A stretch of 64,000 nucleotides of DNA from Thermoleophilaceae bacterium. GTDB lineage: Bacteria; Actinomycetota; Thermoleophilia; Solirubrobacterales; Thermoleophilaceae. The position numbers and the translations under genes are program-made. The notes under the pieces are model-generated. The model did no database searches and had not been told where the DNA came from. It saw only the letters and a list, made by a program, of their open reading frames with translations. Each line of letters opens with the position of its first letter. Within the stretch, counting starts at the first letter, position 1. Below are positions 1 through 64,000 of the stretch, one piece after another. The stretch spans positions 1,833 through 65,832 of the forward strand of contig DATBKS010000246.1 of assembly GCA_036555755.1 (NCBI GenBank), in the 5' to 3' direction.

Positions 1-1775
1 CGCACGCGCTGGCCGGTCTGGATCGTCGACGTGGCGAGACCGGTGCCGGTGACCGCCGGCAGCCCGTACTCGCGGCAGACGATCGCCGCGTGGCTCATCA
101 TCCCGCCGATGTCGGTGACCACCGCGGCCACGCGCGCGAACACGGGGCCCCAGCTCGGCGCGGTGACGGGCGCGATCAGGATCTCGCCCTCCTCCACGTC
201 GCGGAGCTCGGCGGCGTCGAACACCACGCGTGCCACGCCCTCGGCCTCGCCCGGCGCAGCCGCCTTGCCCGACAGGTCGCTGCCGCCGCCACCGCCGAGC
301 CACTTGTTCACGCTCTCCGACGTGATCCCGTAGAGCATGATCGTGAACGGCTCGGTGACCACCTCTGGCGGCTCGTTCATCGCCGGCAGCGCGGGCCGCG
401 AGGAGAGCGCCTCGACGATGCGCTTCCGGCGCTCGATCTCGGCCGGCCAGTGGTACTGCCCGGCGGTCTCGGTGCCCACCGCCCAGCCGTTGCCGTAGTC
501 GAAGATCGCCTGCGGCACCTCGTCGCGGCGGAGGTAGAAGATGTCGTCCGCCTCGTTCCAGAAGCCGGCGTCCGCCAGCACCTGGCCGAGCTCCCTGATC
601 CGGCGCCAGAAGAGCGACATGGACCAGTGCTCGATGTAGAAGTTGTGGTTCTCGACGTAGGGGAACACGAGCCGTGAGAGCCCGAGCTTCTCGTCGAAGG
701 CGGCACGCGCGGCATCGCCCTGGATCAGCTCGCGGTACTCGGCGGTCACGCGGTCGCGCTCCTCCTGGATCGCCGCCGTCGGCCGCTCGATGTCCTCGCC
801 GGCCTTCACGCGCTCGGCGTAATCGCGCACGAAGCCGAGCGGGATGTCGAGGTGGTCGAGCCACACGCGGTCGCTCGAGTACATGCCGCTGCCTGAGGAG
901 AAGTTGAACCACGGGTCCTGCGCGGCCTGCCAGGCGGCGAGCCACTCGGCACCGCGCTCCTGCTCGCCCACCGCGGCCAGCGCCTCGTCCACGCTGCCCC
1001 TCGCCAGCGCGTCGTCCACACCCAGCTCCACGGCGAGCCGCGCGAGCTTCTTCAGCTCGTCGTCGGGGCGGAACAGGTCCACCTCCACGCCCTGCACCAT
1101 CTTCGCGATGCCGAGCTCCGACACCCCAGGCAGCTGCTCCTGGCAGAAGGTGAAGAAGTCGAGGTAGGCGACGTACCCGAGGTTGAGGAACTCGAAGTGG
1201 TACTGGAAGGCCTGATAGGCCAGCTCGATCGCGCGGTTGTAGTTGGCGCTGAACTCGAAGTGCGGGTCGAGCCCCTTGCCGCCGGTGATCCAGTCGATCG
1301 GAACGCGGTCGGGCAGCGGCTCGAACTTGATCGCCTCGAGCCCGGCGATCAGCTCGCGGATCTTCTCGTGCCAGTTCTCGAGCAGTTCGGGCCAGTTCTG
1401 GAAGTAGTGCCCCGCGCGTTCTAGGAACTCCGGCACGCGCCCAGGGATCTCCGCCTCGGGCACCGGCACCGGGCTCATGTAGAGGTAGCCGTTGTGGACG
1501 CGGTAGTCGATCCCGTTGGCCGGCGGGATGATGTAGTGGCGGGTGTTGTACTGGCCGAGGCAGCGGCAGGCGAACTCGACGGTGATCGCGTCGAACGGCT
1601 TGAAGACCACGGGCCAGTGCTGTGTGTCGGCGAACCAGAAGCGCGCCTCCTCCATCTCGCGGCGGTCCTCGCGGAAGTGGAGGTAGTACGGGTAGAGCTC
1701 CTCCCAGCCCTCCGCGCCGGGCGGCGGCGGGTCCTCGTAGGGGCTCGCAAAGCGCTTAATGGTCGGTGTCGACAT
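1..1775 (-). CDS. PEP-utilising enzyme swivel (mobile His) domain protein. It looks like the split partner of a PEP-synthase/rifampicin-phosphotransferase-like system. The C-terminus lies beyond the window edge.
   Basis: Edge-truncated, so absent from the ORF track. Hand translation of the minus strand from ATG ~1775 (GGAGAA 7-8 nt upstream) gives one open frame down to position 1. It starts MSTPTIKRFASPYEDPPPPGAEGWEELYPYY and ends GEILIAPVTAPSWGPVFARVAAVVTDIGGMMSHAAIVCREYGLPAVTG. The latter is the PEP-utilizers mobile-domain signature with the phospho-carrier His. The start overlaps the stop of the upstream gene by ~20 nt. Confidence 0.85.
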   Translation of the reverse strand, partial: MSTPTIKRFASPYEDPPPPGAEGWEELYPYYLHFREDRREMEEARFWFADTQHWPVVFKPFDAITVEFACRCLGQYNTRHYIIPPANGIDYRVHNGYLYMSPVPVPEAEIPGRVPEFLERAGHYFQNWPELLENWHEKIRELIAGLEAIKFEPLPDRVPIDWITGGKGLDPHFEFSANYNRAIELAYQAFQYHFEFLNLGYVAYLDFFTFCQEQLPGVSELGIAKMVQGVEVDLFRPDDELKKLARLAVELGVDDALARGSVDEALAAVGEQERGAEWLAAWQAAQDPWFNFSSGSGMYSSDRVWLDHLDIPLGFVRDYAERVKAGEDIERPTAAIQEERDRVTAEYRELIQGDAARAAFDEKLGLSRLVFPYVENHNFYIEHWSMSLFWRRIRELGQVLADAGFWNEADDIFYLRRDEVPQAIFDYGNGWAVGTETAGQYHWPAEIERRKRIVEALSSRPALPAMNEPPEVVTEPFTIMLYGITSESVNKWLGGGGGSDLSGKAAAPGEAEGVARVVFDAAELRDVEEGEILIAPVTAPSWGPVFARVAAVVTDIGGMMSHAAIVCREYGLPAVTGTGLATSTIQTGQRV

Positions 1776-3948
1776 CCGCGGTTCTCCTTGAGGCCAGTGG
1801 GTTGACGAGGGTCTCGACGAGGCTGCTCATGCCGTGCGAGTACGACGGCGCTGCATCGGGCTCCGGCTCAGTCTTACGCGACCAGACCGTCTCGGGCCTG
1901 CTCTGAAGCAGGACGACGCCCGTTTCGTCGATCGCCCACTCGACGTCCTGGGGACAGCCGTATTCCTTCTCCGCCTGCTTGGCGAGGGCGGCGACCGCCT
2001 TCACTTCATCGGGCGACAGCGAGGGCTTGGCCTGGCGCGCCGGCTCGATCCGCCGCTCCACCACGCCACGACCGCTCGGGTCCGGCACGAGCTCGACGGA
2101 CTTGACCGCGAGCTCGCATTTCAGCGTCTCGAGCATGACCTTGTCGACGACGAAGCTGTCCGGCGTCACCGTCCCACCCACCACGTTCTCCCCGAGCCCG
2201 AAGCTCGACTCGATCGCGATCTTCGAACGGTCGCCGTTGTGGGGGTCGAGCGTCATCGCCACGCCGGCGGCGCGCGGATTCACCATCCGCTGGACCACCA
2301 CGCCCATGCGCATCCGCGAGTCGTCGATGCCGCGGTCCTGGCGATACGCGATCGAGCGGTCCGACCAGATGCTCGCCCAGCAGCGCTTCACGTGCTCGAT
2401 CACCTCGTCCTCACCGACCACCCACAGGTACGTGTCCTGCTGGCCGGCGAAGCTGGCGTCGGCCGAGTCCTCGGCGATGGCGCTCGAGCGCACGGCGACG
2501 GGCACGTCGTCGCCCAGCCGCGCGTACGCAGTGGCGATCGCCTCCGCCACCTCGGGGCTCAGCTCGGTGGCCTTCGTCGTCACCGCGAACCCGGGCGGGA
2601 CCGGGAAGCCCGCCTTGATCGAGGCGCCGAGGCTCGCCGCCTTGCCGCCCACGAGCTCGACGTGGTCCTGCGAGCACGCCTCCAGCGGCACGACCCACGT
2701 GTCCCACTCGGCGAGCACGCTGTGCGGCGCGCGGAAGGTGGTGTTGGGCGCGTAGTGGAACGTCTGGTCCTCGGCCAGGCGCAGGCTCGGGAGCCGGCGC
2801 GTGAGCTCCTGGAGCACGATCTGGGCCTCGAGCCGCGCGAGCGAGGCACCGAGGCAGAAGTGGATGCCGTGCCCGAACGACAGGTGAGCGCGGGCGTTCT
2901 CCCGCTGCAGGTCGACGCTGTCGGGATCGGGAAAGACCTCGTCGTCGCGGTTTGCGGAGCCGAGCAGGAGCAGCACGTTTGCGCCCTCGGGGATGTCGAT
3001 CGTGCCGATCGTGGCCGGGCGCTTGGCCGTGCGCTTCCACGCGAACACCGGCGTGCTGAGGCGCAGGAGCTCCTCCACCGCGTTGGGAATGAGCGACGGG
3101 TCGGCGCACAGCGCCTCCCAGCGATCGCGCTGGGTGAGCAGTGTCTTCAGCCCCTCCGCCAGCAGCGACGCTGTCGTCTCCTGGCCGGCCGTGAGCTGGC
3201 CGTAGACGAGGCCCGCCATCTCGTCGATCGAGATCGACTTGTCGCCCGACTCGTAGATGTGCACGAGGTCGGTCGGGAGATCGTCGCGCGGCTCCTCGAA
3301 GCGCTGCTCGATCAGCTTCAGGCAGTACTGCCAGTAGAGGACGAGGTTCTCGGCGTGGTGGAGCTGCTCCTCTAGCGGCTGGTCGCCGAAGTTGAGGAAG
3401 ATGCGGCTCTCGGCCCACTCCTTGACCTTGAGGGCATCCTCGTCCGGGATCCCGAGCAGGCGGAAGATCACGAACGCGGGCAGATCGCGGGTGAGCGCCG
3501 GCACGAGGTCCACCCGGCCGCGCGTGGCGAAGCGGTCGATCATCGACACAACCAGCTCGCGTACCTCGGGCTCGAGCGTGGCCACGCGCCGCGGCGTGAA
3601 GGCTTTGTTGATGAAGCCGCGCAGGCGCGTGTGCTCCGGCGGCTGGCGCGCCGACAACCCGGAGTAGGCGCGGAACTCGCCGTCGTCGAGCACCTTCTGC
3701 ACCTCCGGCGGCCGCGGTTTGTAGGGCGCCTGGGTGTTCTCGGACGAGAACGTCTTCGGGTCCTTGAAGATCGCCTGGATGTCCTCGTAGCGGCTGACGA
3801 TCCAGTAGCCGAGCTCCTCGCTGAAGAAGACGGGCTCCTCCGCGCGCGCCCGGGCGTAGAAGTCGAACGGGCTGGCGATGTCGAACGGATCGAAGTCCGC
3901 GGACACTCCGTGCGCCGGGCAACCCGGCGGCGGGACCATCTCCCCCAT
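1756..3948 (-). CDS. Cytochrome P450 fused to a PPDK_N (PEP synthase/pyruvate phosphate dikinase ATP-grasp) domain
   Basis: Track ORF, 730 aa. The N-terminal ~415 aa are a P450, with ExxR in AVEELLRL and the Cys-ligand loop FGHGIHFCLGASLA. The C-terminal ~310 aa are PPDK_N-like (VELVGGKAASLG, VAVRSSAIAEDSADASFAGQQDTYL, QDVEWAI). Confidence 0.9.
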   Translation of the reverse strand: MGEMVPPPGCPAHGVSADFDPFDIASPFDFYARARAEEPVFFSEELGYWIVSRYEDIQAIFKDPKTFSSENTQAPYKPRPPEVQKVLDDGEFRAYSGLSARQPPEHTRLRGFINKAFTPRRVATLEPEVRELVVSMIDRFATRGRVDLVPALTRDLPAFVIFRLLGIPDEDALKVKEWAESRIFLNFGDQPLEEQLHHAENLVLYWQYCLKLIEQRFEEPRDDLPTDLVHIYESGDKSISIDEMAGLVYGQLTAGQETTASLLAEGLKTLLTQRDRWEALCADPSLIPNAVEELLRLSTPVFAWKRTAKRPATIGTIDIPEGANVLLLLGSANRDDEVFPDPDSVDLQRENARAHLSFGHGIHFCLGASLARLEAQIVLQELTRRLPSLRLAEDQTFHYAPNTTFRAPHSVLAEWDTWVVPLEACSQDHVELVGGKAASLGASIKAGFPVPPGFAVTTKATELSPEVAEAIATAYARLGDDVPVAVRSSAIAEDSADASFAGQQDTYLWVVGEDEVIEHVKRCWASIWSDRSIAYRQDRGIDDSRMRMGVVVQRMVNPRAAGVAMTLDPHNGDRSKIAIESSFGLGENVVGGTVTPDSFVVDKVMLETLKCELAVKSVELVPDPSGRGVVERRIEPARQAKPSLSPDEVKAVAALAKQAEKEYGCPQDVEWAIDETGVVLLQSRPETVWSRKTEPEPDAAPSYSHGMSSLVETLVNPLASRRTADVDTDH

Positions 3949-4028
3949 ATGCCGACCGTAAGCCGTTCGCTTGTGGGGATCAAGACCGACTACGCGCGGC
4001 TGTGAGCGTTTCTTCCTATCATGGCGCG

Positions 4029-4928
4029 ATGGAGCTACGGCACCTGCACTACTTCGTGGTGGTCGCCGAGGAGCTGCACTTCCGCCGCGCCGCCGAGCGG
4101 CTCCACATCGCCCAGCCGAGCGTGAGCCAGCAGGTGCGCCGGCTGGAGGACGAGCTGGGCGTGCGGCTCTTCGAGCGCAACCGCCGCGGCGTGACGCTGA
4201 CGCCGGCGGGATCCGTGCTGCTCGACGAGGCGCGGCTCACCCTGGCGCAGGCGGCGCGCGCTGCCGAGCGGGCGCGGGAAGCGGGCGCCGGAGAGCGCGG
4301 CCGCTTAAGGGTCAACCTCACCCGCTCCTCCCCGGGCGGCCTCGCCGGCGAGATCGTGGACGCCTATCGCGCCCGCTACCCCGAGGTGCAGCTCGAGCTC
4401 GACGTCGGCCAGACGAGCACCCACGCCGAGCAGCTGCGGCGCGGCACGATCGACATCGCCTTCGTGCGCCCTCCCCTGATCGACTCGGAGCTCGAGGAGA
4501 TCGAGCTCGGACGTGAGCCGCTCGTGTGCGTCCTGCCGCGCGGGCACCGGCTCGCGCGCGAACAGCTGGTGGAGCGCGAGGACCTCGTCGGCGAGCCGCT
4601 CGTGTGGTGGCCGCGCCAGCACGGGCCCGGCGCCTGGGAGGACATGCTCACCGGTGTCTACGGCGAGCACGGCTGGCCTGAGAGCTTCCGCACCGAGCCC
4701 GAGGAGGAGCGCATCCTGTCGGCCGTCGCGGGCGGCGCCGGGGTGAGCTTCATCATGCTCGAGCGCTCGCGCTGGCTGAAGGTGCCGGGCGCGATCTACC
4801 GGCGCTTTGCGCCGCCAGAGCCAACCGTCGGGATCGGACTGGCCTGGCGGCGCGGAAACTCGCTCGCGGTTGTGGATCGCTTCCGCGAGCTTGCGGTGGA
4901 GATGGCCGCCGTCAGGCGACCTCGTTGA
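4029..4928 (+). CDS. LysR-family transcriptional regulator
   Basis: Track ORF 4002..4928. The conserved LysR HTH N-terminus MELRHLHYFVVVAEELHFRRAAERLHIAQPSVSQQVRRLEDELG begins at Met10 (4029). The gene is divergent from the P450 fusion gene. Confidence 0.9.
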   Translation: MELRHLHYFVVVAEELHFRRAAERLHIAQPSVSQQVRRLEDELGVRLFERNRRGVTLTPAGSVLLDEARLTLAQAARAAERAREAGAGERGRLRVNLTRSSPGGLAGEIVDAYRARYPEVQLELDVGQTSTHAEQLRRGTIDIAFVRPPLIDSELEEIELGREPLVCVLPRGHRLAREQLVEREDLVGEPLVWWPRQHGPGAWEDMLTGVYGEHGWPESFRTEPEEERILSAVAGGAGVSFIMLERSRWLKVPGAIYRRFAPPEPTVGIGLAWRRGNSLAVVDRFRELAVEMAAVRRPR

Positions 4929-5418
4929 CCGTCCCGCTCTTCACGTCGTAGACGAAGCCGCGGATCACGGCGTCGGAAGCGATGAGGTCCGAGTCGCGCA
5001 GGAACTCGACGTCGTCGCGGACCGCCTGCTCGAGGTCGCTGAACGGGCGGAAGTCGATCCCGCTCGGGTCGCCGCCGGAGGCGTCCGCGACCTTCTCCGC
5101 GATCTGCTCGTTCGTGTACTTGCCCATGCCGCAGTCGGTGTGGCGGATGACGGCGATCTCGTTCGTGCCGAGCAGGTGCTGCGACACGGCGAGCGAGCGC
5201 AGCGCCTCGCGGGCCTCGCCGCCGGCGTTGCGGATCACGTGAGCCTCGCCCTCCTCGAGCCCGAGGAAGCGCGCGGGAATGAGGCGCGCGTCCATGCAGG
5301 TCACGATCGCGACCTTGCGGCTCGGCGGGCTCGCCAGGTCTCCGTGGGCGAAGTCGCGGGCGTAGTCCGTGTTCGCCGCGACGAGCTCGTCGATCACGCT
5401 CTGGGTGGTGTTAGACAT
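4912..5418 (-). CDS. Beta-class carbonic anhydrase
   Basis: 168 aa. Zinc-ligand contexts VTCMDAR and RHTDCGM. A GGAGG RBS lies upstream of the ATG. Confidence 0.85.
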   Translation of the reverse strand: MSNTTQSVIDELVAANTDYARDFAHGDLASPPSRKVAIVTCMDARLIPARFLGLEEGEAHVIRNAGGEAREALRSLAVSQHLLGTNEIAVIRHTDCGMGKYTNEQIAEKVADASGGDPSGIDFRPFSDLEQAVRDDVEFLRDSDLIASDAVIRGFVYDVKSGTVNEVA

Positions 5419-5450
5419 GTTTGTGGCGCCTCCGTTGGACGGCTTTTCAT

Positions 5451-5483
5451 GAGCCGGGCCCGATCCTGCCTCGGGCCCGGCTC
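5451..5483 (-). terminator. Strong stem-loop between the MCP stop and the carbonic anhydrase start
   Basis: Perfect 13-bp inverted repeat GAGCCGGGCCCGA / TCGGGCCCGGCTC with a 7-nt loop, 29 nt after the MCP stop codon. There is no clean U-tract, so intrinsic-terminator function is assumed, not shown. Confidence 0.55.
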
Positions 5484-5511
5484 ACACTGTACGTATCGCT
5501 GGGGCTCGGCC

Positions 5512-7119
5512 TCAGACCTTGAACTGCCCGGCGAGCTCCTCGAGCTCCCCGGCGACCGCGGTGAGACCCTCGGCCGCACTCTGCGACTGCTGGATACCCG
5601 ACACGAACTCGCTGGTCGCCTGGCTTGTCTCGTGCATGCCGGTCGCGATCTGATCGAGACCCGCGTTCTGCTGCTGCACGGACGCCGCGATCTGCTGTGC
5701 GGACTGCTCCACCGCGTGGTTCATCTCCGCGAGCTGGGCGATGATCTGCCCGGCGCGTCCGGCCAGCTCGGTGCCGTGCTCGACCACCTCGGTGCCCTCC
5801 TGCGCCGCCGTCACGGCCGCGTGGGTGGCGCGCTCGATCTCTTCGAGGATCGCCTGCACCTGGGTAGTCGCCTGCTTCGACTGCTCGGCGAGGTTGCGCA
5901 CCTCGTCGGCGACGACCGCGAAGCCCTTGCCCTGCTCGCCGGCACGGGCGGCCTCGATCGTCGCGTTCAGCGCCAGCAGGTTGGACTGGTCGGCCAGGTC
6001 GTTCACGGCGTTCGTGATCTCGCCGATCTGAGCGGTCTGCTCGGACAGCGCCTGCACGTCGCCGGCGATGGCCGCGACCTTGTCGCGGATATCGCCCATG
6101 CCGTGCACGATCGCGTCGACAGCCTCGCTGCCCTCGTCGGACACCCGGACGGCCTCCTGGGCCTGCTCCGCCACCTCGCCGGCGTTCTGCGCGGCCTGCT
6201 CGGCCGAGGCGCGGATCTCGTCGGTCGCGGTGGTGGTCTGGTTGATCGCGGCGGACTGCTGGTTGGCGCCCGCCGTCTGCTGGTTCACCGTCGCCAGGAT
6301 CTCCGTGGCGCTCGAGCTGACGGTATGGGCGCTCTCCTGCATCCGGCCGGTGGTGTTGGCGAGACCCTCGACCATCTTGTTGAGGTTCTCCGCGAGCCGC
6401 GTGAGCGCGTCGCCGCCGCGCGGCTCGATGCGTCCGGTCAGGTCACCGTCGGCCACCCGCGCCGCGAAGCCGGAATACTCGTTGATGCGCGGCACGAGGT
6501 TCTTGATCATGAACGTCACGCCGCCGATCGCGATTGCCAGGCCGATCAGCAGCACGACCAGGAGAAGCGTGCGCCTGGAGCTGTAGGTCGAGTCGGCGCT
6601 GTCCTTGCCGTCCTTCGCCTCGGCCTCGTTCAGCTTCATGAGCTTGTCACTCGCCGCGAGGGCGGTCGCGGTGATCGCCTTCACCTGATCGCCAACCTTC
6701 TCGTCGCCGCTCTTGAGCGCACCGCTCTCCTGCAGGGCCGCCAGCTTCTTGTAGGCGCTGGCCTGCGGGGCCACCTGCGCTGCCTCCTCGGGCACGTCGC
6801 TGTGCAGGTCCGTGGTCGCCTTGAGGTTGCTTGCGAACTCGGCAAGCGTCTTCGTCAGCTCGCCGTCGCGCTGGCGCTGCCCCGCGCCGCGGGCAGCGAG
6901 GAGAACGCCGAGCGCGTCCTGGCCCGCGTGCGTGATCGACCCACCGGTGAGGCCGTCCTGCTTCGTCTGGTCGACCTGGAAGCTCAGGTTCTTGGCACCG
7001 CTGTCGAGCTTGGAGGCGGCCGTGAGGCCGACGACGCCGATCAGCAGCATCGTCACGCTTACGACGCCGAGCAGAACACCGAGCTTGTGGGAGATCTTCA
7101 ACTGCGGCAGAGCCCTCAT
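5512..7119 (-). CDS. Methyl-accepting chemotaxis protein (two TM helices, HAMP, MCP signalling domain)
   Basis: 535 aa. N-terminal TM helix, a second TM followed by HAMP, and the conserved signalling hairpin [44 protein letters not shown]. Confidence 0.9.
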
Positions 7120-7243
7120 GTGGGGGTTACCTCCTGTAGGTGCATGGGTCGGGGGAGAAGGCGCCCGCGTCAGAACGCGGACTTGTGCGCCGGTAATCGG
7201 CCACCCCGGGCGGCGCTTTAGGAAGCCGCCTGGCGCGCCGGCC

Positions 7244-9490
7244 CTAATGCAAAAGGGCGATGTCGAGCGCCTCGATGAGCAGCTCGACGTGCTCGTCGCC
7301 GAAGACGAGCGGCGGGCGGATCTTCAGTACGTCGTCGCGCGGCCCGGTCCGGCTTACGAGGACGCCCTTCTCGCGCATCGCATCGACCACGGCCCCTGCC
7401 CGCGCCGAGTCGTCCAGCTCGACGCCGACGAGCAGGCCCATGCCGCGCACGTCGACGATCGACGGGTGCTTTTCGCGTAGCGCCGAGATGCGCTCCTGGA
7501 GCAGGTCGCCCACGCGCCGCGCGTGCGGCACGAGCCGCTCGTCCTCGATCACGTCGAGCACTGCGAGCGCCGCCTGGGCCGCGACGGGGTTGCCGCCGAA
7601 CGTGCTGAAGATGCGCCGCGCAAACGCGTAGTCCTCCACCAGCTCGCGCCTGGTGACCAGCGCCGCCACCGGATAGCCGTTGCCCATTGGCTTGCCGAGC
7701 GTGACGAAGTCGGGGCTGATGCCCAGGTCCGCGAACGCCCACAGGTGGCCGCCGCCGCGGCCGTGGCCCACCTGCACCTCGTCGGCCACAAAGAGGCCGC
7801 CAGCGTCGTGCGTGGCCTGGACGATCGAGGCGAGGCCCTCTCGTGTCGGCGGGTGGATGCCGTCGCTCGTGTTGCCCGCGTCGATGAACGTCGCGGCCAG
7901 CCCGTGTCCCGCGCTGTCGAGTTGCGCCGCCGCGGCGCTGACGTCCTCGCCGCCGCCTAGGGCGGAGATCCGCGCGACGTGCTCAGGCGCGAACCCCTCC
8001 GGCCACTCCTCGGGCGAGAGGTCGGCGAGCGCGGCGGTCACGCCGTGATAGGCGTGCTGCGTGACGATCGCGCCGCCGTTCCCCGTCGTGCCGGTGGCGA
8101 TCCGCCAGGCCAGCTCGTTGGCCTCGCTGCCGGAGTTGACGAGCATGACGTGATCGAGTCCCGCCTCCGGGGGCATCGACGCGAGCAGGCGCTCGGCGAG
8201 CTCGATCAGCGGCTCGTACAGGTAGCGGGCGTGGGTGTTGAGCGTGCGCGTCTGGCGCACCACCGCCTCGGTCACGCGCGGATGGCAGTGCCCGACCACC
8301 GGCACGTTGTTGTAGGCGTCGAGCAGGCGGCGGCCGTCGGCGTCGAACAGCCACGCGCCCTCGCCGCGCACCACGTGGACGGGATCGTCGTAGGTCAGCC
8401 GCGTGAGCACGGAGCCGAAGGCGTCTGCCCGCCGGCGCACGAGCGCGTCCTTCGCTGCGAGCGGCTCGGCCGCGCCGAGCTCGCGCGAGAAGCGGTCGGC
8501 CCCGATCTCGCCGAGGTGCTCGAGCAGCACCCAGGAGTCGTCGTCCCACGACTGGATGTACTCGGCGTTCTCCGGGTAGCGCGCGGTGCGCCAGGCGCTG
8601 ATTACGACGATCGCGGCGAGGCGCGTCGCGACCAGATCGCCGAGCACCTCCAGCTCGTCGGGCTCGAGCGGGATGCGCGACTGGTAGCCGTCGGTCGCGA
8701 TGCGCGCGACGCGGAAGATGTCCTCGAGCGGGCGGCCGCGGATGAGCGAAGCGAGCGCGATGGCGAAGTCGCCGACCTGCGCCGTGTGGCCGACATCGCC
8801 GAAGTCGACGATCCCGGAGATGCGCCCGGCATCGTCGAGCAGCACGTTGTCGAGGCTCAGGTCGCCGTGAACGACCTGCGCGCGCAGCCGCGGCCAGCGC
8901 GGCGCCACGTGCGCGTCGTAGCGGTCGAGCACCGACTCCACGAGGCGGCGCCGCTCGCCGTCGGCGATCGAGTCGGTCAGTGGGCGGAGGCTCGCCGCAC
9001 GGGCGAGGTCCCACAGCAGCTCGCCGCCGGCGGCCGGGTGGAAGAAGCTCCGCAGCGCGAGGTTGAGTCGCGCATGGGTCGCGCCGTAGTCGTACGCGGC
9101 GCGGTCCGTCAGCTCGGGCCCGCCCGTGTGTCCCTGCATCCGCTCGAACAGGCGCACGAAGTGCGTCCCGTCCGGCCCGTCGACCGTCGTGCGGTAGGCG
9201 GCCGCGCCCACACCCTCCGACACGACCTGCGGCTGCGCCACCGGCAGCTCCGGATCGACCCGCCCGATGTGCAGGATCGCCCCCGCCTCGAGGTCGAGCG
9301 TGTCCGGATCCTGGCCGAGGTTCGAGATCTTGACGACCCCCGACCGGTCCGCGCCCTCGACGAGAAACGTCTGGTCCCGCTCGCTGCCGAGATCGCGCGC
9401 CGTGCCCTCGAGGCCGAACAGCTCGGAAGCGATGCGGGCCACCTCGTCAGCGGTGAATCGTGGCGGCGTGGCCTCGAGAACGGAGCTCAC
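7244..9490 (-). CDS. Fusion protein: APH/choline-kinase-type phosphotransferase plus class-III aminotransferase-fold (phospho-lyase-like) domain
   Basis: 748 aa. The N-terminal part has the kinase motifs [13 protein letters not shown] and IVDFGD. The C-terminal part has class-III PLP-enzyme motifs [11 protein letters not shown] and [11 protein letters not shown]. Confidence 0.85.
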
Positions 9491-9499
9491 GCCCCGATC

Positions 9500-9946
9500 C
9501 TAGGCCAGCTCGAGCCGTCCGAACTTGCCGCGGAAGTACGCCAGCGGCGCGCCGGGCCGCGCACTTGCCACGAGCGCCTCGGCGATGAAGACGATGTGGG
9601 TGCCGGCGGTCACCTGCTCCGTAACCTGGCACTCCACGTGCGCGAGCGCGTCGGCGAGCAGCGGACCGGTGAACGCGCCGCCGGCAAGCTCCACGTCGGC
9701 GAACTTGTCGCCCCCCTTGCGCGCGAAGTTCACCGCCAGCTCCCCGTGCTCCTCCCCGAGGATGTTGATGGCGAAGCTCCCACGCTGCGCGATCGCAGCG
9801 CCGGTGGCGGATTCCTTGTTCATTGCGATGAGCACCATCGGCGGCTCGAGCGACAGCGAGGTGACGGCGCTGGCCGTCGTGCCGTAGGGCGTGTCGCCGA
9901 GCATCGTCGTCACCACAGTCACGCCGCTGGCGAAGTGGCCGATCAC
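9500..9946 (-). CDS. Flavin reductase domain protein
   Basis: 148 aa. Flavin_Reduct signature FASGVTVVTT...SLSLEPPMVLIAMNK. GTG start per track. It is in the same frame as the upstream gene (see finding). Confidence 0.85.
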   Translation of the reverse strand: MIGHFASGVTVVTTMLGDTPYGTTASAVTSLSLEPPMVLIAMNKESATGAAIAQRGSFAINILGEEHGELAVNFARKGGDKFADVELAGGAFTGPLLADALAHVECQVTEQVTAGTHIVFIAEALVASARPGAPLAYFRGKFGRLELA

Positions 9947-9982
9947 GTGGCGGAACTCCTCGGAGCTGAGCCGGCGCGTAGG

Positions 9983-10798
9983 TCAGCCCCCCGCGCTCAG
10001 CATCCTGAGGGCCTCGGAGGGCTCGAGGCGCCTGTACGTCTCGGTTGCCACACTCCCGTCGAGCACCTGCTCCCGGAGACGAGCCGCGTCCGCCCGCTCC
10101 TCGGCGCTCACCTCGTCGAGCCGGGTGTGCACCGACTGCGCCCAGCGCTCCATGTCGCCGGGCGTGGTCGGGCCCGGCAGCGCGGCGCGGTATTCCTCGT
10201 CCGAGAGGTCGCGGTAGCGCGCCAGCGAGCTGTACGGATCGAGCGCTCCCGACACGTTACGCTCGGTGATGTCGTCGGTGGCCCGGATCACGAAATCGGA
10301 TTCGGGCACGCGGCCGGAGGGCGAGTACGCCCAAGCGCTGCGCAGCAGGTCGCCCGCGGTGGTCAGGTCCGCCCAGCTGCTCCAGCCCCTGAGCCGCTCA
10401 TCGTCACCGGCATCCGTGCGGACCGGCACGGCCAGCCGCGTGACGGCGCGGTCGTTGAGCGCGCCCACGATCTCGGCCGGGTCGTCCTTCACGAGCACCT
10501 CCTTCCGCGGCGGCCAGAAGTCGTAGAAGCTGAGGTCGCCGTATCCCCGCCCGCGGTGGAACGCGTAGATCTCGGGGTACTGTGGCCGGCCGCCACGCCG
10601 CGCGGGATCCGCGTCGTAGTAGGCGGTGATCACGAGTTGGATCAGCAGGCTGGCGCCCACCGCCCCGAGCGGTGTGTCGATCACGATCCCGAAGCGGTCG
10701 TGTCGATCCCAGCCGGGCAGCGCATCCTCGCGCGTCGCAGGCCGGCCGTCGATCTCGATCGCGAACTGCTCGACATCGAGTTCGGTGGCGGTGTGCAT
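9983..10798 (-). CDS. Hypothetical protein (271 aa), family not recognised
   Basis: Starts at internal Met153 of track ORF 9983..11254, 2 nt after the OYE-like gene stop. The upstream part of the track ORF overlaps the OYE-like gene in another frame and is Arg/Gly-rich shadow. Balanced composition (MHTATELDVEQFAIEIDGRP...YPEIYAFHRGRGYGDLSFYDFWPPRKEV). Confidence 0.6.
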   Translation of the reverse strand: MHTATELDVEQFAIEIDGRPATREDALPGWDRHDRFGIVIDTPLGAVGASLLIQLVITAYYDADPARRGGRPQYPEIYAFHRGRGYGDLSFYDFWPPRKEVLVKDDPAEIVGALNDRAVTRLAVPVRTDAGDDERLRGWSSWADLTTAGDLLRSAWAYSPSGRVPESDFVIRATDDITERNVSGALDPYSSLARYRDLSDEEYRAALPGPTTPGDMERWAQSVHTRLDEVSAEERADAARLREQVLDGSVATETYRRLEPSEALRMLSAGG

Positions 10799-10800
10799 TG

Positions 10801-12006
10801 TCAGTCGGCCCGTGGGCCCCAGCGGAACCCTCCGGAGAGCCGGTAGGCGGCGTGCTGAAGCAGACGGCGGCGCGGGTAGCGCCAGCAGCGCAGCGAGTGG
10901 TGCCCCTCGTGCATAAGGCAGATATTGCAGGAGGTACAGTCCACCCGCCGGGTTCGCCCCTCGGCGATCAGGCGGGCGAGCGCCGGCTCGCGGATGAACG
11001 GCCGCGCCATCGCCACGAAATCGGCTTCGCCCGAGGCCACCAGGGCGTTCATCGTCTCGGGACGGCGCATACCGCCCACGGCAACCAGCGTCGTGTCCAC
11101 CTCCTCGCGCACTCGACGCAGCCAGGGCATGAAGTACGCCTCCTCGGCGGGCTCGGACAGCAGCCGGTGGAAGAGGAGATCCTCCGCCGCGCGCCGACGG
11201 TCGACCGCCACGTACTGCCGCGCCGAGTCGGTGGCCGCGCTCATCACGCCGCACGAGATCTCGAGCGCGTCGAGGCCGGCCTCCACGAGCAGGGCGGCCA
11301 CCCGGGCGGACTCGGCGATGTCCAGGCCACCCGGCGGGGCGTCCACCATCCCGAGCTTCATCGTCAGCGCCCTGTCGGCGGGCACGACCGCGCGCACCGC
11401 CTTGGCCACCTCGAGCGCGAAGCGAGCGCGCCGCGCCGGATCGCCACCCCAGTCATCGTCGCGGCGGTTGGTGAGCGGCGACAGAAACTCGCTGATCAGG
11501 TAGCCGTTGGCGCCGTGGATGTGCACGCCGTCGAAGCCTGCGGAGAGCACCCGCCGCGCGCCATCGGCGAACGCGGCGACCGCCTCCTCGATCTCCTCCG
11601 AGCTGCCCGCGGGCACGTGCCGTCCGGTGAGGGCGTTCGGCACCGCGGAGGGGGCAAGCGTCGAGACGCCTTCCACACGCGACTGGCTGCCGGCGTGTGC
11701 GACCTGGCCGAGCACCAGGCCGCCGGCGCGGTGCACGGCATCCGTAAGGCGCTGCAAGCCCGGTATCAGGCGGTCGTCGTAGACGCCCGTCTGGCGCCGG
11801 GCGTACTGGCCGCGCGGATGGCAGTAGAGGTGACCGGTGAAGATCGCGCCGACGCCGTTCGCCGCAAGGGTCTCGTAGAGCCCGATGAGCTTGTCCGTGA
11901 CGGCGCCATCCTGCGCCGCCATCGTCTCGGAGGTGCCGGCCCGGATCAGCCGGTTGCGTGTGGTGAGCGGCCCGAGCGAGCCCTCGGCGAGCAGCGCCTC
12001 GGTCAT
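10801..12006 (-). CDS. Old-Yellow-Enzyme-family NADH:flavin oxidoreductase with a C-terminal 4-Cys (Fe-S-like) motif
   Basis: Starts at Met139 of track ORF 10801..12420, in an ATGA overlap with the nitrilase stop. OYE TIM-barrel N-terminus MTEALLAEGSLGPLTTRNRLIRAGTSE...QVAHAGSQS. The C-terminus reads CTSCNICLMHEGHHSLRC (Cx2Cx2Cx10C). Confidence 0.85.
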   Translation of the reverse strand: MTEALLAEGSLGPLTTRNRLIRAGTSETMAAQDGAVTDKLIGLYETLAANGVGAIFTGHLYCHPRGQYARRQTGVYDDRLIPGLQRLTDAVHRAGGLVLGQVAHAGSQSRVEGVSTLAPSAVPNALTGRHVPAGSSEEIEEAVAAFADGARRVLSAGFDGVHIHGANGYLISEFLSPLTNRRDDDWGGDPARRARFALEVAKAVRAVVPADRALTMKLGMVDAPPGGLDIAESARVAALLVEAGLDALEISCGVMSAATDSARQYVAVDRRRAAEDLLFHRLLSEPAEEAYFMPWLRRVREEVDTTLVAVGGMRRPETMNALVASGEADFVAMARPFIREPALARLIAEGRTRRVDCTSCNICLMHEGHHSLRCWRYPRRRLLQHAAYRLSGGFRWGPRAD

Positions 12007-12851
12007 GGCTCCCGAAGGACGACGTCGTAGACGTCCGTGCGGCGATCCGCGCGCGGCTGGATCAGCGGGTCGCGCACCTGGGCGCGTTCCGCCTCCGCCA
12101 GGTCGATCTCCGCGATCGCGAGGCCGGTTTCGGTGCCGGACAGCGGCCCCACCGCGCGCTTTCCGAACGGGTCCACGAGAAGCGATGAGCCGAGGAACTC
12201 GAGCTCCGTCACCGCGCCGACCTGCGAAGCGCAGGCGATGAACACCTGGTTCAAGTTGGCCTGGAGCTGGGCTCCGTGAGCCTGGGGCGCGAGCCCGTTC
12301 GCGTCCCAGCGCACCTTGTCGAACCCGGTGACCCAGGCGGTGGGCACGCAGATCAGCTCGGCGCCGGCCAGTGCGAGCAGGCGGGCCACCTCGACGAAGC
12401 GAAGGTCGTAGCAGACGCACAGGCCCACACGTCCGAACGCGAGGTCAGCCACCGGCAGCCCGAGGTCGCCGGGCTCGAAGGCCTGCTTCTCCTCGCGGAA
12501 CGGGTGGAGCTTGCGGTAGTGGAGCAGTACGCCGCCCGGGCCGACCACGACGGCCGTGTTGTAGAGGCGGTCCCCGTCCCGCTCGCAGAAGCCGCCGGCG
12601 ATCCAGCCGTCGGCGTCGGCGGCGAGCGCGGTCCAGGCCTGCGTCGATGGGCCATCGACCGGCTCGGCCACATCCGCCAGCCGCTCGCGGTCCGCCACAT
12701 AGCCGGGAACGATCAGCTCGGGGAGGACGACGAGTTGCGCGCCGCGCTCGAAGGCGTGGCGCGCGGTGAGCACTGTCAGCTCGCGATTCTCGTCTGCGGC
12801 ATACGGCTGCCCGGTGATCTGGGCGAGCGCGACGGCCAGCGGCCGCTTCAC
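12003..12851 (-). CDS. Carbon-nitrogen hydrolase (nitrilase superfamily)
   Basis: 282 aa. Catalytic-triad contexts VVLPELIVPGY, YRKLHPF and VCYDLRF. GTGA overlap with the upstream gene stop. Confidence 0.85.
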   Translation of the reverse strand: MKRPLAVALAQITGQPYAADENRELTVLTARHAFERGAQLVVLPELIVPGYVADRERLADVAEPVDGPSTQAWTALAADADGWIAGGFCERDGDRLYNTAVVVGPGGVLLHYRKLHPFREEKQAFEPGDLGLPVADLAFGRVGLCVCYDLRFVEVARLLALAGAELICVPTAWVTGFDKVRWDANGLAPQAHGAQLQANLNQVFIACASQVGAVTELEFLGSSLLVDPFGKRAVGPLSGTETGLAIAEIDLAEAERAQVRDPLIQPRADRRTDVYDVVLREP

Positions 12852-13618
12852 GACAGGTCGGCGGGGAGGACGCCGGCGGCCTTCAGCATTCCGACGTCGG
12901 CCGGGCAGGGACCGCCGACGCTCACCACCGGACTACCGCGGTCGGCCTTCACCCGATGCTGGATGCCGGGCGGCACCTGGATCGCCTGCCCCGCCTCGAA
13001 CTCGAGCGCGAAGCCGTGCGTGAGGTCCTCGACCGTGCCGCAGCCGGACACGATGTAGATCGTGTCCTCGGAGTCGGCGTGCGCGTGCGGCACGTTCTCC
13101 TCCCCCGGCTGCATGCTCACGTAGTTCATGTTCGCGTTGCGCGCTCCGACGCCGAGCCAGACGACGAGCCGCGCATCTGAGGCGATCATCGGCAGCATCA
13201 CATCGGGGTTGTCGCGGTGGAAGATCCTGATCGCGCCCGGGTCGGCCTCGTTCTCCCCGTCCGCGTCCACGCCCTCGTAGACGCCGGCGTCCGGCGGCGA
13301 CGGGCCGCCGATCAGCTCGAGCCCATCCGCCCCGGCCTCGAAGACGTAGGCGGCGCCGGCCGCGACGTGCACCATCGAGCCTTCCTCGAGCTGCTCTCCC
13401 GCCACGCTGCCGCTTCCGCCGAGGACGTAGTAGACGGCCTCGTCCTGGTGGCGCTGGCGGCGGGTGCGCGCACCGGCTCCCAGCAAGATGAGGTGCATCG
13501 AGCGGAACTCCGCCCCAACGTCGGGCCAGACCAGGGCCCGCGCGCTCCCCTCACCCTCCACGAGGTCGATGCTCGGCCCGTCGGGGCCCAGCACCTGCAC
13601 CCCCTCGGCGCCGATCAT
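12848..13618 (-). CDS. Bicupin-type cupin domain protein
   Basis: 256 aa. The second barrel carries a metal motif, VPHAHADSEDTIYIVSG. ATGA overlap with the upstream cupin gene. Confidence 0.7.
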   Translation of the reverse strand: MIGAEGVQVLGPDGPSIDLVEGEGSARALVWPDVGAEFRSMHLILLGAGARTRRQRHQDEAVYYVLGGSGSVAGEQLEEGSMVHVAAGAAYVFEAGADGLELIGGPSPPDAGVYEGVDADGENEADPGAIRIFHRDNPDVMLPMIASDARLVVWLGVGARNANMNYVSMQPGEENVPHAHADSEDTIYIVSGCGTVEDLTHGFALEFEAGQAIQVPPGIQHRVKADRGSPVVSVGGPCPADVGMLKAAGVLPADLS

Positions 13619-13983
13619 CGCGGCTCCTCCGTGGCCACCGTGTAGGCGTTCGGGGTCTCGCGCCGCGGCACGATGATCGCCAGGAACCTCGCGCCCGCAG
13701 CGCTTGCGCGAATCCCGTGCTCAACCTTCGGCGGAATCACCGACCAGTCACCCGGCGCGAGCTGCTTGACCTCCCCCGCGACCGTGAGCTCGACCTCGCC
13801 CTCCTGGATCAGGGTGATCTGCTCCTGCGGATGGCTGTGGAGCGGGAACTCCGCCGCGGCATCGAAGTCGTACTGGGTCACGGTCGCACCCTGGCTGTCG
13901 AGCGCACGCCGCCGCACGCCGGGCCAGGGCTCGTCCATCGGGAGCTCGGCGAAGCTCCCCTCGATTGGCGTCGGTGCGCTCAC
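13615..13983 (-). CDS. Small cupin domain protein
   Basis: Track ORF 13615..14112. GTG at residue 44 (13983) forms a GTGA overlap with the cyclase stop. Met59 (13938) is an alternative start. Cupin motif FPLHSHPQEQITLIQEGEVE...PPKVEHG. Confidence 0.7.
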   Translation of the reverse strand: MSAPTPIEGSFAELPMDEPWPGVRRRALDSQGATVTQYDFDAAAEFPLHSHPQEQITLIQEGEVELTVAGEVKQLAPGDWSVIPPKVEHGIRASAAGARFLAIIVPRRETPNAYTVATEEPR

Positions 13984-14728
13984 TCGTCGACGAAGGCCAC
14001 TACGCGGCATGGCGAGGCTTCGCCCCCTTCGATTGGAATCGGGAAGGCGCCGATCAGGCAGCGCCGGTTCAGGACCTTCTCCATATCCCCGCCCATGTTC
14101 TCGACGTGGCACACGCCGGCGCCGAACGGCACGCGGTGCATCACGAAGATGTCGTCGGCGGGGAACACGTCGTCAATCGGCTTGCCGATCTTCTGCTCGT
14201 ATGCGCGCGCCGCGTCCTCGCGCTTATAGCGGATGCTCGTGTTCATCGGGTGGTCGCCCGAGGCGCAGTCGAAGCCGGTCCACGCGAACTGCATTTCGGC
14301 CACCCACTCGGCGAACTCGCGGTCGCCGCCCGGGTGACGCAGGAAATAGCGCTGCTCGTCCTCCTGGTCGGCGCCGTTGTAGTAGTGGTGGTAGCCCGTG
14401 TGGTAGATGAGGATGTCGCCCTTCTGCACCTCCATCTTGTCCGTGATGTGGTGGGGCTTGATCACGGACCAGTCCTCCACCACGTCCGAGACATCGACGA
14501 TCACACCGGGACGGCAGAGCTGGTCGATCGGGATCGATCCGATGTCGTTCCCGCCGGAGATGATGTGCATCTCGCTGTCGAAGTGCGTGCCGCTGTGAAG
14601 AGGGAGCTCGAGCAGCTGGGAGACGATTCCGTTGGTCGCATGCCGCTGGAAGTACGACAACTTCGGCGAGGGATATCCCACCCAGCCTGGGGTGTGGATC
14701 GTGAACTTGTGCGTCAGGTCGACCGGCT

Positions 14729-14732
<4 letters not shown>
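13980..14732 (-). CDS. Cyclase-family protein (kynurenine-formamidase-like metal hydrolase)
   Basis: 250 aa. Cyclase-family motif HSGTHFDSEMH. ATGA overlap with the small-subunit gene stop. Confidence 0.85.
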
Positions 14733-15240
<508 letters not shown>

Positions 15241-15244
<4 letters not shown>

Positions 15245-17601
15245 GCCGCCCGCCTCTCATGCGCGAGCTCCACCACGCGCTCCGGGGTGAGCGGCAGCGT
15301 CTTCGCCTCACTGCCGAGCGCATCGGACAGTGCGTTGGCGATCACCGCGCCCGCGGCGGCGGTTCCACCCTCGCCGGCGCCCTTGACGCCAAGCGGGTTG
15401 AGTGGCGTCGGGGCGTCCTCCGTGATCTCCACGCGGACGTCCGGCATCTCTCCGGCGGTCGGCATCAGGTAGTCCATGAACGAGCCCGCCACGAGCTGGC
15501 CCGACTCGTCGTAGGCGAACTCCTCGAGCAGCGCGCCGCCGAGGCCCTGCGCCACGCCGCCGACGATTTGTCCTTCGACGAGCTTCGGGTTGATCGCGCG
15601 CCCCACGTCGTACGTGACGGCGTAGCGGTGAATGTGGACGGCCCCGGTGTCGACGTCAACCTCGAGCGCGACGCAGTGAAGGCCGTAGGGGAATGCCATG
15701 TCCGGCGAGTCGAAGTAGGCCTCCTCCTCGAGGCCCGGGTCGTCGCCGCGGGAGAGCGCCGCGCCGGCGTGAGCCGAGGACGCGAGCTCGCTGAGCGGCA
15801 CGCCCACCGCCGGCGAGCCGCGCACGATCACGCGGTCGCCCTCGATGGTCAGGTCGCCCGCCGAGGCCTCGAGCCGCTCAGCGGCCAGTTCGAGCAGGCG
15901 GGCGCGCAGCATCTCGGCGGCGCGCGCGATCGCGCTCCCTCCGAGCATCGACGCGCGACTGCCGAAGGCGCCCATGCCCTCGGGCACGGAATCCGTGTCG
16001 CCATGGCGCACCGTCACCGCGTCGTAGGGCACGCCGAGCGTCTCGGCGCAGACCTGGGCGAGCACTGTGTCGACGCCCTGGCCGACCGAGGCCGAGCCCA
16101 CGTGGACGATCGTGCCGCCGTCGCTGCCCACGCCCACGCGCGCGTACTCCCAGCGGGCGATGCCGCTCTTCTCGACGAAGTAGCCGACGCCGACGCCGCG
16201 GCGGCGCCCGGGCTCCGGCTCCTCGCCTCGCCAACGCAGCATCTCCTCGTAGCCGAAGCACGCCAGGCCCTTGTCGAGGAGCAGCGGATAGTCGCCGCTG
16301 TCGAAGACGACGGGATGGCCGTCCGTGTGCGTGCCGACGCGGTAGGGCATCAGCTCCGGTGCGATCAGGTTCTGGCGGCGCACGTCGGCCGGATCGCGGC
16401 CAAGCCGCCGGGCCGCGATGTCGATCATGCGCTCGCGAATGAAGTTGGCCTCGTAGCGGCCGGGCGCCCGGTAGGTGCCCGCTGGCGTCTTGTTGGTGAC
16501 GACCTGGTGCGCGACGCAATCGTAGGCGCGCCAGGCGTAGGGACCAGGCAGCAGCGCGGCGGTCATCCCCGGCACCACCGACCCGTGGGTGCGCACATAC
16601 GCGCCCGTGTTCATCGCGAAGCGGTCGCGCATCGCGAGCAGGGTGCCGTCGGAGCGCAGCGCCAGCTCCACGTCGTGGACCTGCTCGCGCGAGTGGTTAA
16701 GGGCGCGTAGGTTCTCCTCCCGGTCCTCCGTCCACGCGACGGGATGTCCCTGCTTGAGCGCGCAGAACGGAATCAGGAAGTCCTCCGGGTAGAACTCGCC
16801 GCGCCCGCCGAAGCCGCCCCCAACGTCCAACTCCACAAGACGCACCTGCTGCTCGGTGAGTCCCAGAAGCCCCGCGAGGATCCGGCGGTTGGTGTGCACC
16901 ACCTTGGCCGCGCCCCATACCGTGAGGCGGCCGCTGCGCGGCTCGAGCTCGGCCAGCAGCCCGCGCGGCTCGAGCGGCACGGCGCCGTGCCGCTGGCAGC
17001 TGAGGCGCTCGCGGACCGTGAGGTCCGCCTCGGCGAAGGCGGCATCAACGTCGCCCCACGCGATGTGAATCTCGCCGGCAAGGTTGGAACCCGCCTCCGG
17101 GTGGAGCACCGGGCTGCGCGGGTCGAGGGCGAGGTCAGGATCGAGCAGCGGGTCGAGCGGCTCGTAGACCACCTCGATGCGGTCGAACGCGTCTTCGGCC
17201 GCGTAGCGCGACTCCGCGATCACCACCGCGACGGGCTCGCCCGAGTAACGCACGACGCCGTCGGCGAGCGGGGGCTGAAGCAGCAGCTCCATCCCCGGCA
17301 GCGGATACATTCGCATGGGGATGCGCGCGACCGGCTGAGGCAGGTCGGCGCTCGTGATCACATCCACCACGCCCGGCTCGGCCAGCGCGGCGGACGCGTC
17401 GATCGACGTGATCCGCGCGGCTGCGTGCGGGCTGCGCAGGATCGCGGCGTGCAGCGCGTCTCGGCGGTTGAGGTCGTCGATGAAGCAGCTGCGGCCGGTG
17501 AGGAGCGGCAGGTCCTCCTTACGAGGCAGCGACAGCCCGATCACGCGCTCGGTTGTGCCGTCGCGGCCCGCCGGGTCCGCGTCTGAGCGGCTGCCTACCA
17601 C
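15241..17601 (-). CDS. Mo-hydroxylase large subunit (xanthine dehydrogenase/CoxL family), paralogue A
   Basis: C-terminal 786 codons of track ORF 15241..18171. GTG at 17601 overlaps the CoxG-like stop; the alternative GTG at 17544 gives VIGLSLPRKEDLPLLTG. Motifs DVGGGFGGRGEFYPEDF, GTYRAPGR and GVKGAGEGG. It is not the CODH form-I AYxCSFR type. Confidence 0.9.
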
Positions 17602-18254
17602 CGGTACCTGATCTCGAGCCACACCCCGCGCCGCCGGAAGCGCTTGCCGAACAGCAGCGCGAGCAGAAGCGCCAGCAGTCCGGCGGCGCCGGCCCGGGCG
17701 AGCGGAGTGGGCACCGAGGGCACGGACGGAGCAGCCGGATGTTCCTCTTCCGGCAGGGACGCCGGAGGCCTGGACGGGAGCGCGGCGGCGGCGGGCTGTG
17801 GCACACGGGAAGCGCGCTCGCCAAGGCTGCGCTCCAGGTTGGTCGCGAGCTCTCCGAGCAGGCGCTCTGCCTCGGCGCGCGCGCTGTCCTCCGACACGCC
17901 GGTCGCGGCCAGCCGGCCGTCGAGCGTGAGCGACACGCGGGCCGCGCCATTCGAGCCGTCGACGCGAGCCCTCAACAGCCCGCTGGCGAATCCCGGCCCC
18001 GCGGCGTCGCGCACGCGCAGCAGGCAGCTCGCGCTGTGGCCGTCCTCGTCGACATCGACGGAGCGCAGCGTGCCAACGAGATCGAGCGGCGTGGAGCCGA
18101 CGGTGGGCGTGAGCTTGCCCTGCAGTGTCTGATCGCCGTTGACGCGGGCGAGCGCGGAACCCGGCAGGCATGCGCCCAGCTGCTCCAGGTCGAGCAGCTC
18201 CGCCCAGACCCGGTCGGCCGGCGCGCTAACGGTGAATTCGGTCTCGAGGAGCAT
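17595..18254 (-). CDS. CoxG-like SRPBCC protein with C-terminal TM anchor, copy 1
   Basis: 219 aa. N-terminus MLLETEFTVSAPADRVWAELLDLEQLGACLPG, then a Pro/Ala linker, then the hydrophobic tail AGAAGLLALLLALLFG followed by basic residues. AGGAGG RBS. Confidence 0.85.
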   Translation of the reverse strand: MLLETEFTVSAPADRVWAELLDLEQLGACLPGSALARVNGDQTLQGKLTPTVGSTPLDLVGTLRSVDVDEDGHSASCLLRVRDAAGPGFASGLLRARVDGSNGAARVSLTLDGRLAATGVSEDSARAEAERLLGELATNLERSLGERASRVPQPAAAALPSRPPASLPEEEHPAAPSVPSVPTPLARAGAAGLLALLLALLFGKRFRRRGVWLEIRYRW

Positions 18255-18311
18255 CTCGCCTCCTGCTCACAGACGAGCCCGCGCGGCGCGAGCCCGGCCA
18301 GTCCCTTTGCG

Positions 18312-18333
18312 CAAAAGTATAATGTTGGACTTT
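18312..18333. promoter_or_regulatory. 22-nt AT-rich dyad element CAAAAGTATAATGTTGGACTTT (copy 1) in the divergent coxG-like intergenic region
   Basis: Contains a perfect TATAAT on the plus strand and TACTTT/TATACT (TANNNT) on the minus strand. 21/22 identical to 29970..29991. The arms AAAGT..ACTTT form a dyad. Confidence 0.7.
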
Positions 18334-18362
18334 ACAGCGTCGGGCGATCTTCTGGGAGAGCG

Positions 18363-19025
18363 ATGAAGCTTCAGAACGAGTTCACGGTGGGTGTCCCGAT
18401 CGAGCGTGCGTGGGAGACGCTGCTCGACATCGAGACCGTGGCCGGCTTCCTGCCCGGCGCGAAGATCGAGCCGGCGGACGGCGACGGCGTCTTCCGCGGG
18501 TCGATGAAGGTGAAGGTCGGCCCGATGACGGTGAACTACGAAGGCACGGCCCGCCTCGCTGCCGTCGACGAGGCGAACCGCACCGCGGACATCGAGGTGC
18601 GCGCCAAGGAGGCCAAGGGCCAGGGCACCGCGGCAGCAGTGATTCGCAACCAGCTCGTTGCGGAGGCCGGCGGCACCCGCGTGGTGGCCGAGACCGACCT
18701 CCAGGTCACCGGCCGCCAGGCGCAGTTCGGCCGCGGGATCATGCAGGACGTGGCCGGGCGGATGCTCGGCGACTTCGCGCGCCGCTTCGAGGCCTACCTG
18801 AGCGAGCCGGCCGAGGCGCCGAACGGAGGCGCGCCCGCTCAGGCGCCGCCGCCCCCGCCCGAGTCGGAGGAGGCTCTCGACCTCGGCTCGGTGGTCACCC
18901 AGATGCCGGTCGTGCGCTACGGCGCCCCCGTGGCGGCGGGCGTGGTGGTCGTGGCAGCGCTCGTCGGAATGAAGCGCGCACGCGGCCGCCGCGGACTGAC
19001 CATCCGCATGGGCATCGGTCTCTAG
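18363..19025 (+). CDS. CoxG-like SRPBCC protein with C-terminal TM anchor, copy 2
   Basis: Starts at Met271 of track ORF 17553..19025. N-terminus MKLQNEFTVGVPIERAWETLLDIETVAGFLPG, then a Pro-rich linker, then the tail APVAAGVVVVAALVGMKRARGRRG. Confidence 0.85.
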   Translation: MKLQNEFTVGVPIERAWETLLDIETVAGFLPGAKIEPADGDGVFRGSMKVKVGPMTVNYEGTARLAAVDEANRTADIEVRAKEAKGQGTAAAVIRNQLVAEAGGTRVVAETDLQVTGRQAQFGRGIMQDVAGRMLGDFARRFEAYLSEPAEAPNGGAPAQAPPPPPESEEALDLGSVVTQMPVVRYGAPVAAGVVVVAALVGMKRARGRRGLTIRMGIGL

Positions 19026-20290
19026 CGCCCGGCGCACATCGCAAGCGCGGTGAGCGCGTAGACGCGTGAGGCGCGCAGCAGGTCCTCCTTGCGCACGGCG
19101 AACGTGCCGGCGCCGGCGACCCCCGGCGGGCCGTAGGTGAGCGACGGGATGCCCGCCTCGTTGAAGACGTTGTGGTCGCGCCACATGCTGCACTCGGGCG
19201 GCGTGGCTATCTCGCAGTCGGCGTCGAACTCGAAGCGGTGGGCCTCGTCGACCGCGTCCGAGAGCGGCTCGATGCCCTTGGCCTCATAGCCCGGCCGGTC
19301 GACGAACTGCTCGACCGATCCCTCGAGGCCCAGTTCGTCGAGCAGCTCGCGCAGCTCGTGGCCGATCGCGCCGCCGTCCTGCCCGGGCACGGTGCGGATG
19401 TCCAGGTACAGCATGCAGACCTCGGGGTTCTGAAGCACGAGCCAGGGCTGCCCGCCGCGAATCGCGGATACGTTCACCCGCGGTACCACCGTGCCGCCCG
19501 GCGACTCGTAGGTATGCCGCTGCTCGTACTCGAGCGCCCACTCCTCGAGCCGCTCGATCAGCGGCAGCGCGCGCACGATCGCGTTGGGGTGCTCGCCCGG
19601 CGGGTAGGGACGGCTGACGTATGGCGTGTACAGCACGGGGCCGCCGTACACGGTGATCTTGTAGAAGGCCTTGCCGGCCTCGATCCAGCCCTTGCGGAAC
19701 GCGGTCGCCTCCGCGCATACGCAGAAGCCGGCGCGCGGCGTGTGGTTGACGAGATAGCGCGCGCCGACCTCCTTGCTGAGGTAGCGCTTGCCCTGAAACT
19801 CGTCGACGGGCTCCTGGCCGATCTCGCCGGGGACCATCGTGAGGTAGATGCTGCCGCGAAGCTTTACGCCGGCATCGCGGATCGCGGTGGCGGCCAGCAT
19901 CCAGGCGGCCATCGGTCCCTTGTCGTTCACGATCGGGTTGCCGACCAGAAGCTCGCCGTCCTCGCGGCCGAGGTGGAAGTCGTCGTCGCCCGGATCGCGC
20001 CAGATCAGATGGTCGTCGCGGCGCATCCAGGTGTCGATATGGCTGTTGAAGGCGAGCGCCGGACCCTCCCCGCTGCCGGGCAGCTCCGCGAACACGTTGA
20101 AGCGGTCCTCGAACATGCCGACGCGCCGCGGCGAATAACCGTTGTCCGCCAGCCACTGGTAGATCAGCTCAGCGCCCTCGCCCTCCCCTCCGGGCGGCGC
20201 CTCGACGCTCGTGATGTGGAGCGCGAGCTCGACCAGGTCGCGCTCCGTGATGCGCTCGAGGACGGCGTCCGCCACCTGGGCATCGATCAT
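19022..20290 (-). CDS. M20-family metallopeptidase/deacylase, copy 1
   Basis: Starts at Met23 of track ORF 19022..20356, in an ATGA overlap with the upstream stop. Motifs ALAFNSHIDT and NDKGPMAAW. Clear paralogue of 47596..48864. Confidence 0.85.
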   Translation of the reverse strand: MIDAQVADAVLERITERDLVELALHITSVEAPPGGEGEGAELIYQWLADNGYSPRRVGMFEDRFNVFAELPGSGEGPALAFNSHIDTWMRRDDHLIWRDPGDDDFHLGREDGELLVGNPIVNDKGPMAAWMLAATAIRDAGVKLRGSIYLTMVPGEIGQEPVDEFQGKRYLSKEVGARYLVNHTPRAGFCVCAEATAFRKGWIEAGKAFYKITVYGGPVLYTPYVSRPYPPGEHPNAIVRALPLIERLEEWALEYEQRHTYESPGGTVVPRVNVSAIRGGQPWLVLQNPEVCMLYLDIRTVPGQDGGAIGHELRELLDELGLEGSVEQFVDRPGYEAKGIEPLSDAVDEAHRFEFDADCEIATPPECSMWRDHNVFNEAGIPSLTYGPPGVAGAGTFAVRKEDLLRASRVYALTALAMCAGR

Positions 20291-21744
20291 GCCGGCGTCC
20301 CCTTCTTGAACACGTGGCCCTTCGTGTGGTCGTCGGGCCAGAAGCGCTCGTCCCATTCGCGCGACAGCTCGACGAAGCGCGGCGCCTCCTTCTGCATCGC
20401 GCGCAGGATCGCCGGCTCGTCCATCGTCTTGACCTCGCCCCCGCGCACCACCACGCGCCCGTCTACGAGCACCGTGTGCACAAGGTTGCCGCTGCCGGAG
20501 TAGACGAGGTTCGCCAGCAGGTTGTCCTCGTGCCAGGGCACCATCTCCGGCCGCATCAGGTCGAGCACGATCACGTCGGCGCGCTTGCCGGGCTCGAGCG
20601 TGCCGATCTCGTCCTCGAGCAGCATCGCCTTGGCCGAGCCGATGGTGGCCAGCTCAAGCGCCTCGTACGGCGAGATCAGCGTCCAGTCGAGCCGCGCCTC
20701 CTTGTGGCCGGTCGCGGCCAGATGCACCTCGCGGAACATGTCGAGGAAGCACGCCGCGGCGGGGCCGTCCGTGCCCAGTCCGACGGTGGCGCCCCCAGCC
20801 ATCAGCTCGGGGAAGCGGCCCTTGGTGAAGGCGCCGTAGGCGCCCTTCATGCTCGCGCTCGGGCAGTGGATGGCCGCCGCGCCGGTCTCCATCAGCAGCT
20901 CGACCTCGTTCTCGCTGAGCCACGCCATGTGCGTGCCGGCGAAGCGGCGGTTGAGGATGCCGAGCGAGTTGAAGCGCTCGATCGGGCGCGTGCCGAAGCG
21001 CAGGTCGTGCGCCTCGATGTCCTCGCGGTCGACGTTGGAGTGGGTCACCACGCCGACGTTGAAGCGCTCCGCCAGCGCCATCGCGCCCTCGCACAGCTCG
21101 TCCGAGGAGGACGTCACCTGGATCGGGCACGGCCATGCGCGGACGCGCCCGTCCGCGGCGCCGTCGAACTTGGCGATGAAGCTCTCCGCGTGCTCGAGGT
21201 TCTCCTTCGTGACCTTGTCGGAGCGGCTCAGGAACTCGGCGAGGTCGTCCTGGACGTCGGCCATCGCGCGCGCCAAGACGGCGCGGATGCCGGCGGTCTC
21301 GACGCCGTGCACCGCGGCCTCCTCGAGCTCCTGGTAGGTGCCGCAGTCGAGGAACGCGGTGGTGCCGGTCTTGAGCATCTCGATGCTCGTGAACTGGGTG
21401 CCGAGGTAGTAGTTGTCCGGGTTCAGGCCCTTGGACGTGACGTAGAACTTCTTCTGGATCCAGGGCGTGAACGAGAGGTCGTTCACGAGCCCGCGGGCGA
21501 ACGCGCCGAACAGATGCATGTGCGTGTTCACGAGGCCCGGCATCACGAGCTGGTCGCGCGCGTCGATCGTCTTGCGGGCGGCGTACGTGCGGCGCAAGTC
21601 GGCGGTCGAGCCCGTGGCGACGATCCGTCCGCCGTCGATCGCCAGCGCGCCGTCCCAGAGCAGGTCTCTCTCGCCGGTCATCGGCAGCACGACGCCGTGC
21701 TCGATCAGCAGGTCGATCTGCTGGGGTTGTTCGCTGTCAGGCAT
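20287..21744 (-). CDS. Amidohydrolase-superfamily deaminase/chlorohydrolase-like enzyme (TRZ/ATZ, SsnA, guanine-deaminase-like group)
   Basis: 485 aa. Metal motif PGLVNTHMHL. Typical N-terminus LLIEHGVVLPMTGERDLLWDGALAIDGGRIVATG. Confidence 0.85.
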   Translation of the reverse strand: MPDSEQPQQIDLLIEHGVVLPMTGERDLLWDGALAIDGGRIVATGSTADLRRTYAARKTIDARDQLVMPGLVNTHMHLFGAFARGLVNDLSFTPWIQKKFYVTSKGLNPDNYYLGTQFTSIEMLKTGTTAFLDCGTYQELEEAAVHGVETAGIRAVLARAMADVQDDLAEFLSRSDKVTKENLEHAESFIAKFDGAADGRVRAWPCPIQVTSSSDELCEGAMALAERFNVGVVTHSNVDREDIEAHDLRFGTRPIERFNSLGILNRRFAGTHMAWLSENEVELLMETGAAAIHCPSASMKGAYGAFTKGRFPELMAGGATVGLGTDGPAAACFLDMFREVHLAATGHKEARLDWTLISPYEALELATIGSAKAMLLEDEIGTLEPGKRADVIVLDLMRPEMVPWHEDNLLANLVYSGSGNLVHTVLVDGRVVVRGGEVKTMDEPAILRAMQKEAPRFVELSREWDERFWPDDHTKGHVFKKGTPA

Positions 21745-22993
21745 TGGTGACCTCCGGACGGTGGTGAAGGTTGCTCTCGAGGCGGCTCTCGGCCATCAGG
21801 CGGCCGCCGTAGAAGACGAGTCGCCGAGGCGGCACGAGGCGTAGCGCCTCGCGCACGCTGGACGCGTCGATGACGACGAGGTCGGCGCGGTCGCCGGGCT
21901 CGATGCCGTAGCCCTCGAGCCGCATGGCGCGCGCGGCGTTGTAGGTGATCATGTCGAAGACCGTCTCGAGCTCCGGCAGGTAGGTGAGCTGGGCGACGTG
22001 GGCCGTGTACTGGCCCACCTCGATCTGGTCCGGCTTGCCGAACGGGTAGTAGGGGTCGTTCACGTCGTCCTGCGCGGACAGCACGTTAACGCCGGCGTCG
22101 AGCAACTCGCGCACGCGCGTGATCCCGCGCCGCACGAGGCCGCGGTCGGCGCGCCCGTCGAGCACCAGGCTGATCTGGGTGTTCGAGGCGATCGAGATCT
22201 CGGCGTCCTTCACGTAACCGATCACCCGCGCCGCGTGGTTGTCGTCATAGGCGGCGAGCGCCCCGCAGTGGCTCGCGGTGACGCGTCCCTGGTAACCCTC
22301 CTCGATGGTCCGCACGGCGAGGTACTCGAGGCTGCGCGACAGCGGATCGTCGGTGTCGTCCGCGAGCATGTGAATGTCCTTGCCGGTGCGCTTCGCGAGC
22401 TCGAGGCAGAAGTCGATGTGCTCGCGCACGTGGCGGTCGAGCCGCTCGTACCAGGGCAGGCCGCCGACGACGTCGCAGCCGAGGTCCATCGCCTGCTCCA
22501 TCAGCTTGTCGCACCCCGGGTTGCGCACGATGGCCTCCTGCGGGAAGGCGACGACCTCGAAGGTGATCAGGCCCTCGAAGCGGCGCTTCAGCTCGAGCAG
22601 GCCCTCGACCGGCACGAGCCCGCCGATCGTGTCCACGTCCGCGAAGCCGCGCATCGCCGTGGTGCCGTTGACGATCGCCGCCTCGATCACCGGCGACGCC
22701 CGGTCGGCGATCTCCTGCGCCGTGTAGGAGCGCTTGTGGTCCCAGGTGATCTCGATCGCCTCCTGGAGCGTCTGCGACTCGTTCTGGCGCATCACGTCGC
22801 CGAGCATGCACTTGTCGAGATGCTGGTGGGCATTGATCAGCCCGGGCACGAGCAGGCCGCCGCCACCGTCGTGCTCGGCGTCCGCGGAGTCGTCGATCGA
22901 CTGCTCGATCGCGGCGATCCGATCTTCTTCGAGGGCGACGTCGAAGGAGCCTTCGCGGCCGCGCAGCCGCACGTTTCGGATGATCTGCTTCAA
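21737..22993 (-). CDS. Cytosine-deaminase-like amidohydrolase (CodA/AtzC-like)
   Basis: Last 418 codons of track ORF 21737..24658. The TTG start forms a TTGA overlap with the paralogue B stop, with AAGGAG 9 nt upstream. Motifs PGLINAHQHLDK and DIHMLADDTDDP. Confidence 0.85.
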   Translation of the reverse strand: MKQIIRNVRLRGREGSFDVALEEDRIAAIEQSIDDSADAEHDGGGGLLVPGLINAHQHLDKCMLGDVMRQNESQTLQEAIEITWDHKRSYTAQEIADRASPVIEAAIVNGTTAMRGFADVDTIGGLVPVEGLLELKRRFEGLITFEVVAFPQEAIVRNPGCDKLMEQAMDLGCDVVGGLPWYERLDRHVREHIDFCLELAKRTGKDIHMLADDTDDPLSRSLEYLAVRTIEEGYQGRVTASHCGALAAYDDNHAARVIGYVKDAEISIASNTQISLVLDGRADRGLVRRGITRVRELLDAGVNVLSAQDDVNDPYYPFGKPDQIEVGQYTAHVAQLTYLPELETVFDMITYNAARAMRLEGYGIEPGDRADLVVIDASSVREALRLVPPRRLVFYGGRLMAESRLESNLHHRPEVTNA

Positions 22994-25290
22994 GAGTCGG
23001 TCACTCCTTTGTTCTTTGAGTCGCCTCCCACGAGGGCTAGCAGCGCGTCGGGGGTGAGCGGCAGGCGGCTGAGGACGCGGTCGTCGCCAAGGGCGTCCGC
23101 CACGGCGTTTGCGATCGCCGCGCCGGAGCCGACGATCCCGCCCTCGCCAGCGGCCTTCGCCCCGAGCGGGTTGGCGGTGGACTCGTCCCAGTGGGGCAGG
23201 TCGAGCTGCACGGTGTCGACGCGCGGCACCTCCGCTGCGGTCGGCATCAGGTAGTCCATGAACGAGGTCGCGAGCGGCTGCCCCGCGGCGTCGTAGGCGA
23301 GGTCTTCGAATAGCGCGCCGCCGACCCCCTGTGCGGCGCCGCCGACGAGCTGTCCATCGACGAGCTGCGGGTTCAGCGCCTGGCCGATGTCCTGGCAAAC
23401 GAGGATGCGGGTCACCGAGACGGCGCCGGTGTCGGCGTCCACCGCCACCTGCGCGAGGCACGCGCCCATGTCGAAGCTCGGGAGCGGCTTGTCGAAGCGG
23501 TGATGCCCGGTGCAGCCGAGCTCGGCGATCGGGATGCCGCGGCTCGGGTTGCCGCGCGGGTGCACCACGGCGCCGGGTCCGAACTCGAGGTCGCTCTCCG
23601 CGATCTCCAGACGGTCCGCGGCGGCGGTGAGCGCCTTGCGCTTGAGATCCGTCGCCGCGCCCACCACCGCGCCGCCCCCGATGATCGTCGTGCGGCTCGC
23701 ATACGCGCCGAAGCCCTGCGGCACGAGATCGGTGTCCCGGTGGCTGATCTCCACCTCCTCGATGTCCACCTGGAGGTGGTCGGCCACCACTTGTGCGAGC
23801 GCGGTGCGCACGCCCTGGCCGAGCGATGCGATCCCGACGTGCGCCACCCAGCCACCGGCCTCCCCCGGGACAATCCAGGCGTACTCGTGGCGCCCGAACG
23901 CCGTCTCCTCGACGTAGGCGGCCATGCCGATGCCCACCAGCTCGCCGCGGGAGCGACGCTCCGCGGTCTCGGCCCGCAGCTGCTCGTAGGAGCTCTGCGC
24001 GAGCAGGGTCGACACGACCTGCGGGAAGTCGCCGTTGTCGTAGATCACCGGCGGCTGGATGTCGCTCAGCTCCATGCGGTATGGCATCGCGTCGGCCCGG
24101 ATGAGGTTCTGCGAGCGCACCTGAGCCGGGTCGAGCTCGAGCGCACACGCCAGGCGGTCGACCATCCGCTCCCTGAAGAAGGCGGCCTCGTACTGGCAGG
24201 GCGCTCGGTAGGTGCCCGACGGCGTCTTGTTGGTGAGAACGCTGCGGGCCTCGATCTCGAGCCCCTCCCATACGTACGGGCCGGCCAGGTGGTGGACCAG
24301 CACCCACGGGAGGAGGAGAGTGCCGTGGGTGCGGGCGTATGCCCCCTGGTCCACCAGGCACGACGCGCGGAAGCCAAGCAACCGACCGCTCGTTGTCGCA
24401 CCGATCTCGAAGTCGCACCACGTCTCGCGGGAGTGGTTGATGGCCACGAAGTGCTCGTGCCGATCCTCCACCCACTTGACCGGACGGCTGAGCTGCATGG
24501 CGAGCCACGGCACGAGGAAGTCCTCCGGGTAGAACTCCCCGCGAGCGCCGAAGCCGCCGCCCACGTCCGGCTCGACGAAGCGGACGGCCTCCTCGTCGAG
24601 ACCCAGGAAGCCGGCGAGCAGCGTGCGGTTGAAGTGCTTGACCTTCGTGGGGCCCCACACGGTCAGGCGCCGCGTGCCTGGGTTGAACTCGGCGAGCAGG
24701 CCGCGCGTCTCGAGCGGGATGGCGGCGTGGCGCTGGATGCGCAGGCGGTCGCGGACCACGACGTCCGCCGCGCTGAGCAGCTCGTCTACGTCGCGCCCCC
24801 AGCGCGAGCGGAGCGTGTTCACGACGTTGCCGGTGAGCGCGTCCGCGTGTAGCGCCGGCGCGTCGCCGCGCCCGGCGCTCGGGCCGTCGAGCAGTGGCTC
24901 GATGCCCTCGATCTCAACCTCCACGTCCTCCACGGCGTCCTCCGCCGTGTACGGATCCTCGGCCAGCACCACCGCCAGCGGCTCGCCGACGTAGCGCACG
25001 AGTCCGCGCGCGAGCGGCGGCTGCGTGACCGGCACCGCCTCGTCGGAGGGCATCATGCGGACGGGGATCCGGATGTCGGGGATGTCGTCGGCCGTGATCA
25101 CACCGACTACGCCGGGATGACTGCGGGCGCGCTCGGTCCGGATCGCCACGATGCGCCCGTGGGCAACGTCGCTGCGCACGATGCGTGCGCTGAGCTGGCC
25201 GCCGCGGCCGAGGTCGTCGAGGAAGCTTCCGCGGCCTGTGAGCAGCGGACCGTCCTCGACGCGCGGCACCGACTGGCCGATGTACGTCAT
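22990..25290 (-). CDS. Mo-hydroxylase large subunit, paralogue B
   Basis: Last 766 codons of track ORF 22990..27489. N-terminus MTYIGQSVPRVEDGPLLTG. Motifs DVGGGFGARGEFYPEDF, GTYRAPCQ and GAKAAGEGG. ATGA overlap with the paralogue C stop. Confidence 0.9.
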   Translation of the reverse strand: MTYIGQSVPRVEDGPLLTGRGSFLDDLGRGGQLSARIVRSDVAHGRIVAIRTERARSHPGVVGVITADDIPDIRIPVRMMPSDEAVPVTQPPLARGLVRYVGEPLAVVLAEDPYTAEDAVEDVEVEIEGIEPLLDGPSAGRGDAPALHADALTGNVVNTLRSRWGRDVDELLSAADVVVRDRLRIQRHAAIPLETRGLLAEFNPGTRRLTVWGPTKVKHFNRTLLAGFLGLDEEAVRFVEPDVGGGFGARGEFYPEDFLVPWLAMQLSRPVKWVEDRHEHFVAINHSRETWCDFEIGATTSGRLLGFRASCLVDQGAYARTHGTLLLPWVLVHHLAGPYVWEGLEIEARSVLTNKTPSGTYRAPCQYEAAFFRERMVDRLACALELDPAQVRSQNLIRADAMPYRMELSDIQPPVIYDNGDFPQVVSTLLAQSSYEQLRAETAERRSRGELVGIGMAAYVEETAFGRHEYAWIVPGEAGGWVAHVGIASLGQGVRTALAQVVADHLQVDIEEVEISHRDTDLVPQGFGAYASRTTIIGGGAVVGAATDLKRKALTAAADRLEIAESDLEFGPGAVVHPRGNPSRGIPIAELGCTGHHRFDKPLPSFDMGACLAQVAVDADTGAVSVTRILVCQDIGQALNPQLVDGQLVGGAAQGVGGALFEDLAYDAAGQPLATSFMDYLMPTAAEVPRVDTVQLDLPHWDESTANPLGAKAAGEGGIVGSGAAIANAVADALGDDRVLSRLPLTPDALLALVGGDSKNKGVTDS

Positions 25291-27578
25291 TCGGACGCCG
25301 CCGCGAGTTCCTGAATGGTCTCCGGCATCAGCGGCAGCGACGCGATGTGGCGGCCCGGCGCCCCCAGCGCGTCGTGCACAGCGTTCGCGACGGTCGCCGC
25401 GGTGGCGATGATCCCGCCCTCGCCGCCACCCTTCGCGCCGGCAAGCGGGTCCGTGCTGCTCGTGTGCCCGAGCTCCACCAGCTGCACGAGCATGGGCGGC
25501 ATCTCGGCGGCCGTCGGCATCGCGTAGTCGAGGAAGCTCGTGGACAGCGGTTGCCCGTCGGGGGCGTAGGAGAACTCCTCGAACAGCGCGCCGGCGAAGC
25601 CCTGCACGGCGGCGCCCTGCACCTGGCCCTCGAGGGTCTGCGGGTTGATCGCCTTGCCAACCTCGTAGGCGATCGCGTAGTTCAGGAGCTTGATCTCGCC
25701 CGAGTCGCGGTCGACCTCGACCACGCCCACGTTCGCGCCCATGAGCACGTGCGAGCCGCCCTCCGGCTCGTAGCGGTAGAAGGCCTCGAGCCCGAGCTCG
25801 GAGAGCGGCACCTCGAGCTTGCGCGTGCCCTCCTCGGCCCGGGCCATCCCTCCCTCCACCGTCACGACCTCGGGCGGCGCTTCGAAGCGCTCGGCCGCGG
25901 CGTCGCGTGCGAGCTCGTACAGCTCCTTCACCGCGCCGGCGATCGCGTAGCCGCCCCAGACGGTCGCGCGGCTCGAGAAGGCGCCCTGGCCCTCGGGCAC
26001 CGTGGCCGTGTCCTGGTAGCGCACGGCCACCCGCTCGATCGGCACCCCGAGCAGGTCGGCGGCCACCTGCGAGAGCACCGTCTCGACACCCTGGCCCACC
26101 GACGCCACGCCCACATGCGCCGTGAACGTGCCGTCCGTCTCGGCCACGATGCGCGCCTGCTCGAACACGCCCGGGTTGCCCATCTCGATGAAGGCCGTGA
26201 CGCCGAGGCCGAGACATTCGCCCCGCGCCTTCCTCTCGTCCACATGCGCGCGCAGCTTCGAGTACTCCACCTTCTCGAGCAGTCCCTCGAACACGAGCGG
26301 GAAGTCGCCCTCGTCGTAGAACACGGGCTTGCCGGTGTCCACGTCCGGCAGGCCGCTGTTGTACGGCATGTCCTTCGGCGTGACGATGTTGCGACGGCGG
26401 AACTCCACTGGGTCCGCGCCCACCTGGCGAGCGACGATGTCCACCATGCGCTCGCGCACGAAGGTGGGCTCGTACTGGCCGGGGCCGCGGTAGGTGCCCG
26501 ACGGTGTCTTGTTGCTCAGCACGGTCATGGCGTCCGCCTCGTACGCCTGCCAGCGGTACGGGCCGGGCATGTGGTTGAGCATCAGCATCGGCAGCAGCAC
26601 GCTGCCGTGGGTGCGCGCGTAGGCGCCCTGGTTCCACCAGGCGTGGGCGCGGAAGCCGAGCAGCTCGCCGTCGTCGGCGGCGGCGTACTCCACGTCCCAT
26701 TCCTGCTCGCGCGAGTGGTTGAGGGCAATCAGGTTCTCGCGCCGGTCCTCCACCCACTTCACCGGCCGGCGCAGCTCGATCGCGAGCCAGGGGATCAGGT
26801 AGTCCTCGGGGTAGAACTCGCCGCGCGCGCCGAAGCCGCCGCCCACGTCGCCCTCGATGCAGCGGATCCGCTCCTCCGGGATCGCGAGCATGTCGGAGAG
26901 GATCTTGCGGTTGAAGTGCTTGACCTTGGCCGCGCCCCAAACGGTCACTCTCTCGGTCTCCTCGTCCCATTCCGCGAGCAGGCAGCGCGTCTCCATCGGC
27001 ACCGCGCCGTGGCGCTGCACGCGGAAGCGCTGGGTCACCACCACCGGCGCGTCCGCGAACAGCTCGTCGAGGCTGTCGGCATTGTGGCTCACGGCCACGC
27101 GATCGATCACGTTGGTGCCGATCTCGGGGTTTAGCAGCGCGGCGTCCGTGGCGCCCGCGGAGAGCGAGTCGAGCACCGGGGCAAGCGGCTCGATCTCCAC
27201 CCGCACGTCCTCGGCCGCGTCCTCGGCGATGTAGGAGCTGCTGGCCACCACCACCGCCACGGGATCGCCGACGTAGCGGACCCGGTCCCGCGCCAGCGGC
27301 GCCTGCAGAGCGCGCTCGGCGTTCTCGGTCGGGAACAAGCGGATCGGCACGTTGACCTCCGGCAGGTCGCGCGCGGTGATCACCCGAACGACGCCGGGGC
27401 GCTGCTCGGCCACCGAGGTGTCGATCTCCCGGACTATCCCGTGGCTCACGGGGCTCCGCACCACGTGGGCGTGAAGCTGGTTCTGGCACTCGAAATCCGC
27501 CCCGAAGCAGCCGGTTCCCGTGAGCAGCCTGTGATCTTCGACCCGTGGGATCGAACGCCCCACGTAGGCTGGCGTCAT
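25287..27578 (-). CDS. Mo-hydroxylase large subunit, paralogue C
   Basis: Track ORF, 763 aa. N-terminus MTPAYVGRSIPRVEDHRLLTG. Motifs DVGGGFGARGEFYPEDY, GTYRGPGQ and GAKGGGEGG. ATGA overlap with the paralogue D stop. Confidence 0.9.
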   Translation of the reverse strand: MTPAYVGRSIPRVEDHRLLTGTGCFGADFECQNQLHAHVVRSPVSHGIVREIDTSVAEQRPGVVRVITARDLPEVNVPIRLFPTENAERALQAPLARDRVRYVGDPVAVVVASSSYIAEDAAEDVRVEIEPLAPVLDSLSAGATDAALLNPEIGTNVIDRVAVSHNADSLDELFADAPVVVTQRFRVQRHGAVPMETRCLLAEWDEETERVTVWGAAKVKHFNRKILSDMLAIPEERIRCIEGDVGGGFGARGEFYPEDYLIPWLAIELRRPVKWVEDRRENLIALNHSREQEWDVEYAAADDGELLGFRAHAWWNQGAYARTHGSVLLPMLMLNHMPGPYRWQAYEADAMTVLSNKTPSGTYRGPGQYEPTFVRERMVDIVARQVGADPVEFRRRNIVTPKDMPYNSGLPDVDTGKPVFYDEGDFPLVFEGLLEKVEYSKLRAHVDERKARGECLGLGVTAFIEMGNPGVFEQARIVAETDGTFTAHVGVASVGQGVETVLSQVAADLLGVPIERVAVRYQDTATVPEGQGAFSSRATVWGGYAIAGAVKELYELARDAAAERFEAPPEVVTVEGGMARAEEGTRKLEVPLSELGLEAFYRYEPEGGSHVLMGANVGVVEVDRDSGEIKLLNYAIAYEVGKAINPQTLEGQVQGAAVQGFAGALFEEFSYAPDGQPLSTSFLDYAMPTAAEMPPMLVQLVELGHTSSTDPLAGAKGGGEGGIIATAATVANAVHDALGAPGRHIASLPLMPETIQELAAASE

Positions 27579-29965
27579 GCGGACCTCACCCCGTGCGGAG
27601 TATCCGTACCGGCCCGCGCTCCGTCATCGGGGGAAGACCGCCGTCCGGAGAGGGTATTCCCCTCCCCTGCCGCCGCTTTTATGAGCTCCGGAGTGAGCGG
27701 AAGGGCGTTCATCTCGACTCCCACGGCGTGTCCGACTGCGTTTGCGATCGCGGCGGGCGGGCCGAGCGTTCCTCCCTCGCCGACGCCCTTCGCGCCGTTC
27801 GGAGAGTCCGGCGACGGGATCTCCAGGTGGTGCAGCTCGATGTTCGGCAGCTCCATTGCGGTGGGCACCAGGTAGTCCATCAGCGAGGCCGTGAGCAGCT
27901 GCCCCTCCGGGTCGTAAACGAGCGACTCGTGTAGCGCCCCGCCGATCCCCTGCGCGACCGCTCCGTGCGCCTGGCCCTCGACGATCTGCGGGTTGATGAT
28001 CGTGCCGCAGTCCTCCGCAACGACGTAGCGCAGCAGGCGCAGCTCTCCCGTCTCCGGCAGTACCTCGACCTTGCAGGCATGCGTGGCGTAGGGGTAGACG
28101 GTGCGCTCGGGATCGAACAGGGCAGCGGAGCGCAGGCTGCCGTCGGTGTCCGCGGCGGCCAGCTCCGCGAGCGCCACCCCGCTGCTCGGCGAGCCGCGCA
28201 CGCTCACACGCCCCTCGACGAGCTCGAGGTCCTGGACCGCTGCCTCGAGGTGGTCGGCGGCGGCGTCGAACAGCCGCTCGCGCAGCTCGCCGGCCGCGGC
28301 CTTCACCGCCCCGCCCCCGCTCACGGCGCTGCGGCTCGCAAACGTCCCGGTGCCTCCGCCCTCGCCCGCGCCCGTGTCGGCGCGCGCGACCGACACGTTC
28401 TCCACGTCCATCCCCAGGGTGGCCGCGGCGAGCTGGGCGAACGTGGTCGCCACGCCCTGCCCGATCGCCGGGAGCGTGGTCCAGACGGTCACGCGGCCGT
28501 CCTCGCCCACCCGCATCCAGGCCCTGTCGTGCCCCGCGATCCCGACCATCCCGCGGCCGTGGAACACCTGCGATCCCATGCCCGTGTACTCGACGTACGA
28601 GGCGATCCCGAGGCCCAGCAGGCGCCCCTCGGCGCGGGCCGCTTCGCGCTCCGCCGGGAACGAGTCGTAGCCGATGGCCTCGAGCGCCCGCTCGAGCGCG
28701 AGCGGGTAGTCACCGCTGTCGTAGCGCTGATGGCTGACGCTCGTGTACGGCAGCTCTTCGGGCTGGACGTAGTTGCGACGGCGGATCTCGGCGCGGTCCA
28801 GGCCGAGCTCGGCGGCGAGCACATCCATCATGCGTTCGTGGACGAAGGCGGCCACCGGGAGGCCGACGCCCCGGTAGGCGCCCTCCGGGCTCTTGTTCGT
28901 ACAGATCGAACGCGTGCGCGCGCGGTAGTTCGACAGCCGGTACGGGCCGGGGATCATCGCCGGGGTGCCGAGCGCCTCGAGGATGTGGCCGTGCGGATAG
29001 ACGCCGTAGGCGCCGACGTCGCACACCACGTCGGCCTCGATCGCCAGGAGCCGGCCGTCGTCATCGGCGCCGGCGCGCACGCGCACCACCTGGTTGCGTG
29101 CGTGGCTCGAGGCCAGCAGATTCTCGCTGCGGTCTTCCACCCACTTGACCGGTCGGCCGAGCTCGAGCGCCAGCCACGCGGTGAGCACCTCCTCGGGATA
29201 CACATGCGCCTTCTGGCCGAAGCCTCCGCCCACGTCCATCGTGGAGACCCGCACCTGGTCGTCCCGCAGCCGGAGCAGCTCTGCCACGCAGGTCGCCAAC
29301 CGGTGCGGGATCTGGGTCGAGGCCCAGATGTGGACGCCGTCCCCCTCGGGCGCCGCCACCACCCCGCGATTCTCCATCGGCGTGGCGGAGTAGCGCGGCG
29401 AGTGGAATGTGCGCTCCACGATCGTCGTCGCGGTGTCGAACGCGGCGCCCACATCCCCCGCCTCGAGCACCGAGTCGAACAGGGTGTTGCTCGAGTGCGC
29501 ATGCATCGGCTCGGCCTCGCCCGCCGCGAGCGGGTCGACGAGCGCCGCCAGCGGGTCGAACTCGGCCTGCACGAGCTCCGCCGCGTCCTCCGCCGCATAC
29601 GGCGACTCGGCCGCGATCAGCGCCAGCGGCTCGCCCACGAAGCGCACCCGCTCGCGCGCCAGCAGCGGCCGCGGCGGCGAGAACGCGTCCGGGTTCTCCA
29701 CCGGTGGGTGCAGCGGCGGCAGGTCGAGGTCGGCCGCGGCGAACGCGGCCACGACGCCCGGGGCCGAGCGCGCCGCCGAGAGGTCGACCGATTCGATCCG
29801 GGCATGAGCGAGCGGGCTGCGGAAGAAGCGCGCGTGCAGCATCCGGTCGAATGCGAGGTCGTCCACAAACTCGGCCGCGCCCGTCAGCAGGGGGCGATCC
29901 TCCACTCGCAGCATGCGGCGTCCGATCGGACCCCTCACGGGTTGCTGCGTTACCGGAGCCGCCAT
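27575..29965 (-). CDS. Mo-hydroxylase large subunit, paralogue D
   Basis: Track ORF, 796 aa. N-terminus MAAPVTQQPVRGPIGRRMLRVEDRPLLTG. Motifs DVGGGFGQKAHVYPEE, GAYRGVG and GAKGVGEGG. There is no SD upstream of the ATG; TACCTT sits 6 nt upstream, which is a leaderless-type layout. Confidence 0.9.
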   Translation of the reverse strand: MAAPVTQQPVRGPIGRRMLRVEDRPLLTGAAEFVDDLAFDRMLHARFFRSPLAHARIESVDLSAARSAPGVVAAFAAADLDLPPLHPPVENPDAFSPPRPLLARERVRFVGEPLALIAAESPYAAEDAAELVQAEFDPLAALVDPLAAGEAEPMHAHSSNTLFDSVLEAGDVGAAFDTATTIVERTFHSPRYSATPMENRGVVAAPEGDGVHIWASTQIPHRLATCVAELLRLRDDQVRVSTMDVGGGFGQKAHVYPEEVLTAWLALELGRPVKWVEDRSENLLASSHARNQVVRVRAGADDDGRLLAIEADVVCDVGAYGVYPHGHILEALGTPAMIPGPYRLSNYRARTRSICTNKSPEGAYRGVGLPVAAFVHERMMDVLAAELGLDRAEIRRRNYVQPEELPYTSVSHQRYDSGDYPLALERALEAIGYDSFPAEREAARAEGRLLGLGIASYVEYTGMGSQVFHGRGMVGIAGHDRAWMRVGEDGRVTVWTTLPAIGQGVATTFAQLAAATLGMDVENVSVARADTGAGEGGGTGTFASRSAVSGGGAVKAAAGELRERLFDAAADHLEAAVQDLELVEGRVSVRGSPSSGVALAELAAADTDGSLRSAALFDPERTVYPYATHACKVEVLPETGELRLLRYVVAEDCGTIINPQIVEGQAHGAVAQGIGGALHESLVYDPEGQLLTASLMDYLVPTAMELPNIELHHLEIPSPDSPNGAKGVGEGGTLGPPAAIANAVGHAVGVEMNALPLTPELIKAAAGEGNTLSGRRSSPDDGARAGTDTPHGVRSA

Positions 29966-29969
29966 CTGA

Positions 29970-29991
29970 CAAAGGTATAATGTTGGACTTT
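29970..29991. promoter_or_regulatory. 22-nt AT-rich dyad element CAAAGGTATAATGTTGGACTTT (copy 2) between divergent large-subunit genes D and E
   Basis: 21/22 identical to 18312..18333. Plus-strand TATAAT (29976-29981) and minus-strand TACCTT (29977-29972) overlap back-to-back. The whole D-E intergenic space is only ~48 bp. Confidence 0.7.
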
Positions 29992-30013
29992 CTCGCGCAC
30001 AGAGGGTTCGGCC

Positions 30014-32347
30014 ATTCCCAGAGCTCGCTCACAAGATCACGAAGGCCGACCCCCCGCGAGCGATCTCCCGCGCCAGATCGGGCGCCGGCAGGCGCGTGTC
30101 GAGGATCGAGCGCTGCTCGAGGGCGATGCCCACTTCGTGGACGACCTCCCCGCCGACGGCGTGCTGCACCTCGCATTCGCCCGCAGCCAGCATGCACACG
30201 CGATCGTCCGGGGCGTCGAGCTGTCGGCCGCGGCCCGGATCCCGGGCGTGAGCCTCGCGTTCAGCGCCGAACAGCTGAACGGCGTCGGCGTGCTCGTGCC
30301 GACGCTCAAACGACCGGGCGCTGAGCGCGTCGAGCGGCCCGTGCTGGTTGGCGAACGCGCCCGCTTCGTAGGCGAGCCGGTGGCCGCCGTCGTGGCGAAG
30401 TCGCCCTATCTCGCCGAGGACGCCGCCGAGGCGGTTGCCATCGAGTACGAGCCGCTCGCCGCGATCGCCTCCATCGAGGACGCGCTCGATCCCGGCCTGC
30501 CGGCCCTGCACGGCAGCGGCAACGTGATCTTCCGCGAGGAATACGAGCAGGGCGACGTCGACTCGGCGCTCGCGTCCGCCGACATCGTGGTCGAGCGCAC
30601 GTTCCGCAACCCGCGCTATAGCGCGGCGCCGATGGAGAACCGCGGCGTGCTCGCAGTGCCCGACGGCAACGGCCTCCTGCTCTGGTCGGGCACGCAGATC
30701 CCGCACATCCTCGAGGAGACGCTGGCCGAGCTACTCGGCCTCGGGGGCAGGGTCCGTGTGCGCTGCCCGGACATCGGTGGCGGCTTCGGCCAGAAGGCGC
30801 ACGTCTTTCCCGAGGAGATCGCGGTCGGCTGGGCCGCGATGAAGCTCGGCCGCCCGGTCAAGTGGGTCGAGGATCGCCGGGAGAACCTGCTCGCGTCGGC
30901 GCACGCACGCGAGCAGCTGGTGCACGCCCGCGCCGCGGCCGACTCGAGCGGACGCCTGCTTGCGGTCGAGGCGGAGGTGTACTGCGACGTCGGCGCGTAC
31001 GGGATCTTCCCGTGGGGACAGCTGCTCGAGTCGCTCGGCACGGCCGCGATCCTCCCCGGCCCGTACGACCTCCGCAACTACCGCTACGTCACGCACGCGC
31101 TCGCGACCAACAAGGCGCCGCAGGGCGCCTACCGGGGCGTCGGGCTGCCGGTGGCGGCCTTCGTGCACGAGCGCCTGATGGACCTGCTGGCGGCCGAACT
31201 CGACATCGACCGCGGCGAGATCAGGCGCGCGAACTTCGTCCCGAGCGACCAGTTCCCCTACGCGACGGTCACGGGCCTCCGCTACGACAGCGGCAACTAC
31301 CGCGCGGCCCTCGACGCCGCCCTCGAGACGATCGGCTACGAGGGCTTCGACGAGCAGCGCGCCGCCGCGGCCCGCGAGGGCCGCCGGCTCGGGCTGGGCA
31401 TCGCCTCGTACGTCGAATGGACCGGCACGAACTCAAAGACCTACGCCACGCGCGGCATGAGCAACGTGCGTGGCTACGACGCCGGCCGGGTGGCGGTCAA
31501 CGAGGACGGCACGGTGTCGGTGTGGACGAGCTGTCCCGCGATCGGACAGGGCGTGGGCACAACCTTCGCTCAGATCGTCGCCGAGCACGTTGGGGTGCCG
31601 TTCGAGCTCGTCCGCACCGAACTCGTGGACACCGCCAACTCCCCGCCTGGCAGCGGCAGCTTTGCCAGCCGTAGCGCCATCAGCGCGGGCGGCGCGCTGA
31701 TCTCCGTCTCCGCGCAGGTTCGCGACCGCATCCTCAGGACCGGCGCGCGCGCGCTCGAGGCCAGCCCCGCCGACATGGTGATCCTCGACGGCCGCGTGGG
31801 CGTGCGCGGCTCGCCGACGGCGTCGCTGTCGCTGGCCGAGGTGGCCGCGGCAGCGGACCCGGGCTACCTCGACATCGGCGAGCCGTACGACCCGGAGGAG
31901 ACCGCGTACCCGTACGCCACGCACGCCTGCGTGGTCGAGGTCGACGAGGAGACCGGCCACATCGACATCCTGCGCTACGTGGTGGCCGAGGACTGCGGCC
32001 CGGAGATCAACCCGATCGTGGTCGAAGGGCAGGTGCACGGCGCCACCGCGCAGGGCATCGGCGGGACGCTGTTCGAGGCGCTCCGCTACGGCGAGGACGG
32101 GCAGGCCGTGACCGGGAGCTTCATGGACTACCTCGTGCCCACCGCCTGCGAGCTGCCCGCGATCAGCGTCCAGCACCTCGAGACGCCGGCGCCTGACCTG
32201 CGGGCGGGCTTCAAGGGAGTCGGCGAGGGCGGCACGCTGGCGCCACCCGGTGCACTCGCCAACGCTGTCTCGCACGCGCTCGGCGTGGAGATCAACGAGC
32301 TGCCGATCCACCCGGAGCTCGTGCTCCGCGCGCGGTCAGCCTCGTAG
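30014..32347 (+). CDS. Mo-hydroxylase large subunit, paralogue E (start codon uncertain, possibly ATT)
   Basis: Track ORF 30137..32347 starts at the first canonical start codon. The same frame, open from 29981, encodes the conserved family N-terminus QIGRRQARVEDRALLEGDAHFVDD upstream of 30137. ATT at ~30014 is preceded by AGAGGG at a 7-nt spacing. Motifs DIGGGFGQKAHVFPEE, GAYRGVG and GFKGVGEGG. Confidence 0.75.
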   Translation: MPRARSQDHEGRPPASDLPRQIGRRQARVEDRALLEGDAHFVDDLPADGVLHLAFARSQHAHAIVRGVELSAAARIPGVSLAFSAEQLNGVGVLVPTLKRPGAERVERPVLVGERARFVGEPVAAVVAKSPYLAEDAAEAVAIEYEPLAAIASIEDALDPGLPALHGSGNVIFREEYEQGDVDSALASADIVVERTFRNPRYSAAPMENRGVLAVPDGNGLLLWSGTQIPHILEETLAELLGLGGRVRVRCPDIGGGFGQKAHVFPEEIAVGWAAMKLGRPVKWVEDRRENLLASAHAREQLVHARAAADSSGRLLAVEAEVYCDVGAYGIFPWGQLLESLGTAAILPGPYDLRNYRYVTHALATNKAPQGAYRGVGLPVAAFVHERLMDLLAAELDIDRGEIRRANFVPSDQFPYATVTGLRYDSGNYRAALDAALETIGYEGFDEQRAAAAREGRRLGLGIASYVEWTGTNSKTYATRGMSNVRGYDAGRVAVNEDGTVSVWTSCPAIGQGVGTTFAQIVAEHVGVPFELVRTELVDTANSPPGSGSFASRSAISAGGALISVSAQVRDRILRTGARALEASPADMVILDGRVGVRGSPTASLSLAEVAAAADPGYLDIGEPYDPEETAYPYATHACVVEVDEETGHIDILRYVVAEDCGPEINPIVVEGQVHGATAQGIGGTLFEALRYGEDGQAVTGSFMDYLVPTACELPAISVQHLETPAPDLRAGFKGVGEGGTLAPPGALANAVSHALGVEINELPIHPELVLRARSAS

Positions 32348-34693
32348 GGCAGCCACCACCCAGTCGGGGGTGATCGGAGTGTGGTTCGCGACCACGCCGA
32401 CCGGCCGCAGCGCGTCGTTCACCGCGGACACGATCGCGGCAGGCGAATTCACCGCGCCGCCCTCCCCCATGCCCTTGAAGCCGCCAGGAACGAACGGCGT
32501 TGGCGACTCCAGGTGCTGGATCTCGACGTCCGGAAGCTCGCAGGCGGTGGGCACGAGGTAGTCCATGAAGCTGCCGGTGATCAGGTTGCCCGCGTCGTCA
32601 TACACGAGGTGCTCGTAGAGGGCGCCGCCGATGCCCTGGGCCACTCCGCCGTGCACCTGTCCCTCGACGATCATCGGGTTCACCACCGTGCCGCAGTCCT
32701 CGGAGACGACGTAGCGCAGCACGGTGACCGCACCGGTCTCGGGATCGAGCTCCACGTGGGCGGCGTGCGCAGAGCTCGCGAACGTGCCGGGGTCGGGCGG
32801 CACGAAGCGGCGCGTGGCCTCGAGCCCGGGCTCCTCGCCGTCGGGCAGCAGGTCCGGATCGAATGCGGCGCGCCGGGCGACCTCGCGGAAGGTCACGCCA
32901 CGGGACGGCGTGCCGCGCACGAAGATCGTGCCGTCCTCCAGCTCGAGGTCGCCGACGTTCGCCTCGAGCATGTCGGAGGCGAGGCGGAGCACCTTCTCCT
33001 TGATGTCCCGGGAGGCCAGGATCGTCGCGCCGCCACAGCAGATCGTGCTCCGGCTCGCCCAGGTGCCGAGGCCGTAGGGCACGAACTCGGTGTCGCCCCA
33101 CACCACCTCGACGTCCATGTGCGAGATGCCGAGCTCGCTCGCCGCGATCTGGGCGATCGTCGTCTCGTGGCCCTGGCCGTGGTTGTGGAGGCCGACCGCC
33201 ACGCGCACACGGCCGTCGGGCTCGACCCGAATCGCCGCGGAGTCGTAGCCCAGGGTCAGCTCGAGCTTGCGCGACGCAAGCGCCTGCGGACCGTAGGCGG
33301 ACTGCTCGACGGCGAGCGCGATGCCGAGCCCGCGATAGACGCCCTGCGCCCGCAGCTCCTCGTTCTCGGCACGCAGCTGCTTCCAGCCGATCGCGTCCTC
33401 GAGCAGATCGAGCATTCCGACGTAGTCCCCGCTCTCGAAGCGCAGGCCCACGGCCGTCGTGTAGGGAAACTCGCGCACGAGGTTGCGGCGCCGCACCTCA
33501 AGCGGATCGAGGCCGAGGCGGTCGGCAAGGTCGTCCATCGCCCGCTCCATCCCGAGGCACGCGATCACCCGCCCGACGCCGCGGTAGGGGCCCATCGGCG
33601 CCTTGTTCGTAACCACCGCGCGCACCTTGCGGCCGTAGGCCGGGATGTCGTAGGGACCGGTGACGTTCTCGGACGCCTGCCCCGAGTCGAGCGAGGCGCT
33701 GTAGGGCCAGGGCGCGTACGCGCCGTTGGCGGCGTAGAGCTCGCTCGACACCGCCGTCACCCGCCCGTCGCGCGTGGCAGCCGCCCGCAGCCGGTGCATC
33801 TGCTCGCGCCCGTGGGTGGTCGCGTGAAGATCCTCGGCACGGTCGCTCACCCACTTCACGGGGCGCTTCAGGAGCTTCGCCGCGGCGGCCACGGCAACGT
33901 CCTCCGGGTAGAGCACCACCTTGCAGCCGAAGCCTCCGCCCATGTCGGGAGCGATCACGCGCACCCTGTTTTCCGGCATGTCCAGGTGTTTGGCGAGACC
34001 GGTGCGCGCGATGTGCGGGATCTGGGTCGAGAGCCAGGCAGTCAGGTGCTGCGTCGACACGTCGTAGCTCGCGATCGCCACCCGCGCCTCCATCGGCACC
34101 GCGCAGTAGCGCTGCTGGCGGACCTCGACCTCCACCAGCTCGTCCGCGTCCTCGAAGGCGGTCTCGAGGTCAGCGGTCGCGGTCTCGAAACGGTTGAAGA
34201 GGTTGTCCGGCACCTCGTCGTGGATCGCGGGCGCGCCGTCGGCCAGCGCGTCCTCGATCGAGAGCACGGTCGGCAGATCCTCGTAGTGCACGTCGACAAG
34301 CTGAGCGGCGTCCTCGGCCCGGTAGCGGCTGTCGGCAACGACGAGCGCCACGGGCTCGCCTGCGAGCCGTACCTTGTCGTGCGCGAGGATCGGCATGTCG
34401 CACTCGCTGTAGCCGGGTGACCCGTTCTTCGCGCGCAGCGGCCGCGCAACCCCGTCGAGGTCGCCGGCCACGATCACGGCGGTCACCCCGGGCAAGGCCG
34501 CCGCAGCTGCGGCATCGATCCCGCGGATGAGCGCGTGCGCGCGGGTGCTGCGGACGAACGCGGCCTCGAGCAGGCCGGGCAGGGCGACGTCGCTGACGTA
34601 GCGGCCATGCCCGGTCACGAGTCGGGCGTCCTCCCGTCTGAGCACGCGTGCACCCAGCGCCCGCGGCGCCGCGGTACCGGGCTCGGCCTCCAT
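32336..34693 (-). CDS. Mo-hydroxylase large subunit, paralogue F
   Basis: Starts at Met197 of track ORF 32336..35281, in a TGATG 1-nt overlap with the permease stop. N-terminus MEAEPGTAAPRALGARVLRREDARLVTG. Motifs DMGGGFGCKVVLYPED, GPYRGVG and GFKGMGEGG. Confidence 0.9.
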   Translation of the reverse strand: MEAEPGTAAPRALGARVLRREDARLVTGHGRYVSDVALPGLLEAAFVRSTRAHALIRGIDAAAAAALPGVTAVIVAGDLDGVARPLRAKNGSPGYSECDMPILAHDKVRLAGEPVALVVADSRYRAEDAAQLVDVHYEDLPTVLSIEDALADGAPAIHDEVPDNLFNRFETATADLETAFEDADELVEVEVRQQRYCAVPMEARVAIASYDVSTQHLTAWLSTQIPHIARTGLAKHLDMPENRVRVIAPDMGGGFGCKVVLYPEDVAVAAAAKLLKRPVKWVSDRAEDLHATTHGREQMHRLRAAATRDGRVTAVSSELYAANGAYAPWPYSASLDSGQASENVTGPYDIPAYGRKVRAVVTNKAPMGPYRGVGRVIACLGMERAMDDLADRLGLDPLEVRRRNLVREFPYTTAVGLRFESGDYVGMLDLLEDAIGWKQLRAENEELRAQGVYRGLGIALAVEQSAYGPQALASRKLELTLGYDSAAIRVEPDGRVRVAVGLHNHGQGHETTIAQIAASELGISHMDVEVVWGDTEFVPYGLGTWASRSTICCGGATILASRDIKEKVLRLASDMLEANVGDLELEDGTIFVRGTPSRGVTFREVARRAAFDPDLLPDGEEPGLEATRRFVPPDPGTFASSAHAAHVELDPETGAVTVLRYVVSEDCGTVVNPMIVEGQVHGGVAQGIGGALYEHLVYDDAGNLITGSFMDYLVPTACELPDVEIQHLESPTPFVPGGFKGMGEGGAVNSPAAIVSAVNDALRPVGVVANHTPITPDWVVAALRG

Positions 34694-35802
34694 CAGCCGT
34701 CGCCCCGGCTGTACGGGATGGTGAGCTTGCTCGGCATATGCGCTCTCGTGAGCGCACCGGCGAGGACGAACAGAGCGACGAGGAACGGCAGCGAGCGCCA
34801 GAGCTCGTCGGGCAGGTCGATGTGCGGCGCCGCCGCCGCCAGGACGATGCCACCCGCAGCCACCAGGCCCGCGAGCGCGATCGCGACCTTGCGTGGCCTG
34901 CCCTGGCGCCAGCGCACGAGCTGGTAGACGGCGAAGGCGGCCGCGAGCGCCGCGACGACCCCCCAGACCTGCGAGGGAACCTGGTTCTGGTCCGCCAGCC
35001 TCAGCTGGAGCGCGTCCGCGCCGCCGAGCGCGAGGCAGGCGCCGAGCACACCGAGTGGCGTCCAGCGACCGAAGATCACCGCCACGAGCGCGAGGAAGCC
35101 ACGGCCCGCGGTCATGTTCTGGTGGAAGATGCCGACCTGCACGATCGCCAGGTTGGCTCCGCCCAGGCCCGCAAGACCACCGGCGGTGAGGACCCCCAGC
35201 CAGCGCACCCGGCGGACGCTGATGCCCGCGGTGTCGACCGCCGCCGGCAGCTCGCCGGCGCCGCGTATCGCGAGCCCCCACTTGGTCCGGTAGAAGAGGA
35301 ACCAGACGCCAGGCACGAGCAGGATCGCCAGGTACACCGTCCAGTCCTGGCCGAACAGCGCGGGGCCGAAGTCCGGGATCTTGTGGAGGAGCGGGACGTT
35401 CAGGTCGCCCACCGTGGGCACGACGATCTGGGCGCGGTTGCCGAAGATCTCGTCGAACAGATAGGCCGTGAGCCCGGCGGCGGCCAGGTTGATGCCGACG
35501 CCCGACACGATCTGGTCCGCCTTGGCCTCGATCGTGAGCAACCCCATGATCACCGCGAAGACCATTCCGGCGGCTACGCCCGCCGCGATGCCCGCGGCGA
35601 GGTTGTCCGCCTTCCAGGCGACGAGGTAGGAGAAGAACGCGCCGGCGAGCATGAAGCCCTCGAGGCCGACGTTGAGTACGCCCGCACGCTCCGAGATCAG
35701 CTCGCCCATGGCGGCCAGCAGGATCGGGGTGCTGAGCACCAGCGCCGCGGCCAGCCAGGCGGTGTCGAAGGGGCCGATTCCGATCGTGGCGATGACGTTC
35801 AT
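34693..35802 (-). CDS. ABC transporter permease (BMP/nucleoside-type, BPD_transp_2 family)
   Basis: 369 aa, multi-TM hydrophobic protein. 4-nt overlap with the upstream permease gene. Confidence 0.85.
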   Translation of the reverse strand: MNVIATIGIGPFDTAWLAAALVLSTPILLAAMGELISERAGVLNVGLEGFMLAGAFFSYLVAWKADNLAAGIAAGVAAGMVFAVIMGLLTIEAKADQIVSGVGINLAAAGLTAYLFDEIFGNRAQIVVPTVGDLNVPLLHKIPDFGPALFGQDWTVYLAILLVPGVWFLFYRTKWGLAIRGAGELPAAVDTAGISVRRVRWLGVLTAGGLAGLGGANLAIVQVGIFHQNMTAGRGFLALVAVIFGRWTPLGVLGACLALGGADALQLRLADQNQVPSQVWGVVAALAAAFAVYQLVRWRQGRPRKVAIALAGLVAAGGIVLAAAAPHIDLPDELWRSLPFLVALFVLAGALTRAHMPSKLTIPYSRGDG

Positions 35803-36914
35803 CGGGCGGGCTCCAGCTCAGCCTGCGGGGTGGCCTGCGATCTCGGCCGCGCGCCGCGCGACCCCTGCTGCTTGCGCCGCACGAGGTAGAGCAGGGTGGT
35901 GGCGGCGAGCACGAGCACGATCATCAGGCCCTGAATGAAGTCGACGAGCGAGGACGAGATCCCCACCGTCCCCTCCATCACGCCGCCCCCCTGCTCGAGC
36001 GCGGCGAACAGCAGCGCGGCGGGGATCGAGGCGATGGGCGAGTTGCGCGCCAGCAGCGCCACGGCGATGCCGGTGAAGCCGTAGTTCGAGCCGAAGTCCT
36101 CGCCCATCGACGGCGTCGACCCGGCGATGACGAGCGACGCCCCGGCGAGCCCGGCGAGCGCGCCGGACAGCAGGATCGCGCGCGTGCCGACCCTCTCGGG
36201 CGAGATGCCCGCGTGCCGGGCCACCTGCTCACCGGCGCCGACCAGCCGCGTCCTGAACCCGAACAGCGTGCGCGCGAGCAGGAACGAGATCGCCACCGCG
36301 ACGACCGGCACGAGCACGATGTCCCAGTGAAGGTCGGTGTACTTGAGCAACTCCGGCCAGCGGGAGCTGTTGGGGAACGGCTTCGTGATCGGCAGCGGTG
36401 TGGTGTGGTCGTGGAACGGGTGGCGCACCCACCACGCCAGGATCTGCACCGCCACGAGATTGAGCAGCAGCGTCGACAGGATCTCGTTCACCCCACGCTT
36501 GGCCCACAGCCAGGCGGCTATGCCCGCGAAGGCTGCGCCGCCCACCATGCCCGCGATCACGGCCAGCGGCAGATGGATGGCAGCCGGGAGGTCGGTCTTG
36601 AGCGCGATGATCGACACGAACATGCCGCCGATGAGGATCTGGCCCGGGAAGCCGACGTGGAAGCGGCCCGCCTTGAAGACGACGATCCAGCCAAGGGCAA
36701 CGAGCGTGAGCGGCACCGTCTTGGCGAGCGTGCCGGCGATGTTCAGCTTGGTGCCGAACGCCCCGTTGACGAAGGCGGAGGCGCCGTGGCCGAACCCCAC
36801 GCCGGCCGCGACCACGAAGATCATCGCCACGAGCAGCGCGATCACCGCGACCGCCACCGAGAGGATGAAGTCGACGCCGCCGCCCGCCAGGCGCGCGCGA
36901 GCCGCGCCGATCAT
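35799..36914 (-). CDS. ABC transporter permease (BMP/nucleoside-type, BPD_transp_2 family)
   Basis: 371 aa, multi-TM hydrophobic protein. 4-nt overlap with the ATPase gene stop. Confidence 0.85.
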   Translation of the reverse strand: MIGAARARLAGGGVDFILSVAVAVIALLVAMIFVVAAGVGFGHGASAFVNGAFGTKLNIAGTLAKTVPLTLVALGWIVVFKAGRFHVGFPGQILIGGMFVSIIALKTDLPAAIHLPLAVIAGMVGGAAFAGIAAWLWAKRGVNEILSTLLLNLVAVQILAWWVRHPFHDHTTPLPITKPFPNSSRWPELLKYTDLHWDIVLVPVVAVAISFLLARTLFGFRTRLVGAGEQVARHAGISPERVGTRAILLSGALAGLAGASLVIAGSTPSMGEDFGSNYGFTGIAVALLARNSPIASIPAALLFAALEQGGGVMEGTVGISSSLVDFIQGLMIVLVLAATTLLYLVRRKQQGSRGARPRSQATPQAELEPAR

Positions 36915-38482
36915 GCGCTCACCTCCGCGCCGCCCATCAGCATGCCGACCGTCTCCGGGTCGGCCTGCCCGCCGTCCAGGATGCGCAGGAAGCGCCCGCC
37001 GACCATCACCGCGAAGCGGTCGGCCATCGTGAAGATCTCGTCGAGCTCGAACGAGATCAGGAGGATCGCCCCGCCGGCCTTCTTCTTCTCGTTGAGCTCG
37101 TTGTAGACGAACTCGATCGCGCCGACGTCGAGCCCGCGGGTGGGCTGGAAGGCGATCACGAGGCGCGGATCGCGGCTCAGCTCACGCGCCAGGACCAGCT
37201 TCTGCTGGTTGCCGCCTGACAGCATGCGCGCCGGCACCGAGGTGTTGGGTGTCTTGACGTCGTAGGTGCGGATGAGCTCCTCGGAGTGCTTGCGCGCGGC
37301 GTCGAAATTGATCACCCCGCGCTTCGAGTACTGCGCGCTCTGGTACTCCTTCATCAGGAGGTTGTCGAGCACGCTCAGCTCGAGCGCGACGCCCTCGTGG
37401 TGGCGGTCCTCCGGCACCAACGCGCCGCCGGCCGCGGTGAAGCTCGCCGGGTCGATGCTCGTGAGCGGCTCGCCGTCCAGCTCGATCTGGCCCGAGGTGG
37501 GATGCCGCATGCCGATCAGGGTCTCCACGAGCTCGGTCTGGCCGTTGCCGGCCACGCCCGCCACGCCGAACACCTCGCCTTCGCAGATCTGGAAGTTGAT
37601 GTTGCCGAGCACGGTGTGACCGTCCTCGTCGGACTCCATGTAGAGGTCCTTCACCTCGAGCACCGGCCTGCCGCGCGGCACCGTCGGGCGCTCGACGCGC
37701 AGGGTCACCTCGCGGCCCACCATCATCCGGGCGAGCGCCGGCTTGTCGGTCTCCTCGATGTTCACGGTGTCGACGACGCGCCCGTCGCGCAGCACGGTGC
37801 AGCGGTCGACCAGGCCGAACAGCTCGTCGAGCTTGTGCGTGATGAAGATGACGGAGCTGCCTTCGTCCGCCATGTTGCGGAGGAACAGCGACAGCTCGTG
37901 CCACTCGGTCGGCGTCAGCGCCGCCGTCGGCTCGTCGAGGATGAGGATCTCGGCGCCCCGGTAGAGCAGCTTGAGGATCTCCACGCGCTGCCGGGTGCCC
38001 ACCGTGAGGTCACCGATCACGGCACTCGGATCCACCGCCAGCCCGAACCGATTCGACAGCTTCGAGACCTCGGCTTCGACCTCCTTCAGGCGCGACAGGC
38101 CCGGCGTGCGCGACGGTCCCAGCGCGATGTTCTCGGCCACCGTCATGTCCGGGACGAGCATGAAGTGCTGGTGCACCATGCCGAGCCCCAGCTCGAGCGC
38201 GTGCTGGGGGCTGCCGATCTCGACCTGCTTGCCGTTGACGTAGATCTCGCCGCCGTCGGGCTTGTAGAGCCCGTAGACGATGTTCATCAGCGTCGACTTG
38301 CCGGCGCCGTTCTCACCCAGGAGGCCCAGGACCTCGCCCTTGCGCAGCTCAAGCGAGACCCGGTCGTTGGCGAGCACGCCGGGAAACGTCTTCGTGATGT
38401 CGACGAGCCGCAGCGCCGGCTCGCCGTCGTCCGGCGTGCCGGCCTTCGGCGCGGGCTCTGGTTGGACCGATGGGGACTCCAC
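36911..38482 (-). CDS. ABC transporter ATP-binding protein with duplicated NBD
   Basis: Track ORF 36911..38533. I prefer GTG at residue 18 (38482), which has GAGGGAAG 6 nt upstream, because the ATG at 38533 sits in the loop of a 13-bp hairpin. Walker A motifs GENGAGKSTL and GVAGNGQTEL. Signature LSGGNQQK. Confidence 0.8.
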   Translation of the reverse strand: MESPSVQPEPAPKAGTPDDGEPALRLVDITKTFPGVLANDRVSLELRKGEVLGLLGENGAGKSTLMNIVYGLYKPDGGEIYVNGKQVEIGSPQHALELGLGMVHQHFMLVPDMTVAENIALGPSRTPGLSRLKEVEAEVSKLSNRFGLAVDPSAVIGDLTVGTRQRVEILKLLYRGAEILILDEPTAALTPTEWHELSLFLRNMADEGSSVIFITHKLDELFGLVDRCTVLRDGRVVDTVNIEETDKPALARMMVGREVTLRVERPTVPRGRPVLEVKDLYMESDEDGHTVLGNINFQICEGEVFGVAGVAGNGQTELVETLIGMRHPTSGQIELDGEPLTSIDPASFTAAGGALVPEDRHHEGVALELSVLDNLLMKEYQSAQYSKRGVINFDAARKHSEELIRTYDVKTPNTSVPARMLSGGNQQKLVLARELSRDPRLVIAFQPTRGLDVGAIEFVYNELNEKKKAGGAILLISFELDEIFTMADRFAVMVGGRFLRILDGGQADPETVGMLMGGAEVSA

Positions 38483-38517
38483 GCTCAGCTTCCCTCGATG
38501 AGACGCACACGAAAGCC

Positions 38518-38552
38518 GGGAGGCTTCCGGCATACGTTCCCGGAAGCCCCCC
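38518..38552 (-). terminator. Intercistronic hairpin between the binding-protein and ATPase genes (attenuator/stabiliser candidate)
   Basis: GGGAGGCTTCCGG (38518-38530) pairs with CCGGAAGCCCCCC (38540-52) with one mismatch and a 9-nt loop. On the mRNA it is followed by GGCUUUCGUGU. Confidence 0.5.
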
Positions 38553-38604
38553 GAATGCGCAATGTCGTCCCCGAAATCACCGCGCGTGTGTTACCGCCCC
38601 GTCG

Positions 38605-39753
38605 CTAACCGGTAGCGCCGGCGTTCTGGACCGGGCCGTCGAAGCCCTCCTGGTACGGGTACTTCGGCCGCGGGTTGATCGCGCTGGCGGGCAGCTTGAT
38701 CTCGCCGCTGTTGACCTTTGCGATGGTCTGGGCGTTGGCCTTCTGGATATCCGGCATGGCCTTGTACTTCGGGCACAGCAGCAGGGTCTGCAGGCTCGGA
38801 TCCTGGAGGTCCAGGAACACGGTGCCCGGCTTGAGCGTGCCCTTGTAGTAGCGGTCCAGCATCAGGCTGGTCGCTGCCACGTTGTTGACGACCTCGGTGC
38901 CCACGATGTTGTCGTAGGAGGTGCAGTCCGGGATCGTCAGCTTGAACATCGCCGGATCCTTGCCCGACTCCTTGCCGGCGGCGTACGAGCCCGCGATGCC
39001 GGCGTCGAGGAACGGGAAGACCACGTCGGCCTTGTCGGTGATCATCGCCGCGGTGGCGGCCTTGGCCTTCGCCACGTCGTTGAAGTCACCCACGATGTTG
39101 GTCAGCACCTTGATGCTGGGGTCGACGCTCTTGGCCCCGGCGGCGAAGCCGGCGGCTGCCTGCGTGGTCGGCGGGATCTCCGCGCCGCCCACGTAGCCGA
39201 TGACCTTTGACTTGGTCAGGTGGGCCGCGTCGACTCCCGCGACGTATGCGGGCGCGCCCCAGTCGTTGGCGAAGCCAGTCACGTTCTTGTGGTACTGGGC
39301 TGTTGCCCCGGCGACGTCGACGAAGTACTTCGACGGGTACTTGGGAGCAAGCTGGTCGAAGATGGGGCCGAAGCTTGCGCTGACGCCCAGGATCACGTCG
39401 TTCAGCGGCGCGAGGGTGTTGATCGCGTCGGTGCGCTGCTGGTCCGTGGTCTTGTTCTCAAGGGTCGAAGTGAGCTGCAGGTTGGGGTTTTCCTTCTCAG
39501 CCTTCACGATGCCGGCGTAGGCCGCCTGGTTGAACGAGCCGTCGTTCTTGGGGCCGATGAGCGCTGCGCCGATCTTTACCTGCTTGCCCTGCTGGCCGGT
39601 GGTCGTCGACGACCCCGACGTGCTTGCGGCGCTCGTGCTCGCCGTGTTTGTGCTGCTGCTGCTACTGCCGCAGGCGGCCACCGTAAGGGCAACGGCCAGT
39701 ACGCCGAGCGCCACAATCAGCGAACGCCTACGACTCCGAGAACTCCTCCTCAT
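38605..39753 (-). CDS. BMP-family (PnrA-like) ABC substrate-binding lipoprotein
   Basis: 382 aa. Signal peptide with lipobox LTVAAC followed by a Ser/Thr-rich linker. BMP-family body. GGAGAAGGAG RBS. Confidence 0.85.
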   Translation of the reverse strand: MRRSSRSRRRSLIVALGVLAVALTVAACGSSSSSTNTASTSAASTSGSSTTTGQQGKQVKIGAALIGPKNDGSFNQAAYAGIVKAEKENPNLQLTSTLENKTTDQQRTDAINTLAPLNDVILGVSASFGPIFDQLAPKYPSKYFVDVAGATAQYHKNVTGFANDWGAPAYVAGVDAAHLTKSKVIGYVGGAEIPPTTQAAAGFAAGAKSVDPSIKVLTNIVGDFNDVAKAKAATAAMITDKADVVFPFLDAGIAGSYAAGKESGKDPAMFKLTIPDCTSYDNIVGTEVVNNVAATSLMLDRYYKGTLKPGTVFLDLQDPSLQTLLLCPKYKAMPDIQKANAQTIAKVNSGEIKLPASAINPRPKYPYQEGFDGPVQNAGATG

Positions 39754-39957
39754 GACCTATCTCCTTCTCCGGTCCGCGGCGCTTTGAGGCCCTCTTCCCA
39801 GGCCCCCCCGGCCGTCAGGCTAGCTGTACCACAAAAGTCCTACGAATGCCAAAGCGAAGTCGGTTAAGCCTTGCTAAGACTGTTGGCTCGGCCGGCCAGC
39901 TTGGCGGCGAGTATCACCGAGGCCTGAGGCCCTGTCATCGGGGCTGACCCGCTAGCG

Positions 39958-39975
39958 CGGAGGGTTTTCCCTCTG
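39958..39975. repeat. GGGTTTTCCC palindromic decamer (GCGGAGGGTTTTCCCTCT), 3' of the amidohydrolase gene
   Basis: The reverse complement AGAGGGAAAACCC is identical over 13 nt to 60525..60537. It can form a 5-bp hairpin. Confidence 0.4.
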
Positions 39976-39989
39976 TGCTTGCGCAGCGC

Positions 39990-40976
39990 CTAAATCTCGC
40001 CGTTGCCTAGCCCGAACAGGCGCTGTGCGTTCTCGCTTCGCACGGCCTTAACAACCGTGTCGGGAAAGCCCGATGCGTCGAGCGTGTCGAAGCTCCGCTG
40101 CGGGTCCCAGAAGGGATAGTCCGACCCGAACATGATGCGCTCGGGCCCCAGGAACTCGAGCGTGGAACGCAGCGCCGGAGGCCAGACGCACACCGAATCG
40201 GTGTAGATGAGCGCGAGCGCCTCGCTCGGCGGAACGGTCAGCTTGCCCGTGCCGCCGGGGGCGCGAGCGGCCTCGTAGTCGATGCGCCCGACCAGCTGTG
40301 GCACGAGGCTCGCCGAGTGGGCGAGGACGAGCTTGAAGTCCGGATGACGCTCGTACAGGCCGCCGAGCACCAGCCGCATCACCGCCGTCGTCGTGTCGAC
40401 CAGGAAGCCGAGCGTGGGAATGAGCGCATAGGCGTCGAGCGTCTTCGCGACCAGCGGATAGGTCGGGTGGATGTAGATGGGCACGCGCAAGGCCGCCGCC
40501 GTGTCGAACACCACCTCGAAGTCCGGATCGTCAAGCGGCGTCCCGGCGGCATTCGAGAAGATCATCGCCCCGACGGCGCCCTTCGACACCGCGCGTTCGA
40601 GTTCTGAAGCCGCGGCTTCTGGCGCTTGGAGCGGCAGCACGGCGAGAGCCGACAGGCGCTCCGGGTTCGAGCGCGCGACGTCGGTCAGCTCGTCGTTGAC
40701 GTCGTGCGCGATCGCCGGCGCGTCCTCGACGGGGAACCAATCGACTCCGGGGATGTTGGCGCCGAGCACCGCAACGTCGATCCCCTGCTCGTCCATGTTC
40801 CGGAAGCGGAGCGCGAGGTCCCGCATGTCGTCCTGCAGCGGGTGGATGTTGCCCTCGCCGTACTCGATCATCTTGCCCTGCGGGCCGTCGCTTATCCGAG
40901 GCAGCTCGCTGCGGCGCTCGAGCGCGGCGACCATGTTCCCGGGCAGGTAGTGCGTGTGAACGTCGATGGTCGTCAT
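39990..40976 (-). CDS. Amidohydrolase_2 (ACMSD-like decarboxylase/hydrolase) family protein
   Basis: Starts at Met162 of track ORF 39990..41459, in an ATGA overlap with the DUF1989 stop. Motifs MTTIDVHTHYLP and FGSDYPFWD. Confidence 0.85.
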   Translation of the reverse strand: MTTIDVHTHYLPGNMVAALERRSELPRISDGPQGKMIEYGEGNIHPLQDDMRDLALRFRNMDEQGIDVAVLGANIPGVDWFPVEDAPAIAHDVNDELTDVARSNPERLSALAVLPLQAPEAAASELERAVSKGAVGAMIFSNAAGTPLDDPDFEVVFDTAAALRVPIYIHPTYPLVAKTLDAYALIPTLGFLVDTTTAVMRLVLGGLYERHPDFKLVLAHSASLVPQLVGRIDYEAARAPGGTGKLTVPPSEALALIYTDSVCVWPPALRSTLEFLGPERIMFGSDYPFWDPQRSFDTLDASGFPDTVVKAVRSENAQRLFGLGNGEI

Positions 40977-42121
40977 GCGGCCTTTCCCGTGAAGTCGACG
41001 AAGGGGCGGCGAATGCGCGTCACGTGCGAGTTGCACCAGCGCATGAAGGCAGCGCGCACCGCCTCGCTTTCGTTGCGCCCGTAGACACCGGTTGCGATCA
41101 GCCCGTCCAGCAGCTGGTGCTCCTGGTCGCTCAGCTCGATATCCAGCGTCAGGGCGCCCGGCGCGGGGCGGTAATTCGGGACGTAGTCCGGATCCGCCGT
41201 CAGCCCGCGGGTAGCGAGCACCGGCGTTCCCTCGAGGTCGTCGGAGGTGACCTGACTCTCCATGCGGCCCCAGCGCTCCTCGATCGAGTCGACGAGCCGC
41301 TCGGTGTCCGGGGACGCCGAGTAGACCTCGAGCTTGATCGGGGTGACCGTGTAGTTGTTGATCCCGACGAGGTCCCCGAGCCCACAGATCACCGCCACGG
41401 CAAGCACGTCGAACATCGCCAGGAGATCGATGCGGTCGCCCTTCTGCGCGGGGTTCCACTTGAACTTGCGGCGGCCGCTGTCGTCGATGGTGGTGGCCAT
41501 CCAGAGGTTGAAGGAATCGTGCACGTCGTCCGGCGTCAGCCGGTACTCGCGCATCGCCTCGGCCAGCGAGTCCTGGCAGTTCGCGTGCGTTGTGAGGCCC
41601 CAGCCGAGCTCCTGGAGCACCCGGTTGCAGCGGTGTCCGACGATGTCGAGCTCACACGTGTCGGCGATCTCGAGAATCGAGAACATCGGCCGCCCGCGCG
41701 GGGCGTTCGTCCATATGAACTCCCCCTTGCGCGGGTCGAATGACTGGAAGCTCCTCGTGAAGCCGCAGTCGAGGAATTCCTTGTGGTCGTGGAGGTTGAA
41801 GGCGTTGAAGTCCACGCAGGTGCCCCCCTCGGCCTGCTCGATCCGCAGCACCTCGCCGCGCATCACCGGCACCGCCTTGCCCGTGATGGGCTCGAGCGTC
41901 AGCTCCCAGCGCTTCTCGCCGTAGGCCGGCATGGCGGTCTCCAGCACGTCGAGCTGCGCGCTGCCGCCGACGTAGCCGTCCGCGCCGCCGAGCCGGTCGT
42001 TCACGTGCTCCACGAGCACCGCACGCAGCGCCTCCTCGCGAGTCGCGCCGTGCCCGCCGTCCTGCACCACCCGGTCGAGGAAGCCGACCTGCGTGTCGTG
42101 GAGCTCAACGCTCGTCGCCAC
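40973..42121 (-). CDS. DUF1989 (urea-carboxylase-associated/carboxyguanidine-deiminase family) protein with ParD/RHH-like N- and C-terminal extensions
   Basis: 382 aa. DUF1989 core GEVLRIEQAEGGTCVDFNAFNLHDHKEFL...IVGHRCN...ANCQDSL. Extensions VGFLDRVVQDGGHGATREEALRAVLVEH and LSDQEHQLLDGLIATGVYGRNESEAVRAAFMRW. Confidence 0.8.
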   Translation of the reverse strand: MATSVELHDTQVGFLDRVVQDGGHGATREEALRAVLVEHVNDRLGGADGYVGGSAQLDVLETAMPAYGEKRWELTLEPITGKAVPVMRGEVLRIEQAEGGTCVDFNAFNLHDHKEFLDCGFTRSFQSFDPRKGEFIWTNAPRGRPMFSILEIADTCELDIVGHRCNRVLQELGWGLTTHANCQDSLAEAMREYRLTPDDVHDSFNLWMATTIDDSGRRKFKWNPAQKGDRIDLLAMFDVLAVAVICGLGDLVGINNYTVTPIKLEVYSASPDTERLVDSIEERWGRMESQVTSDDLEGTPVLATRGLTADPDYVPNYRPAPGALTLDIELSDQEHQLLDGLIATGVYGRNESEAVRAAFMRWCNSHVTRIRRPFVDFTGKAA

Positions 42122-42134
42122 CGAGCCGCCGCTC

Positions 42135-42932
42135 CTACAGGTCCATCAACGCCTTGCGCTGCGCACCGTCGATCGGGATGTGCGCGCCGTTTACGAAGCT
42201 CGCGCGCGGCGAGGCCAGGAAGGCGACCACGTTCGCCACCTCCTCGGGTTCGCAGATGCGCCCGAACGGAATGCTCGACACCGCGAGCTCGTGCGCGCGG
42301 GCCTGGTCCACGCCCTTGTCGCGGGCGAACGCCTTCTCGAGGCCATCCCAGCGATCGGTGTTCACGGGGCCCGGGTTGACCGTGTTGACCCTGACGCCGT
42401 AGCGGCCGTACTGCTCGGCCGCGGACGACGCGAAGTTGATGTCGGCGGCGTTGGCCGCACCGGCGGTGACCTCCCAGTAGCTCGGCTTCAGCCCGTCATT
42501 GCCGACCACGAGCACGATGCTGCCGCTGCCCCGCTCGCGCATGTGCGGGAGCACCGCCTTGCAGGAGCGGACGTAGCCCATGAACTTGAGGCCGAGGCTC
42601 ACGCGCCAGTGCTCCTCGGTCAGCTCCTCGATCAGGCCGCCGGGCGACGAGCCCGCGCACGTCACGAGGATGTCGATCTTGCCGAGAGCGTCGATCGCCT
42701 CCTTCACGACCCGTTCGACCTCGTCGGGGTCGCTCATGTCGCCAGCGATCGGAACGACCTTCTGGCCGGTGGCATCGGCCAGCTCCTTGGCCGTCTGCTC
42801 GAGATCCTCGGGTGTGCGCGCGTTGATCACGACGTCGCAGCCTTCCTCGGCGAGAGCGAGGGCGGACGCCCGTCCGATGCCCTTGCTCGCCCCTGTGACC
42901 AGCACGGTCGAGCCCTGCAAGCCGAGATCCAC
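42135..42932 (-). CDS. Short-chain dehydrogenase/reductase
   Basis: 265 aa. Cofactor motif VLVTGASKGIGRA. GTG start with GAAGGAGGAGAGG upstream. Confidence 0.9.
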   Translation of the reverse strand: MDLGLQGSTVLVTGASKGIGRASALALAEEGCDVVINARTPEDLEQTAKELADATGQKVVPIAGDMSDPDEVERVVKEAIDALGKIDILVTCAGSSPGGLIEELTEEHWRVSLGLKFMGYVRSCKAVLPHMRERGSGSIVLVVGNDGLKPSYWEVTAGAANAADINFASSAAEQYGRYGVRVNTVNPGPVNTDRWDGLEKAFARDKGVDQARAHELAVSSIPFGRICEPEEVANVVAFLASPRASFVNGAHIPIDGAQRKALMDL

Positions 42933-42954
42933 CCTCTCCTCCTTCGCTCGCTGC

Positions 42955-42982
42955 CGTTATATGTCCAACGTTATACGAAACG
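42955..42982 (-). promoter_or_regulatory. Degenerate copy of the AT-rich element (GTATAACGTTGGAC) with TATAACG direct repeats, upstream of the SDR-DUF1989-amidohydrolase genes
   Basis: The minus strand reads TTCGTATAACGTTGGACATATAACGG ~30 nt upstream of the SDR start. It matches GTATAAYGTTGGAC of the 22-nt element at 13/14 positions and overlaps the amidase stop codon. Confidence 0.55.
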
Positions 42983-44299
42983 AGGAAGGGCGGGAATCGC
43001 GGCCTCGGCGTCAGCCGCGAGCGCAAGCAGCTCCGCCTCGCGGTGAGCGCGTCCGAGCAGCTGCAGCCCCACCGGCAGCCCCGCCTCACCGGCGCCGCAC
43101 GGGAGCGACAGCGCCGGCTGGCCGGTGAGCGAGGCGAGCGAGGTGAACTCCGACTGGAGCGACTCCACCGCCCGCTCGCGCCCGTTGACCGTGACCCGCT
43201 CAACCCCTGCCGGCGTGGGTGTGACGGGAACCGTGGGCAGTGCGATGGCGTCGAGCCGCTCACGCTCGAACAGCTCCCTCACACGCGCGCACACGCGCAC
43301 GCGAGCCCGTTTCGCATGCAGATAGGCGGTTTGCCCGACCTCGGCGCCGGCCGTGAGCGCCGCCCGCACCGCCGGCCCGAAACCCTCGGGGTCGGCGCTC
43401 AGCTCCTCCCGCCAGGCCAGCGCGGCCTCGGCCATGATTGCGAGAACAGAGGCCGAGCCTGCGAGGCGCACGTCGGGCAGCCTCACCTCCACAAGGGTCA
43501 GCTCGAGCTGCTCGAACGCAGAGCCCACCGCGGCGGCCACGTCCGGCGCCGCCTGCCCGATCACGCCGTGGTCGACTCCGACCCGCCACTCCCTGCGCTC
43601 CGCCTCGGGGCCTGGGCTGAGCGCGGCCCAAGCGTGCACGGCAGTGGCGACGTCCGGCGTGAGCAGGCCGACCGTGTCCTGCGTCCACGCCAGCTCCGCC
43701 ACGCCCTCGCGGGACAGCGCCCCGCGCGTGGGCTTCAAGCCGACCACGCCACAGTGGGCGGCGGGTGCGCGGATGGACCCGTTCGTGTCGGTGCCGAGAG
43801 CGAGCGCGGTGATGCCGGCGCCGACGGCGGCCGCGGAGCCACCGCTCGAGCCGCCGGGGATGCGCGACGGGTCGCGTGGGTTGCGCGCGGCGGGAGTGGT
43901 CATGCCGTAGGCGAGCTCGTGCGTCGCGGTCTTGCCGACGATCACCGCGCCAGCGGCCGCAAGCGCCGAGCAGACTGGCGCGCTCGCGGCGGGGATGCGA
44001 TGGCCGGCACGCGGCGTGCCGAGCCGGGTGGGCACGCCTGCGACGTCGATCACGTCCTTGACTCCGAGTGGCAGGCCGGCCAGCGGGCCGCGGGCAGCGC
44101 CGGAGCGCAGGGACTCTTGCACGCGCTCGGCATGTTCGAGCGCGAACTCATGCGTGAGCTCGCTGAACGCGCCGATCGCCGGCTGCATCTGCGCCGCGCG
44201 GTCGAGCGCCGCCCGGGTCAGCTCCACCACGCCCACCTCGCCCCGATCGAGGGCGGCGCGCGCCAGCGCCGGGTCGGCGAGCAGCGGCGTCAGGGACAT
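42971..44299 (-). CDS. Amidase-signature family enzyme (GatA/AtzE/allophanate-hydrolase-like)
   Basis: 442 aa. Motifs LGVKDVIDVAG, GGSSGGSAAAV and GTDTNGSIRAPAA. Confidence 0.9.
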   Translation of the reverse strand: MSLTPLLADPALARAALDRGEVGVVELTRAALDRAAQMQPAIGAFSELTHEFALEHAERVQESLRSGAARGPLAGLPLGVKDVIDVAGVPTRLGTPRAGHRIPAASAPVCSALAAAGAVIVGKTATHELAYGMTTPAARNPRDPSRIPGGSSGGSAAAVGAGITALALGTDTNGSIRAPAAHCGVVGLKPTRGALSREGVAELAWTQDTVGLLTPDVATAVHAWAALSPGPEAERREWRVGVDHGVIGQAAPDVAAAVGSAFEQLELTLVEVRLPDVRLAGSASVLAIMAEAALAWREELSADPEGFGPAVRAALTAGAEVGQTAYLHAKRARVRVCARVRELFERERLDAIALPTVPVTPTPAGVERVTVNGRERAVESLQSEFTSLASLTGQPALSLPCGAGEAGLPVGLQLLGRAHREAELLALAADAEAAIPALPRFV

Positions 44300-44424
44300 G
44301 GGTCTGGGTCGAGCTCCAGCTCGGCCGGTCCCTCGTCCTCGGCCGCCGCCGCCAGCGCCTCGGACGCCCGCTCGACGAGCCTTCGGTAGGCGGCCAGCGC
44401 CTCCGCGAACTCGGCGTCGCTCAC
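44290..44424 (-). CDS. Unannotated 44-codon ORF coupled between the ligase and amidase genes (candidate small amidase partner)
   Basis: Below the ORF-track size cutoff. The GTG start forms a GTGA overlap with the ligase stop. The ORF ends 10 nt inside the amidase gene. It translates as (M)SDAEFAEALAAYRRLVERASEALAAAAEDEGPAELELDPDPCP. GC3 is about 39/44, as in real genes here. Confidence 0.5.
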   Translation of the reverse strand: MSDAEFAEALAAYRRLVERASEALAAAAEDEGPAELELDPDPCP

Positions 44425-45995
44425 TCCGACACCAGCTTCGTCAGCTCAGAGCGGATGACCTTGCCCATGTGGTTCACGGGGAACTCCTCCAGGAATACGA
44501 CCCGCTTCGGCCGCTTGTACGGGGCGAGCCGCTCGCCGGCGAAGGCGATCAGAGCGTCCTCCGAGAGGTCTGTGCCGGGAGCACGGACCACCGCCGCCAC
44601 CACCTCCTCACCCCAGCGCGCCGACGGCACGCCGACGACAGCGGCGCGCACCACCTCCGGCGACTCCTCGAGCGCGAGCTCGATCTCGCGCGGATAGACG
44701 TTCAGGCCGCCCGTGATGATCAGCTCCTTCGCGCGACCGGTAATCGAGAGGAACCCGTCCGCGGGGTCGATCCGCCCGATGTCGCCCGTGCGGAACCAGC
44801 CGCCCTGGTAGAAGGACTCCGCCGTCGCCTCCTCGTTGTCGCGGTATCCCGCGAAGACCTGCGGGCCACGAACGACGATCTCGCCCTCGTCGCCGTCGGC
44901 CACGGGCTGCGCCTCGCCGTCCACCACCGCCATCTCGATCCCCGGGAACGGGAGGCCGACGCTGCCGGGCTTGCGCGGGCCGTCGTAGAGGTTGGACACA
45001 TCGAGCCCGCTCTCGGTGGTGCCATAGCGCTCGAGCGGGATCTGGCCGACCAGCTCCTCCACGCGCGCGGCCATGGCAGGGCTGAGCGGAGCCGAGCCGG
45101 ACACCAGGAGCCGCAGCGAGGCGAGCCGCTTGGCCCTGAACGCCTCGGACGCGACGAAGCGCTCGTACATCGCGGGAACCGCGAGCAGCACGGTGCCGCG
45201 CTCGCGCTCGATCGTCTCGCAGATCGCATCGGGGTCGAACTTCGCGCCGATCACACCGCGCGCGCCCGACAGCAGCGTGGCAGTGACGCCGCCCAGGCCG
45301 TGCTGATGGAAGAGCGGGAGCGAATGGACCATCACGTCGTCTGCGCTCCAGCGCCAAGCGAGCATCACCGCCCGCATCGACGACAGGGCGTTGGCGTGCG
45401 TGAGCGGGACGGCCTTCGGCCTGCCGGTGGTGCCCGAGGTGTAGGCGAGGAACGCCACCTCATCCGAGCCGGTTCGCTCGACCGGCAGCGGCTCGAGCCC
45501 GGGCGGCTCGGGCACGACGGCGTCGATCACGAGCTCGAGCCCGGGCAGCTCCTCGGCCAGCTCGGCAGCCGTGGCAAACACGGGGTCCGCGACCACGGCC
45601 GCCGACGCCCCGCTGTGCCCGACCAGGTGCCGCAGCTCGGATTTCGTGTAGGCCGGATTGGCGAGCAGCACCGTGGCGCCGGCGCGCAGGATCCCGAGGT
45701 ACGCCTCGATCATCGCCATCGAGCTGGGCGCCGAGAACAGCACGACGTCGCCACGGCGGACACCCAGCTCGCGCAGGTACGCGGCGTAGCGCCCGGCGGC
45801 CTCGTCGAGCTCGCCGTGCGTTCGCTTGACGCCGTCGACATCGAGCGCTGGCTGGTCCGGTCCGGCCATCGCGGTGGCATGGAACGCCTCGGGCAGCGAC
45901 CCGGCCGTCAGCTCGGCCAGGAGCGCGTTCGGGTCGGGCTCGCGGCCGAGGTGGCGCCGCCAGGCGTCGAGCGTGCGCGGGTCCGGCTCCCTCAC
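44421..45995 (-). CDS. AMP-dependent acyl-CoA synthetase/ligase
   Basis: Track ORF 44421..46019. GTG at residue 9 (45995) forms a GTGA overlap with the hydratase stop. AMP-binding motif YTSGTTGRPKAV. Confidence 0.9.
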   Translation of the reverse strand: MREPDPRTLDAWRRHLGREPDPNALLAELTAGSLPEAFHATAMAGPDQPALDVDGVKRTHGELDEAAGRYAAYLRELGVRRGDVVLFSAPSSMAMIEAYLGILRAGATVLLANPAYTKSELRHLVGHSGASAAVVADPVFATAAELAEELPGLELVIDAVVPEPPGLEPLPVERTGSDEVAFLAYTSGTTGRPKAVPLTHANALSSMRAVMLAWRWSADDVMVHSLPLFHQHGLGGVTATLLSGARGVIGAKFDPDAICETIERERGTVLLAVPAMYERFVASEAFRAKRLASLRLLVSGSAPLSPAMAARVEELVGQIPLERYGTTESGLDVSNLYDGPRKPGSVGLPFPGIEMAVVDGEAQPVADGDEGEIVVRGPQVFAGYRDNEEATAESFYQGGWFRTGDIGRIDPADGFLSITGRAKELIITGGLNVYPREIELALEESPEVVRAAVVGVPSARWGEEVVAAVVRAPGTDLSEDALIAFAGERLAPYKRPKRVVFLEEFPVNHMGKVIRSELTKLVSE

Positions 45996-46693
45996 AGCCC
46001 GCTCACCGACCCAGACCACGACTCCCGGTTGCCCGTCCGCTCCTCCTCGAGCGCCGCGAGCACGCCGCTTGCGGTGCGGGCCACCGACTTCACGCGCGCC
46101 ACCGCCGCGGCATCGAGCATCGCGATCTCGCCGGCGAGCCGGAGCGCGGCCTCAAACGGGTCCGGCTCGACACGATCGAGCAGGCCGATGGCGAGCGCCT
46201 CTTCGGCCCCCACCGTCCTCATGCTGAGGCAGAGCTCCACCGCGCGTCCGCGGCCCACGAGCGCCGGCAGTCCCCACGCCCCCACCGCGAGGCCGTGGCC
46301 CGGGCCCACGAAGCGTAGGCTCGCCCTGCTGCCGCCGATGCGGATGTCGCAGGCGAGCGCGAGCTGGGCGCCGCCGCCCACCGCCGGCCCGTCGAGCGTC
46401 GCGATGATCGGAGCCGGGCTGTCGAGCATCGTCACGTACAGCGCGTAAAGAAGGTCGCTCACCTCCGTGCGCTCGGAGTCGTCGAGCGAGAGGTCGGCGC
46501 CGCCCGAGAACGCCCCGGGCGAGTGGCTGCCGAGGACGAACACGCGCGCACGGCGGTCGGCGAACTGCTCTGTCAGTGCGGTCACGAGCGGGCGATGAAG
46601 CGCATTACGCTTCTCCGGCCGGTCGAGCCACAGCCGCACCACGCCGTCGTCGCGGCGGTCCACCACGAGGCCGGCGTCCGATCTTCCGGGCAC
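45992..46693 (-). CDS. Enoyl-CoA hydratase/isomerase (crotonase) family protein
   Basis: C-terminal part of track ORF 45992..47260. Possible GTG starts at 46693, 46666 or 46663. Motifs VRLWLDRPEKRNAL, FSGGADL and GPAVGGGAQLALACDIRI. Confidence 0.8.
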   Translation of the reverse strand: MPGRSDAGLVVDRRDDGVVRLWLDRPEKRNALHRPLVTALTEQFADRRARVFVLGSHSPGAFSGGADLSLDDSERTEVSDLLYALYVTMLDSPAPIIATLDGPAVGGGAQLALACDIRIGGSRASLRFVGPGHGLAVGAWGLPALVGRGRAVELCLSMRTVGAEEALAIGLLDRVEPDPFEAALRLAGEIAMLDAAAVARVKSVARTASGVLAALEEERTGNRESWSGSVSGL

Positions 46694-46711
46694 ACGTGTA
46701 CGGTAATACGA

Positions 46712-47599
46712 ATGCCAAAGGCCCGGACCGACGACGGCATCGAGCTCGACTGGCAGGAGCACGGCTCGGGCCACCCTCTCCTCTTCATCCACGAGTTCGC
46801 GGGCGACCAGCGCAGCTTCGCTCCCCAGGTCGAGCACTTCGCGAACCGCTACCGCTGCATCGTCTACAACGCCCGCGGCTACCCGCCCTCGGACGTCCCG
46901 GAGGACGAGGCTGCCTACTCGCAGGTGCGCGCCGCCGCGGACGCGCTCACCGTGCTCGACGCCGCCGGCGCCGAGCAAGCTCACGTGGTCGGAGTCTCGA
47001 TGGGCGGCTTCTGCGCGCTCCACCTCGCGCTGCGCCATCCCGACCGCGTCACGGCCACGGCGATCGGAGGCGTTGGGTACGGGGCACAGCCGGAGGCGAA
47101 CCCGCGCTTCCGCAGGGAATGCGAGGCGATCGCCCGCGCGTTCCGGGACGAGGGCACGCCCGCCGTGGCGGAGCGCTACGCGGTCGGACCGGCCCGGGTG
47201 CAATTCCAGAACAAGAACCCCGACGGCTGGCAGCTGTTCGCCGACCAGCTCGCGGAGCACGACGCACGAGGCGCGGAGCTCACCATGCTCGGCGTCCAGC
47301 GCCTGCGTCCCTCACTCTACGAGATGCGCGACGAGCTCGCCGCGATCAGCGTGCCGTTCCTGATCCTCGCCGGAGACGAGGACGAGGGCTGCCTCGAGGC
47401 CGACCTGATGCTCAAGCGGACGATCCCGAGCGCTGGCCTCAGCTTCCTCCCGCGTACGGGCCACACCTGCAACCTCGAGGAACCCGAGGTCTTCAACGCA
47501 GTCGTCGAGCACTTCCTCGACGCGGTCGAGAGCGGTTCGTGGGGACTGCGCGACCCCCGTTCGCTGAGCACCAGCGTGACGGGGATGGATGACGATTAG
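46712..47599 (+). CDS. Alpha/beta hydrolase
   Basis: Starts at Met64 of track ORF 46523..47599. N-terminus MPKARTDDGIELDWQEHGSGHPLLFIHEF. Nucleophile elbow GVSMGG. TACGGT sits 7 nt upstream of the ATG, a leaderless-type layout. Confidence 0.85.
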   Translation: MPKARTDDGIELDWQEHGSGHPLLFIHEFAGDQRSFAPQVEHFANRYRCIVYNARGYPPSDVPEDEAAYSQVRAAADALTVLDAAGAEQAHVVGVSMGGFCALHLALRHPDRVTATAIGGVGYGAQPEANPRFRRECEAIARAFRDEGTPAVAERYAVGPARVQFQNKNPDGWQLFADQLAEHDARGAELTMLGVQRLRPSLYEMRDELAAISVPFLILAGDEDEGCLEADLMLKRTIPSAGLSFLPRTGHTCNLEEPEVFNAVVEHFLDAVESGSWGLRDPRSLSTSVTGMDDD

Positions 47600-48864
47600 G
47601 CCAGCCCGCAGACCTCGATCGCGATCGCCGCGTACACGTTTGCGGCGGTGGTGAGAGCGTCGATCTCCATCGCGAAGTTGCCGCCGCCCACGCTCGCGCC
47701 CGGGCCGTAGACGACCGTGGGAATGCCGGCCTCGATGAACACGTTGCTGTCGCGCCACATGCTCGTGATGGCCTCGATCGGGCGGCCGGGAGCGCCGCCG
47801 ATGACCCGCTCGTGGGCCATCTCCACACGCTCGACGAGCGGCTCCACCCCCGTGGCCTCGTAGCCGCGGCGATACGCGATCGGCTCCACGGTCGCAGGTA
47901 CTCCCGCGGCCGCGATCGCGGCCTCGAGCTCGCGCTGCACGCTGCGCGGGTCCTGCTGCGGCGTGATGCGCGCGTCGACGTAGAGGAGACAGATCGACGG
48001 GGTCTTCGTGATCTTGTAGGGCACGCCGCTGCGCACCGCGTTCACGCTCACCTTCGGAACCACGGCGCCGCCCGGGCAGCTGTACGTGTGCTCCTGCTCG
48101 TAGGCGTACGCCCACTCCTCGATCGCCTGGATCACCGCCGTCGAGCGCACGATCGCGTTCGGGGAGTCCACGATGCCGGTCGGCCGCGGCAGATAGGGCG
48201 TGTAGAGCGGCGGCTCGTCGCCGTGCACGCTCACCTTGAAGAACGCCTTGCCCGCCTCCACCCAGCAGAGCGCGAAGCTCGTCCCCTCCGCCACCACCGC
48301 CCAGTCGGCGGTCACGCCGCGGTTGACGATGTAGCGTGCGCCCGCCTCCTTCGCGATGTATTGCGGCGGCTGGAACTCGTCCACGGGCTCGAGGCCGATC
48401 TCGCCGACGACCATCGTCATCAGCAGGTCGCCCTTGAGCCGGATGCCGGCCGCCTTAAGCGCCTTGCAGGCGATCATCCAGGTGGCCATCACGCCCTTGT
48501 TGTTGACGATGCCGTTACCGATCAGCTGGCGGCCCTCGCGCCACGCGGTGTGGTGCTCGGGCGCCGCGGAGCGCGGAGTGGTGAGCCACTCCTCCTTGGC
48601 GATCGTGGTGTCGAGATGGCTGTTGAACAGCAGGCTCTCACCGCCGCCCGCACCGGGGATGCGCGCGACGACGTTCGCCCGGTCCGGGAAGAGACCCAGG
48701 CGACGCGGCTCGAAGCCCTGCGCCTCGCACCATTCGAAGACGTGGTCGGACGCGGCGCCTTCCTCGCCCGTCGGGCTGTCGAGATTCCCGAGCGCCAGGG
48801 CCAGCTCGACGAGCTCGTCCTCGTCGATGTGGCGCGCCACACTGGCGAGGACGTCGGTGGTCAC
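47596..48864 (-). CDS. M20-family metallopeptidase/deacylase, copy 2
   Basis: GTG at residue 114 of track ORF 47596..49203 forms a GTGA overlap with the small-subunit stop. Motifs LLFNSHLDT and NNKGVMATW. It aligns along its full length with 19022..20290. Confidence 0.85.
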   Translation of the reverse strand: MTTDVLASVARHIDEDELVELALALGNLDSPTGEEGAASDHVFEWCEAQGFEPRRLGLFPDRANVVARIPGAGGGESLLFNSHLDTTIAKEEWLTTPRSAAPEHHTAWREGRQLIGNGIVNNKGVMATWMIACKALKAAGIRLKGDLLMTMVVGEIGLEPVDEFQPPQYIAKEAGARYIVNRGVTADWAVVAEGTSFALCWVEAGKAFFKVSVHGDEPPLYTPYLPRPTGIVDSPNAIVRSTAVIQAIEEWAYAYEQEHTYSCPGGAVVPKVSVNAVRSGVPYKITKTPSICLLYVDARITPQQDPRSVQRELEAAIAAAGVPATVEPIAYRRGYEATGVEPLVERVEMAHERVIGGAPGRPIEAITSMWRDSNVFIEAGIPTVVYGPGASVGGGNFAMEIDALTTAANVYAAIAIEVCGLA

Positions 48865-49349
48865 TCCTCGGGCTCCGCTGACATGCGGTTGGCGGCGAGC
48901 GCGGTGGCGGAGACGATGTTCTGGTACCCGGTACAGCGGCAGAGGTTGCCCGCCAGAAGCTCGCGGATCTGGGCGTCGTCGTAGTGGCGCGCCTCGGCGA
49001 GCATCGGCTCGATCGACATCAGGAAGCCCGGCGTGCAGAAGCCGCACTGGAGCGCGTGCGACTCGTGGAATGCCTGCTGAAGCGGATGCAGGGTCCCGTC
49101 CGGGTTCGCCAGGCTCTCGACCGTGCGGAGCGAGTGCCCGTCGGCCTGAATGGCGAGCATCAGGCACGAGCGCACCGGCTCGCGGTCCATCTGCACGGTG
49201 CACGCGCCGCAGACGCCGTGCTCGCAGCCAACGTGCGTGCCGGTTAGCCCGGCCTCGTGCCGGATGAAATCCGAGAGCAGGAGGCGCGGCTCGATCTCGC
49301 GCTCGTAGGTCTTCCCGTTGATCTCGATCGCGACGCGCCGCAGGCTCAC
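48861..49349 (-). CDS. Mo-hydroxylase small subunit, 2x[2Fe-2S] (CoxS-like), copy 2
   Basis: 162 aa. It shares a 39-aa identical run with copy 1 (YEREIEPRLLLSDFIRHEAGLTGTHVGCEHGVCGACTVQ). GTGA overlap with the medium-subunit stop. Confidence 0.95.
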   Translation of the reverse strand: MSLRRVAIEINGKTYEREIEPRLLLSDFIRHEAGLTGTHVGCEHGVCGACTVQMDREPVRSCLMLAIQADGHSLRTVESLANPDGTLHPLQQAFHESHALQCGFCTPGFLMSIEPMLAEARHYDDAQIRELLAGNLCRCTGYQNIVSATALAANRMSAEPEE

Positions 49350-50203
49350 GCCGCCGCCTTCAGGAGCGCGCGGCGAACCATCGCCTCGATCAGGCGCTTG
49401 CGGTAGCCCGAGGAGCCGTGGATGTCGCCCGTGGGGTCGATGTCGCGGGTCGCGACGCTCGCGATCTCGGCAGCGAGTTCCTCGTCGAGACGCTTGCCCT
49501 TCAGCAGCGCCTCGGCCTCGCGCGCTCGGATGGGGGTGTCGGCCGCGCCGAGCAGCGCGATTCGCGCCTCGGCGCAGGTGTCGCCGCCGTTCTTCGTGTA
49601 GAGCACGGCCGCCCCGCCGAGTGCGAAGTCGCCATGGCGGCGGGAGTACTCCTCGAACGCGTGACCCGTGCCCTCGGGCAGAGCGGGCACCTCGACCTCG
49701 ACGAGCAGCTCATCGGGCTCGAGCGTGGTGGTGAGGTGAGTGACGAAGAAGTCGCTCGCCTCGATCGTGCGCTCGCCGCGCGAAGAGCGCGCCTTGAAGC
49801 GCGCGTCGAGGCAGGCCAGCGCCACTGGGAGCTCCGCCGCAGGGTCGGCGTGTGCGGCCGAGCCGCCGACCGTGCCGCGGTTCCGTATCTGCGGGTGGGC
49901 GACCAGCTTGAGGGCGTCGCCGAGGAGGCCCCAGCCCTCGTGGGCGACCGGCGACTGCTCGAGTCGCGCCTGCCGGCAGAGCGCCCCGATCTGGAGACGA
50001 CCGTCCCGGCGGCGCAGGTACGAGAGCTCCTCGACGCGGTTCACGTCGACGATCACAGATGGCTGGGCGAGCCGAAAGTTGAGCAGAGGCACGAGGCTCT
50101 GACCGCCGGCGAGCACCTTCCCGTCCTCGCCACACTCGCTCAGGACGGAAACCGCTTCATCGAGCGAGCGCGGGTCCTTATAGTCAAAGGGCGGTGGTTT
50201 CAC
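49346..50203 (-). CDS. Mo-hydroxylase medium subunit, FAD-binding (CoxM-like)
   Basis: Track ORF 49346..50365. GTG at residue 55 (50203) has GAGGAGGAG 9 nt upstream; Met43 (50239) is an alternative start. N-terminus VKPPPFDYKDPRSLDEAVSVL. Motifs LAGGQSLVPLLNFR and IRNRGTVGGS. Confidence 0.9.
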   Translation of the reverse strand: MKPPPFDYKDPRSLDEAVSVLSECGEDGKVLAGGQSLVPLLNFRLAQPSVIVDVNRVEELSYLRRRDGRLQIGALCRQARLEQSPVAHEGWGLLGDALKLVAHPQIRNRGTVGGSAAHADPAAELPVALACLDARFKARSSRGERTIEASDFFVTHLTTTLEPDELLVEVEVPALPEGTGHAFEEYSRRHGDFALGGAAVLYTKNGGDTCAEARIALLGAADTPIRAREAEALLKGKRLDEELAAEIASVATRDIDPTGDIHGSSGYRKRLIEAMVRRALLKAAA

Positions 50204-50227
50204 GACGCGAGTCTCCTCCTCGGCGCA

Positions 50228-50248
50228 ATCGTAATACATTGGACCAAT
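50228..50248. promoter_or_regulatory. Weak relative of the AT-rich element (GTAATACATTGGAC) in the coxM-like/sensor divergent region
   Basis: 10/14 match to GTATAATGTTGGAC. It is followed by TAACAT 6 nt upstream of the sensor ATG (leaderless-type layout). Coordinates are approximate (+/- 2 nt). Confidence 0.35.
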
Positions 50249-50274
50249 GAGGGAGCAGCGGGTAACATTACGCG

Positions 50275-52515
50275 ATGGGTGTGCGGCACTTAGCCGACCT
50301 CGATGAGCGGATCGAGCGGCGCTACGTGGAGCTCGCACGGCTCGCGCGCGGCGTCTCGGCCGCATCGGACTTCAAGCAGCTGTGCATGGTGATCGCGGCC
50401 GCCCTGGAGGAGCCTCTCGACGACGCCGACCCGCCAGCGGTGCGCCTGTGGGCAATCACCTCGGACGGCCTCGAAGAGCTCGCTCGCTATGCCCCCGGCC
50501 GGGACCTTCCCCACATCCCGCAGCGCGAGCTGCAGCGCGCCGCGGTCCTCTCCGAGCCAATCGAAGTGTTCGAAGGACGGGCGCTGGTCGGCCTGCACGC
50601 GGGCGGCATGAGCCTCGGAGTGCTTGAGGTCGACGAACGCGCTGCGGACCTCGAGCTGCTCACAAACGCCGCGCCCGTCGTGGCCTGTGGCGTGGGCCTC
50701 CTTGCGGGACAGGGCGTCGGCGACGTCCTTCCCTCCCCCGTGGCGGTCGAGGGAGCGAGCGACACGGCCGCGCTGATGGCCACCTTCGCTTCGGAGGCCA
50801 AGCGGCTGCTGGACCACGACCGGCTCAGCGCCTACCTGCTCACCTGCGAGGGACGCGCGTTCGAGCGCTTCGCGGTCGCCACCTCCCCGATCGTCCCCGG
50901 CGAGGGCGTGATCATCCCGTTCGAGGACGTCGGCCTCCGCCACGTGGTGATGACCAACCGCCCGCTCGTCTCGGCCGACCTCGCGAACGATCCCCGCATC
51001 GTCGGCCGCGAAGACCGCGTGATCGCCCGCGCCGGCTTCCACGGGCTGCTCAGCGTTCCGCTCCGCCTCGGCGGCCGGCCATTCGGGGTGCTCAACTTCG
51101 TGAGCCGGCAGGTGGGCTTCTACGGCGACCACGACTTGCCGATCGCGCAGCAGGTGGCCGATCAGGTCGCGGCCTTCATCGGCAACCTCCGGGCGCAGGA
51201 GCGCATGCGGACGCTGATCCGCCACGAGGCCGTCGAATCCGAGCGGGCGCGTGTGGCGCGCGACGTGTACCACACGGTCGCGCAGACGGTTCCCGCGATC
51301 GACGCGATCGCCGAGGGCCTCGAGCAGCGGCTCGCGGCAAGTGACGAGACAGCCAGCGAGGAGGCTCGCCGGGTGCGCGAGCTCGTGTGGCTCGAGCTGG
51401 CCGACGTCCGCCGCGCGGTCGCGGACCTGACGCCGCGTGGGCTCGACTTCCAGTTGCTCGGCGAGGCGATCGAGTCCACCGTGTCCGGCTTCAGCGAGCT
51501 CGATCCGGTGCCGACGCTTCACATCGAGGGCGACACGGCGGGGCTCTCCGGAGCGGTGCGCCGTGCGAGCTACCGCATCTTCCAGGAGGCACTCGCCAAC
51601 GCGCGCCTGCATTCGGGCGGCCGCCGGATCGAGGTGGTCCTCAAGGTCGACCGCGACCTCGAGCTGAGCGTGACCGACGACGGCGATGGCTTCGACCTCG
51701 ACGACGTCGAGGGCAGCGGCGGCACCGGCATCTCGTTCATGCGCGAGCGGGCGCAGGCCCTTGGCGGAATGCTCACCGTCGATAGCACGCCGCGCCGCGG
51801 GACGACCGTGACCTTCCAGCTTGTCGGCGTCCGGGACACCCCGGAACCGGGGCGGGCGGCCGAGGACCCGGCTGATATGACGACGGCGGCGCCGTCGAAT
51901 CTCCGCCTCTTCATCACGGAGCAGCACTCGCTCACCCGGGCGGGCCTGGTGGCGCTCCTCGAACGTGCGGGCGGCATTCGCGTGGTCGGTGAGGCCGCCA
52001 CTGTCGAAGAGGCACGCGGCCAGGTGCGGCGCCTCCATCCCAACGTCCTGCTGATCGACGCGCATCTCGCCGAGGGCGAGCTCGAGCGGACCGTTGCGGA
52101 GCTGAAGGCGACGATCCCCGACTGTGCCGTGCTGCTGCTCGCGGACTACGAGACGGGCCGCGAGGCCGAGGCGATTGAAAGCGGCGCGAGCGGCGTCGTG
52201 CCGAAGTCCGTGACCGCGGACGAGCTGACAGAGGCCGTGCGCGCGGTGGCGCGCGGCGCGAAGGTGGCGAGCTTCCCGACCGCGGGGAGCGAGCAGGGCG
52301 GCGCCGGACTGAGCTCGCGCGAGCGTGCCGTGCTCGCCCTGATGACCGCGGGACGCACCAACGCCGAGATCGGGGCAACGCTGTTCCTCGCCACGAAGAC
52401 GGTGGAGCGCCAGGTGGCGACCATCAGCCGCAAGCTCGGCGCGCGCAACCGCGCTCACGCAGGGGCGATCGCCGTTGCCCGCCATCTCGTCGATCCCTCC
52501 CAGCTCGACGTCTAG
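50275..52515 (+). CDS. Single-polypeptide GAF-GAF-HisKA_3-HATPase-receiver-LuxR(HTH) signalling protein
   Basis: 746 aa. GAF region (...GRPFGVLNFVSRQVGFYGDHDLPIAQQVADQVAAFIGN). H-box-like ERARVARDVYHTVAQ. N box FQEALANARLHSGG. G boxes DDGDGF and GTGISFMRERAQALGG. Receiver-like LRLFITEQHSL...VLLIDAHL...VPKS. GerE HTH LSSRERAVLALMTAGRTNAEIGATLFLATKTVERQV. Confidence 0.85.
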   Translation: MGVRHLADLDERIERRYVELARLARGVSAASDFKQLCMVIAAALEEPLDDADPPAVRLWAITSDGLEELARYAPGRDLPHIPQRELQRAAVLSEPIEVFEGRALVGLHAGGMSLGVLEVDERAADLELLTNAAPVVACGVGLLAGQGVGDVLPSPVAVEGASDTAALMATFASEAKRLLDHDRLSAYLLTCEGRAFERFAVATSPIVPGEGVIIPFEDVGLRHVVMTNRPLVSADLANDPRIVGREDRVIARAGFHGLLSVPLRLGGRPFGVLNFVSRQVGFYGDHDLPIAQQVADQVAAFIGNLRAQERMRTLIRHEAVESERARVARDVYHTVAQTVPAIDAIAEGLEQRLAASDETASEEARRVRELVWLELADVRRAVADLTPRGLDFQLLGEAIESTVSGFSELDPVPTLHIEGDTAGLSGAVRRASYRIFQEALANARLHSGGRRIEVVLKVDRDLELSVTDDGDGFDLDDVEGSGGTGISFMRERAQALGGMLTVDSTPRRGTTVTFQLVGVRDTPEPGRAAEDPADMTTAAPSNLRLFITEQHSLTRAGLVALLERAGGIRVVGEAATVEEARGQVRRLHPNVLLIDAHLAEGELERTVAELKATIPDCAVLLLADYETGREAEAIESGASGVVPKSVTADELTEAVRAVARGAKVASFPTAGSEQGGAGLSSRERAVLALMTAGRTNAEIGATLFLATKTVERQVATISRKLGARNRAHAGAIAVARHLVDPSQLDV

Positions 52516-53555
52516 CGGCTGACCGCGGGGTCCGGCACGCCGTAGGCGCGCAGGGCGTTCCCACCCAGCACCTTCGCCACCACATCGTCCGCCGCGATGC
52601 GCGGCAGCGTCTCGAGCGCGGACACGTCGGCCATGTCGAACGGCAGGTCCGTGCCGAATACGAGCGCGTCCGGGCCCGCGAGGTCGAGCAGGAAGCGCAG
52701 CGAACGCTCGTCGAAGATCACTGTGTCGAACATGAAGTGCTCGAGGTAGTGGAGCGGGCTGCGCTGCGCCACGGACTTCGTCTCCTCGCGCGCGCCGTAT
52801 GCGTGCTCGAGCCTGCCGAGCTGGTACGGGAAAGAGCCGCCGGCGTGCACGAGCTGGAAGCGCAATCCCGGATGCCGGTCGAGCACGCCGCCGACGATCA
52901 GACGGCTCGCGGCGACGCACGTCTCGTATGGGTTGCCGACCACGTTCGAGAGGTGGAAGCCCTCGAGGTCGGGCCCCGGCTTGGCGACCATGTTCAGATA
53001 CGGATGCACCATCACGGTCACGCCGAGCTCCTCGGCCGCCGCCAGGAAGGGCTCGAATTCGGGCGCGTCGATCATCGCGTCGCCCACGCTCGGTCCGATC
53101 TCCACCCCGCACAGGCCGAGCTCGCCGCAGGCGCGTCGCAGCTCCTCCGCGGCCGCCGCCGGATCATTCAGCGGCACCGTGGCGAGCACGGCGATCCGTC
53201 CCCCGGACGCCTCGGCGTAGGCCGCCCCGGCATCGTTGATCACTCGGTGGGCGCGCACCGTGTCCGCAGGCTCGGCGTCGTACAGAAACATCGATGGGAC
53301 GATCGAGCAGAGCGACACGTCGATGCCGTCGCCGTCCATCTGATCGAGCTTCGCCGCGGCGTCGTGGAAGAGCGGGAAGACCGGGTAGGCGAGCCCGTTC
53401 GAGTGCTCGATCAGCGGCGGCTTGCCCTCGCGGTCGACCACCTTCACGTCCGGCGGGCCCTCCCCCGAGCGCAGGAAATCGACGAACTCGAGCGGGATGA
53501 AATGCGTGTGCGCGTCGACGACGGTCACGTGCCGCGATGGTACGGAGCCGCCCAT
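52512..53555 (-). CDS. Amidohydrolase_2 (ACMSD-like decarboxylase/hydrolase) family protein
   Basis: 347 aa. Motifs VTVVDAHTHFIP and FGTDLPFD. An alternative GTG start lies at 53528. Confidence 0.85.
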   Translation of the reverse strand: MGGSVPSRHVTVVDAHTHFIPLEFVDFLRSGEGPPDVKVVDREGKPPLIEHSNGLAYPVFPLFHDAAAKLDQMDGDGIDVSLCSIVPSMFLYDAEPADTVRAHRVINDAGAAYAEASGGRIAVLATVPLNDPAAAAEELRRACGELGLCGVEIGPSVGDAMIDAPEFEPFLAAAEELGVTVMVHPYLNMVAKPGPDLEGFHLSNVVGNPYETCVAASRLIVGGVLDRHPGLRFQLVHAGGSFPYQLGRLEHAYGAREETKSVAQRSPLHYLEHFMFDTVIFDERSLRFLLDLAGPDALVFGTDLPFDMADVSALETLPRIAADDVVAKVLGGNALRAYGVPDPAVSR

Positions 53556-53582
53556 CCGGCGGTCAACGCCAGCGCCCCCAGC

Positions 53583-53598
53583 GGCGGGATTTCCCGCC
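53583..53598. repeat. Palindrome GGCGGGATTTCCCGCC (GGGATTTCCC core) in a divergent promoter region
   Basis: Perfect dyad. A second related unit, CGGGTTTTGACCCCG, follows at ~53606-53620. Confidence 0.45.
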
Positions 53599-53677
53599 CC
53601 AACACGCGGGTTTTGACCCCGTCGGGTGGGCTTAGACTCGGCGGGTCCTCTAACCCGGACGGGAGTTTGGATCCGCC

Positions 53678-54925
53678 GTGAAGTTCCACTGGTTCCATCT
53701 GATGCCGTATCCCGACCTGCCGGACGACTTCCGTCAGCGCTACCGCGGAGTCTGGGTCGATCCGCCCGCCAGCGAGCTGTTTGACAGGCAGAAGGGCAAC
53801 GAGATCTACAACGAGTACCTCGACGAGCTCGAGTACGCGGCCGAGGTGGGCTTCGACGGCATCTGCGTGAACGAGCACCACCAGAACGCCTACGGCCTGA
53901 TGCCCTCTCCGAACATCATGGCCGGGTCGCTCGCCCGCCGTACCCGCGATACGAAGATCGTGCTGATGGGCAACTCGGTGGCGCTCTACAACCCGCCGAT
54001 CCGGGTGGCGGAGGAGATGGCGATGCTCGACTCGATTTCGGGCGGGCGCATCGTTGCCGGCTTCCCAGTCGGGACGCCGATGGACTCGACCTATTGCTAC
54101 GGGATGAACCCCGCGACGCTGCGCGAGCGCTATCGCGAGGCGATCGACCTGATCCTCAAGGCCTGGAAGTCCGAGCAGCCGTTCGCCTACAACGGCAAGT
54201 ACACCCAGCTCCGCTACGTCAACATCTGGCCTCGGACGGTCCAGGAGCCGCACCCGCCGGTCTGGGTCCCCGGCGCGGGCAGCGTCGAGACGTGGGACAT
54301 GTGCGCCGAGAACAACTTCCTGTACGCCTATCTGTCCTACTTCGGCTTCGAGCGCGGCCGCAAGAACTTCGACGGCTACTGGGAGACGATCGACAAGCAT
54401 GGCCTCGAGCGCAATCCCTACCGCGCCGGCTTCCTCCAGTTCATCGGCGTCGCCGAGGACGACAAGGAGGCCGAGGAGCTGTACGCCGAGCCCGCGCTCT
54501 ACTTCTACAACCGCTGCCTGCACATGTACCCGGGCTTTGCCACGCCGCCCGGCTACGCGACCATCCCGACAATCCGGCGCGGGCTGCAGAGCACGCTCGC
54601 GCACGCCGCGGCCCAGCGCGAGTTCGCGAACCTCACCTGGAAGGACATCATCGACCGCGGCTATGTGCTCGCGGGCAGCCCCGACACGGTCGCGGCGAAG
54701 ATCAACGAGATGGCCGACGTCATGAACGTCGGGCACCTGATGGTGCTCATGCACTACGGGAACATGCGCAAGGACACCGTCATGTACAACACCCGGCGCT
54801 TCGCCGAGGACGTGATCCCGCAGCTGCGCGACCGCTTCAGCGAGTGGGATGACCACTGGTGGCCGAACACCACGATGGAGAACCCGGCCCATCCCGCGCC
54901 CATGACCCCGAGCGCCCTGGCCTGA
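53678..54925 (+). CDS. Luciferase-like (LLM class) flavin-dependent monooxygenase/oxidoreductase
   Basis: 415 aa. N-terminus MKFHWFHLMPYPDLPDDF. Further motif GFDGICVNEHHQNAYGLMPSPNIMAGSLA. Confidence 0.85.
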   Translation: MKFHWFHLMPYPDLPDDFRQRYRGVWVDPPASELFDRQKGNEIYNEYLDELEYAAEVGFDGICVNEHHQNAYGLMPSPNIMAGSLARRTRDTKIVLMGNSVALYNPPIRVAEEMAMLDSISGGRIVAGFPVGTPMDSTYCYGMNPATLRERYREAIDLILKAWKSEQPFAYNGKYTQLRYVNIWPRTVQEPHPPVWVPGAGSVETWDMCAENNFLYAYLSYFGFERGRKNFDGYWETIDKHGLERNPYRAGFLQFIGVAEDDKEAEELYAEPALYFYNRCLHMYPGFATPPGYATIPTIRRGLQSTLAHAAAQREFANLTWKDIIDRGYVLAGSPDTVAAKINEMADVMNVGHLMVLMHYGNMRKDTVMYNTRRFAEDVIPQLRDRFSEWDDHWWPNTTMENPAHPAPMTPSALA

Positions 54926-54928
54926 GTC

Positions 54929-55750
54929 ATGAGCGAGACGAACTTCACCACCGAGACCCTTACGCTCGCCAGCGGGCGCGACCAGGTGATCCACCGGGCC
55001 GGCGACGGACCGCCGCTCCTGTGGCTCCACGGCGTCTTCGGGTTCGACGCGTCGGACCCACTCGTGCAGGCGCTGACCGAGACCTATGACGTCGTCGCGC
55101 CGGTATCCCCCGGGTTCGCCGACACGAGCGAGCTGGTCGACCTCATGGACGTGCACGACCTGGCGCAGCACTACGACGACATCCTGGTCGCGCTCGGGAT
55201 CTCGTCCTTGGCGGTGGTGGGCCACTCGTTCGGCGCGATGGTCGGCGCCGAGCTCGCCACGCGCCGCCAGGATGCCGTCGCGTCGCTGACCCTGCTCTCC
55301 CCGATCGGACTCTGGAACGACGAGTATCCGGTCACCGACCTGTTCGCGCTGCCGTACGTCGACATGCCGGGACTGCTCTACCTCGACCCGAGCAAGGCGA
55401 GCGGCGAGGCGGACACCACCACTCTTGACGGGAATGTGGAGAAGCTCGTCACGCTGGCGCAGGCCCTGACGAGCGTCGCCAAGTTCCTCTGGCCAATCCC
55501 GGACCGGCGGCTGCGGACGCGCCTCTATCGGATCGTCGCCCCCACGCTCGTGGTGTTCGGCGAGGAGGACGCGTTCGTGCCGCCGCGTTACGCCGACGAC
55601 TTCCTGGCGGGACTGCCCGACGGCAGCAGCGCGACCGTCTCCGGGGCGGGCCACATGCTGCAGCTGGAACAGCCGGACGAAGCGATCCGCGTGGTCACGG
55701 ACTTCCTTGAGCAGCACGCGCCGGCGCAGCTGGATGCAGCTTCATCCTGA
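54929..55750 (+). CDS. Alpha/beta hydrolase
   Basis: 273 aa. Nucleophile elbow VGHSFGAMVG. It starts 3 nt after the LLM stop. Confidence 0.85.
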   Translation: MSETNFTTETLTLASGRDQVIHRAGDGPPLLWLHGVFGFDASDPLVQALTETYDVVAPVSPGFADTSELVDLMDVHDLAQHYDDILVALGISSLAVVGHSFGAMVGAELATRRQDAVASLTLLSPIGLWNDEYPVTDLFALPYVDMPGLLYLDPSKASGEADTTTLDGNVEKLVTLAQALTSVAKFLWPIPDRRLRTRLYRIVAPTLVVFGEEDAFVPPRYADDFLAGLPDGSSATVSGAGHMLQLEQPDEAIRVVTDFLEQHAPAQLDAASS

Positions 55751-56651
55751 AGCCGAGGCGCTGCTCCGCAGGCTCCGGGAAGCGGGCGTCAAGCGCTTCT
55801 CCGAGATGACTCCGGAAGAGGCTCGCGCCGCCATGCTGGCGCGCCAGCGCGGACTGCCGGGCGAGCCGCCCGAAGTGGCGAGCGTGGTCGAACTGGAGCT
55901 GCCCGGACCCGCGGGGGCGCTCCCCGCCCTCCGCTACGGGCCATCTGCCGACCCCTCGCCTGGGACGATCGTGTACTTCCACGGCGGCGGCTGGGTGGTG
56001 GGCGGCCTCGAGGAGTTCGACCGGGTGGCGCGCGCGGTCAGCGTTGTCACCGGGTGCGACGTGATCAGCGTCGACTACCGCCTCGCGCCGGAGGACCCCT
56101 TCCCCGCTGCCGTCGAGGACGCTGATGCAGCACTTAGAGCAGTGGCGGAGTCGCACGACGACAGTGGCCGGTTGATCGTGATGGGCGACAGTGCGGGCGC
56201 GACGCTCGCCACGCTCACCGCGATCCACGCCCGCGACAACGGCGGGCCGCCGCTGGCCCTCCAGGTTCTCGTCTATCCGGTGGCCGACCACACGATGGAC
56301 GCGCCCTCCTTCACTGAGCACGCCGACGCCTTCCCGCTCGGCACCGCGGACATGGCGTGGTGCTGGGAGCGCTACGCGCCGCCGCCCGTGGATCGTGATT
56401 CGCCGGACGTCAGCCCACTACGCACCCCCGACCTGTCGGGCCTACCGCCGGCGCTGATCATCGTCGCCGGCCACGATCCCACGCGCGACCACAGCCTCGC
56501 GTATGCACAGCGGCTCGAGGAGGCGGGCGTCCCGGTGACGCTGCTCCGCTACGACGACGTTATGCACGGCTTCTTCACCATGGTCGGCGTGCTTGGCCGG
56601 GCGAACGAGGCGATGGACGCTGTCGGCGAAGGCGTACGCGCGGCGGTTTAG
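55734..56651 (+). CDS. Alpha/beta-hydrolase fold-3 esterase/lipase (HSL family)
   Basis: Track ORF 55707..56651; Met10 (55734) is the likely start. Oxyanion motif HGGGW. Nucleophile elbow GDSAGA. Confidence 0.85.
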   Translation: MQLHPEAEALLRRLREAGVKRFSEMTPEEARAAMLARQRGLPGEPPEVASVVELELPGPAGALPALRYGPSADPSPGTIVYFHGGGWVVGGLEEFDRVARAVSVVTGCDVISVDYRLAPEDPFPAAVEDADAALRAVAESHDDSGRLIVMGDSAGATLATLTAIHARDNGGPPLALQVLVYPVADHTMDAPSFTEHADAFPLGTADMAWCWERYAPPPVDRDSPDVSPLRTPDLSGLPPALIIVAGHDPTRDHSLAYAQRLEEAGVPVTLLRYDDVMHGFFTMVGVLGRANEAMDAVGEGVRAAV

Positions 56652-57286
56652 GGCTCGAAGACTTCGATCTTCATCGGCGTGCAATTGCGGGCATTGCAAT
56701 CCGTGAGCTGGTCCTCGGGGCAATTCGACAACCCGACCAGCACGTCCATCTCGGCCCGAAACTCGATGTAGTCGCCCGGCTTCGACACGGGCAAGAGGAT
56801 CTCCCAGCGGTGCTTCTCGCAGTTGTGCTGGTAGTTCATGAAGACGTCGAGCGTGTCCGGGATGTCCTCGGGCAGAATCCCGTACGGCGCGACGGCCTTG
56901 CTGATGATCTCGTGGCAGCCGTCCTGCGACACACCGCCGTGCGACTCGAACAGGAAGCGGTTGCACATGCGGTTGTGCGTGTCGTGGATGCCCTTCGGCT
57001 CCGGGGTCTCCTTGACGATGGTCATCATCGGGCGGCAGAGCGTCGACATCAGGTGGTCGCCCTCCGTGAGGTGATCGCGCGGGATGTACTCCTGGCCCTC
57101 CGGCGGCACGTAGCGCGTACGGGAGTTCGAGGTGGAGAGCTTCTCCCGGTAGTTGTCCGCGTTGAACACCGCGACGTCTACCACCTGCTGGCCCTCGATG
57201 TCGGTGATGCGCAGGTGCTGCCCCTTCTTCACCTCGACGGCGTAGCCCGACTTGGGCGCCATCACGTGCTCATGGATCTGGTTCAA
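56648..57286 (-). CDS. DUF1989 (urea-carboxylase-associated/carboxyguanidine-deiminase family) protein, short form
   Basis: 212 aa. Motifs GQHLRITDIEGQQVVDVAVFNADNYREKLS, HDTHNRMCN, DGCHEII and AEMDVLVGLSNCPE. Confidence 0.85.
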   Translation of the reverse strand: MNQIHEHVMAPKSGYAVEVKKGQHLRITDIEGQQVVDVAVFNADNYREKLSTSNSRTRYVPPEGQEYIPRDHLTEGDHLMSTLCRPMMTIVKETPEPKGIHDTHNRMCNRFLFESHGGVSQDGCHEIISKAVAPYGILPEDIPDTLDVFMNYQHNCEKHRWEILLPVSKPGDYIEFRAEMDVLVGLSNCPEDQLTDCNARNCTPMKIEVFEP

Positions 57287-57301
57287 GTCGCTCCTCGCTT
57301 C

Positions 57302-58435
57302 CTAGGTGTTCTTCAGCGGTCCGGGATCGCGCAGCACCCGCAGGGTGCGGCAGTGGAGCGCGCCGCCGATGCGGCTGAACTCCTCGTTGGGGATCTCGAT
57401 CACCTCGACGCCCGCCTTGCGCACCGCCGCGACCGCCTGCTTCGCCTCCTTGACCATGAAGACCGCGCCCGGCTCGAGCGGAATCGTGTTGGTGGGCGTG
57501 TAGAGGATCTGCTCCTCGCGGCTGTCCACGGTCACGACCTTGTAGCCCTTCTGCTTCAGCCACTCGTGCGTCTCGGCGTCGACGGCCGACGGGTAGAGCA
57601 GCACCTTGTCGATGTCGAGCGGGCAGATCGCGTTCGTCAGGTGCGCCGAGCAGCCGCTGTCGCGGTCGACGAACCGGTCGGTCGACAGGTAGATCGTGTG
57701 CACCTCCAGGTCGACGTCGCCGGCGGAGCGCCGCACCACGGGCTCGAGCTGCCGGTTGCCCTCGGCGTTGTACGCGGCCGAGATGCCGGTGACCCAGACG
57801 TCGTCGGCGAACCACATCGTCGTGGCCGGCTCCTGCACTCCCTTGCCGACGACCGTATAGAGGACCGGCACGCCCAGGTGGTGCTGGGCCCAGCGGGCGA
57901 GGAACTCGGAGCGACCGAAGCTGAACGGGTGCCAGCCGGTCTTCTGGATGATCGACCCGCCGCGGATCACCCACAGATCGGACGGCGCCCACATCGCCTG
58001 CATCGGGCCGAAGGCCGACATCGGCGCCTCGCCCCAGTCGATCCAGTGGACGGTCACGCCGGCGCCCTCGAGCGCCTCGGCATACCGCGCCTGCTCCTCC
58101 TGCATCCGGCCGATGTCCGCTTGCTGGAGCCCGTGCGACTCGAGCCACTCGATGTCGTCGCGGAAGGGATAACGCTCGTCGTAGGCGGCCAGCTCGGCGT
58201 CGGTGATCATGCTGATCGCGACCTCCCGCAGCCGGCCGATCCCGTTCTCGCCGCAGCGGCGGCCCCAGACCTCCGGGTAGATGTCCTGGTAGTCGAGCCC
58301 GGCGACGTCGGCGAAGTCGGTGGCGCGCCCCGGCTCGTAGAACGGGATGTCGTCGAGCGTCCACTCGCGCTCGCGCAGCGCCTCCAGGTGGCGCTCGTAC
58401 TGACTCTCGGTGGCCGCGCTGTGCTCGATCGCCAT
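57302..58435 (-). CDS. Amidinotransferase-fold (guanidino-group-modifying enzyme superfamily) protein, paralogue 1
   Basis: 377 aa. Candidate His context CSAHLTNAICPLD. C-terminal Cys-nucleophile context IGGALHCRTL. It aligns along its full length with 58445..59563. Confidence 0.75.
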   Translation of the reverse strand: MAIEHSAATESQYERHLEALREREWTLDDIPFYEPGRATDFADVAGLDYQDIYPEVWGRRCGENGIGRLREVAISMITDAELAAYDERYPFRDDIEWLESHGLQQADIGRMQEEQARYAEALEGAGVTVHWIDWGEAPMSAFGPMQAMWAPSDLWVIRGGSIIQKTGWHPFSFGRSEFLARWAQHHLGVPVLYTVVGKGVQEPATTMWFADDVWVTGISAAYNAEGNRQLEPVVRRSAGDVDLEVHTIYLSTDRFVDRDSGCSAHLTNAICPLDIDKVLLYPSAVDAETHEWLKQKGYKVVTVDSREEQILYTPTNTIPLEPGAVFMVKEAKQAVAAVRKAGVEVIEIPNEEFSRIGGALHCRTLRVLRDPGPLKNT

Positions 58436-58444
58436 CGCAGTCGC

Positions 58445-59563
58445 CTAGCGGTCCGCCATCAGCGGGCCGGGTTCGCGGTAGATCTCCATCGTGGTGCAGT
58501 GGAAGCCGCCGCCCGCGTGCTGGAAGCCCGAGTACGGCACCTCGATCACCTCGACGCCGGCTGCGCGCACCTTGGCGATCGTGTTCTGCGCTTCGGCGGC
58601 CATCACCACACGGCCGGGCTCGAGGATCTTCAGGTTGCAGACGTCGTTCTTCACGTGCTCCTCGAAGTCCGCCTCCACCACGTCGTAGCCGTTCTGCTCG
58701 AGCCAGAGCAGCGTGGCGGTGTCGATGCCGGGCTTGTAGGCCAGCACCTTGTCGACGTCGAGCGGCGCGAGCAGGTTGGTCACGTGGGCACTTGCGCCGG
58801 TGTTGCGGTCGAAATAAAGCGCGCCCTGGCAGCGGATCGTGAGCACCTTCAGATCGTCCACACCGGACGTGAGCTTGACCATCGAGAGGAGCTGGTCGAG
58901 CCCGGCGCGGTTGTAGGCGGCCGAGATGCCGACCACGAAGACGTCCTGTGCGAGCCAGACCGTCGCGCCCGCCTCACACACCGCCCCCTTTCCGCTGATC
59001 GTGAGCAGCGTGGGGATGTTGAGGTTCCAGAAGGCCCAGTGCGCGAGGAACTCGGTGCGGCCGAACGAGAACGGATGCCAGCCGAGCTTCGGCACCACGG
59101 CGCCGCCGTTCAGCACGAGCAGCTCCTGTGCGGCCCAGGTCGCCTGGAGCGGGCCGTAGGCGCCCATCGGCGCCTCGCCCCAGTCGATCCAGTGGACGGT
59201 CACGCCCTCGCCCTCGAGCACTGAGGCGTAGTGCTCCTGCTGCTTGCGGCAGAGGTCGATGTCCGGCACCCGGCCGAGCCCGTGAGCCTCGAGGAACGCG
59301 CTGTCCGACACGTACGGATAGCGCTCGTCGTAGACCTGGTTCTCGACGTGGGTGATGACAGTCAGCGCGACCTCGCGCAGCTTCCCGATGCCGTTGCAGC
59401 CCATCTTCCGCCCGTACACCCGCTCGTACACGTCGAGGTAGTCGAGCTCGTGGAGGGCGGCGATGCTCATCCGCTTGCCCTTGCCCTCGTAAAACGGAAT
59501 GTCATCCCAGGTCCAGCGGTGCCGGTACAGCTGCTCCTGGTATTCGTCGAAGAAGGTCGCCAC
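58445..59563 (-). CDS. Amidinotransferase-fold (guanidino-group-modifying enzyme superfamily) protein, paralogue 2
   Basis: 372 aa. Contexts ASAHVTNLLAPLD and AGGGFHCTTM. GTG start. Confidence 0.75.
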   Translation of the reverse strand: MATFFDEYQEQLYRHRWTWDDIPFYEGKGKRMSIAALHELDYLDVYERVYGRKMGCNGIGKLREVALTVITHVENQVYDERYPYVSDSAFLEAHGLGRVPDIDLCRKQQEHYASVLEGEGVTVHWIDWGEAPMGAYGPLQATWAAQELLVLNGGAVVPKLGWHPFSFGRTEFLAHWAFWNLNIPTLLTISGKGAVCEAGATVWLAQDVFVVGISAAYNRAGLDQLLSMVKLTSGVDDLKVLTIRCQGALYFDRNTGASAHVTNLLAPLDVDKVLAYKPGIDTATLLWLEQNGYDVVEADFEEHVKNDVCNLKILEPGRVVMAAEAQNTIAKVRAAGVEVIEVPYSGFQHAGGGFHCTTMEIYREPGPLMADR

Positions 59564-59626
59564 GGCCAGTGCCGGACAGTCTGATCCGCGCGGTCCGGGG
59601 CTCGCATCGGGGGAAACCAGCGGGCA

Positions 59627-59645
59627 GCGGAGGGATTTCCCCCGC
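59627..59645. repeat. GCGGAGGGATTTCCCCCGC (GGGATTTCCC core) between the SDR stop and the amidinotransferase-fold genes
   Basis: Same decamer as at 53586-53595. On the minus-strand RNA it can form a ~7-bp hairpin, so it could be the SDR terminator. Confidence 0.45.
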
Positions 59646-59650
59646 GTTCG

Positions 59651-60481
59651 TCAGAGAGCGGTGCGGCCTCCGTCGACGGTGATCGCCGCGCCCGTGATGT
59701 ACGAGGCGGCGTCCGAGCAGAGGAACGCCACCGTCTCGGCGACCTCTTCCGGCTCGCCGTAGCGACCCATCGGGATGGGTCCCGCGAAATCGGCGTGAGC
59801 CTCATCTACGCTCTGCCCGGCCAGGCTCGCGCGTTGCTCGGCGAGCGATCCCATCATCCGGGTCCCTACCGGTCCCGGGCAGATGGCGTTCACGCGGATC
59901 CCGGATCCGGCGAGCTCGACGGCCGCGCTGCGGCTCAGCCCGAGCACCGCGTGCTTGGTGGCCACGTAGGCGGACATGAACGGCAGGCCCAGGAGGCCTG
60001 CGCCCGAGGATGTGTTCACGACGGCGCCCCCGCCGTTCTCGAGCATGAGCTGCACGGCCCGCTTGAGGTTGAGCCAGACGCCGCGCACGTTGACGCGCAT
60101 CACACGATCGAAGACCTCGTCGTCGTAGTCCTGGACGCCGGCCACGACGCCCTCGATGCCGGCGTTGTTGAACAGCGCGTCAAGACCGCCCAGCCGCTCC
60201 ACGGCTACCGACATGTAGCGGTCCACCTCCGCCGCCTCGGTCACGTCGCCGGGCAGCACCGGGAAGTCGGCGGGCGCCCGGCCGCTCGCTCGGGCCAGCT
60301 CCTCGCTCAGCTCCGCCAGCGCGGCTTCGTCGAGATCCACGAGCGCGACTCGCGCGCCCTCGCGGGCGAAGACGCGCGCCGCCGCGCTCCCAATTCCGCC
60401 CGCGGCGCCCGTGATGAGGGCGCGCTTGCCGTCGAGAATGCCGATGCTGGTGCCGTCGCTCATCGCAAGTTCAGCGGGCAC
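59651..60481 (-). CDS. Short-chain dehydrogenase/reductase
   Basis: 276 aa. Cofactor motif [13 protein letters not shown]. Met7 (60463) is an alternative start. Confidence 0.9.
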
Positions 60482-60524
60482 GGTAACGCCGCTGTCAAGG
60501 CGCTCCGCCAGCGTAAATCCGGAA

Positions 60525-60540
60525 AGAGGGAAAACCCGCT
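60525..60540. repeat. AGAGGGAAAACCCGCT (GGGAAAACCC core) in the SDR/hydantoinase divergent region
   Basis: The 13 nt AGAGGGAAAACCC are identical to the reverse complement of 39962-39974. Confidence 0.4.
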
Positions 60541-60653
60541 TGCGGCTTCGGCATCTTCCCGATGACGGACCGCGTGGGTCAATCTGATACTGGCACGGTC
60601 ATCGAATGCGGCACATCGGGTGCGCTGCCCTGTGCCGGGAGGAGTGGACCGGC

Positions 60654-62756
60654 GTGAGAAAAGTCAGGGTGGCGGTCGATATCGGTGGAACGTTCACTGA
60701 TCTCGTCGCGTACGACGAGGACACACAGGAGCTGACCAGCGTCAAGACGCCGTCCACGCCCCCGGGCTTCATCGGCGGCGTGATGAACGCGCTCGACAAG
60801 GCCGGCATCCAGCCTGGCGAGATGACCTCGTTCAGGCACGGCTCGACGATCGCCACCAACGCGATCATCGAGCGGCGCGGAGCCAAGACGGGGCTCGTCA
60901 CCACCAAGGGCATGCGCGACGTCCTCGGCGCCGGCCGAGCGAACCGCCCCGACCTCTTCAACTCGAACTGGGATCCGTCCCCGCCACTCGTCCAGCGGCG
61001 CAACGTGCTGACCGTCGACGAGCGGATCGACTACGAGGGCAGCGTCCTCACCGAGCTCGACGAAAGCGGCGTCCGTGAGGCGGCAGCGAAGTTCAAGAAG
61101 CGCGGCATCGAGTCCGTGGCGGTCGCCTACCTCAACTCCTTCATGGCCCCGGAGCACGAGCTGCGCACCAAGCAGCTCCTCCAGGAGGAGCTCGGCGAGG
61201 ACGTGCGCGTGTGCACCTCGGCCGAGATCCTGCCCGAGATCCGCGAGTTCGAGCGGACCTCCACCGCGGCAGCCAACGCCTACCTGATGCCCGTGATCGA
61301 GCGCTACCTCGACCAGCTTGTGAGCGCACTGCGCGAGTGGGGCTACGGCGGCGAGGTGCTCGTGACCCACTCGGGCGGCGGCGTCATGTCGGCGCGCTCC
61401 GCCAGCCAGGTGCCCGCCCGCATTTGCCACTCCGGTCCCGCCGGCGGCGTCGTCGGCGGCGCGCTGATCGGCAAGTCCGCCGGCATCGCCAGTGTCATCA
61501 CTTTCGACATGGGCGGCACCAGCGCGGACCTCTCGCTCGTCTACGAGGGCCGGCCGTCGATCGCCTCCGAATGGCGCGTCGACTGGAACATCCCGATCCT
61601 CTTCCCGGCCGTGGATCTCGTCGCGATCGGCGCCGGCGGCGGCACCATCGCCTGGGTTGACGCGGGCGGCTCGCTGCGCGTCGGCCCGCAGAGCGCGGGC
61701 GCCGATCCCGGCCCCGCGTGCCTCGACAAGGGCAACGAGCAGCCGACGATCACCGACGCCCACCTCTACCTGGGCCGGCTCGACCCCGAGACCTACCTCG
61801 GCGGCGACCTCGAGATCTACCCCGAGCTGGCCGAGCAGGCGATCACCCGGCTCGCGTCCGAGCTCGGCCTCTCCGAGCCCGAGACGGCAAGCGGCATCCT
61901 GCGCATCGCCAACGCCAGCATGACCTCCGCCACGCACCTCATCTCGGTCGAGCGCGGCTGGGATCCGCGCGAGTTCGCGCTGGTCGCCGGCGGCGGCGCC
62001 GGACCGCTGCACGCGGTCGCGATCGCGCAGGACCTCGGCATCCCCACGGTGATCGTGCCGCCCACACCGGGAGTGACGTCGGCGCTCGGGATCCTCCAGG
62101 TGGACCTGCGCCATGACCTGCTGCGCTCTGTGCTCAAGCAGACCGACCAGCTCGAACCCGAGGAGCTCATCGCGGTGTTCAACGAGCTCGAGGACGAGGC
62201 GCGCCAGGTGCTGGAGCACGAGCGCGCCGCCGGCGAGCACCAGATCGAGCTCTCGCTCGACGTCCGCTACTACGGGCAGACGCCGTACATCAACATGATC
62301 ATCGACGAGGTCCCGCACGACCGCGCGGCGATCGAGGCGATCGAGGAGCGCTACGGCGAGGAATACGAACGCGAGTTCGGCTACAAGTTCGAGCGCGACC
62401 TCGCCACCGTCGAGATCGTGAACGCCCGCGCCGCCGCCATCGGCGTCACCCCAGACACCGAGTTCAAGCTCGAGGCCGAGTCGGAGGGCACGCTCGAGCC
62501 GCGCCAGGTCCGGTCCGTCTACTTCGAGGAGGCGGCGGCGTTCGTGGACACTCCGATCTACGTCCGCTCGCAGCTTGCGAAGGACGCACGGATCGATGGC
62601 CCGGCGATCATCGAGCAGGACGACACGACCGTGCTCGTGCCTCCGGGGACGAGTCTGCACGTGGACGACAACCTCAACATCCTCATCGACGTCGGGAGCC
62701 CAGGCGGGGCGGACACCCGTGCTGCGGCCGGCCAGCCCGCCACCCAGGGAGTGTGA
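60654..62756 (+). CDS. Hydantoinase A/oxoprolinase family, ATP-dependent (HyuA-like)
   Basis: Track ORF 60606..62756. GTG at residue 17 (60654) has GGGAGGAG 9 nt upstream. N-terminus VRKVRVAVDIGGTFTDLVAYD. Confidence 0.9.
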   Translation: MRKVRVAVDIGGTFTDLVAYDEDTQELTSVKTPSTPPGFIGGVMNALDKAGIQPGEMTSFRHGSTIATNAIIERRGAKTGLVTTKGMRDVLGAGRANRPDLFNSNWDPSPPLVQRRNVLTVDERIDYEGSVLTELDESGVREAAAKFKKRGIESVAVAYLNSFMAPEHELRTKQLLQEELGEDVRVCTSAEILPEIREFERTSTAAANAYLMPVIERYLDQLVSALREWGYGGEVLVTHSGGGVMSARSASQVPARICHSGPAGGVVGGALIGKSAGIASVITFDMGGTSADLSLVYEGRPSIASEWRVDWNIPILFPAVDLVAIGAGGGTIAWVDAGGSLRVGPQSAGADPGPACLDKGNEQPTITDAHLYLGRLDPETYLGGDLEIYPELAEQAITRLASELGLSEPETASGILRIANASMTSATHLISVERGWDPREFALVAGGGAGPLHAVAIAQDLGIPTVIVPPTPGVTSALGILQVDLRHDLLRSVLKQTDQLEPEELIAVFNELEDEARQVLEHERAAGEHQIELSLDVRYYGQTPYINMIIDEVPHDRAAIEAIEERYGEEYEREFGYKFERDLATVEIVNARAAAIGVTPDTEFKLEAESEGTLEPRQVRSVYFEEAAAFVDTPIYVRSQLAKDARIDGPAIIEQDDTTVLVPPGTSLHVDDNLNILIDVGSPGGADTRAAAGQPATQGV

Positions 62757-62758
62757 CA

Positions 62759-64000
62759 ATGGAGCCCACCACCGCCACAGCCACCGCGACGGCGCCCGCT
62801 CTGCGCAACGACCCGATCACCTTCGAGGTCCTGCGCAACGCCTTCAAGGCGATCTGCAACGAGGCGAGCGCTCTGATCGAGCGCGTGTCGTATGCGCCGA
62901 CGATCACCGAGGGGCACGACTACTCGGTTTCGATCCTCACGCCTGACGGGCGGCTCGTCTCGCACGGCCAGCGCGACCAGGCGCCGCACATGGGGACGTT
63001 CGAGTCCTCCGTGCAGCACCTCGTTCGCGAGGTCAGCGAGTTCCGCCCGGGCGACGCCTACATCTTCAACGACCCGTACACGGGCGGCACGCATCAGAAC
63101 GACGTGAAGATCATCCGGCCGATCTTCTGGGAGGGCGAGGTGTTCGCGTTCGCGATCGCGCTCTGCCACTGGCCCGACGTCGGCGGGCCGATGCACGGCA
63201 CCTTCAACCCGCACGCCACCGAGTGCTACGCCGAGGGCCTGCGGATGCCGCCGCTCAAGCTGTACGAGAACGACAAGCCGGTCAAGCCCATCTGGGACCT
63301 GATCGACATGAACATCCGGGTCCCGCAGGAGCGCGTCGCCGAGCGCGTCGCGCAGTATCAGGCCGGGCGACTCGCCGAGCGGCGCCTGCACGAGTACATC
63401 GCCAAGTTCGGCGCGGACACGATCCGCGACGCGTTCGAGGACACGATGGACCACTCCGAGCGTCTGTTCCGCGACTGGGTCAGCCGAATCCCGGACGGCG
63501 AGTACGAGTTCACCGACTACGGCGACCGCGACGTCGGGCGCGAGGGCCAGCCGCCGATCAAGGTCCACCTGAAGATGACGATCGACGGCGACGCGGTGAC
63601 GATGGACTGGAGCGAGTGCGGGCCGGCGCCGATCGCGTCGTGGGGCTTCGCCCGCCCGGCGCTGCTGTCGGCGACGTTCGACGGGACGATGCACTGCTTC
63701 CCCGAGCTTGCGCCGCTCAACCACGGCGTCGTCCGCGCGATCAATGTCGTCTCCAAGCCGGGTACCTGCGTCGATGTCCAGGAGCCGACGCCGGTCACCG
63801 GCTACTGCTCCGGCGCGTATGAGAAGGTCGACGCGGTCGCGATGGCGTGCTGGGGCCAGGCGCTCCAGAACCTCGACCCGCGCCGCGTCCACGCCGCCAC
63901 CGTGAACCTGCAGAACTTCTGCACCGGCGGCGTGCACCCGAAGACCGGCCAGACGTTCGTCTCGTACATGTGGCTCGAGGGCGGCCAGGGCGCACGCGCC
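62759..64000 (+). CDS. Hydantoinase B/oxoprolinase family (HyuB-like); the C-terminus lies beyond the window edge
   Basis: Edge-truncated, so absent from the ORF track. The ATG lies 2 nt after the HyuA-like stop. It translates as MEPTTATATATAPALRNDPITFEVLRNAFKAICNEASALIERVSYAPTITEGHDYSVSILTPDGRLVSHG...IFNDPYTGGTHQNDV. Confidence 0.85.
   Translation, partial: MEPTTATATATAPALRNDPITFEVLRNAFKAICNEASALIERVSYAPTITEGHDYSVSILTPDGRLVSHGQRDQAPHMGTFESSVQHLVREVSEFRPGDAYIFNDPYTGGTHQNDVKIIRPIFWEGEVFAFAIALCHWPDVGGPMHGTFNPHATECYAEGLRMPPLKLYENDKPVKPIWDLIDMNIRVPQERVAERVAQYQAGRLAERRLHEYIAKFGADTIRDAFEDTMDHSERLFRDWVSRIPDGEYEFTDYGDRDVGREGQPPIKVHLKMTIDGDAVTMDWSECGPAPIASWGFARPALLSATFDGTMHCFPELAPLNHGVVRAINVVSKPGTCVDVQEPTPVTGYCSGAYEKVDAVAMACWGQALQNLDPRRVHAATVNLQNFCTGGVHPKTGQTFVSYMWLEGGQGARA

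Follow-up and report, generated by a model that had tools for sequence, protein, structure and literature searches.

The window analysed here is a stretch of 64,000 nucleotides of Thermoleophilaceae DNA. Near its start, a cytochrome P450 runs without a stop codon into a PPDK_N-type ATP-grasp domain. This arrangement raises the question of whether the fusion is genuine and, if it is, which reactions a P450 and one half of a dikinase carry out together. The earlier note on this DNA regarded the locus as an uncharacterised kind of two-polypeptide machine, in which, for example, the P450 hydroxylates a small molecule and a split dikinase then phosphorylates the new hydroxyl group. The analysis suggests instead that the locus is very probably the first part of a Cre-type operon for the catabolism of alkylphenols (4-cresol-like) in a Thermoleophilia-like soil actinobacterium, and that creJ and creI are merged into one gene in it. 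The features of the locus, in window positions, are as follows.

1 to 1775, minus strand: creH-like gene that extends past the window edge, with 591 of about 604 amino acid residues visible
1756 to 1789, minus strand: junction of the fusion gene and the creH-like gene, with Shine-Dalgarno sequence AAGGAGA (1783-1789), ATG (1773-1775) and a 20-nt overlap
1756 to 3948, minus strand: creJ-creI fusion gene, a single ORF of 730 amino acid residues with its stop codon at 1756-1758
1759 to 2697, minus strand: CreI-like ATP-grasp (PPDK_N) domain, residues 418-730
2626 to 2649, minus strand: GGKAASLG motif, residues 434-441
2698 to 3948, minus strand: CreJ-like cytochrome P450 domain, residues 1-417, matching CreJ in sequence and structure
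2848 to 2877, minus strand: heme loop FGHGIHFCLG, residues 358-367, with heme Cys365
3061 to 3075, minus strand: ExxR motif as EELLR, residues 292-296
3172 to 3192, minus strand: I-helix motif TAGQETT, the acid-alcohol pair of the P450 domain
3949 to 4028, no strand assigned: divergent intergenic region of 80 nt that separates the LysR gene from the fusion gene, a putative promoter/operator
4029 to 4928, plus strand: LysR-type regulator (Pfam HTH_1 and LysR_substrate), divergent from the fusion gene

The fusion gene and its overlapping partner

A Pfam search of the fusion ORF detects p450 (E 3e-23) and PPDK_N (E 2.5e-89) in one frame, as the earlier note had read it, and the motifs quoted there (ExxR, FGHGIHFCLG and GGKAASLG) are all located in this ORF. 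The two domains are joined without a linker, and the AF2 model of the protein is confident (pLDDT 86, pTM 0.79), with an ordered P450/ATP-grasp junction. The protein is 100% identical to a metagenome protein (P0001) found by database search. No FMN/FAD/Fe-S reductase domain is detected in it; the Pfam search gives p450 and PPDK_N only. The P450 fold, with its cysteine heme ligand, ExxR motif and I-helix pair, is complete, and FGHGIHFCLG, EELLR and TAGQETT are invariant in an alignment of 75 fused homologues. In the same alignment, the ATP-grasp motifs GGK, VAVRSSA, QDVEWA and LLQSRPET are unchanged. The GGK, VRSS, D-x-E and Q-x-R motifs are presumably the nucleotide- and Mg-binding catalytic residues of the PPDK type. 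They are intact, and the degeneracy that the earlier note had named as fatal to its reading is not observed.

The creH-like gene, also on the minus strand, starts at the ATG at 1773-1775 and shares exactly 20 nt (1756-1775) with the fusion gene. It is missing from the ORF list because it runs off the start of the window, and such ORFs are unlisted. Its Shine-Dalgarno sequence is encoded by Arg-Arg codons in the tail of the fusion gene, and an AGGAG sequence in this tail is found in every Thermoleophilia locus examined. Judged from the sequence, the overlap and the internal Shine-Dalgarno sequence constitute a translational-coupling junction, whereas a 46-nt gap separates creI and creH in Corynebacterium glutamicum.

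The CreH-like protein carries GGMMSHAAIVCREYGLP at residues 557-573, in which His562 (nt 90-92) is the swivel histidine, and a Pfam PEP-utilizers domain, the third of the domains for which a check had been proposed. Its GGMMSH562 sequence aligns with GGLMTH, the swivel motif of rifampicin phosphotransferase, and the serine residue preceding the swivel histidine is shared with CreH and PpsA (PMC12167813). The protein is predicted to hold a phenol-binding region followed by a swivel phospho-His domain. The second gene that the earlier note had placed at about 1775, with an overlap of about 20 nt and a His domain and off the ORF track, exists as described. Its "middle region" of about 430 residues does precede the His domain, but is about 500 residues long and N-terminal in this protein; this region is "middle" only by analogy with the single-chain rifampicin phosphotransferase.

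Distribution and origin of the fusion

The best 120 database clusters all carry both Pfam domains (120/120), so that at least 120 clusters are fused. [quoted passage not shown] Among these genomes are those of Solirubrobacter soli DSM 22325 and Capillimicrobium parvum, which are isolates. A reading of the fusion as an artefact of frameshifting or assembly, which the earlier note had raised against itself, or as a pseudogene in decay could point to broken frames in a few nanopore-derived MAG loci (L035, L042, L043, L045 and L050). However, the intact ORFs, the invariant catalytic motifs and the ordered junction effectively refute it already, leaving it next to no probability. The P450-PPDK_N fusion is real and conserved. 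It is not described in the literature that could be searched and is apparently undescribed, in agreement with the statement in the earlier note that no characterised P450 with this architecture was known.

The search for the same fusion and its conserved neighbours that the earlier note had proposed indicates that not only the fusion but also the operon recurs in relatives. An operon consisting of a divergent regulator and JI-H-HD-(ALDH)-(HD)-SDR is kept in about 35 loci of three phyla. Because the window ends inside creH, the HD and SDR genes of its operon are predicted from what relatives carry. In an 88%-identical relative (L002), a gene for an HD protein (43% identity to CreD) and a gene for an SDR protein (56% identity to CreG) come next, and both lie directly downstream in L002, L007 and L018 (74-88% identity). 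These loci form the clade of the window, with JI-H-HD-SDR and no ALDH gene, whereas other clades have an ALDH gene and a second HD gene inserted. One ALDH gene is located three genes upstream on the opposite strand in L002.

The divergent LysR regulator reported earlier is confirmed by Pfam, but its start is more likely ATG 4029 than GTG 4002. It is kept at the same position in relatives with 64-88% identity, and is probably the regulator of the operon. In other clades, an IclR regulator occupies this position, as in C. glutamicum.

Deinococcales loci have creJ and creI as two genes, and the stop and start codons of these overlap as ATGA precisely where the fusion point lies. This overlap shows how a one-base frame change would yield the fusion, and the fusion most likely arose in this way from an overlap like that of Deinococcales. 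It provides a clean example of gene fusion via an ATGA overlap, with the unfused and fused states both surviving in relatives. In a P450 tree, the fused clade, Deinococcales and the canonical CreJ clade are grouped in 185 of 200 NJ bootstraps.

Relation to the Cre pathway and other dikinases

The Cre pathway for 4-cresol and other alkylphenols of C. glutamicum was reportedly described by Du et al. in JBC in 2016 and in PNAS in 2017. Its parts are the CreHI kinase, the CreJEF P450 system, CreD, CreG and CreC, with CreJ represented by PDB 5gwe and 5xjn. The P450 domain of the fusion shows 44% identity to CreJ over 415 residues (blastp, E 4e-123). A PDB sequence search with this domain gives CreJ (5gwe/5xjn) as the top match (E 5e-112; next match 4e-86), as does a PDB structure search with the predicted model (TM 0.93, rmsd 2.5 Å). 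Its nearest characterised relative, by these comparisons, is CreJ, and the heme domains of CYP116B are the next-best relatives in the PDB searches. The ATP-grasp domain shows 45% identity to CreI (blastp, E 5e-83), and the CreH-like protein shows 56% identity to CreH over 588 residues (blastp). The latter scores 930 bits on NCBIfam NF006150 (cut-off 650), though truncated by the window edge, while CreH itself scores 1418 bits; this is the top-ranking subfamily for both proteins, and the sister models rank alike for them. On these scores and its identity to CreH, the CreH-like protein is assigned to the CreH (alkylphenol) subfamily, and not to the Hpe or Pps subfamily.

The locus order of C. 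glutamicum (L005) is IclR, creJ, creI, creH, creG, creF, creE, creD and creC. The window shares with it the J-I-H order and a divergent regulator, in addition to the H-subunit subfamily, the closest P450 fold and the identities given above, including those of the CreD- and CreG-like proteins of relatives. Every part can thus be regarded, from sequence comparison, as an orthologue of a part of the characterised Cre 4-cresol pathway. The proposal that a two-polypeptide P450 and split ATP-grasp/swivel-His dikinase act on the same small molecule gains support from this homology, but the machine is not of an uncharacterised kind: its components belong to a characterised family with a known role, and only the fusion does not.

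The window differs from C. glutamicum in that creJ and creI are one gene, in that its clade has a LysR instead of an IclR regulator, and in that its clade lacks the operon ALDH gene, which is present as creC in C. glutamicum and is also carried by many fused relatives. The 42-residue helical insert of CreI is missing from its ATP-grasp domain in the alignment. C. glutamicum has creE and creF in the operon, but neither the CreE reductase nor the CreF ferredoxin has a homologue anywhere within the 64-kb window, extending the earlier observation that no such gene is adjacent, or within the operons of relatives (about 35 loci). A reductase-like gene is located near the locus in L014 only, on the opposite strand.

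The dikinase belongs to a split phenylphosphate-synthase-like group, as had been proposed. HpeHI of Rhodococcus rhodochrous GD02 and AcvAB of Sphingobium SYK-6, which are hydroxyphenylethanone dikinases, likewise consist of an ATP-grasp and a swivel-His component, and phosphorylate the phenolic hydroxyl group as the first catabolic step (PMC12167813). The Hpe pathway, however, has no P450, and a biotin-dependent carboxylase acts on the phosphorylated product. In phenylphosphate synthase PpsAB(C) of Thauera aromatica, the ATP-binding and His-carrying subunits are split as in the window, but the enzyme is anaerobic and is followed by phenylphosphate carboxylase without an oxygenase. According to the citation of Schmeling 2004 in PMC12167813, it phosphorylates a phenol and yields AMP and Pi. 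Rifampicin phosphotransferase (PDB 5fbs, 5hv1) has the same ATP-grasp, substrate-binding and swivel-His modules, but in one polypeptide, and inactivates an antibiotic without association with a P450. Self-sufficient P450s (CYP116B/P450-RhF class; PDB 6kbh, 6laa) have a C-terminal fused partner like the P450 of the window. This partner is a reductase/ferredoxin that feeds electrons, whereas that of the window is half of an upstream pathway enzyme.

Proposed reaction order and alternatives

Because the parts match those of the Cre pathway, the kinase is likely to act first, and the P450 would then oxidise the resulting aryl phosphate at its alkyl side chain, which is the reverse of the order proposed earlier. 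The chemistry is, by analogy, almost certainly the known Cre chemistry. The CreI-like domain would bind ATP and load His562 of the separate CreH-like protein, which would pass the phosphate to the phenolic hydroxyl group of an alkylphenol to give an aryl phosphate, AMP and Pi. The CreJ-like P450 would then bind the aryl phosphate and oxidise its para-alkyl (benzylic) carbon, using O2 and electrons supplied by a ferredoxin/reductase pair whose genes lie elsewhere. Finally, the CreG-like SDR would oxidise the alcohol and the CreD-like HD phosphohydrolase would remove the phosphate. The genes for this last step lie just downstream in close relatives, beyond the edge of the window. The analysis shows the homology and the gene order, and also that the catalytic motifs are intact, that the fusion is conserved and that the locus has a translational-coupling junction. 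We infer the substrate, the reaction order and any advantage that the fusion may bring, such as a fixed stoichiometry or the passing on of the aryl phosphate. The missing CreE/CreF, operon ALDH and 42-residue CreI insert are counted against it.

The presence of both activities in one operon and polypeptide is compatible with either order. However, CreHI starts 4-cresol catabolism by phosphorylating the pre-existing phenolic hydroxyl group (PMC12167813, PMC7764795, PMC9618137), and CreHI, HpeHI and PpsAB each do so as the first step (PMC12167813). In addition, CreJ, the closest characterised P450, is crystallised with an aryl phosphate, (4-ethylphenyl) dihydrogen phosphate (PDB 5xjn), and an HD phosphohydrolase in the operon fits a transient phosphate handle that is later removed. 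It is therefore very unlikely that hydroxylation by the P450 precedes the kinase step and supplies the hydroxyl group that the dikinase phosphorylates. Still less credible is an Hpe- or Pps-like pathway, with phosphorylation serving to activate a phenol or hydroxyphenylethanone for carboxylation and with an unrelated role for the P450. The dikinase family is common to these systems, and HpeI (9goj) is a structural match to the ATP-grasp domain with 36% identity in PDB sequence and structure searches. However, this domain is nearer to CreI, its partner falls in the CreH subfamily, and carboxylase genes are absent both from the window and from all of the related operons (about 35).

With identities of only 44-56% to CreJ, CreI and CreH, the proteins of the locus could have another phenol as their physiological substrate, such as 4-ethylphenol or another lignin- or plant-derived para-alkylphenol. 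CreJ, the P450 that performs the oxidation in the alkylphenol system together with CreH, CreI and CreD, accepts a range of p- and m-alkylphenols (PMC9549646), as well as 4-ethylphenyl phosphate. Because an operon ALDH (CreC-like) is absent from the clade of the window and present in other clades, the end product may also differ, with an aldehyde or a ketone such as 4-hydroxyacetophenone in place of 4-hydroxybenzoate. Nothing specific argues against such a substrate, but an ALDH could be encoded elsewhere, as by the gene upstream in L002, and this variant of the Cre-type scheme is considered improbable.

Under the Cre-type reading, the unusual strategy of phosphorylating a phenol and then oxidising its side chain reaches beyond a few Actinomycetales into Thermoleophilia, Chloroflexota and Deinococcota, which are poorly studied although abundant in soil. 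The fused architecture is new; the chemistry itself is not. A natural single-chain CreJ-CreI could simplify or improve the engineered CreHI/CreJ/CreD biocatalyst for alkylphenol oxidation (PMC9549646). It is possible, but rather doubtful, that the fusion is adaptive and not merely a neutral by-product of an ATGA overlap. By tethering the P450 to the kinase, it would let CreH bind to the fused ATP-grasp domain and deliver the aryl phosphate beside the access channel of the P450, as a "protect-then-oxidise" metabolon. The phosphorylated intermediate would then be shielded from cellular phosphatases, and the protein would be the first natural P450 fused to a substrate-making enzyme instead of an electron donor.

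The fusion gene and the overlapping creH-like gene

The genes concerned are arranged as follows.

1756..3948, minus strand: P450 + PPDK_N fusion gene, 730 aa, with both Pfam domains in one ORF
ATG 1775 to the window edge, minus strand: creH-like gene, 591 aa visible, its frame found by translation of the minus strand below 1900
4029..4928, divergent from the fusion gene: LysR regulator

The earlier note placed a P450 and a PPDK_N domain in a single ORF, and the Pfam search of the 730-aa ORF bears this out. The ExxR motif, the heme loop FGHGIHFCLG and the GGKAASLG motif that it quoted are all present, and the LysR regulator is divergent as it stated. Its overlapping second gene with a phospho-His domain, missed by the ORF track, is also confirmed. 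With its start at ATG 1775, this gene extends exactly 20 nt into the fusion gene, and GGMMSHAAIVCREYGLP sits within the Pfam PEP-utilizers domain of its product. It is absent from the ORF list because ORFs running off an end are omitted. A Shine-Dalgarno sequence, AAGGAGA, is located 7 nt upstream of ATG 1775 within the 3' end of the fusion gene, and AGGAG is encoded by tail Arg codons in every Thermoleophilia locus examined. The fusion gene and creH are tightly coupled in translation.

The metagenome protein P0001, which is identical to the fusion, is annotated to start at a GTG located 14 codons downstream of ATG 3948 (window 3907-3948). A CP(A)H motif upstream of this GTG is conserved across the family, and therefore the longer start, ATG 3948, is more likely to be that of the fusion.

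The AlphaFold2 model of the fusion, built with an alignment of 75 homologues, has a pLDDT of 86 and a pTM of 0.79. The junction residues 410-430 are ordered in this model, and disorder is limited to the last ~30 residues. This tail contains the motif TL[IV]NPL (residues 713-718; window 1795-1812), which is predicted to be disordered (pLDDT < 50). Fused and Deinococcales clades share this motif, but C. glutamicum CreI lacks it. It may act as a docking peptide for CreH, or its sequence may be under constraint from the following gene, whose ribosome-binding site overlaps it.

Relation to the Cre pathway

Among PDB entries, the P450 part is closest in sequence to 5gwe/5xjn (E 5e-112), followed by the CYP116B heme domains (4e-86). 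Foldseek gives the same top matches for the model, with a TM of 0.93. They are entitled 'cytochrome P450 CREJ' and 'CREJ in complex with (4-ethylphenyl) dihydrogen phosphate', the latter title indicating that CreJ binds an aryl phosphate. A vitamin D ligand is ascribed to 5gwe in one citing paper; this is an evident mix-up and was set aside. When the 5gwe sequence was used as a query, the Corynebacterium cre locus (L005) was recovered, and its gene order agrees with the published cre gene table (PMC7764795).

Genes of the Corynebacterium cre locus (L005) in order, with blastp comparison to the window proteins
IclR
creJ: P450, 428 aa; window fusion, 44% over 415 aa, E 4e-123
creI: PPDK_N, 364 aa; window fusion, 45% over 327 aa, E 5e-83
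creH: PEP-utilizers, 633 aa; window partner, 56% over 588 aa, E 0
creG: SDR
creF: 2Fe-2S ferredoxin
creE: reductase
creD: HD
creC: ALDH

NCBIfam NF006150 is the top subfamily of both the window partner and CreH, and each of them exceeds its cut-off. The window shares the J-I-H order with C. glutamicum, but creJ and creI are fused in the former and separate in the latter. In addition, the operons of the window clade lack redox partner genes and an operon ALDH, and have a LysR instead of an IclR regulator. The ATP-grasp domain of the window has a 42-aa helical deletion, compared not only with CreI but also with most fused relatives.

Phosphorylation of the phenolic OH by CreHI is the first step of 4-cresol catabolism (PMC12167813, PMC7764795, PMC9618137). 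HpeHI, CreHI and PpsAB are two-component enzymes related to rifampicin phosphotransferase, with the ATP-grasp domain as the I subunit and the substrate-binding and swivel-His domains in the H subunit (PMC12167813). In the system consisting of CreH, CreI, CreJ, redox partners and CreD, the alkyl group is oxidised by the P450 CreJ (PMC9549646). The window system would probably work as Cre does, in such a way that the P450 domain oxidises the benzylic carbon of an aryl phosphate after phosphorylation, and SDR and HD phosphatase complete the pathway. This order, suggested by analogy with the Cre pathway, is the reverse of that proposed in the earlier note, in which the P450 hydroxylates and the new OH is then phosphorylated. 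CreJEF is said to take phosphorylated intermediates only, as reported by Du et al. in 2016.

The chemistry is very probably already known, because all components are orthologues of a characterised pathway with the same gene order. The possibility that the system belongs to a characterised family, which the earlier note had raised against its own reading, holds for the components but not for the fused architecture, which is undescribed as far as can be told. Literature searches found no relevant paper on a P450-PPDK_N or P450-PEP synthase fusion, in agreement with the claim that this architecture has no characterised precedent, and public annotations call the fusion only 'cytochrome P450' or 'hypothetical protein'. 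It is unusual for a P450 to be fused to half of the upstream pathway enzyme, instead of a reductase. That the fusion forms a kinase-P450 metabolon channelling the aryl phosphate is conceivable, but we regard it as rather unlikely.

Conservation and origin of the fusion

The fusion is real. When a collection of 5.8 billion proteins was searched as 90%-identity clusters, all of the best 120 clusters considered contain both Pfam domains, with lengths of 685-800 aa. When one genome was scanned for each GTDB species, 44 loci were obtained, 26 of which encode the P450 and ATP-grasp in one uninterrupted ORF, including that of the isolate Solirubrobacter soli DSM 22325. Capillimicrobium parvum has the fusion as well. 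These results argue against the frameshift or assembly artefact that the earlier note had considered. The carriers are Thermoleophilaceae, Solirubrobacteraceae and Capillimicrobium in Thermoleophilia, and Oscillochloris, Chloroflexaceae and Roseiflexaceae in Chloroflexota. The closest genome is a Thermoleophilaceae MAG (80% identity), and a JGI metagenome contig carries a 100% identical fusion. Residues of the P450, ATP-grasp and junction are highly conserved among 75 aligned fused homologues. The family collapses into one full-length representative at 50% clustering, indicating that it is a compact clade. None of the other long P450 matches checked in the 50%-cluster library proved to be an independent PPDK_N fusion: this set consists of tandem P450s, CYP116-type reductase fusions and same-family fragments. 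At five loci in nanopore-derived MAGs (L035, L042, L043, L045 and L050), the reading frames of the P450, ATP-grasp and H genes are broken at several points, due either to homopolymer sequencing error or to pseudogenisation.

At four Deinococcales loci, creJ and creI are separate genes and the P450 is 62% identical to that of the window. The stop codon of the P450 gene and the start codon of creI overlap there as ATGA (TGAATGATGA in one locus), exactly at the fusion point (...EWEVV* / MNPFVLPFEAC in Deinococcales versus ...EWDTWVVPLEAC in the window). A one-base frame change at an overlap of this kind would yield a near-linkerless fusion, as observed. In a neighbour-joining tree of P450 domains (200 bootstraps), the fused clade, Deinococcales and the canonical CreJ clade, which contains Corynebacterium, Arthrobacter, Micrococcus and others and is entirely unfused, group together in 185 replicates. 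The fusions of Thermoleophilia form one group with those of Chloroflexota in only 11 of the 200. Thermoleophilia, Chloroflexota and Deinococcales branch without clear order, and therefore this tree does not distinguish a single fusion event from two.

Operon context and neighbouring genes

In three relatives with 74-88% identity (L002, L007 and L018), creH, within which the window ends, is directly followed by genes for an HD phosphohydrolase with 43% identity to CreD and an SDR with 56% identity to CreG. The operon at ~35 loci is a divergent regulator and JI-H-HD-(ALDH)-(second HD)-SDR. The earlier note saw no adjacent ferredoxin or reductase, and this extends to the entire 64-kb window, in which no homologue of CreE, CreF, CreD or CreC and no small Fe-S ferredoxin motif is found; related operons also lack CreE/CreF homologues and small ferredoxins. 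The electron donors for the P450 are not encoded nearby. The 2Fe-2S protein at 14729-15256 was rejected as a P450 ferredoxin; it is a xanthine-dehydrogenase-family small subunit adjoining its Mo subunit.

Two Thermoleophilia genomes contain a fused-clade P450 (65-72% identity) without adjoining ATP-grasp or CreH genes, in the order IclR, P450, HD, SDR (L036:1344-4029) or P450, SDR (L030:8001-9994). The kinase genes appear to have been lost secondarily or to have moved elsewhere, and this raises the question of where these P450s obtain a phosphorylated substrate. A Solirubrobacteraceae locus (L028:1183-3758, minus strand) contains a second, unfused H-then-I dikinase pair ~4 kb upstream of the fused cre-like operon. 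This pair is ~43% identical to the dikinase of the operon and is perhaps a paralogue of the Hpe or Pps type.

The other window genes include the following.

4912-5418, minus strand: beta-carbonic anhydrase, with a 17-nt opposite-strand overlap with the LysR 3' end
5512-7119, minus strand: methyl-accepting chemotaxis protein (HAMP + MCPsignal), adjoining the carbonic anhydrase gene
7244-9490, minus strand: 748-aa fusion of an APH-type phosphotransferase and a class-III aminotransferase (Pfam APH + Aminotran_3)
9500-9982: flavin reductase, after the APH-Aminotran_3 fusion gene
12003-18225, minus strand: CN-hydrolase, bicupin, cyclase (kynurenine-formamidase-like), and xanthine-dehydrogenase-family 2Fe-2S small and molybdopterin large subunits

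The cluster at 12003-18225 may serve the catabolism of N-heteroaromatics, and seems to be unrelated to the cre-like genes. The metagenome contig with the 100% identical fusion (L006) has the same carbonic anhydrase and chemotaxis neighbours.

Follow-up and report, generated by a model that had tools for sequence, protein, structure and literature searches.

That molybdenum hydroxylases need not be encoded as a single unit is known from Sulfolobus tokodaii, where the purified glyceraldehyde oxidoreductases GAOR2 and GAOR3 have one pair of FAD (M) and 2Fe-2S (S) subunits (STK05620/STK05610) in common between two distantly encoded catalytic, Moco-binding subunits (L) (Wakagi et al. 2016, PMC4726530). 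These L genes lie far from an L-less M/S operon, the L subunits set substrate specificity, and the M/S complex has been proposed to act as a scaffold (PMC4726530). A second relevant system is the ketone dehydrogenase KdhLMS (6-hydroxypseudooxynicotine dehydrogenase) of Paenarthrobacter nicotinovorans pAO1, a three-subunit holoenzyme whose structure has been solved (PDB 7DQX, PMC8305194). On pAO1, kdhC (L) is the first gene of a separate operon, in the order kdhC-Dabb-cyclase-dhpH-SRPBCC-CN hydrolase, 4.3 kb from the divergent kdhA-kdhB. The genes of quinoline 2-oxidoreductase (Qor) are co-operonic as qorMSL. According to PMC12202499, CoxG is a partner of Mo-CODH that extracts quinone. The initial annotation of the locus described here proposed either a mixed catalytic core or modules, presumably made stoichiometrically given the ATGA coupling, docking on S/M subunits encoded elsewhere, and held that neither arrangement had been described biochemically; for the second this is mistaken, given GAOR2/3 and the separation of kdhL from kdhMS on pAO1.

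The window, by which we mean the whole 64-kb stretch of DNA analyzed, encodes six L genes (A to F), two S genes and one M gene (Table 1), and we detect no further S- or M-like sequence within its 64 kb. D, C and B are full-length, tandem genes of the xanthine-oxidase family in the same orientation, as judged by translation and Pfam. Translation reproduced the lengths first reported for them, and both ATGA overlaps are genuine and legible in the minus-strand junctions (D/C, GCATGACG; C/B, GAATGACG). They open a six-gene coupled unit running from 29965 to 19022 (D-C-B-amidohydrolase-amidohydrolase-M20, with overlaps of 4, 4, 4, 8 and 4 bp), and a Pfam scan of the operon genes finds no S or M in this unit, in agreement with the initial annotation. 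A promoter/terminator scan of the operon returned zero minus-strand sites, a scan that is uninformative for an actinobacterium of 70% GC. An exact-sequence look-up of C gave no match, and its context is drawn from homologues. Amidohydrolase 1 matches an NCBIfam cytosine deaminase subfamily under the cutoff, and its PDB matches include cytosine deaminase 1k6w (E 2.4e-66) and AtzC (E 1e-46).

Table 1. Features of the 64-kb window; positions count from its first letter.
Feature	Start	End	Strand	Length (aa)	Description	Basis
Cyclase-family protein, cupin, bicupin, C-N hydrolase	12003	14732	-		Downstream of A-S1	Pfam
S1	14729	15244	-	171	2Fe-2S small subunit, directly after A, ATGA-coupled	Pfam Fer2 + Fer2_2
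A	15241	17544	-	767	L, Kdh-like clade	Pfam trio
CoxG-like SRPBCC protein 2	17595	18254	-			Pfam COXG / Polyketide_cyc2
CoxG-like SRPBCC protein 1	18363	19025	+			Pfam COXG, E 5.6e-15
M20a hydrolase	19022	20290	-	422	ArgE/DapE/YgeY-like, final gene of D-C-B operon
Amidohydrolase 2	20287	21744	-	485	TRZ/ATZ / 8-oxoguanine-deaminase-like
Amidohydrolase 1	21737	22993	-	418	Cytosine-deaminase/AtzC-like	Pfam Amidohydro_1/3
B	22990	25290	-	766	L, clade sister to C clade	Pfam trio
C	25287	27578	-	763	L, Kdh-like clade, ATGA-coupled to D and B	Pfam trio
D	27575	29965	-	796	Qor-like Mo-hydroxylase catalytic subunit, operon gene 1	Pfam trio
E	30137	32347	+	736	L, divergent from D, monocistronic	Pfam trio
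F	32336	34645	-	769	L, final gene of Bmp/PnrA-type ABC transporter operon	Pfam trio
ABC transporter	34693	39753	-		Bmp/PnrA-like binding protein, ATPase, two permeases	Pfam
M20b hydrolase	47596	48864	-		In M-S2-M20b operon
S2	48861	49349	-	162	2Fe-2S small subunit, 4-bp overlap with M
M	49346	50239	-		Sole FAD subunit in window	Pfam FAD_binding_5 + CO_deh_flav_C
GAF-histidine kinase-receiver-LuxR hybrid regulator	50281	52515	+		Divergent from M	Pfam

Elsewhere in the window, five of the six L genes lack an adjacent S or M; A alone has S1 beside it, and no M. The M-S2-M20b operon has no L gene at all. S1 retains both Cys motifs and is 80% identical to S2, and M20a and M20b are 45% identical. 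Homologues of M are 284-286 aa long, and its true start may be about 12 codons inside the called ORF. The initial annotation is silent on S1, S2 and M. The genes that follow A-S1 are, by their domains, a putative ring-cleavage and amide-hydrolysis module resembling that after kdhL on pAO1. No XdhC/CoxF, MoxR/CoxD or VWA/CoxE maturation gene was found by Pfam in the 64-kb window.

All six L genes have near-complete Ald_Xan_dh_C hammerhead, MoCoBD_1 and MoCoBD_2 profiles (E 1e-20 to 1e-89), and in D, C and B these domains match the profiles over their whole length (E 1e-24 to 1e-78). In a motif alignment that took in KdhL and NdhL, with motif roles as given in PMC8305194, every L keeps the GGGFG Moco motif, an active-site (A/T)YR loop with its Arg, and the C-terminal catalytic Glu. 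The motifs of D, C and B are those first described: the Moco motif is GGGFGQK in D and GGGFGAR in C and B, the catalytic-Glu loops are GVGEGG, GGGEGG and AAGEGG, respectively, and the active-site loops are AYRGVG, TYRGPG and TYRAPC. Across the six genes the loop is of the YRAPG, YRAPC, YRGPG or YRGVG type. The AYRCSFR loop with its Cu-ligand Cys, already reported missing from D, C and B, is absent from all six on alignment, and TIGR02416 scores of 374-597 bits fall far under the cutoff of 991, so we reject a CO dehydrogenase identity. At the column of Qor Q224, the Gln that contacts the apical Mo=O, D, E and F have Gln and A, B and C have Lys, where active KdhL has His; the Lys is a clade trait that also occurs in L subunits of canonical S-M-L and L-M-S operons (L007, L091). 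Matches to solved structures at E 1e-141 already settle the L fold. No L, S or M of the window reaches an NCBIfam equivalog cutoff, so no substrate can be assigned, and substrates other than nicotine metabolites are conceivable.

Each of the known systems resembles the locus in part. KdhL (7dqx_A) is the closest solved structure to C (E 1.5e-141), and its AYRAPG loop is similar to those of B and C. The resemblance extends to gene layout, as a kdhL operon with cyclase-family, SRPBCC and C-N hydrolase genes and a separate, L-less kdhM-kdhS recall the window's A-S1-cyclase-cupin-CN hydrolase and M-S2. In Kdh, however, a single L goes with each M-S pair. KdhL is at best ~41% identical to a window L (A), groups by tree in another subclade, that of the second L of M-L-S-L operons, and has a substrate residue, E345, whose column is not conserved in the window genes; we therefore do not regard these as Kdh orthologues. 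The closest solved structure to D is QorL of Pseudomonas putida 86 (QorMSL, PDB 1T3Q; 1t3q_B, E 7.8e-153), with an identical AYRGVG loop (Qor loop per PMC8305194) and the same Mo-oxo Gln, but Qor comes with M and S subunits dedicated to it, whereas neither is adjacent to D. GAOR (PDB 4ZOH) belongs to the same family (4zoh_A against C, E 1.2e-88; against D, E 4.9e-101). While GAOR is archaeal and aldehyde-oxidizing, with two guest L at separate loci, the window is bacterial and of N-heterocycle context, with six L in one cluster, three of them in one coupled operon, and S and M split between operons; M/S sharing is proven for GAOR, and for the window we infer it. Form I CoxMSL has the same fold and cofactor chain, and CoxG-like genes lie near the window L genes, but the Cu-Cys loop sets CoxL apart from all six.

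By identity and phylogeny, the six L genes are paralogues of long standing and not recent duplicates, and every one of them has orthologous counterparts elsewhere in the Thermoleophilia. Identities are 45-48% within A/B/C, 44-57% within D/E/F and 34-41% between groups, and a tree that includes KdhL gives the same split, which upholds the grouping first proposed. B and C are 47% identical and D and E 57%, while D, C and B are mutually just 38-47% identical. L genes of L007 and L008, which branch as outgroup to B+C, sit in ordinary S-M-L operons. Against a relative with ~90% amino acid identity, dN/dS is 0.08-0.13 for the five L genes tested (B, C, D, E and F; D 0.11, C 0.13, B 0.10), and these five genes are under purifying selection. 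The initial impression that none of the three looks decayed thus holds.

Close synteny was drawn from metagenome contigs, as the best identity in a GTDB scan was only 61%. The D-C-B order, whose conservation the initial annotation had proposed to check, recurs in a relative at ~90% amino acid identity (L001), in which the D and E orthologues are 796 and 736 aa. This conserved order, together with the dN/dS values, indicates that the array is not a chance pattern. A Conexibacter MAG (L091) carries the operon C-like (65%)-M (66%)-S (79% to S1)-amidohydrolase 1 (83%)-amidohydrolase 2 (83%), with every overlap 4 bp; this operon is orthologous to that of D-C-B and has the canonical L-M-S make-up. 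The same MAG encodes a CoxG 64% identical to CoxG-like protein 1, and F has the same position there as in L001. The A operon exists as A-M-S-cyclase (L010), as A-S-cyclase (the window) and as A-cyclase (L091, L003, L085). M20b, which is 77% identical to the M20 of L003 and 88% to that of L089, is preceded by M-S2 in the window, by M alone in L089 and L090, which are otherwise syntenic and lack S2, and by C-B in L003. M and S thus shift between operons while the cluster retains at least one of each. The GAF-histidine kinase-receiver-LuxR regulator adjoins M in L089 and L090 and C-like L genes in L086 and L087.

From this gene content, intactness, selection, orthology, the C-M-S relative and the mobility of M and S, we infer that D, C and B are probably separate isoenzymes, each docking in trans on common M and S subunits that other operons of the cluster supply. 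The window shows the gene pattern of GAOR2/3, with at least two L genes lacking adjacent M/S and an M/S operon lacking L, and the M-S2-M20b operon would be functionless unless L were supplied in trans. D-C-B has no S and M beside L in one unit, whereas the C-M-S operon of L091 does. Each L would assemble separately with S1/S2 and the single M, yielding parallel L-S-M isoenzymes that differ solely in their substrate pockets. Electrons would pass from Moco through 2x[2Fe-2S] and FAD to quinone, the last step probably via the two CoxG-like proteins. The operon also encodes two deaminases of heterocycles and a deacylase of the M20 type, which suggests that the three L subunits hydroxylate different ring positions or consecutive intermediates in a single pathway; the substrate of each may be a different N-heterocycle or intermediate. 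The three genes likely encode distinct and functional Moco subunits, and the cluster around them would be a Thermoleophilia (Actinomycetota) supercluster for the catabolism of aminated N-heterocycles.

The shared M/S design is already demonstrated biochemically in an archaeon, and the window is most likely a large bacterial example of it, not a new principle. Genes of this kind are annotated as ‘CO dehydrogenase large subunit’, and the complex is usually counted only where its L, S and M genes are neighbors. Should L subunits routinely rely on a shared M/S, then orphan L genes, which are abundant in soil Actinomycetota, Chloroflexota and sponge symbionts, would be working enzymes, and CO-oxidizer surveys and metabolic reconstructions would have to count them differently. 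With six L, two S and one M in 50 kb and natural variants in relatives, the cluster is a bacterial test bed for a scaffold model whose only demonstration so far comes from a pair of archaeal aldehyde oxidoreductases. A shared scaffold of this kind could allow catalytic modules to be swapped for regioselective heterocycle hydroxylation.

The ratio of one M to six L counts genes in 64 kb and is not a protein stoichiometry, and more S/M sets may lie elsewhere in the genome. An unlikely alternative is that each L has a dedicated S and M outside the window, with S1, S2 and M serving only A or one other L. The visible portion of the genome is just 64 kb, some Actinobacteria and Tectomicrobia carry 12-29 COG1529 genes per genome (PMC8941161), and S1 is coupled specifically to A. 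Against this, there is no L near M-S2, about 20 kb of the homologous cluster in L091 contains four L genes with a single M and a single S, and 20-kb stretches of L003, L085 and L087 hold 2-4 L genes and no S or M. Across 80 GTDB loci centered on this L clade we count 123 L against 54 S and 55 M, or ~2.2 to 1, with two or more L in 38 loci, and GAOR2/3 proves that sharing is possible in the family (PMC4726530).

It is more doubtful still that the products of C and B, or of all three genes, associate as mixed L-L' dimers in one butterfly complex with two different active sites per enzyme. ATGA coupling would favor co-translational assembly of neighboring products, B is sister to C, the two are adjacent with a 4-bp overlap in three genomes (69-100% identity), and the L-L' interface is large in family structures (2077 A2 in GAOR2, PMC4726530). 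Operons that pair two distinct, co-diversifying L genes with a single M and a single S are also widespread. We give equally little credence to an extension in which one M and one or two S are the scaffold for all six L, with D-C-B forming mixed dimers that act on consecutive intermediates as a channelled multi-hydroxylase, and the widespread M-L1-S-L2 and L-M-S-L operons (Actinomycetota, Alphaproteobacteria) as simpler versions. C-like orthologues, however, occur without a B or D neighbor in five relatives (L085, L086, L087, L005 and L091), some of them with no B, D, S or M beside them, which rejects an obligate C/B heteromer; only C is coupled to M and S in L091, a B-like gene is solitary in L011, and a 27-bp gap separates D from C in the ~90% relative. 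Characterized family members are all L homodimers or monomeric in L (PMC4726530; PMC8305194). A hetero-oligomeric core is unnecessary for explaining D-C-B, and of the two alternatives in the initial annotation it is docking on S/M encoded elsewhere that the M-S2 and A-S1 operons, the C-M-S operon and M/S mobility favor. That D-C-B is a strain-specific amplification of redundant or decaying duplicates, some non-functional, is effectively refuted by their low mutual identity, orthologues in several genomes, intact motifs, dN/dS and retention of the array in the ~90% relative, although one relative, L087, does carry a broken L in pieces of 181 aa and 304 aa (15929-17402).

Catabolic genes fill the window (G+C ~70%) as one long cluster, as judged from a GC3-based gene map and Pfam scans of all ~50 genes. 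Its xanthine-oxidase-family Mo-hydroxylase genes comprise six L (Moco catalytic), two S (2Fe-2S small) and one M (FAD) subunit genes, laid out in the table. L paralogues D, C and B form an operon with two amidohydrolases and an M20 hydrolase, and neither gene map nor Pfam places an S or M gene in it. On the minus strand the D/C and C/B junctions read GCATGACG and GAATGACG, with an ATGA overlap in both, and the coupling continues beyond B with overlaps of 4, 8 and 4 bp at amidohydrolase 1, amidohydrolase 2 and M20a in turn. The initial annotation had described D, C and B as full-length, ATGA-coupled L genes lacking an Fe-S or FAD subunit in their operon, and translations, Pfam domains and junction sequences agree; its account of the trio omitted S1, S2 and M. 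The M-S2-M20b operon, conversely, lacks any L, and permissive tblastn recovered no further S- or M-like sequence within the window. Between the D-C-B operon and the A operon are two CoxG-like SRPBCC genes.

Hydroxylase subunit genes and operon partners of D-C-B, in window coordinates
Feature	Coordinates	Strand	Remarks
L paralogue D	27575-29965	-	796 aa; Ald_Xan_dh_C + MoCoBD_1 + MoCoBD_2, full length (Pfam)
L paralogue C	25287-27578	-	763 aa; Ald_Xan_dh_C + MoCoBD_1 + MoCoBD_2, full length (Pfam)
L paralogue B	22990-25290	-	766 aa; Ald_Xan_dh_C + MoCoBD_1 + MoCoBD_2, full length (Pfam)
Amidohydrolase 1, cytosine-deaminase/AtzC-like	21737-22993		downstream of B in coupled unit
Amidohydrolase 2, TRZ/ATZ / 8-oxoguanine-deaminase-like	20287-21744		coupled unit
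M20 hydrolase (M20a), ArgE/DapE/YgeY-like	19022-20290		last gene of coupled unit
L paralogue A	15241-17544	-	
L paralogue E	30137-32347	+	
L paralogue F	32336-34645	-	ends Bmp/PnrA-type ABC transporter operon
S1, 2Fe-2S small subunit	14729-15244		ATGA-coupled to A
S2, 2Fe-2S small subunit	48861-49349		80% identity to S1
M, single FAD subunit of the window	49346-50239		4-bp overlap with S2

The six L proteins fall into the two groups first proposed for them, with pairwise identities of 45-48% among A, B and C and 44-57% among D, E and F, against 34-41% between groups. An alignment shows GGGFG, an (A/T)YR active-site loop and the catalytic Glu intact in all six and the CODH AYRCSF loop in none, so the earlier motif assignments hold. 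D, E and F have the Mo-oxo Gln together with a loop of the Qor type (AYRGVG or PYRGVG), and the closest solved structure to D is QorL (1t3q_B, E 7.8e-153); A, B and C carry Kdh-like loops (YRAPG, YRAPC, YRGPG) and a Lys at the Mo-oxo Gln column, and C is closest to KdhL (7dqx_A, E 1.5e-141), an active enzyme with His at that column. This Lys (K218 of C, in WGAAKVKHF, and the same column in A and B) replaces a Gln that contacts the apical Mo=O in Qor, CoxL, NdhL and D/E/F, and it is found throughout the A/B/C clade, including members of canonical S-M-L and L-M-S operons. None of the window's L, S or M proteins reaches an NCBIfam equivalog cutoff. Against the ~90% identical (amino acid) relative L001, dN/dS is 0.10 for B, 0.13 for C, 0.11 for D, 0.10 for E and 0.08 for F. 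By the source names of the nearest homologues, the organism belongs to Thermoleophilia, close to Thermoleophilaceae and Solirubrobacteraceae. A neighbor-joining tree of 150 L proteins resolves A-F as six separate orthologous groups within Thermoleophilia, with B and C as sister groups whose outgroup (L007, L008) sits in ordinary S-M-L operons.

The most informative loci came from searching with M and reading the gene contexts of its matches. In L091, a Conexibacter MAG, a CoxG-like gene precedes a C-like L with 65% identity to C, and M (66%), S (79% to S1), amidohydrolases 1 and 2 (83% each), CoxG, an A-like L (70%), a cyclase, cupins and a C-N hydrolase follow in that order. Throughout the C-M-S-amidohydrolase part neighbouring genes overlap by 4 bp, and the window's operon thus has a canonical L-M-S unit as its orthologue; M and S have moved out of this operon in the lineage of the window, where D and B now flank C. 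Three versions of the A operon exist: A-M-S-cyclase in L010, A-S-cyclase in the window and A-cyclase in L091, L003 and L085. L089 and L090, where synteny with window 40-60 kb is otherwise kept, have M20b immediately after M and neither S nor L. Together these forms indicate that M and S wander among the operons of this cluster. L001 keeps the order ABC transporter, F, E, D, C, B, both amidohydrolases, M20, two CoxG genes and A; L003 (69%) retains only C-B, with a 4-bp overlap, followed by an M20 that is the orthologue (77%) of M20b, which follows M-S2 in the window; and L005 has the order C-amidohydrolase 1-D. L085, L086 and L087 (67, 64 and 60%) have their C-like genes alone in different operons (amidohydrolase, cyclase or DUF1989), and the nearest 10 kb contains no B, S or M. 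Several L genes lack their own M and S in every genome compared.

The most economical reading is that each L would build its own complex on a common M/S scaffold supplied in trans. The initial annotation had offered two alternatives, docking on S and M subunits encoded elsewhere or a catalytic core of different L paralogues; M/S mobility, the Conexibacter C-M-S unit and the L-less M-S2 operon support the former. A mixed L-L' core could draw on the ATGA coupling of D-C-B and on a C-B adjacency conserved in three genomes, but we consider it improbable, as the Conexibacter C is coupled to M and S in the absence of B and D, four further relatives have C by itself, and L011 has a solitary B-like gene. 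On a shared scaffold, electrons would pass from Moco through two [2Fe-2S] clusters to FAD, the family-wide chain described for Kdh (PMC8305194), and from FAD probably to quinone with the aid of the CoxG-like proteins; for Mo-CODH, CoxG has been reported to be the partner that extracts quinone (PMC12202499). Judging from the genes that share their operon, D, C and B would act on aminated N-heterocycles (pyrimidines, triazines, purines, pterins or pyridines, for example), at different positions or on different intermediates.

Neither arrangement was thought to have been described biochemically, which is incorrect for the shared scaffold. GAOR2 and GAOR3 of S. tokodaii, as purified by Wakagi et al., were shown to have one M/S pair in common (STK05620/STK05610), each with its own L subunit encoded at a distance, and the authors proposed that the M/S complex is a constant scaffold on which L varies (PMC4726530); both C and D have the resulting structure, 4ZOH, among their matches. 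A similar layout is seen on pAO1, where the first gene of one operon is the characterised kdhC (L), ahead of cyclase-family, SRPBCC and C-N hydrolase genes, and a divergent kdhA-kdhB (M-S) operon without L lies 4.3 kb away. Expansions of COG1529 to 12-29 genes per genome have also been reported (PMC8941161). The novelty here is one of degree and setting: unlike GAOR2 and GAOR3, this system is bacterial, with six guest L genes in one cluster, three of them translationally coupled, and with S and M themselves split between operons.

Among 80 GTDB loci, a single M and a single S commonly share an operon with two different L genes, arranged as M-L1-S-L2 (L057 6305-12289, L066, L076, L052, L062, L059, L051) or L-M-S-L (L012, L013, L016, L020, L021, L025, L039, L044, L053). 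Such operons, with both L genes full-length, occur widely across Actinomycetota and Alphaproteobacteria. Their L1 and L2 proteins form separate, co-diversifying clades, KdhL falling with L2. We found no characterised example of either operon type, and they could be shared-scaffold pairs or heteromers.

Several further features of these loci deserve mention. M20b (window 47596-48864) and the M20 hydrolases at L003 14568-15860 and L089 10855-12144 are orthologous and have different genes ahead of them (M-S2 in the window, only M in L089/L090, C-B in L003); this one operon position seems to be a site of exchange for hydroxylase subunit genes. An L gene in L087 (15929-17402) is in two pieces, of 181 aa (hammerhead) and 304 aa (MoCoBD_1), owing either to decay of a paralogue or to an indel in the assembly; the many split genes of L090 suggest sequencing errors there. 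A likely cluster regulator is a 744-aa single polypeptide (window 50281-52515, plus strand) with GAF, HisKA_3, HATPase, receiver and LuxR HTH domains, which is divergent from M in the window and L089/L090 and adjoins C-like L genes in L086/L087.

Elsewhere in the window, a minus-strand ORF (1756-3906) gives a partial match to cytochrome P450 and, after it, has a PPDK_N ATP-grasp domain; the next minus-strand ORF (3-1775) ends in a PEP-utilizers swivel domain, and the arrangement is either an unusual fusion or a gene-call artefact. A 732-aa protein (7244-9442, minus strand) fuses an APH-type phosphotransferase domain to a class-III aminotransferase. In the A operon, the OYE and flavin-reductase genes have between them a minus-strand ORF of 271 aa (9983-10798) that resembles coding sequence in its GC3 (0.90) and matches no Pfam family. 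Finally, DUF1989, two tandem ADI/amidinotransferase-fold genes, an SDR and hydantoinase A/B occur together at 56648-64000, and a second DUF1989/Amidohydro_2/amidase set at 39990-44299; both seem to be additional modules, surrounding the hydroxylase genes, for the catabolism of ureido or guanidino compounds.
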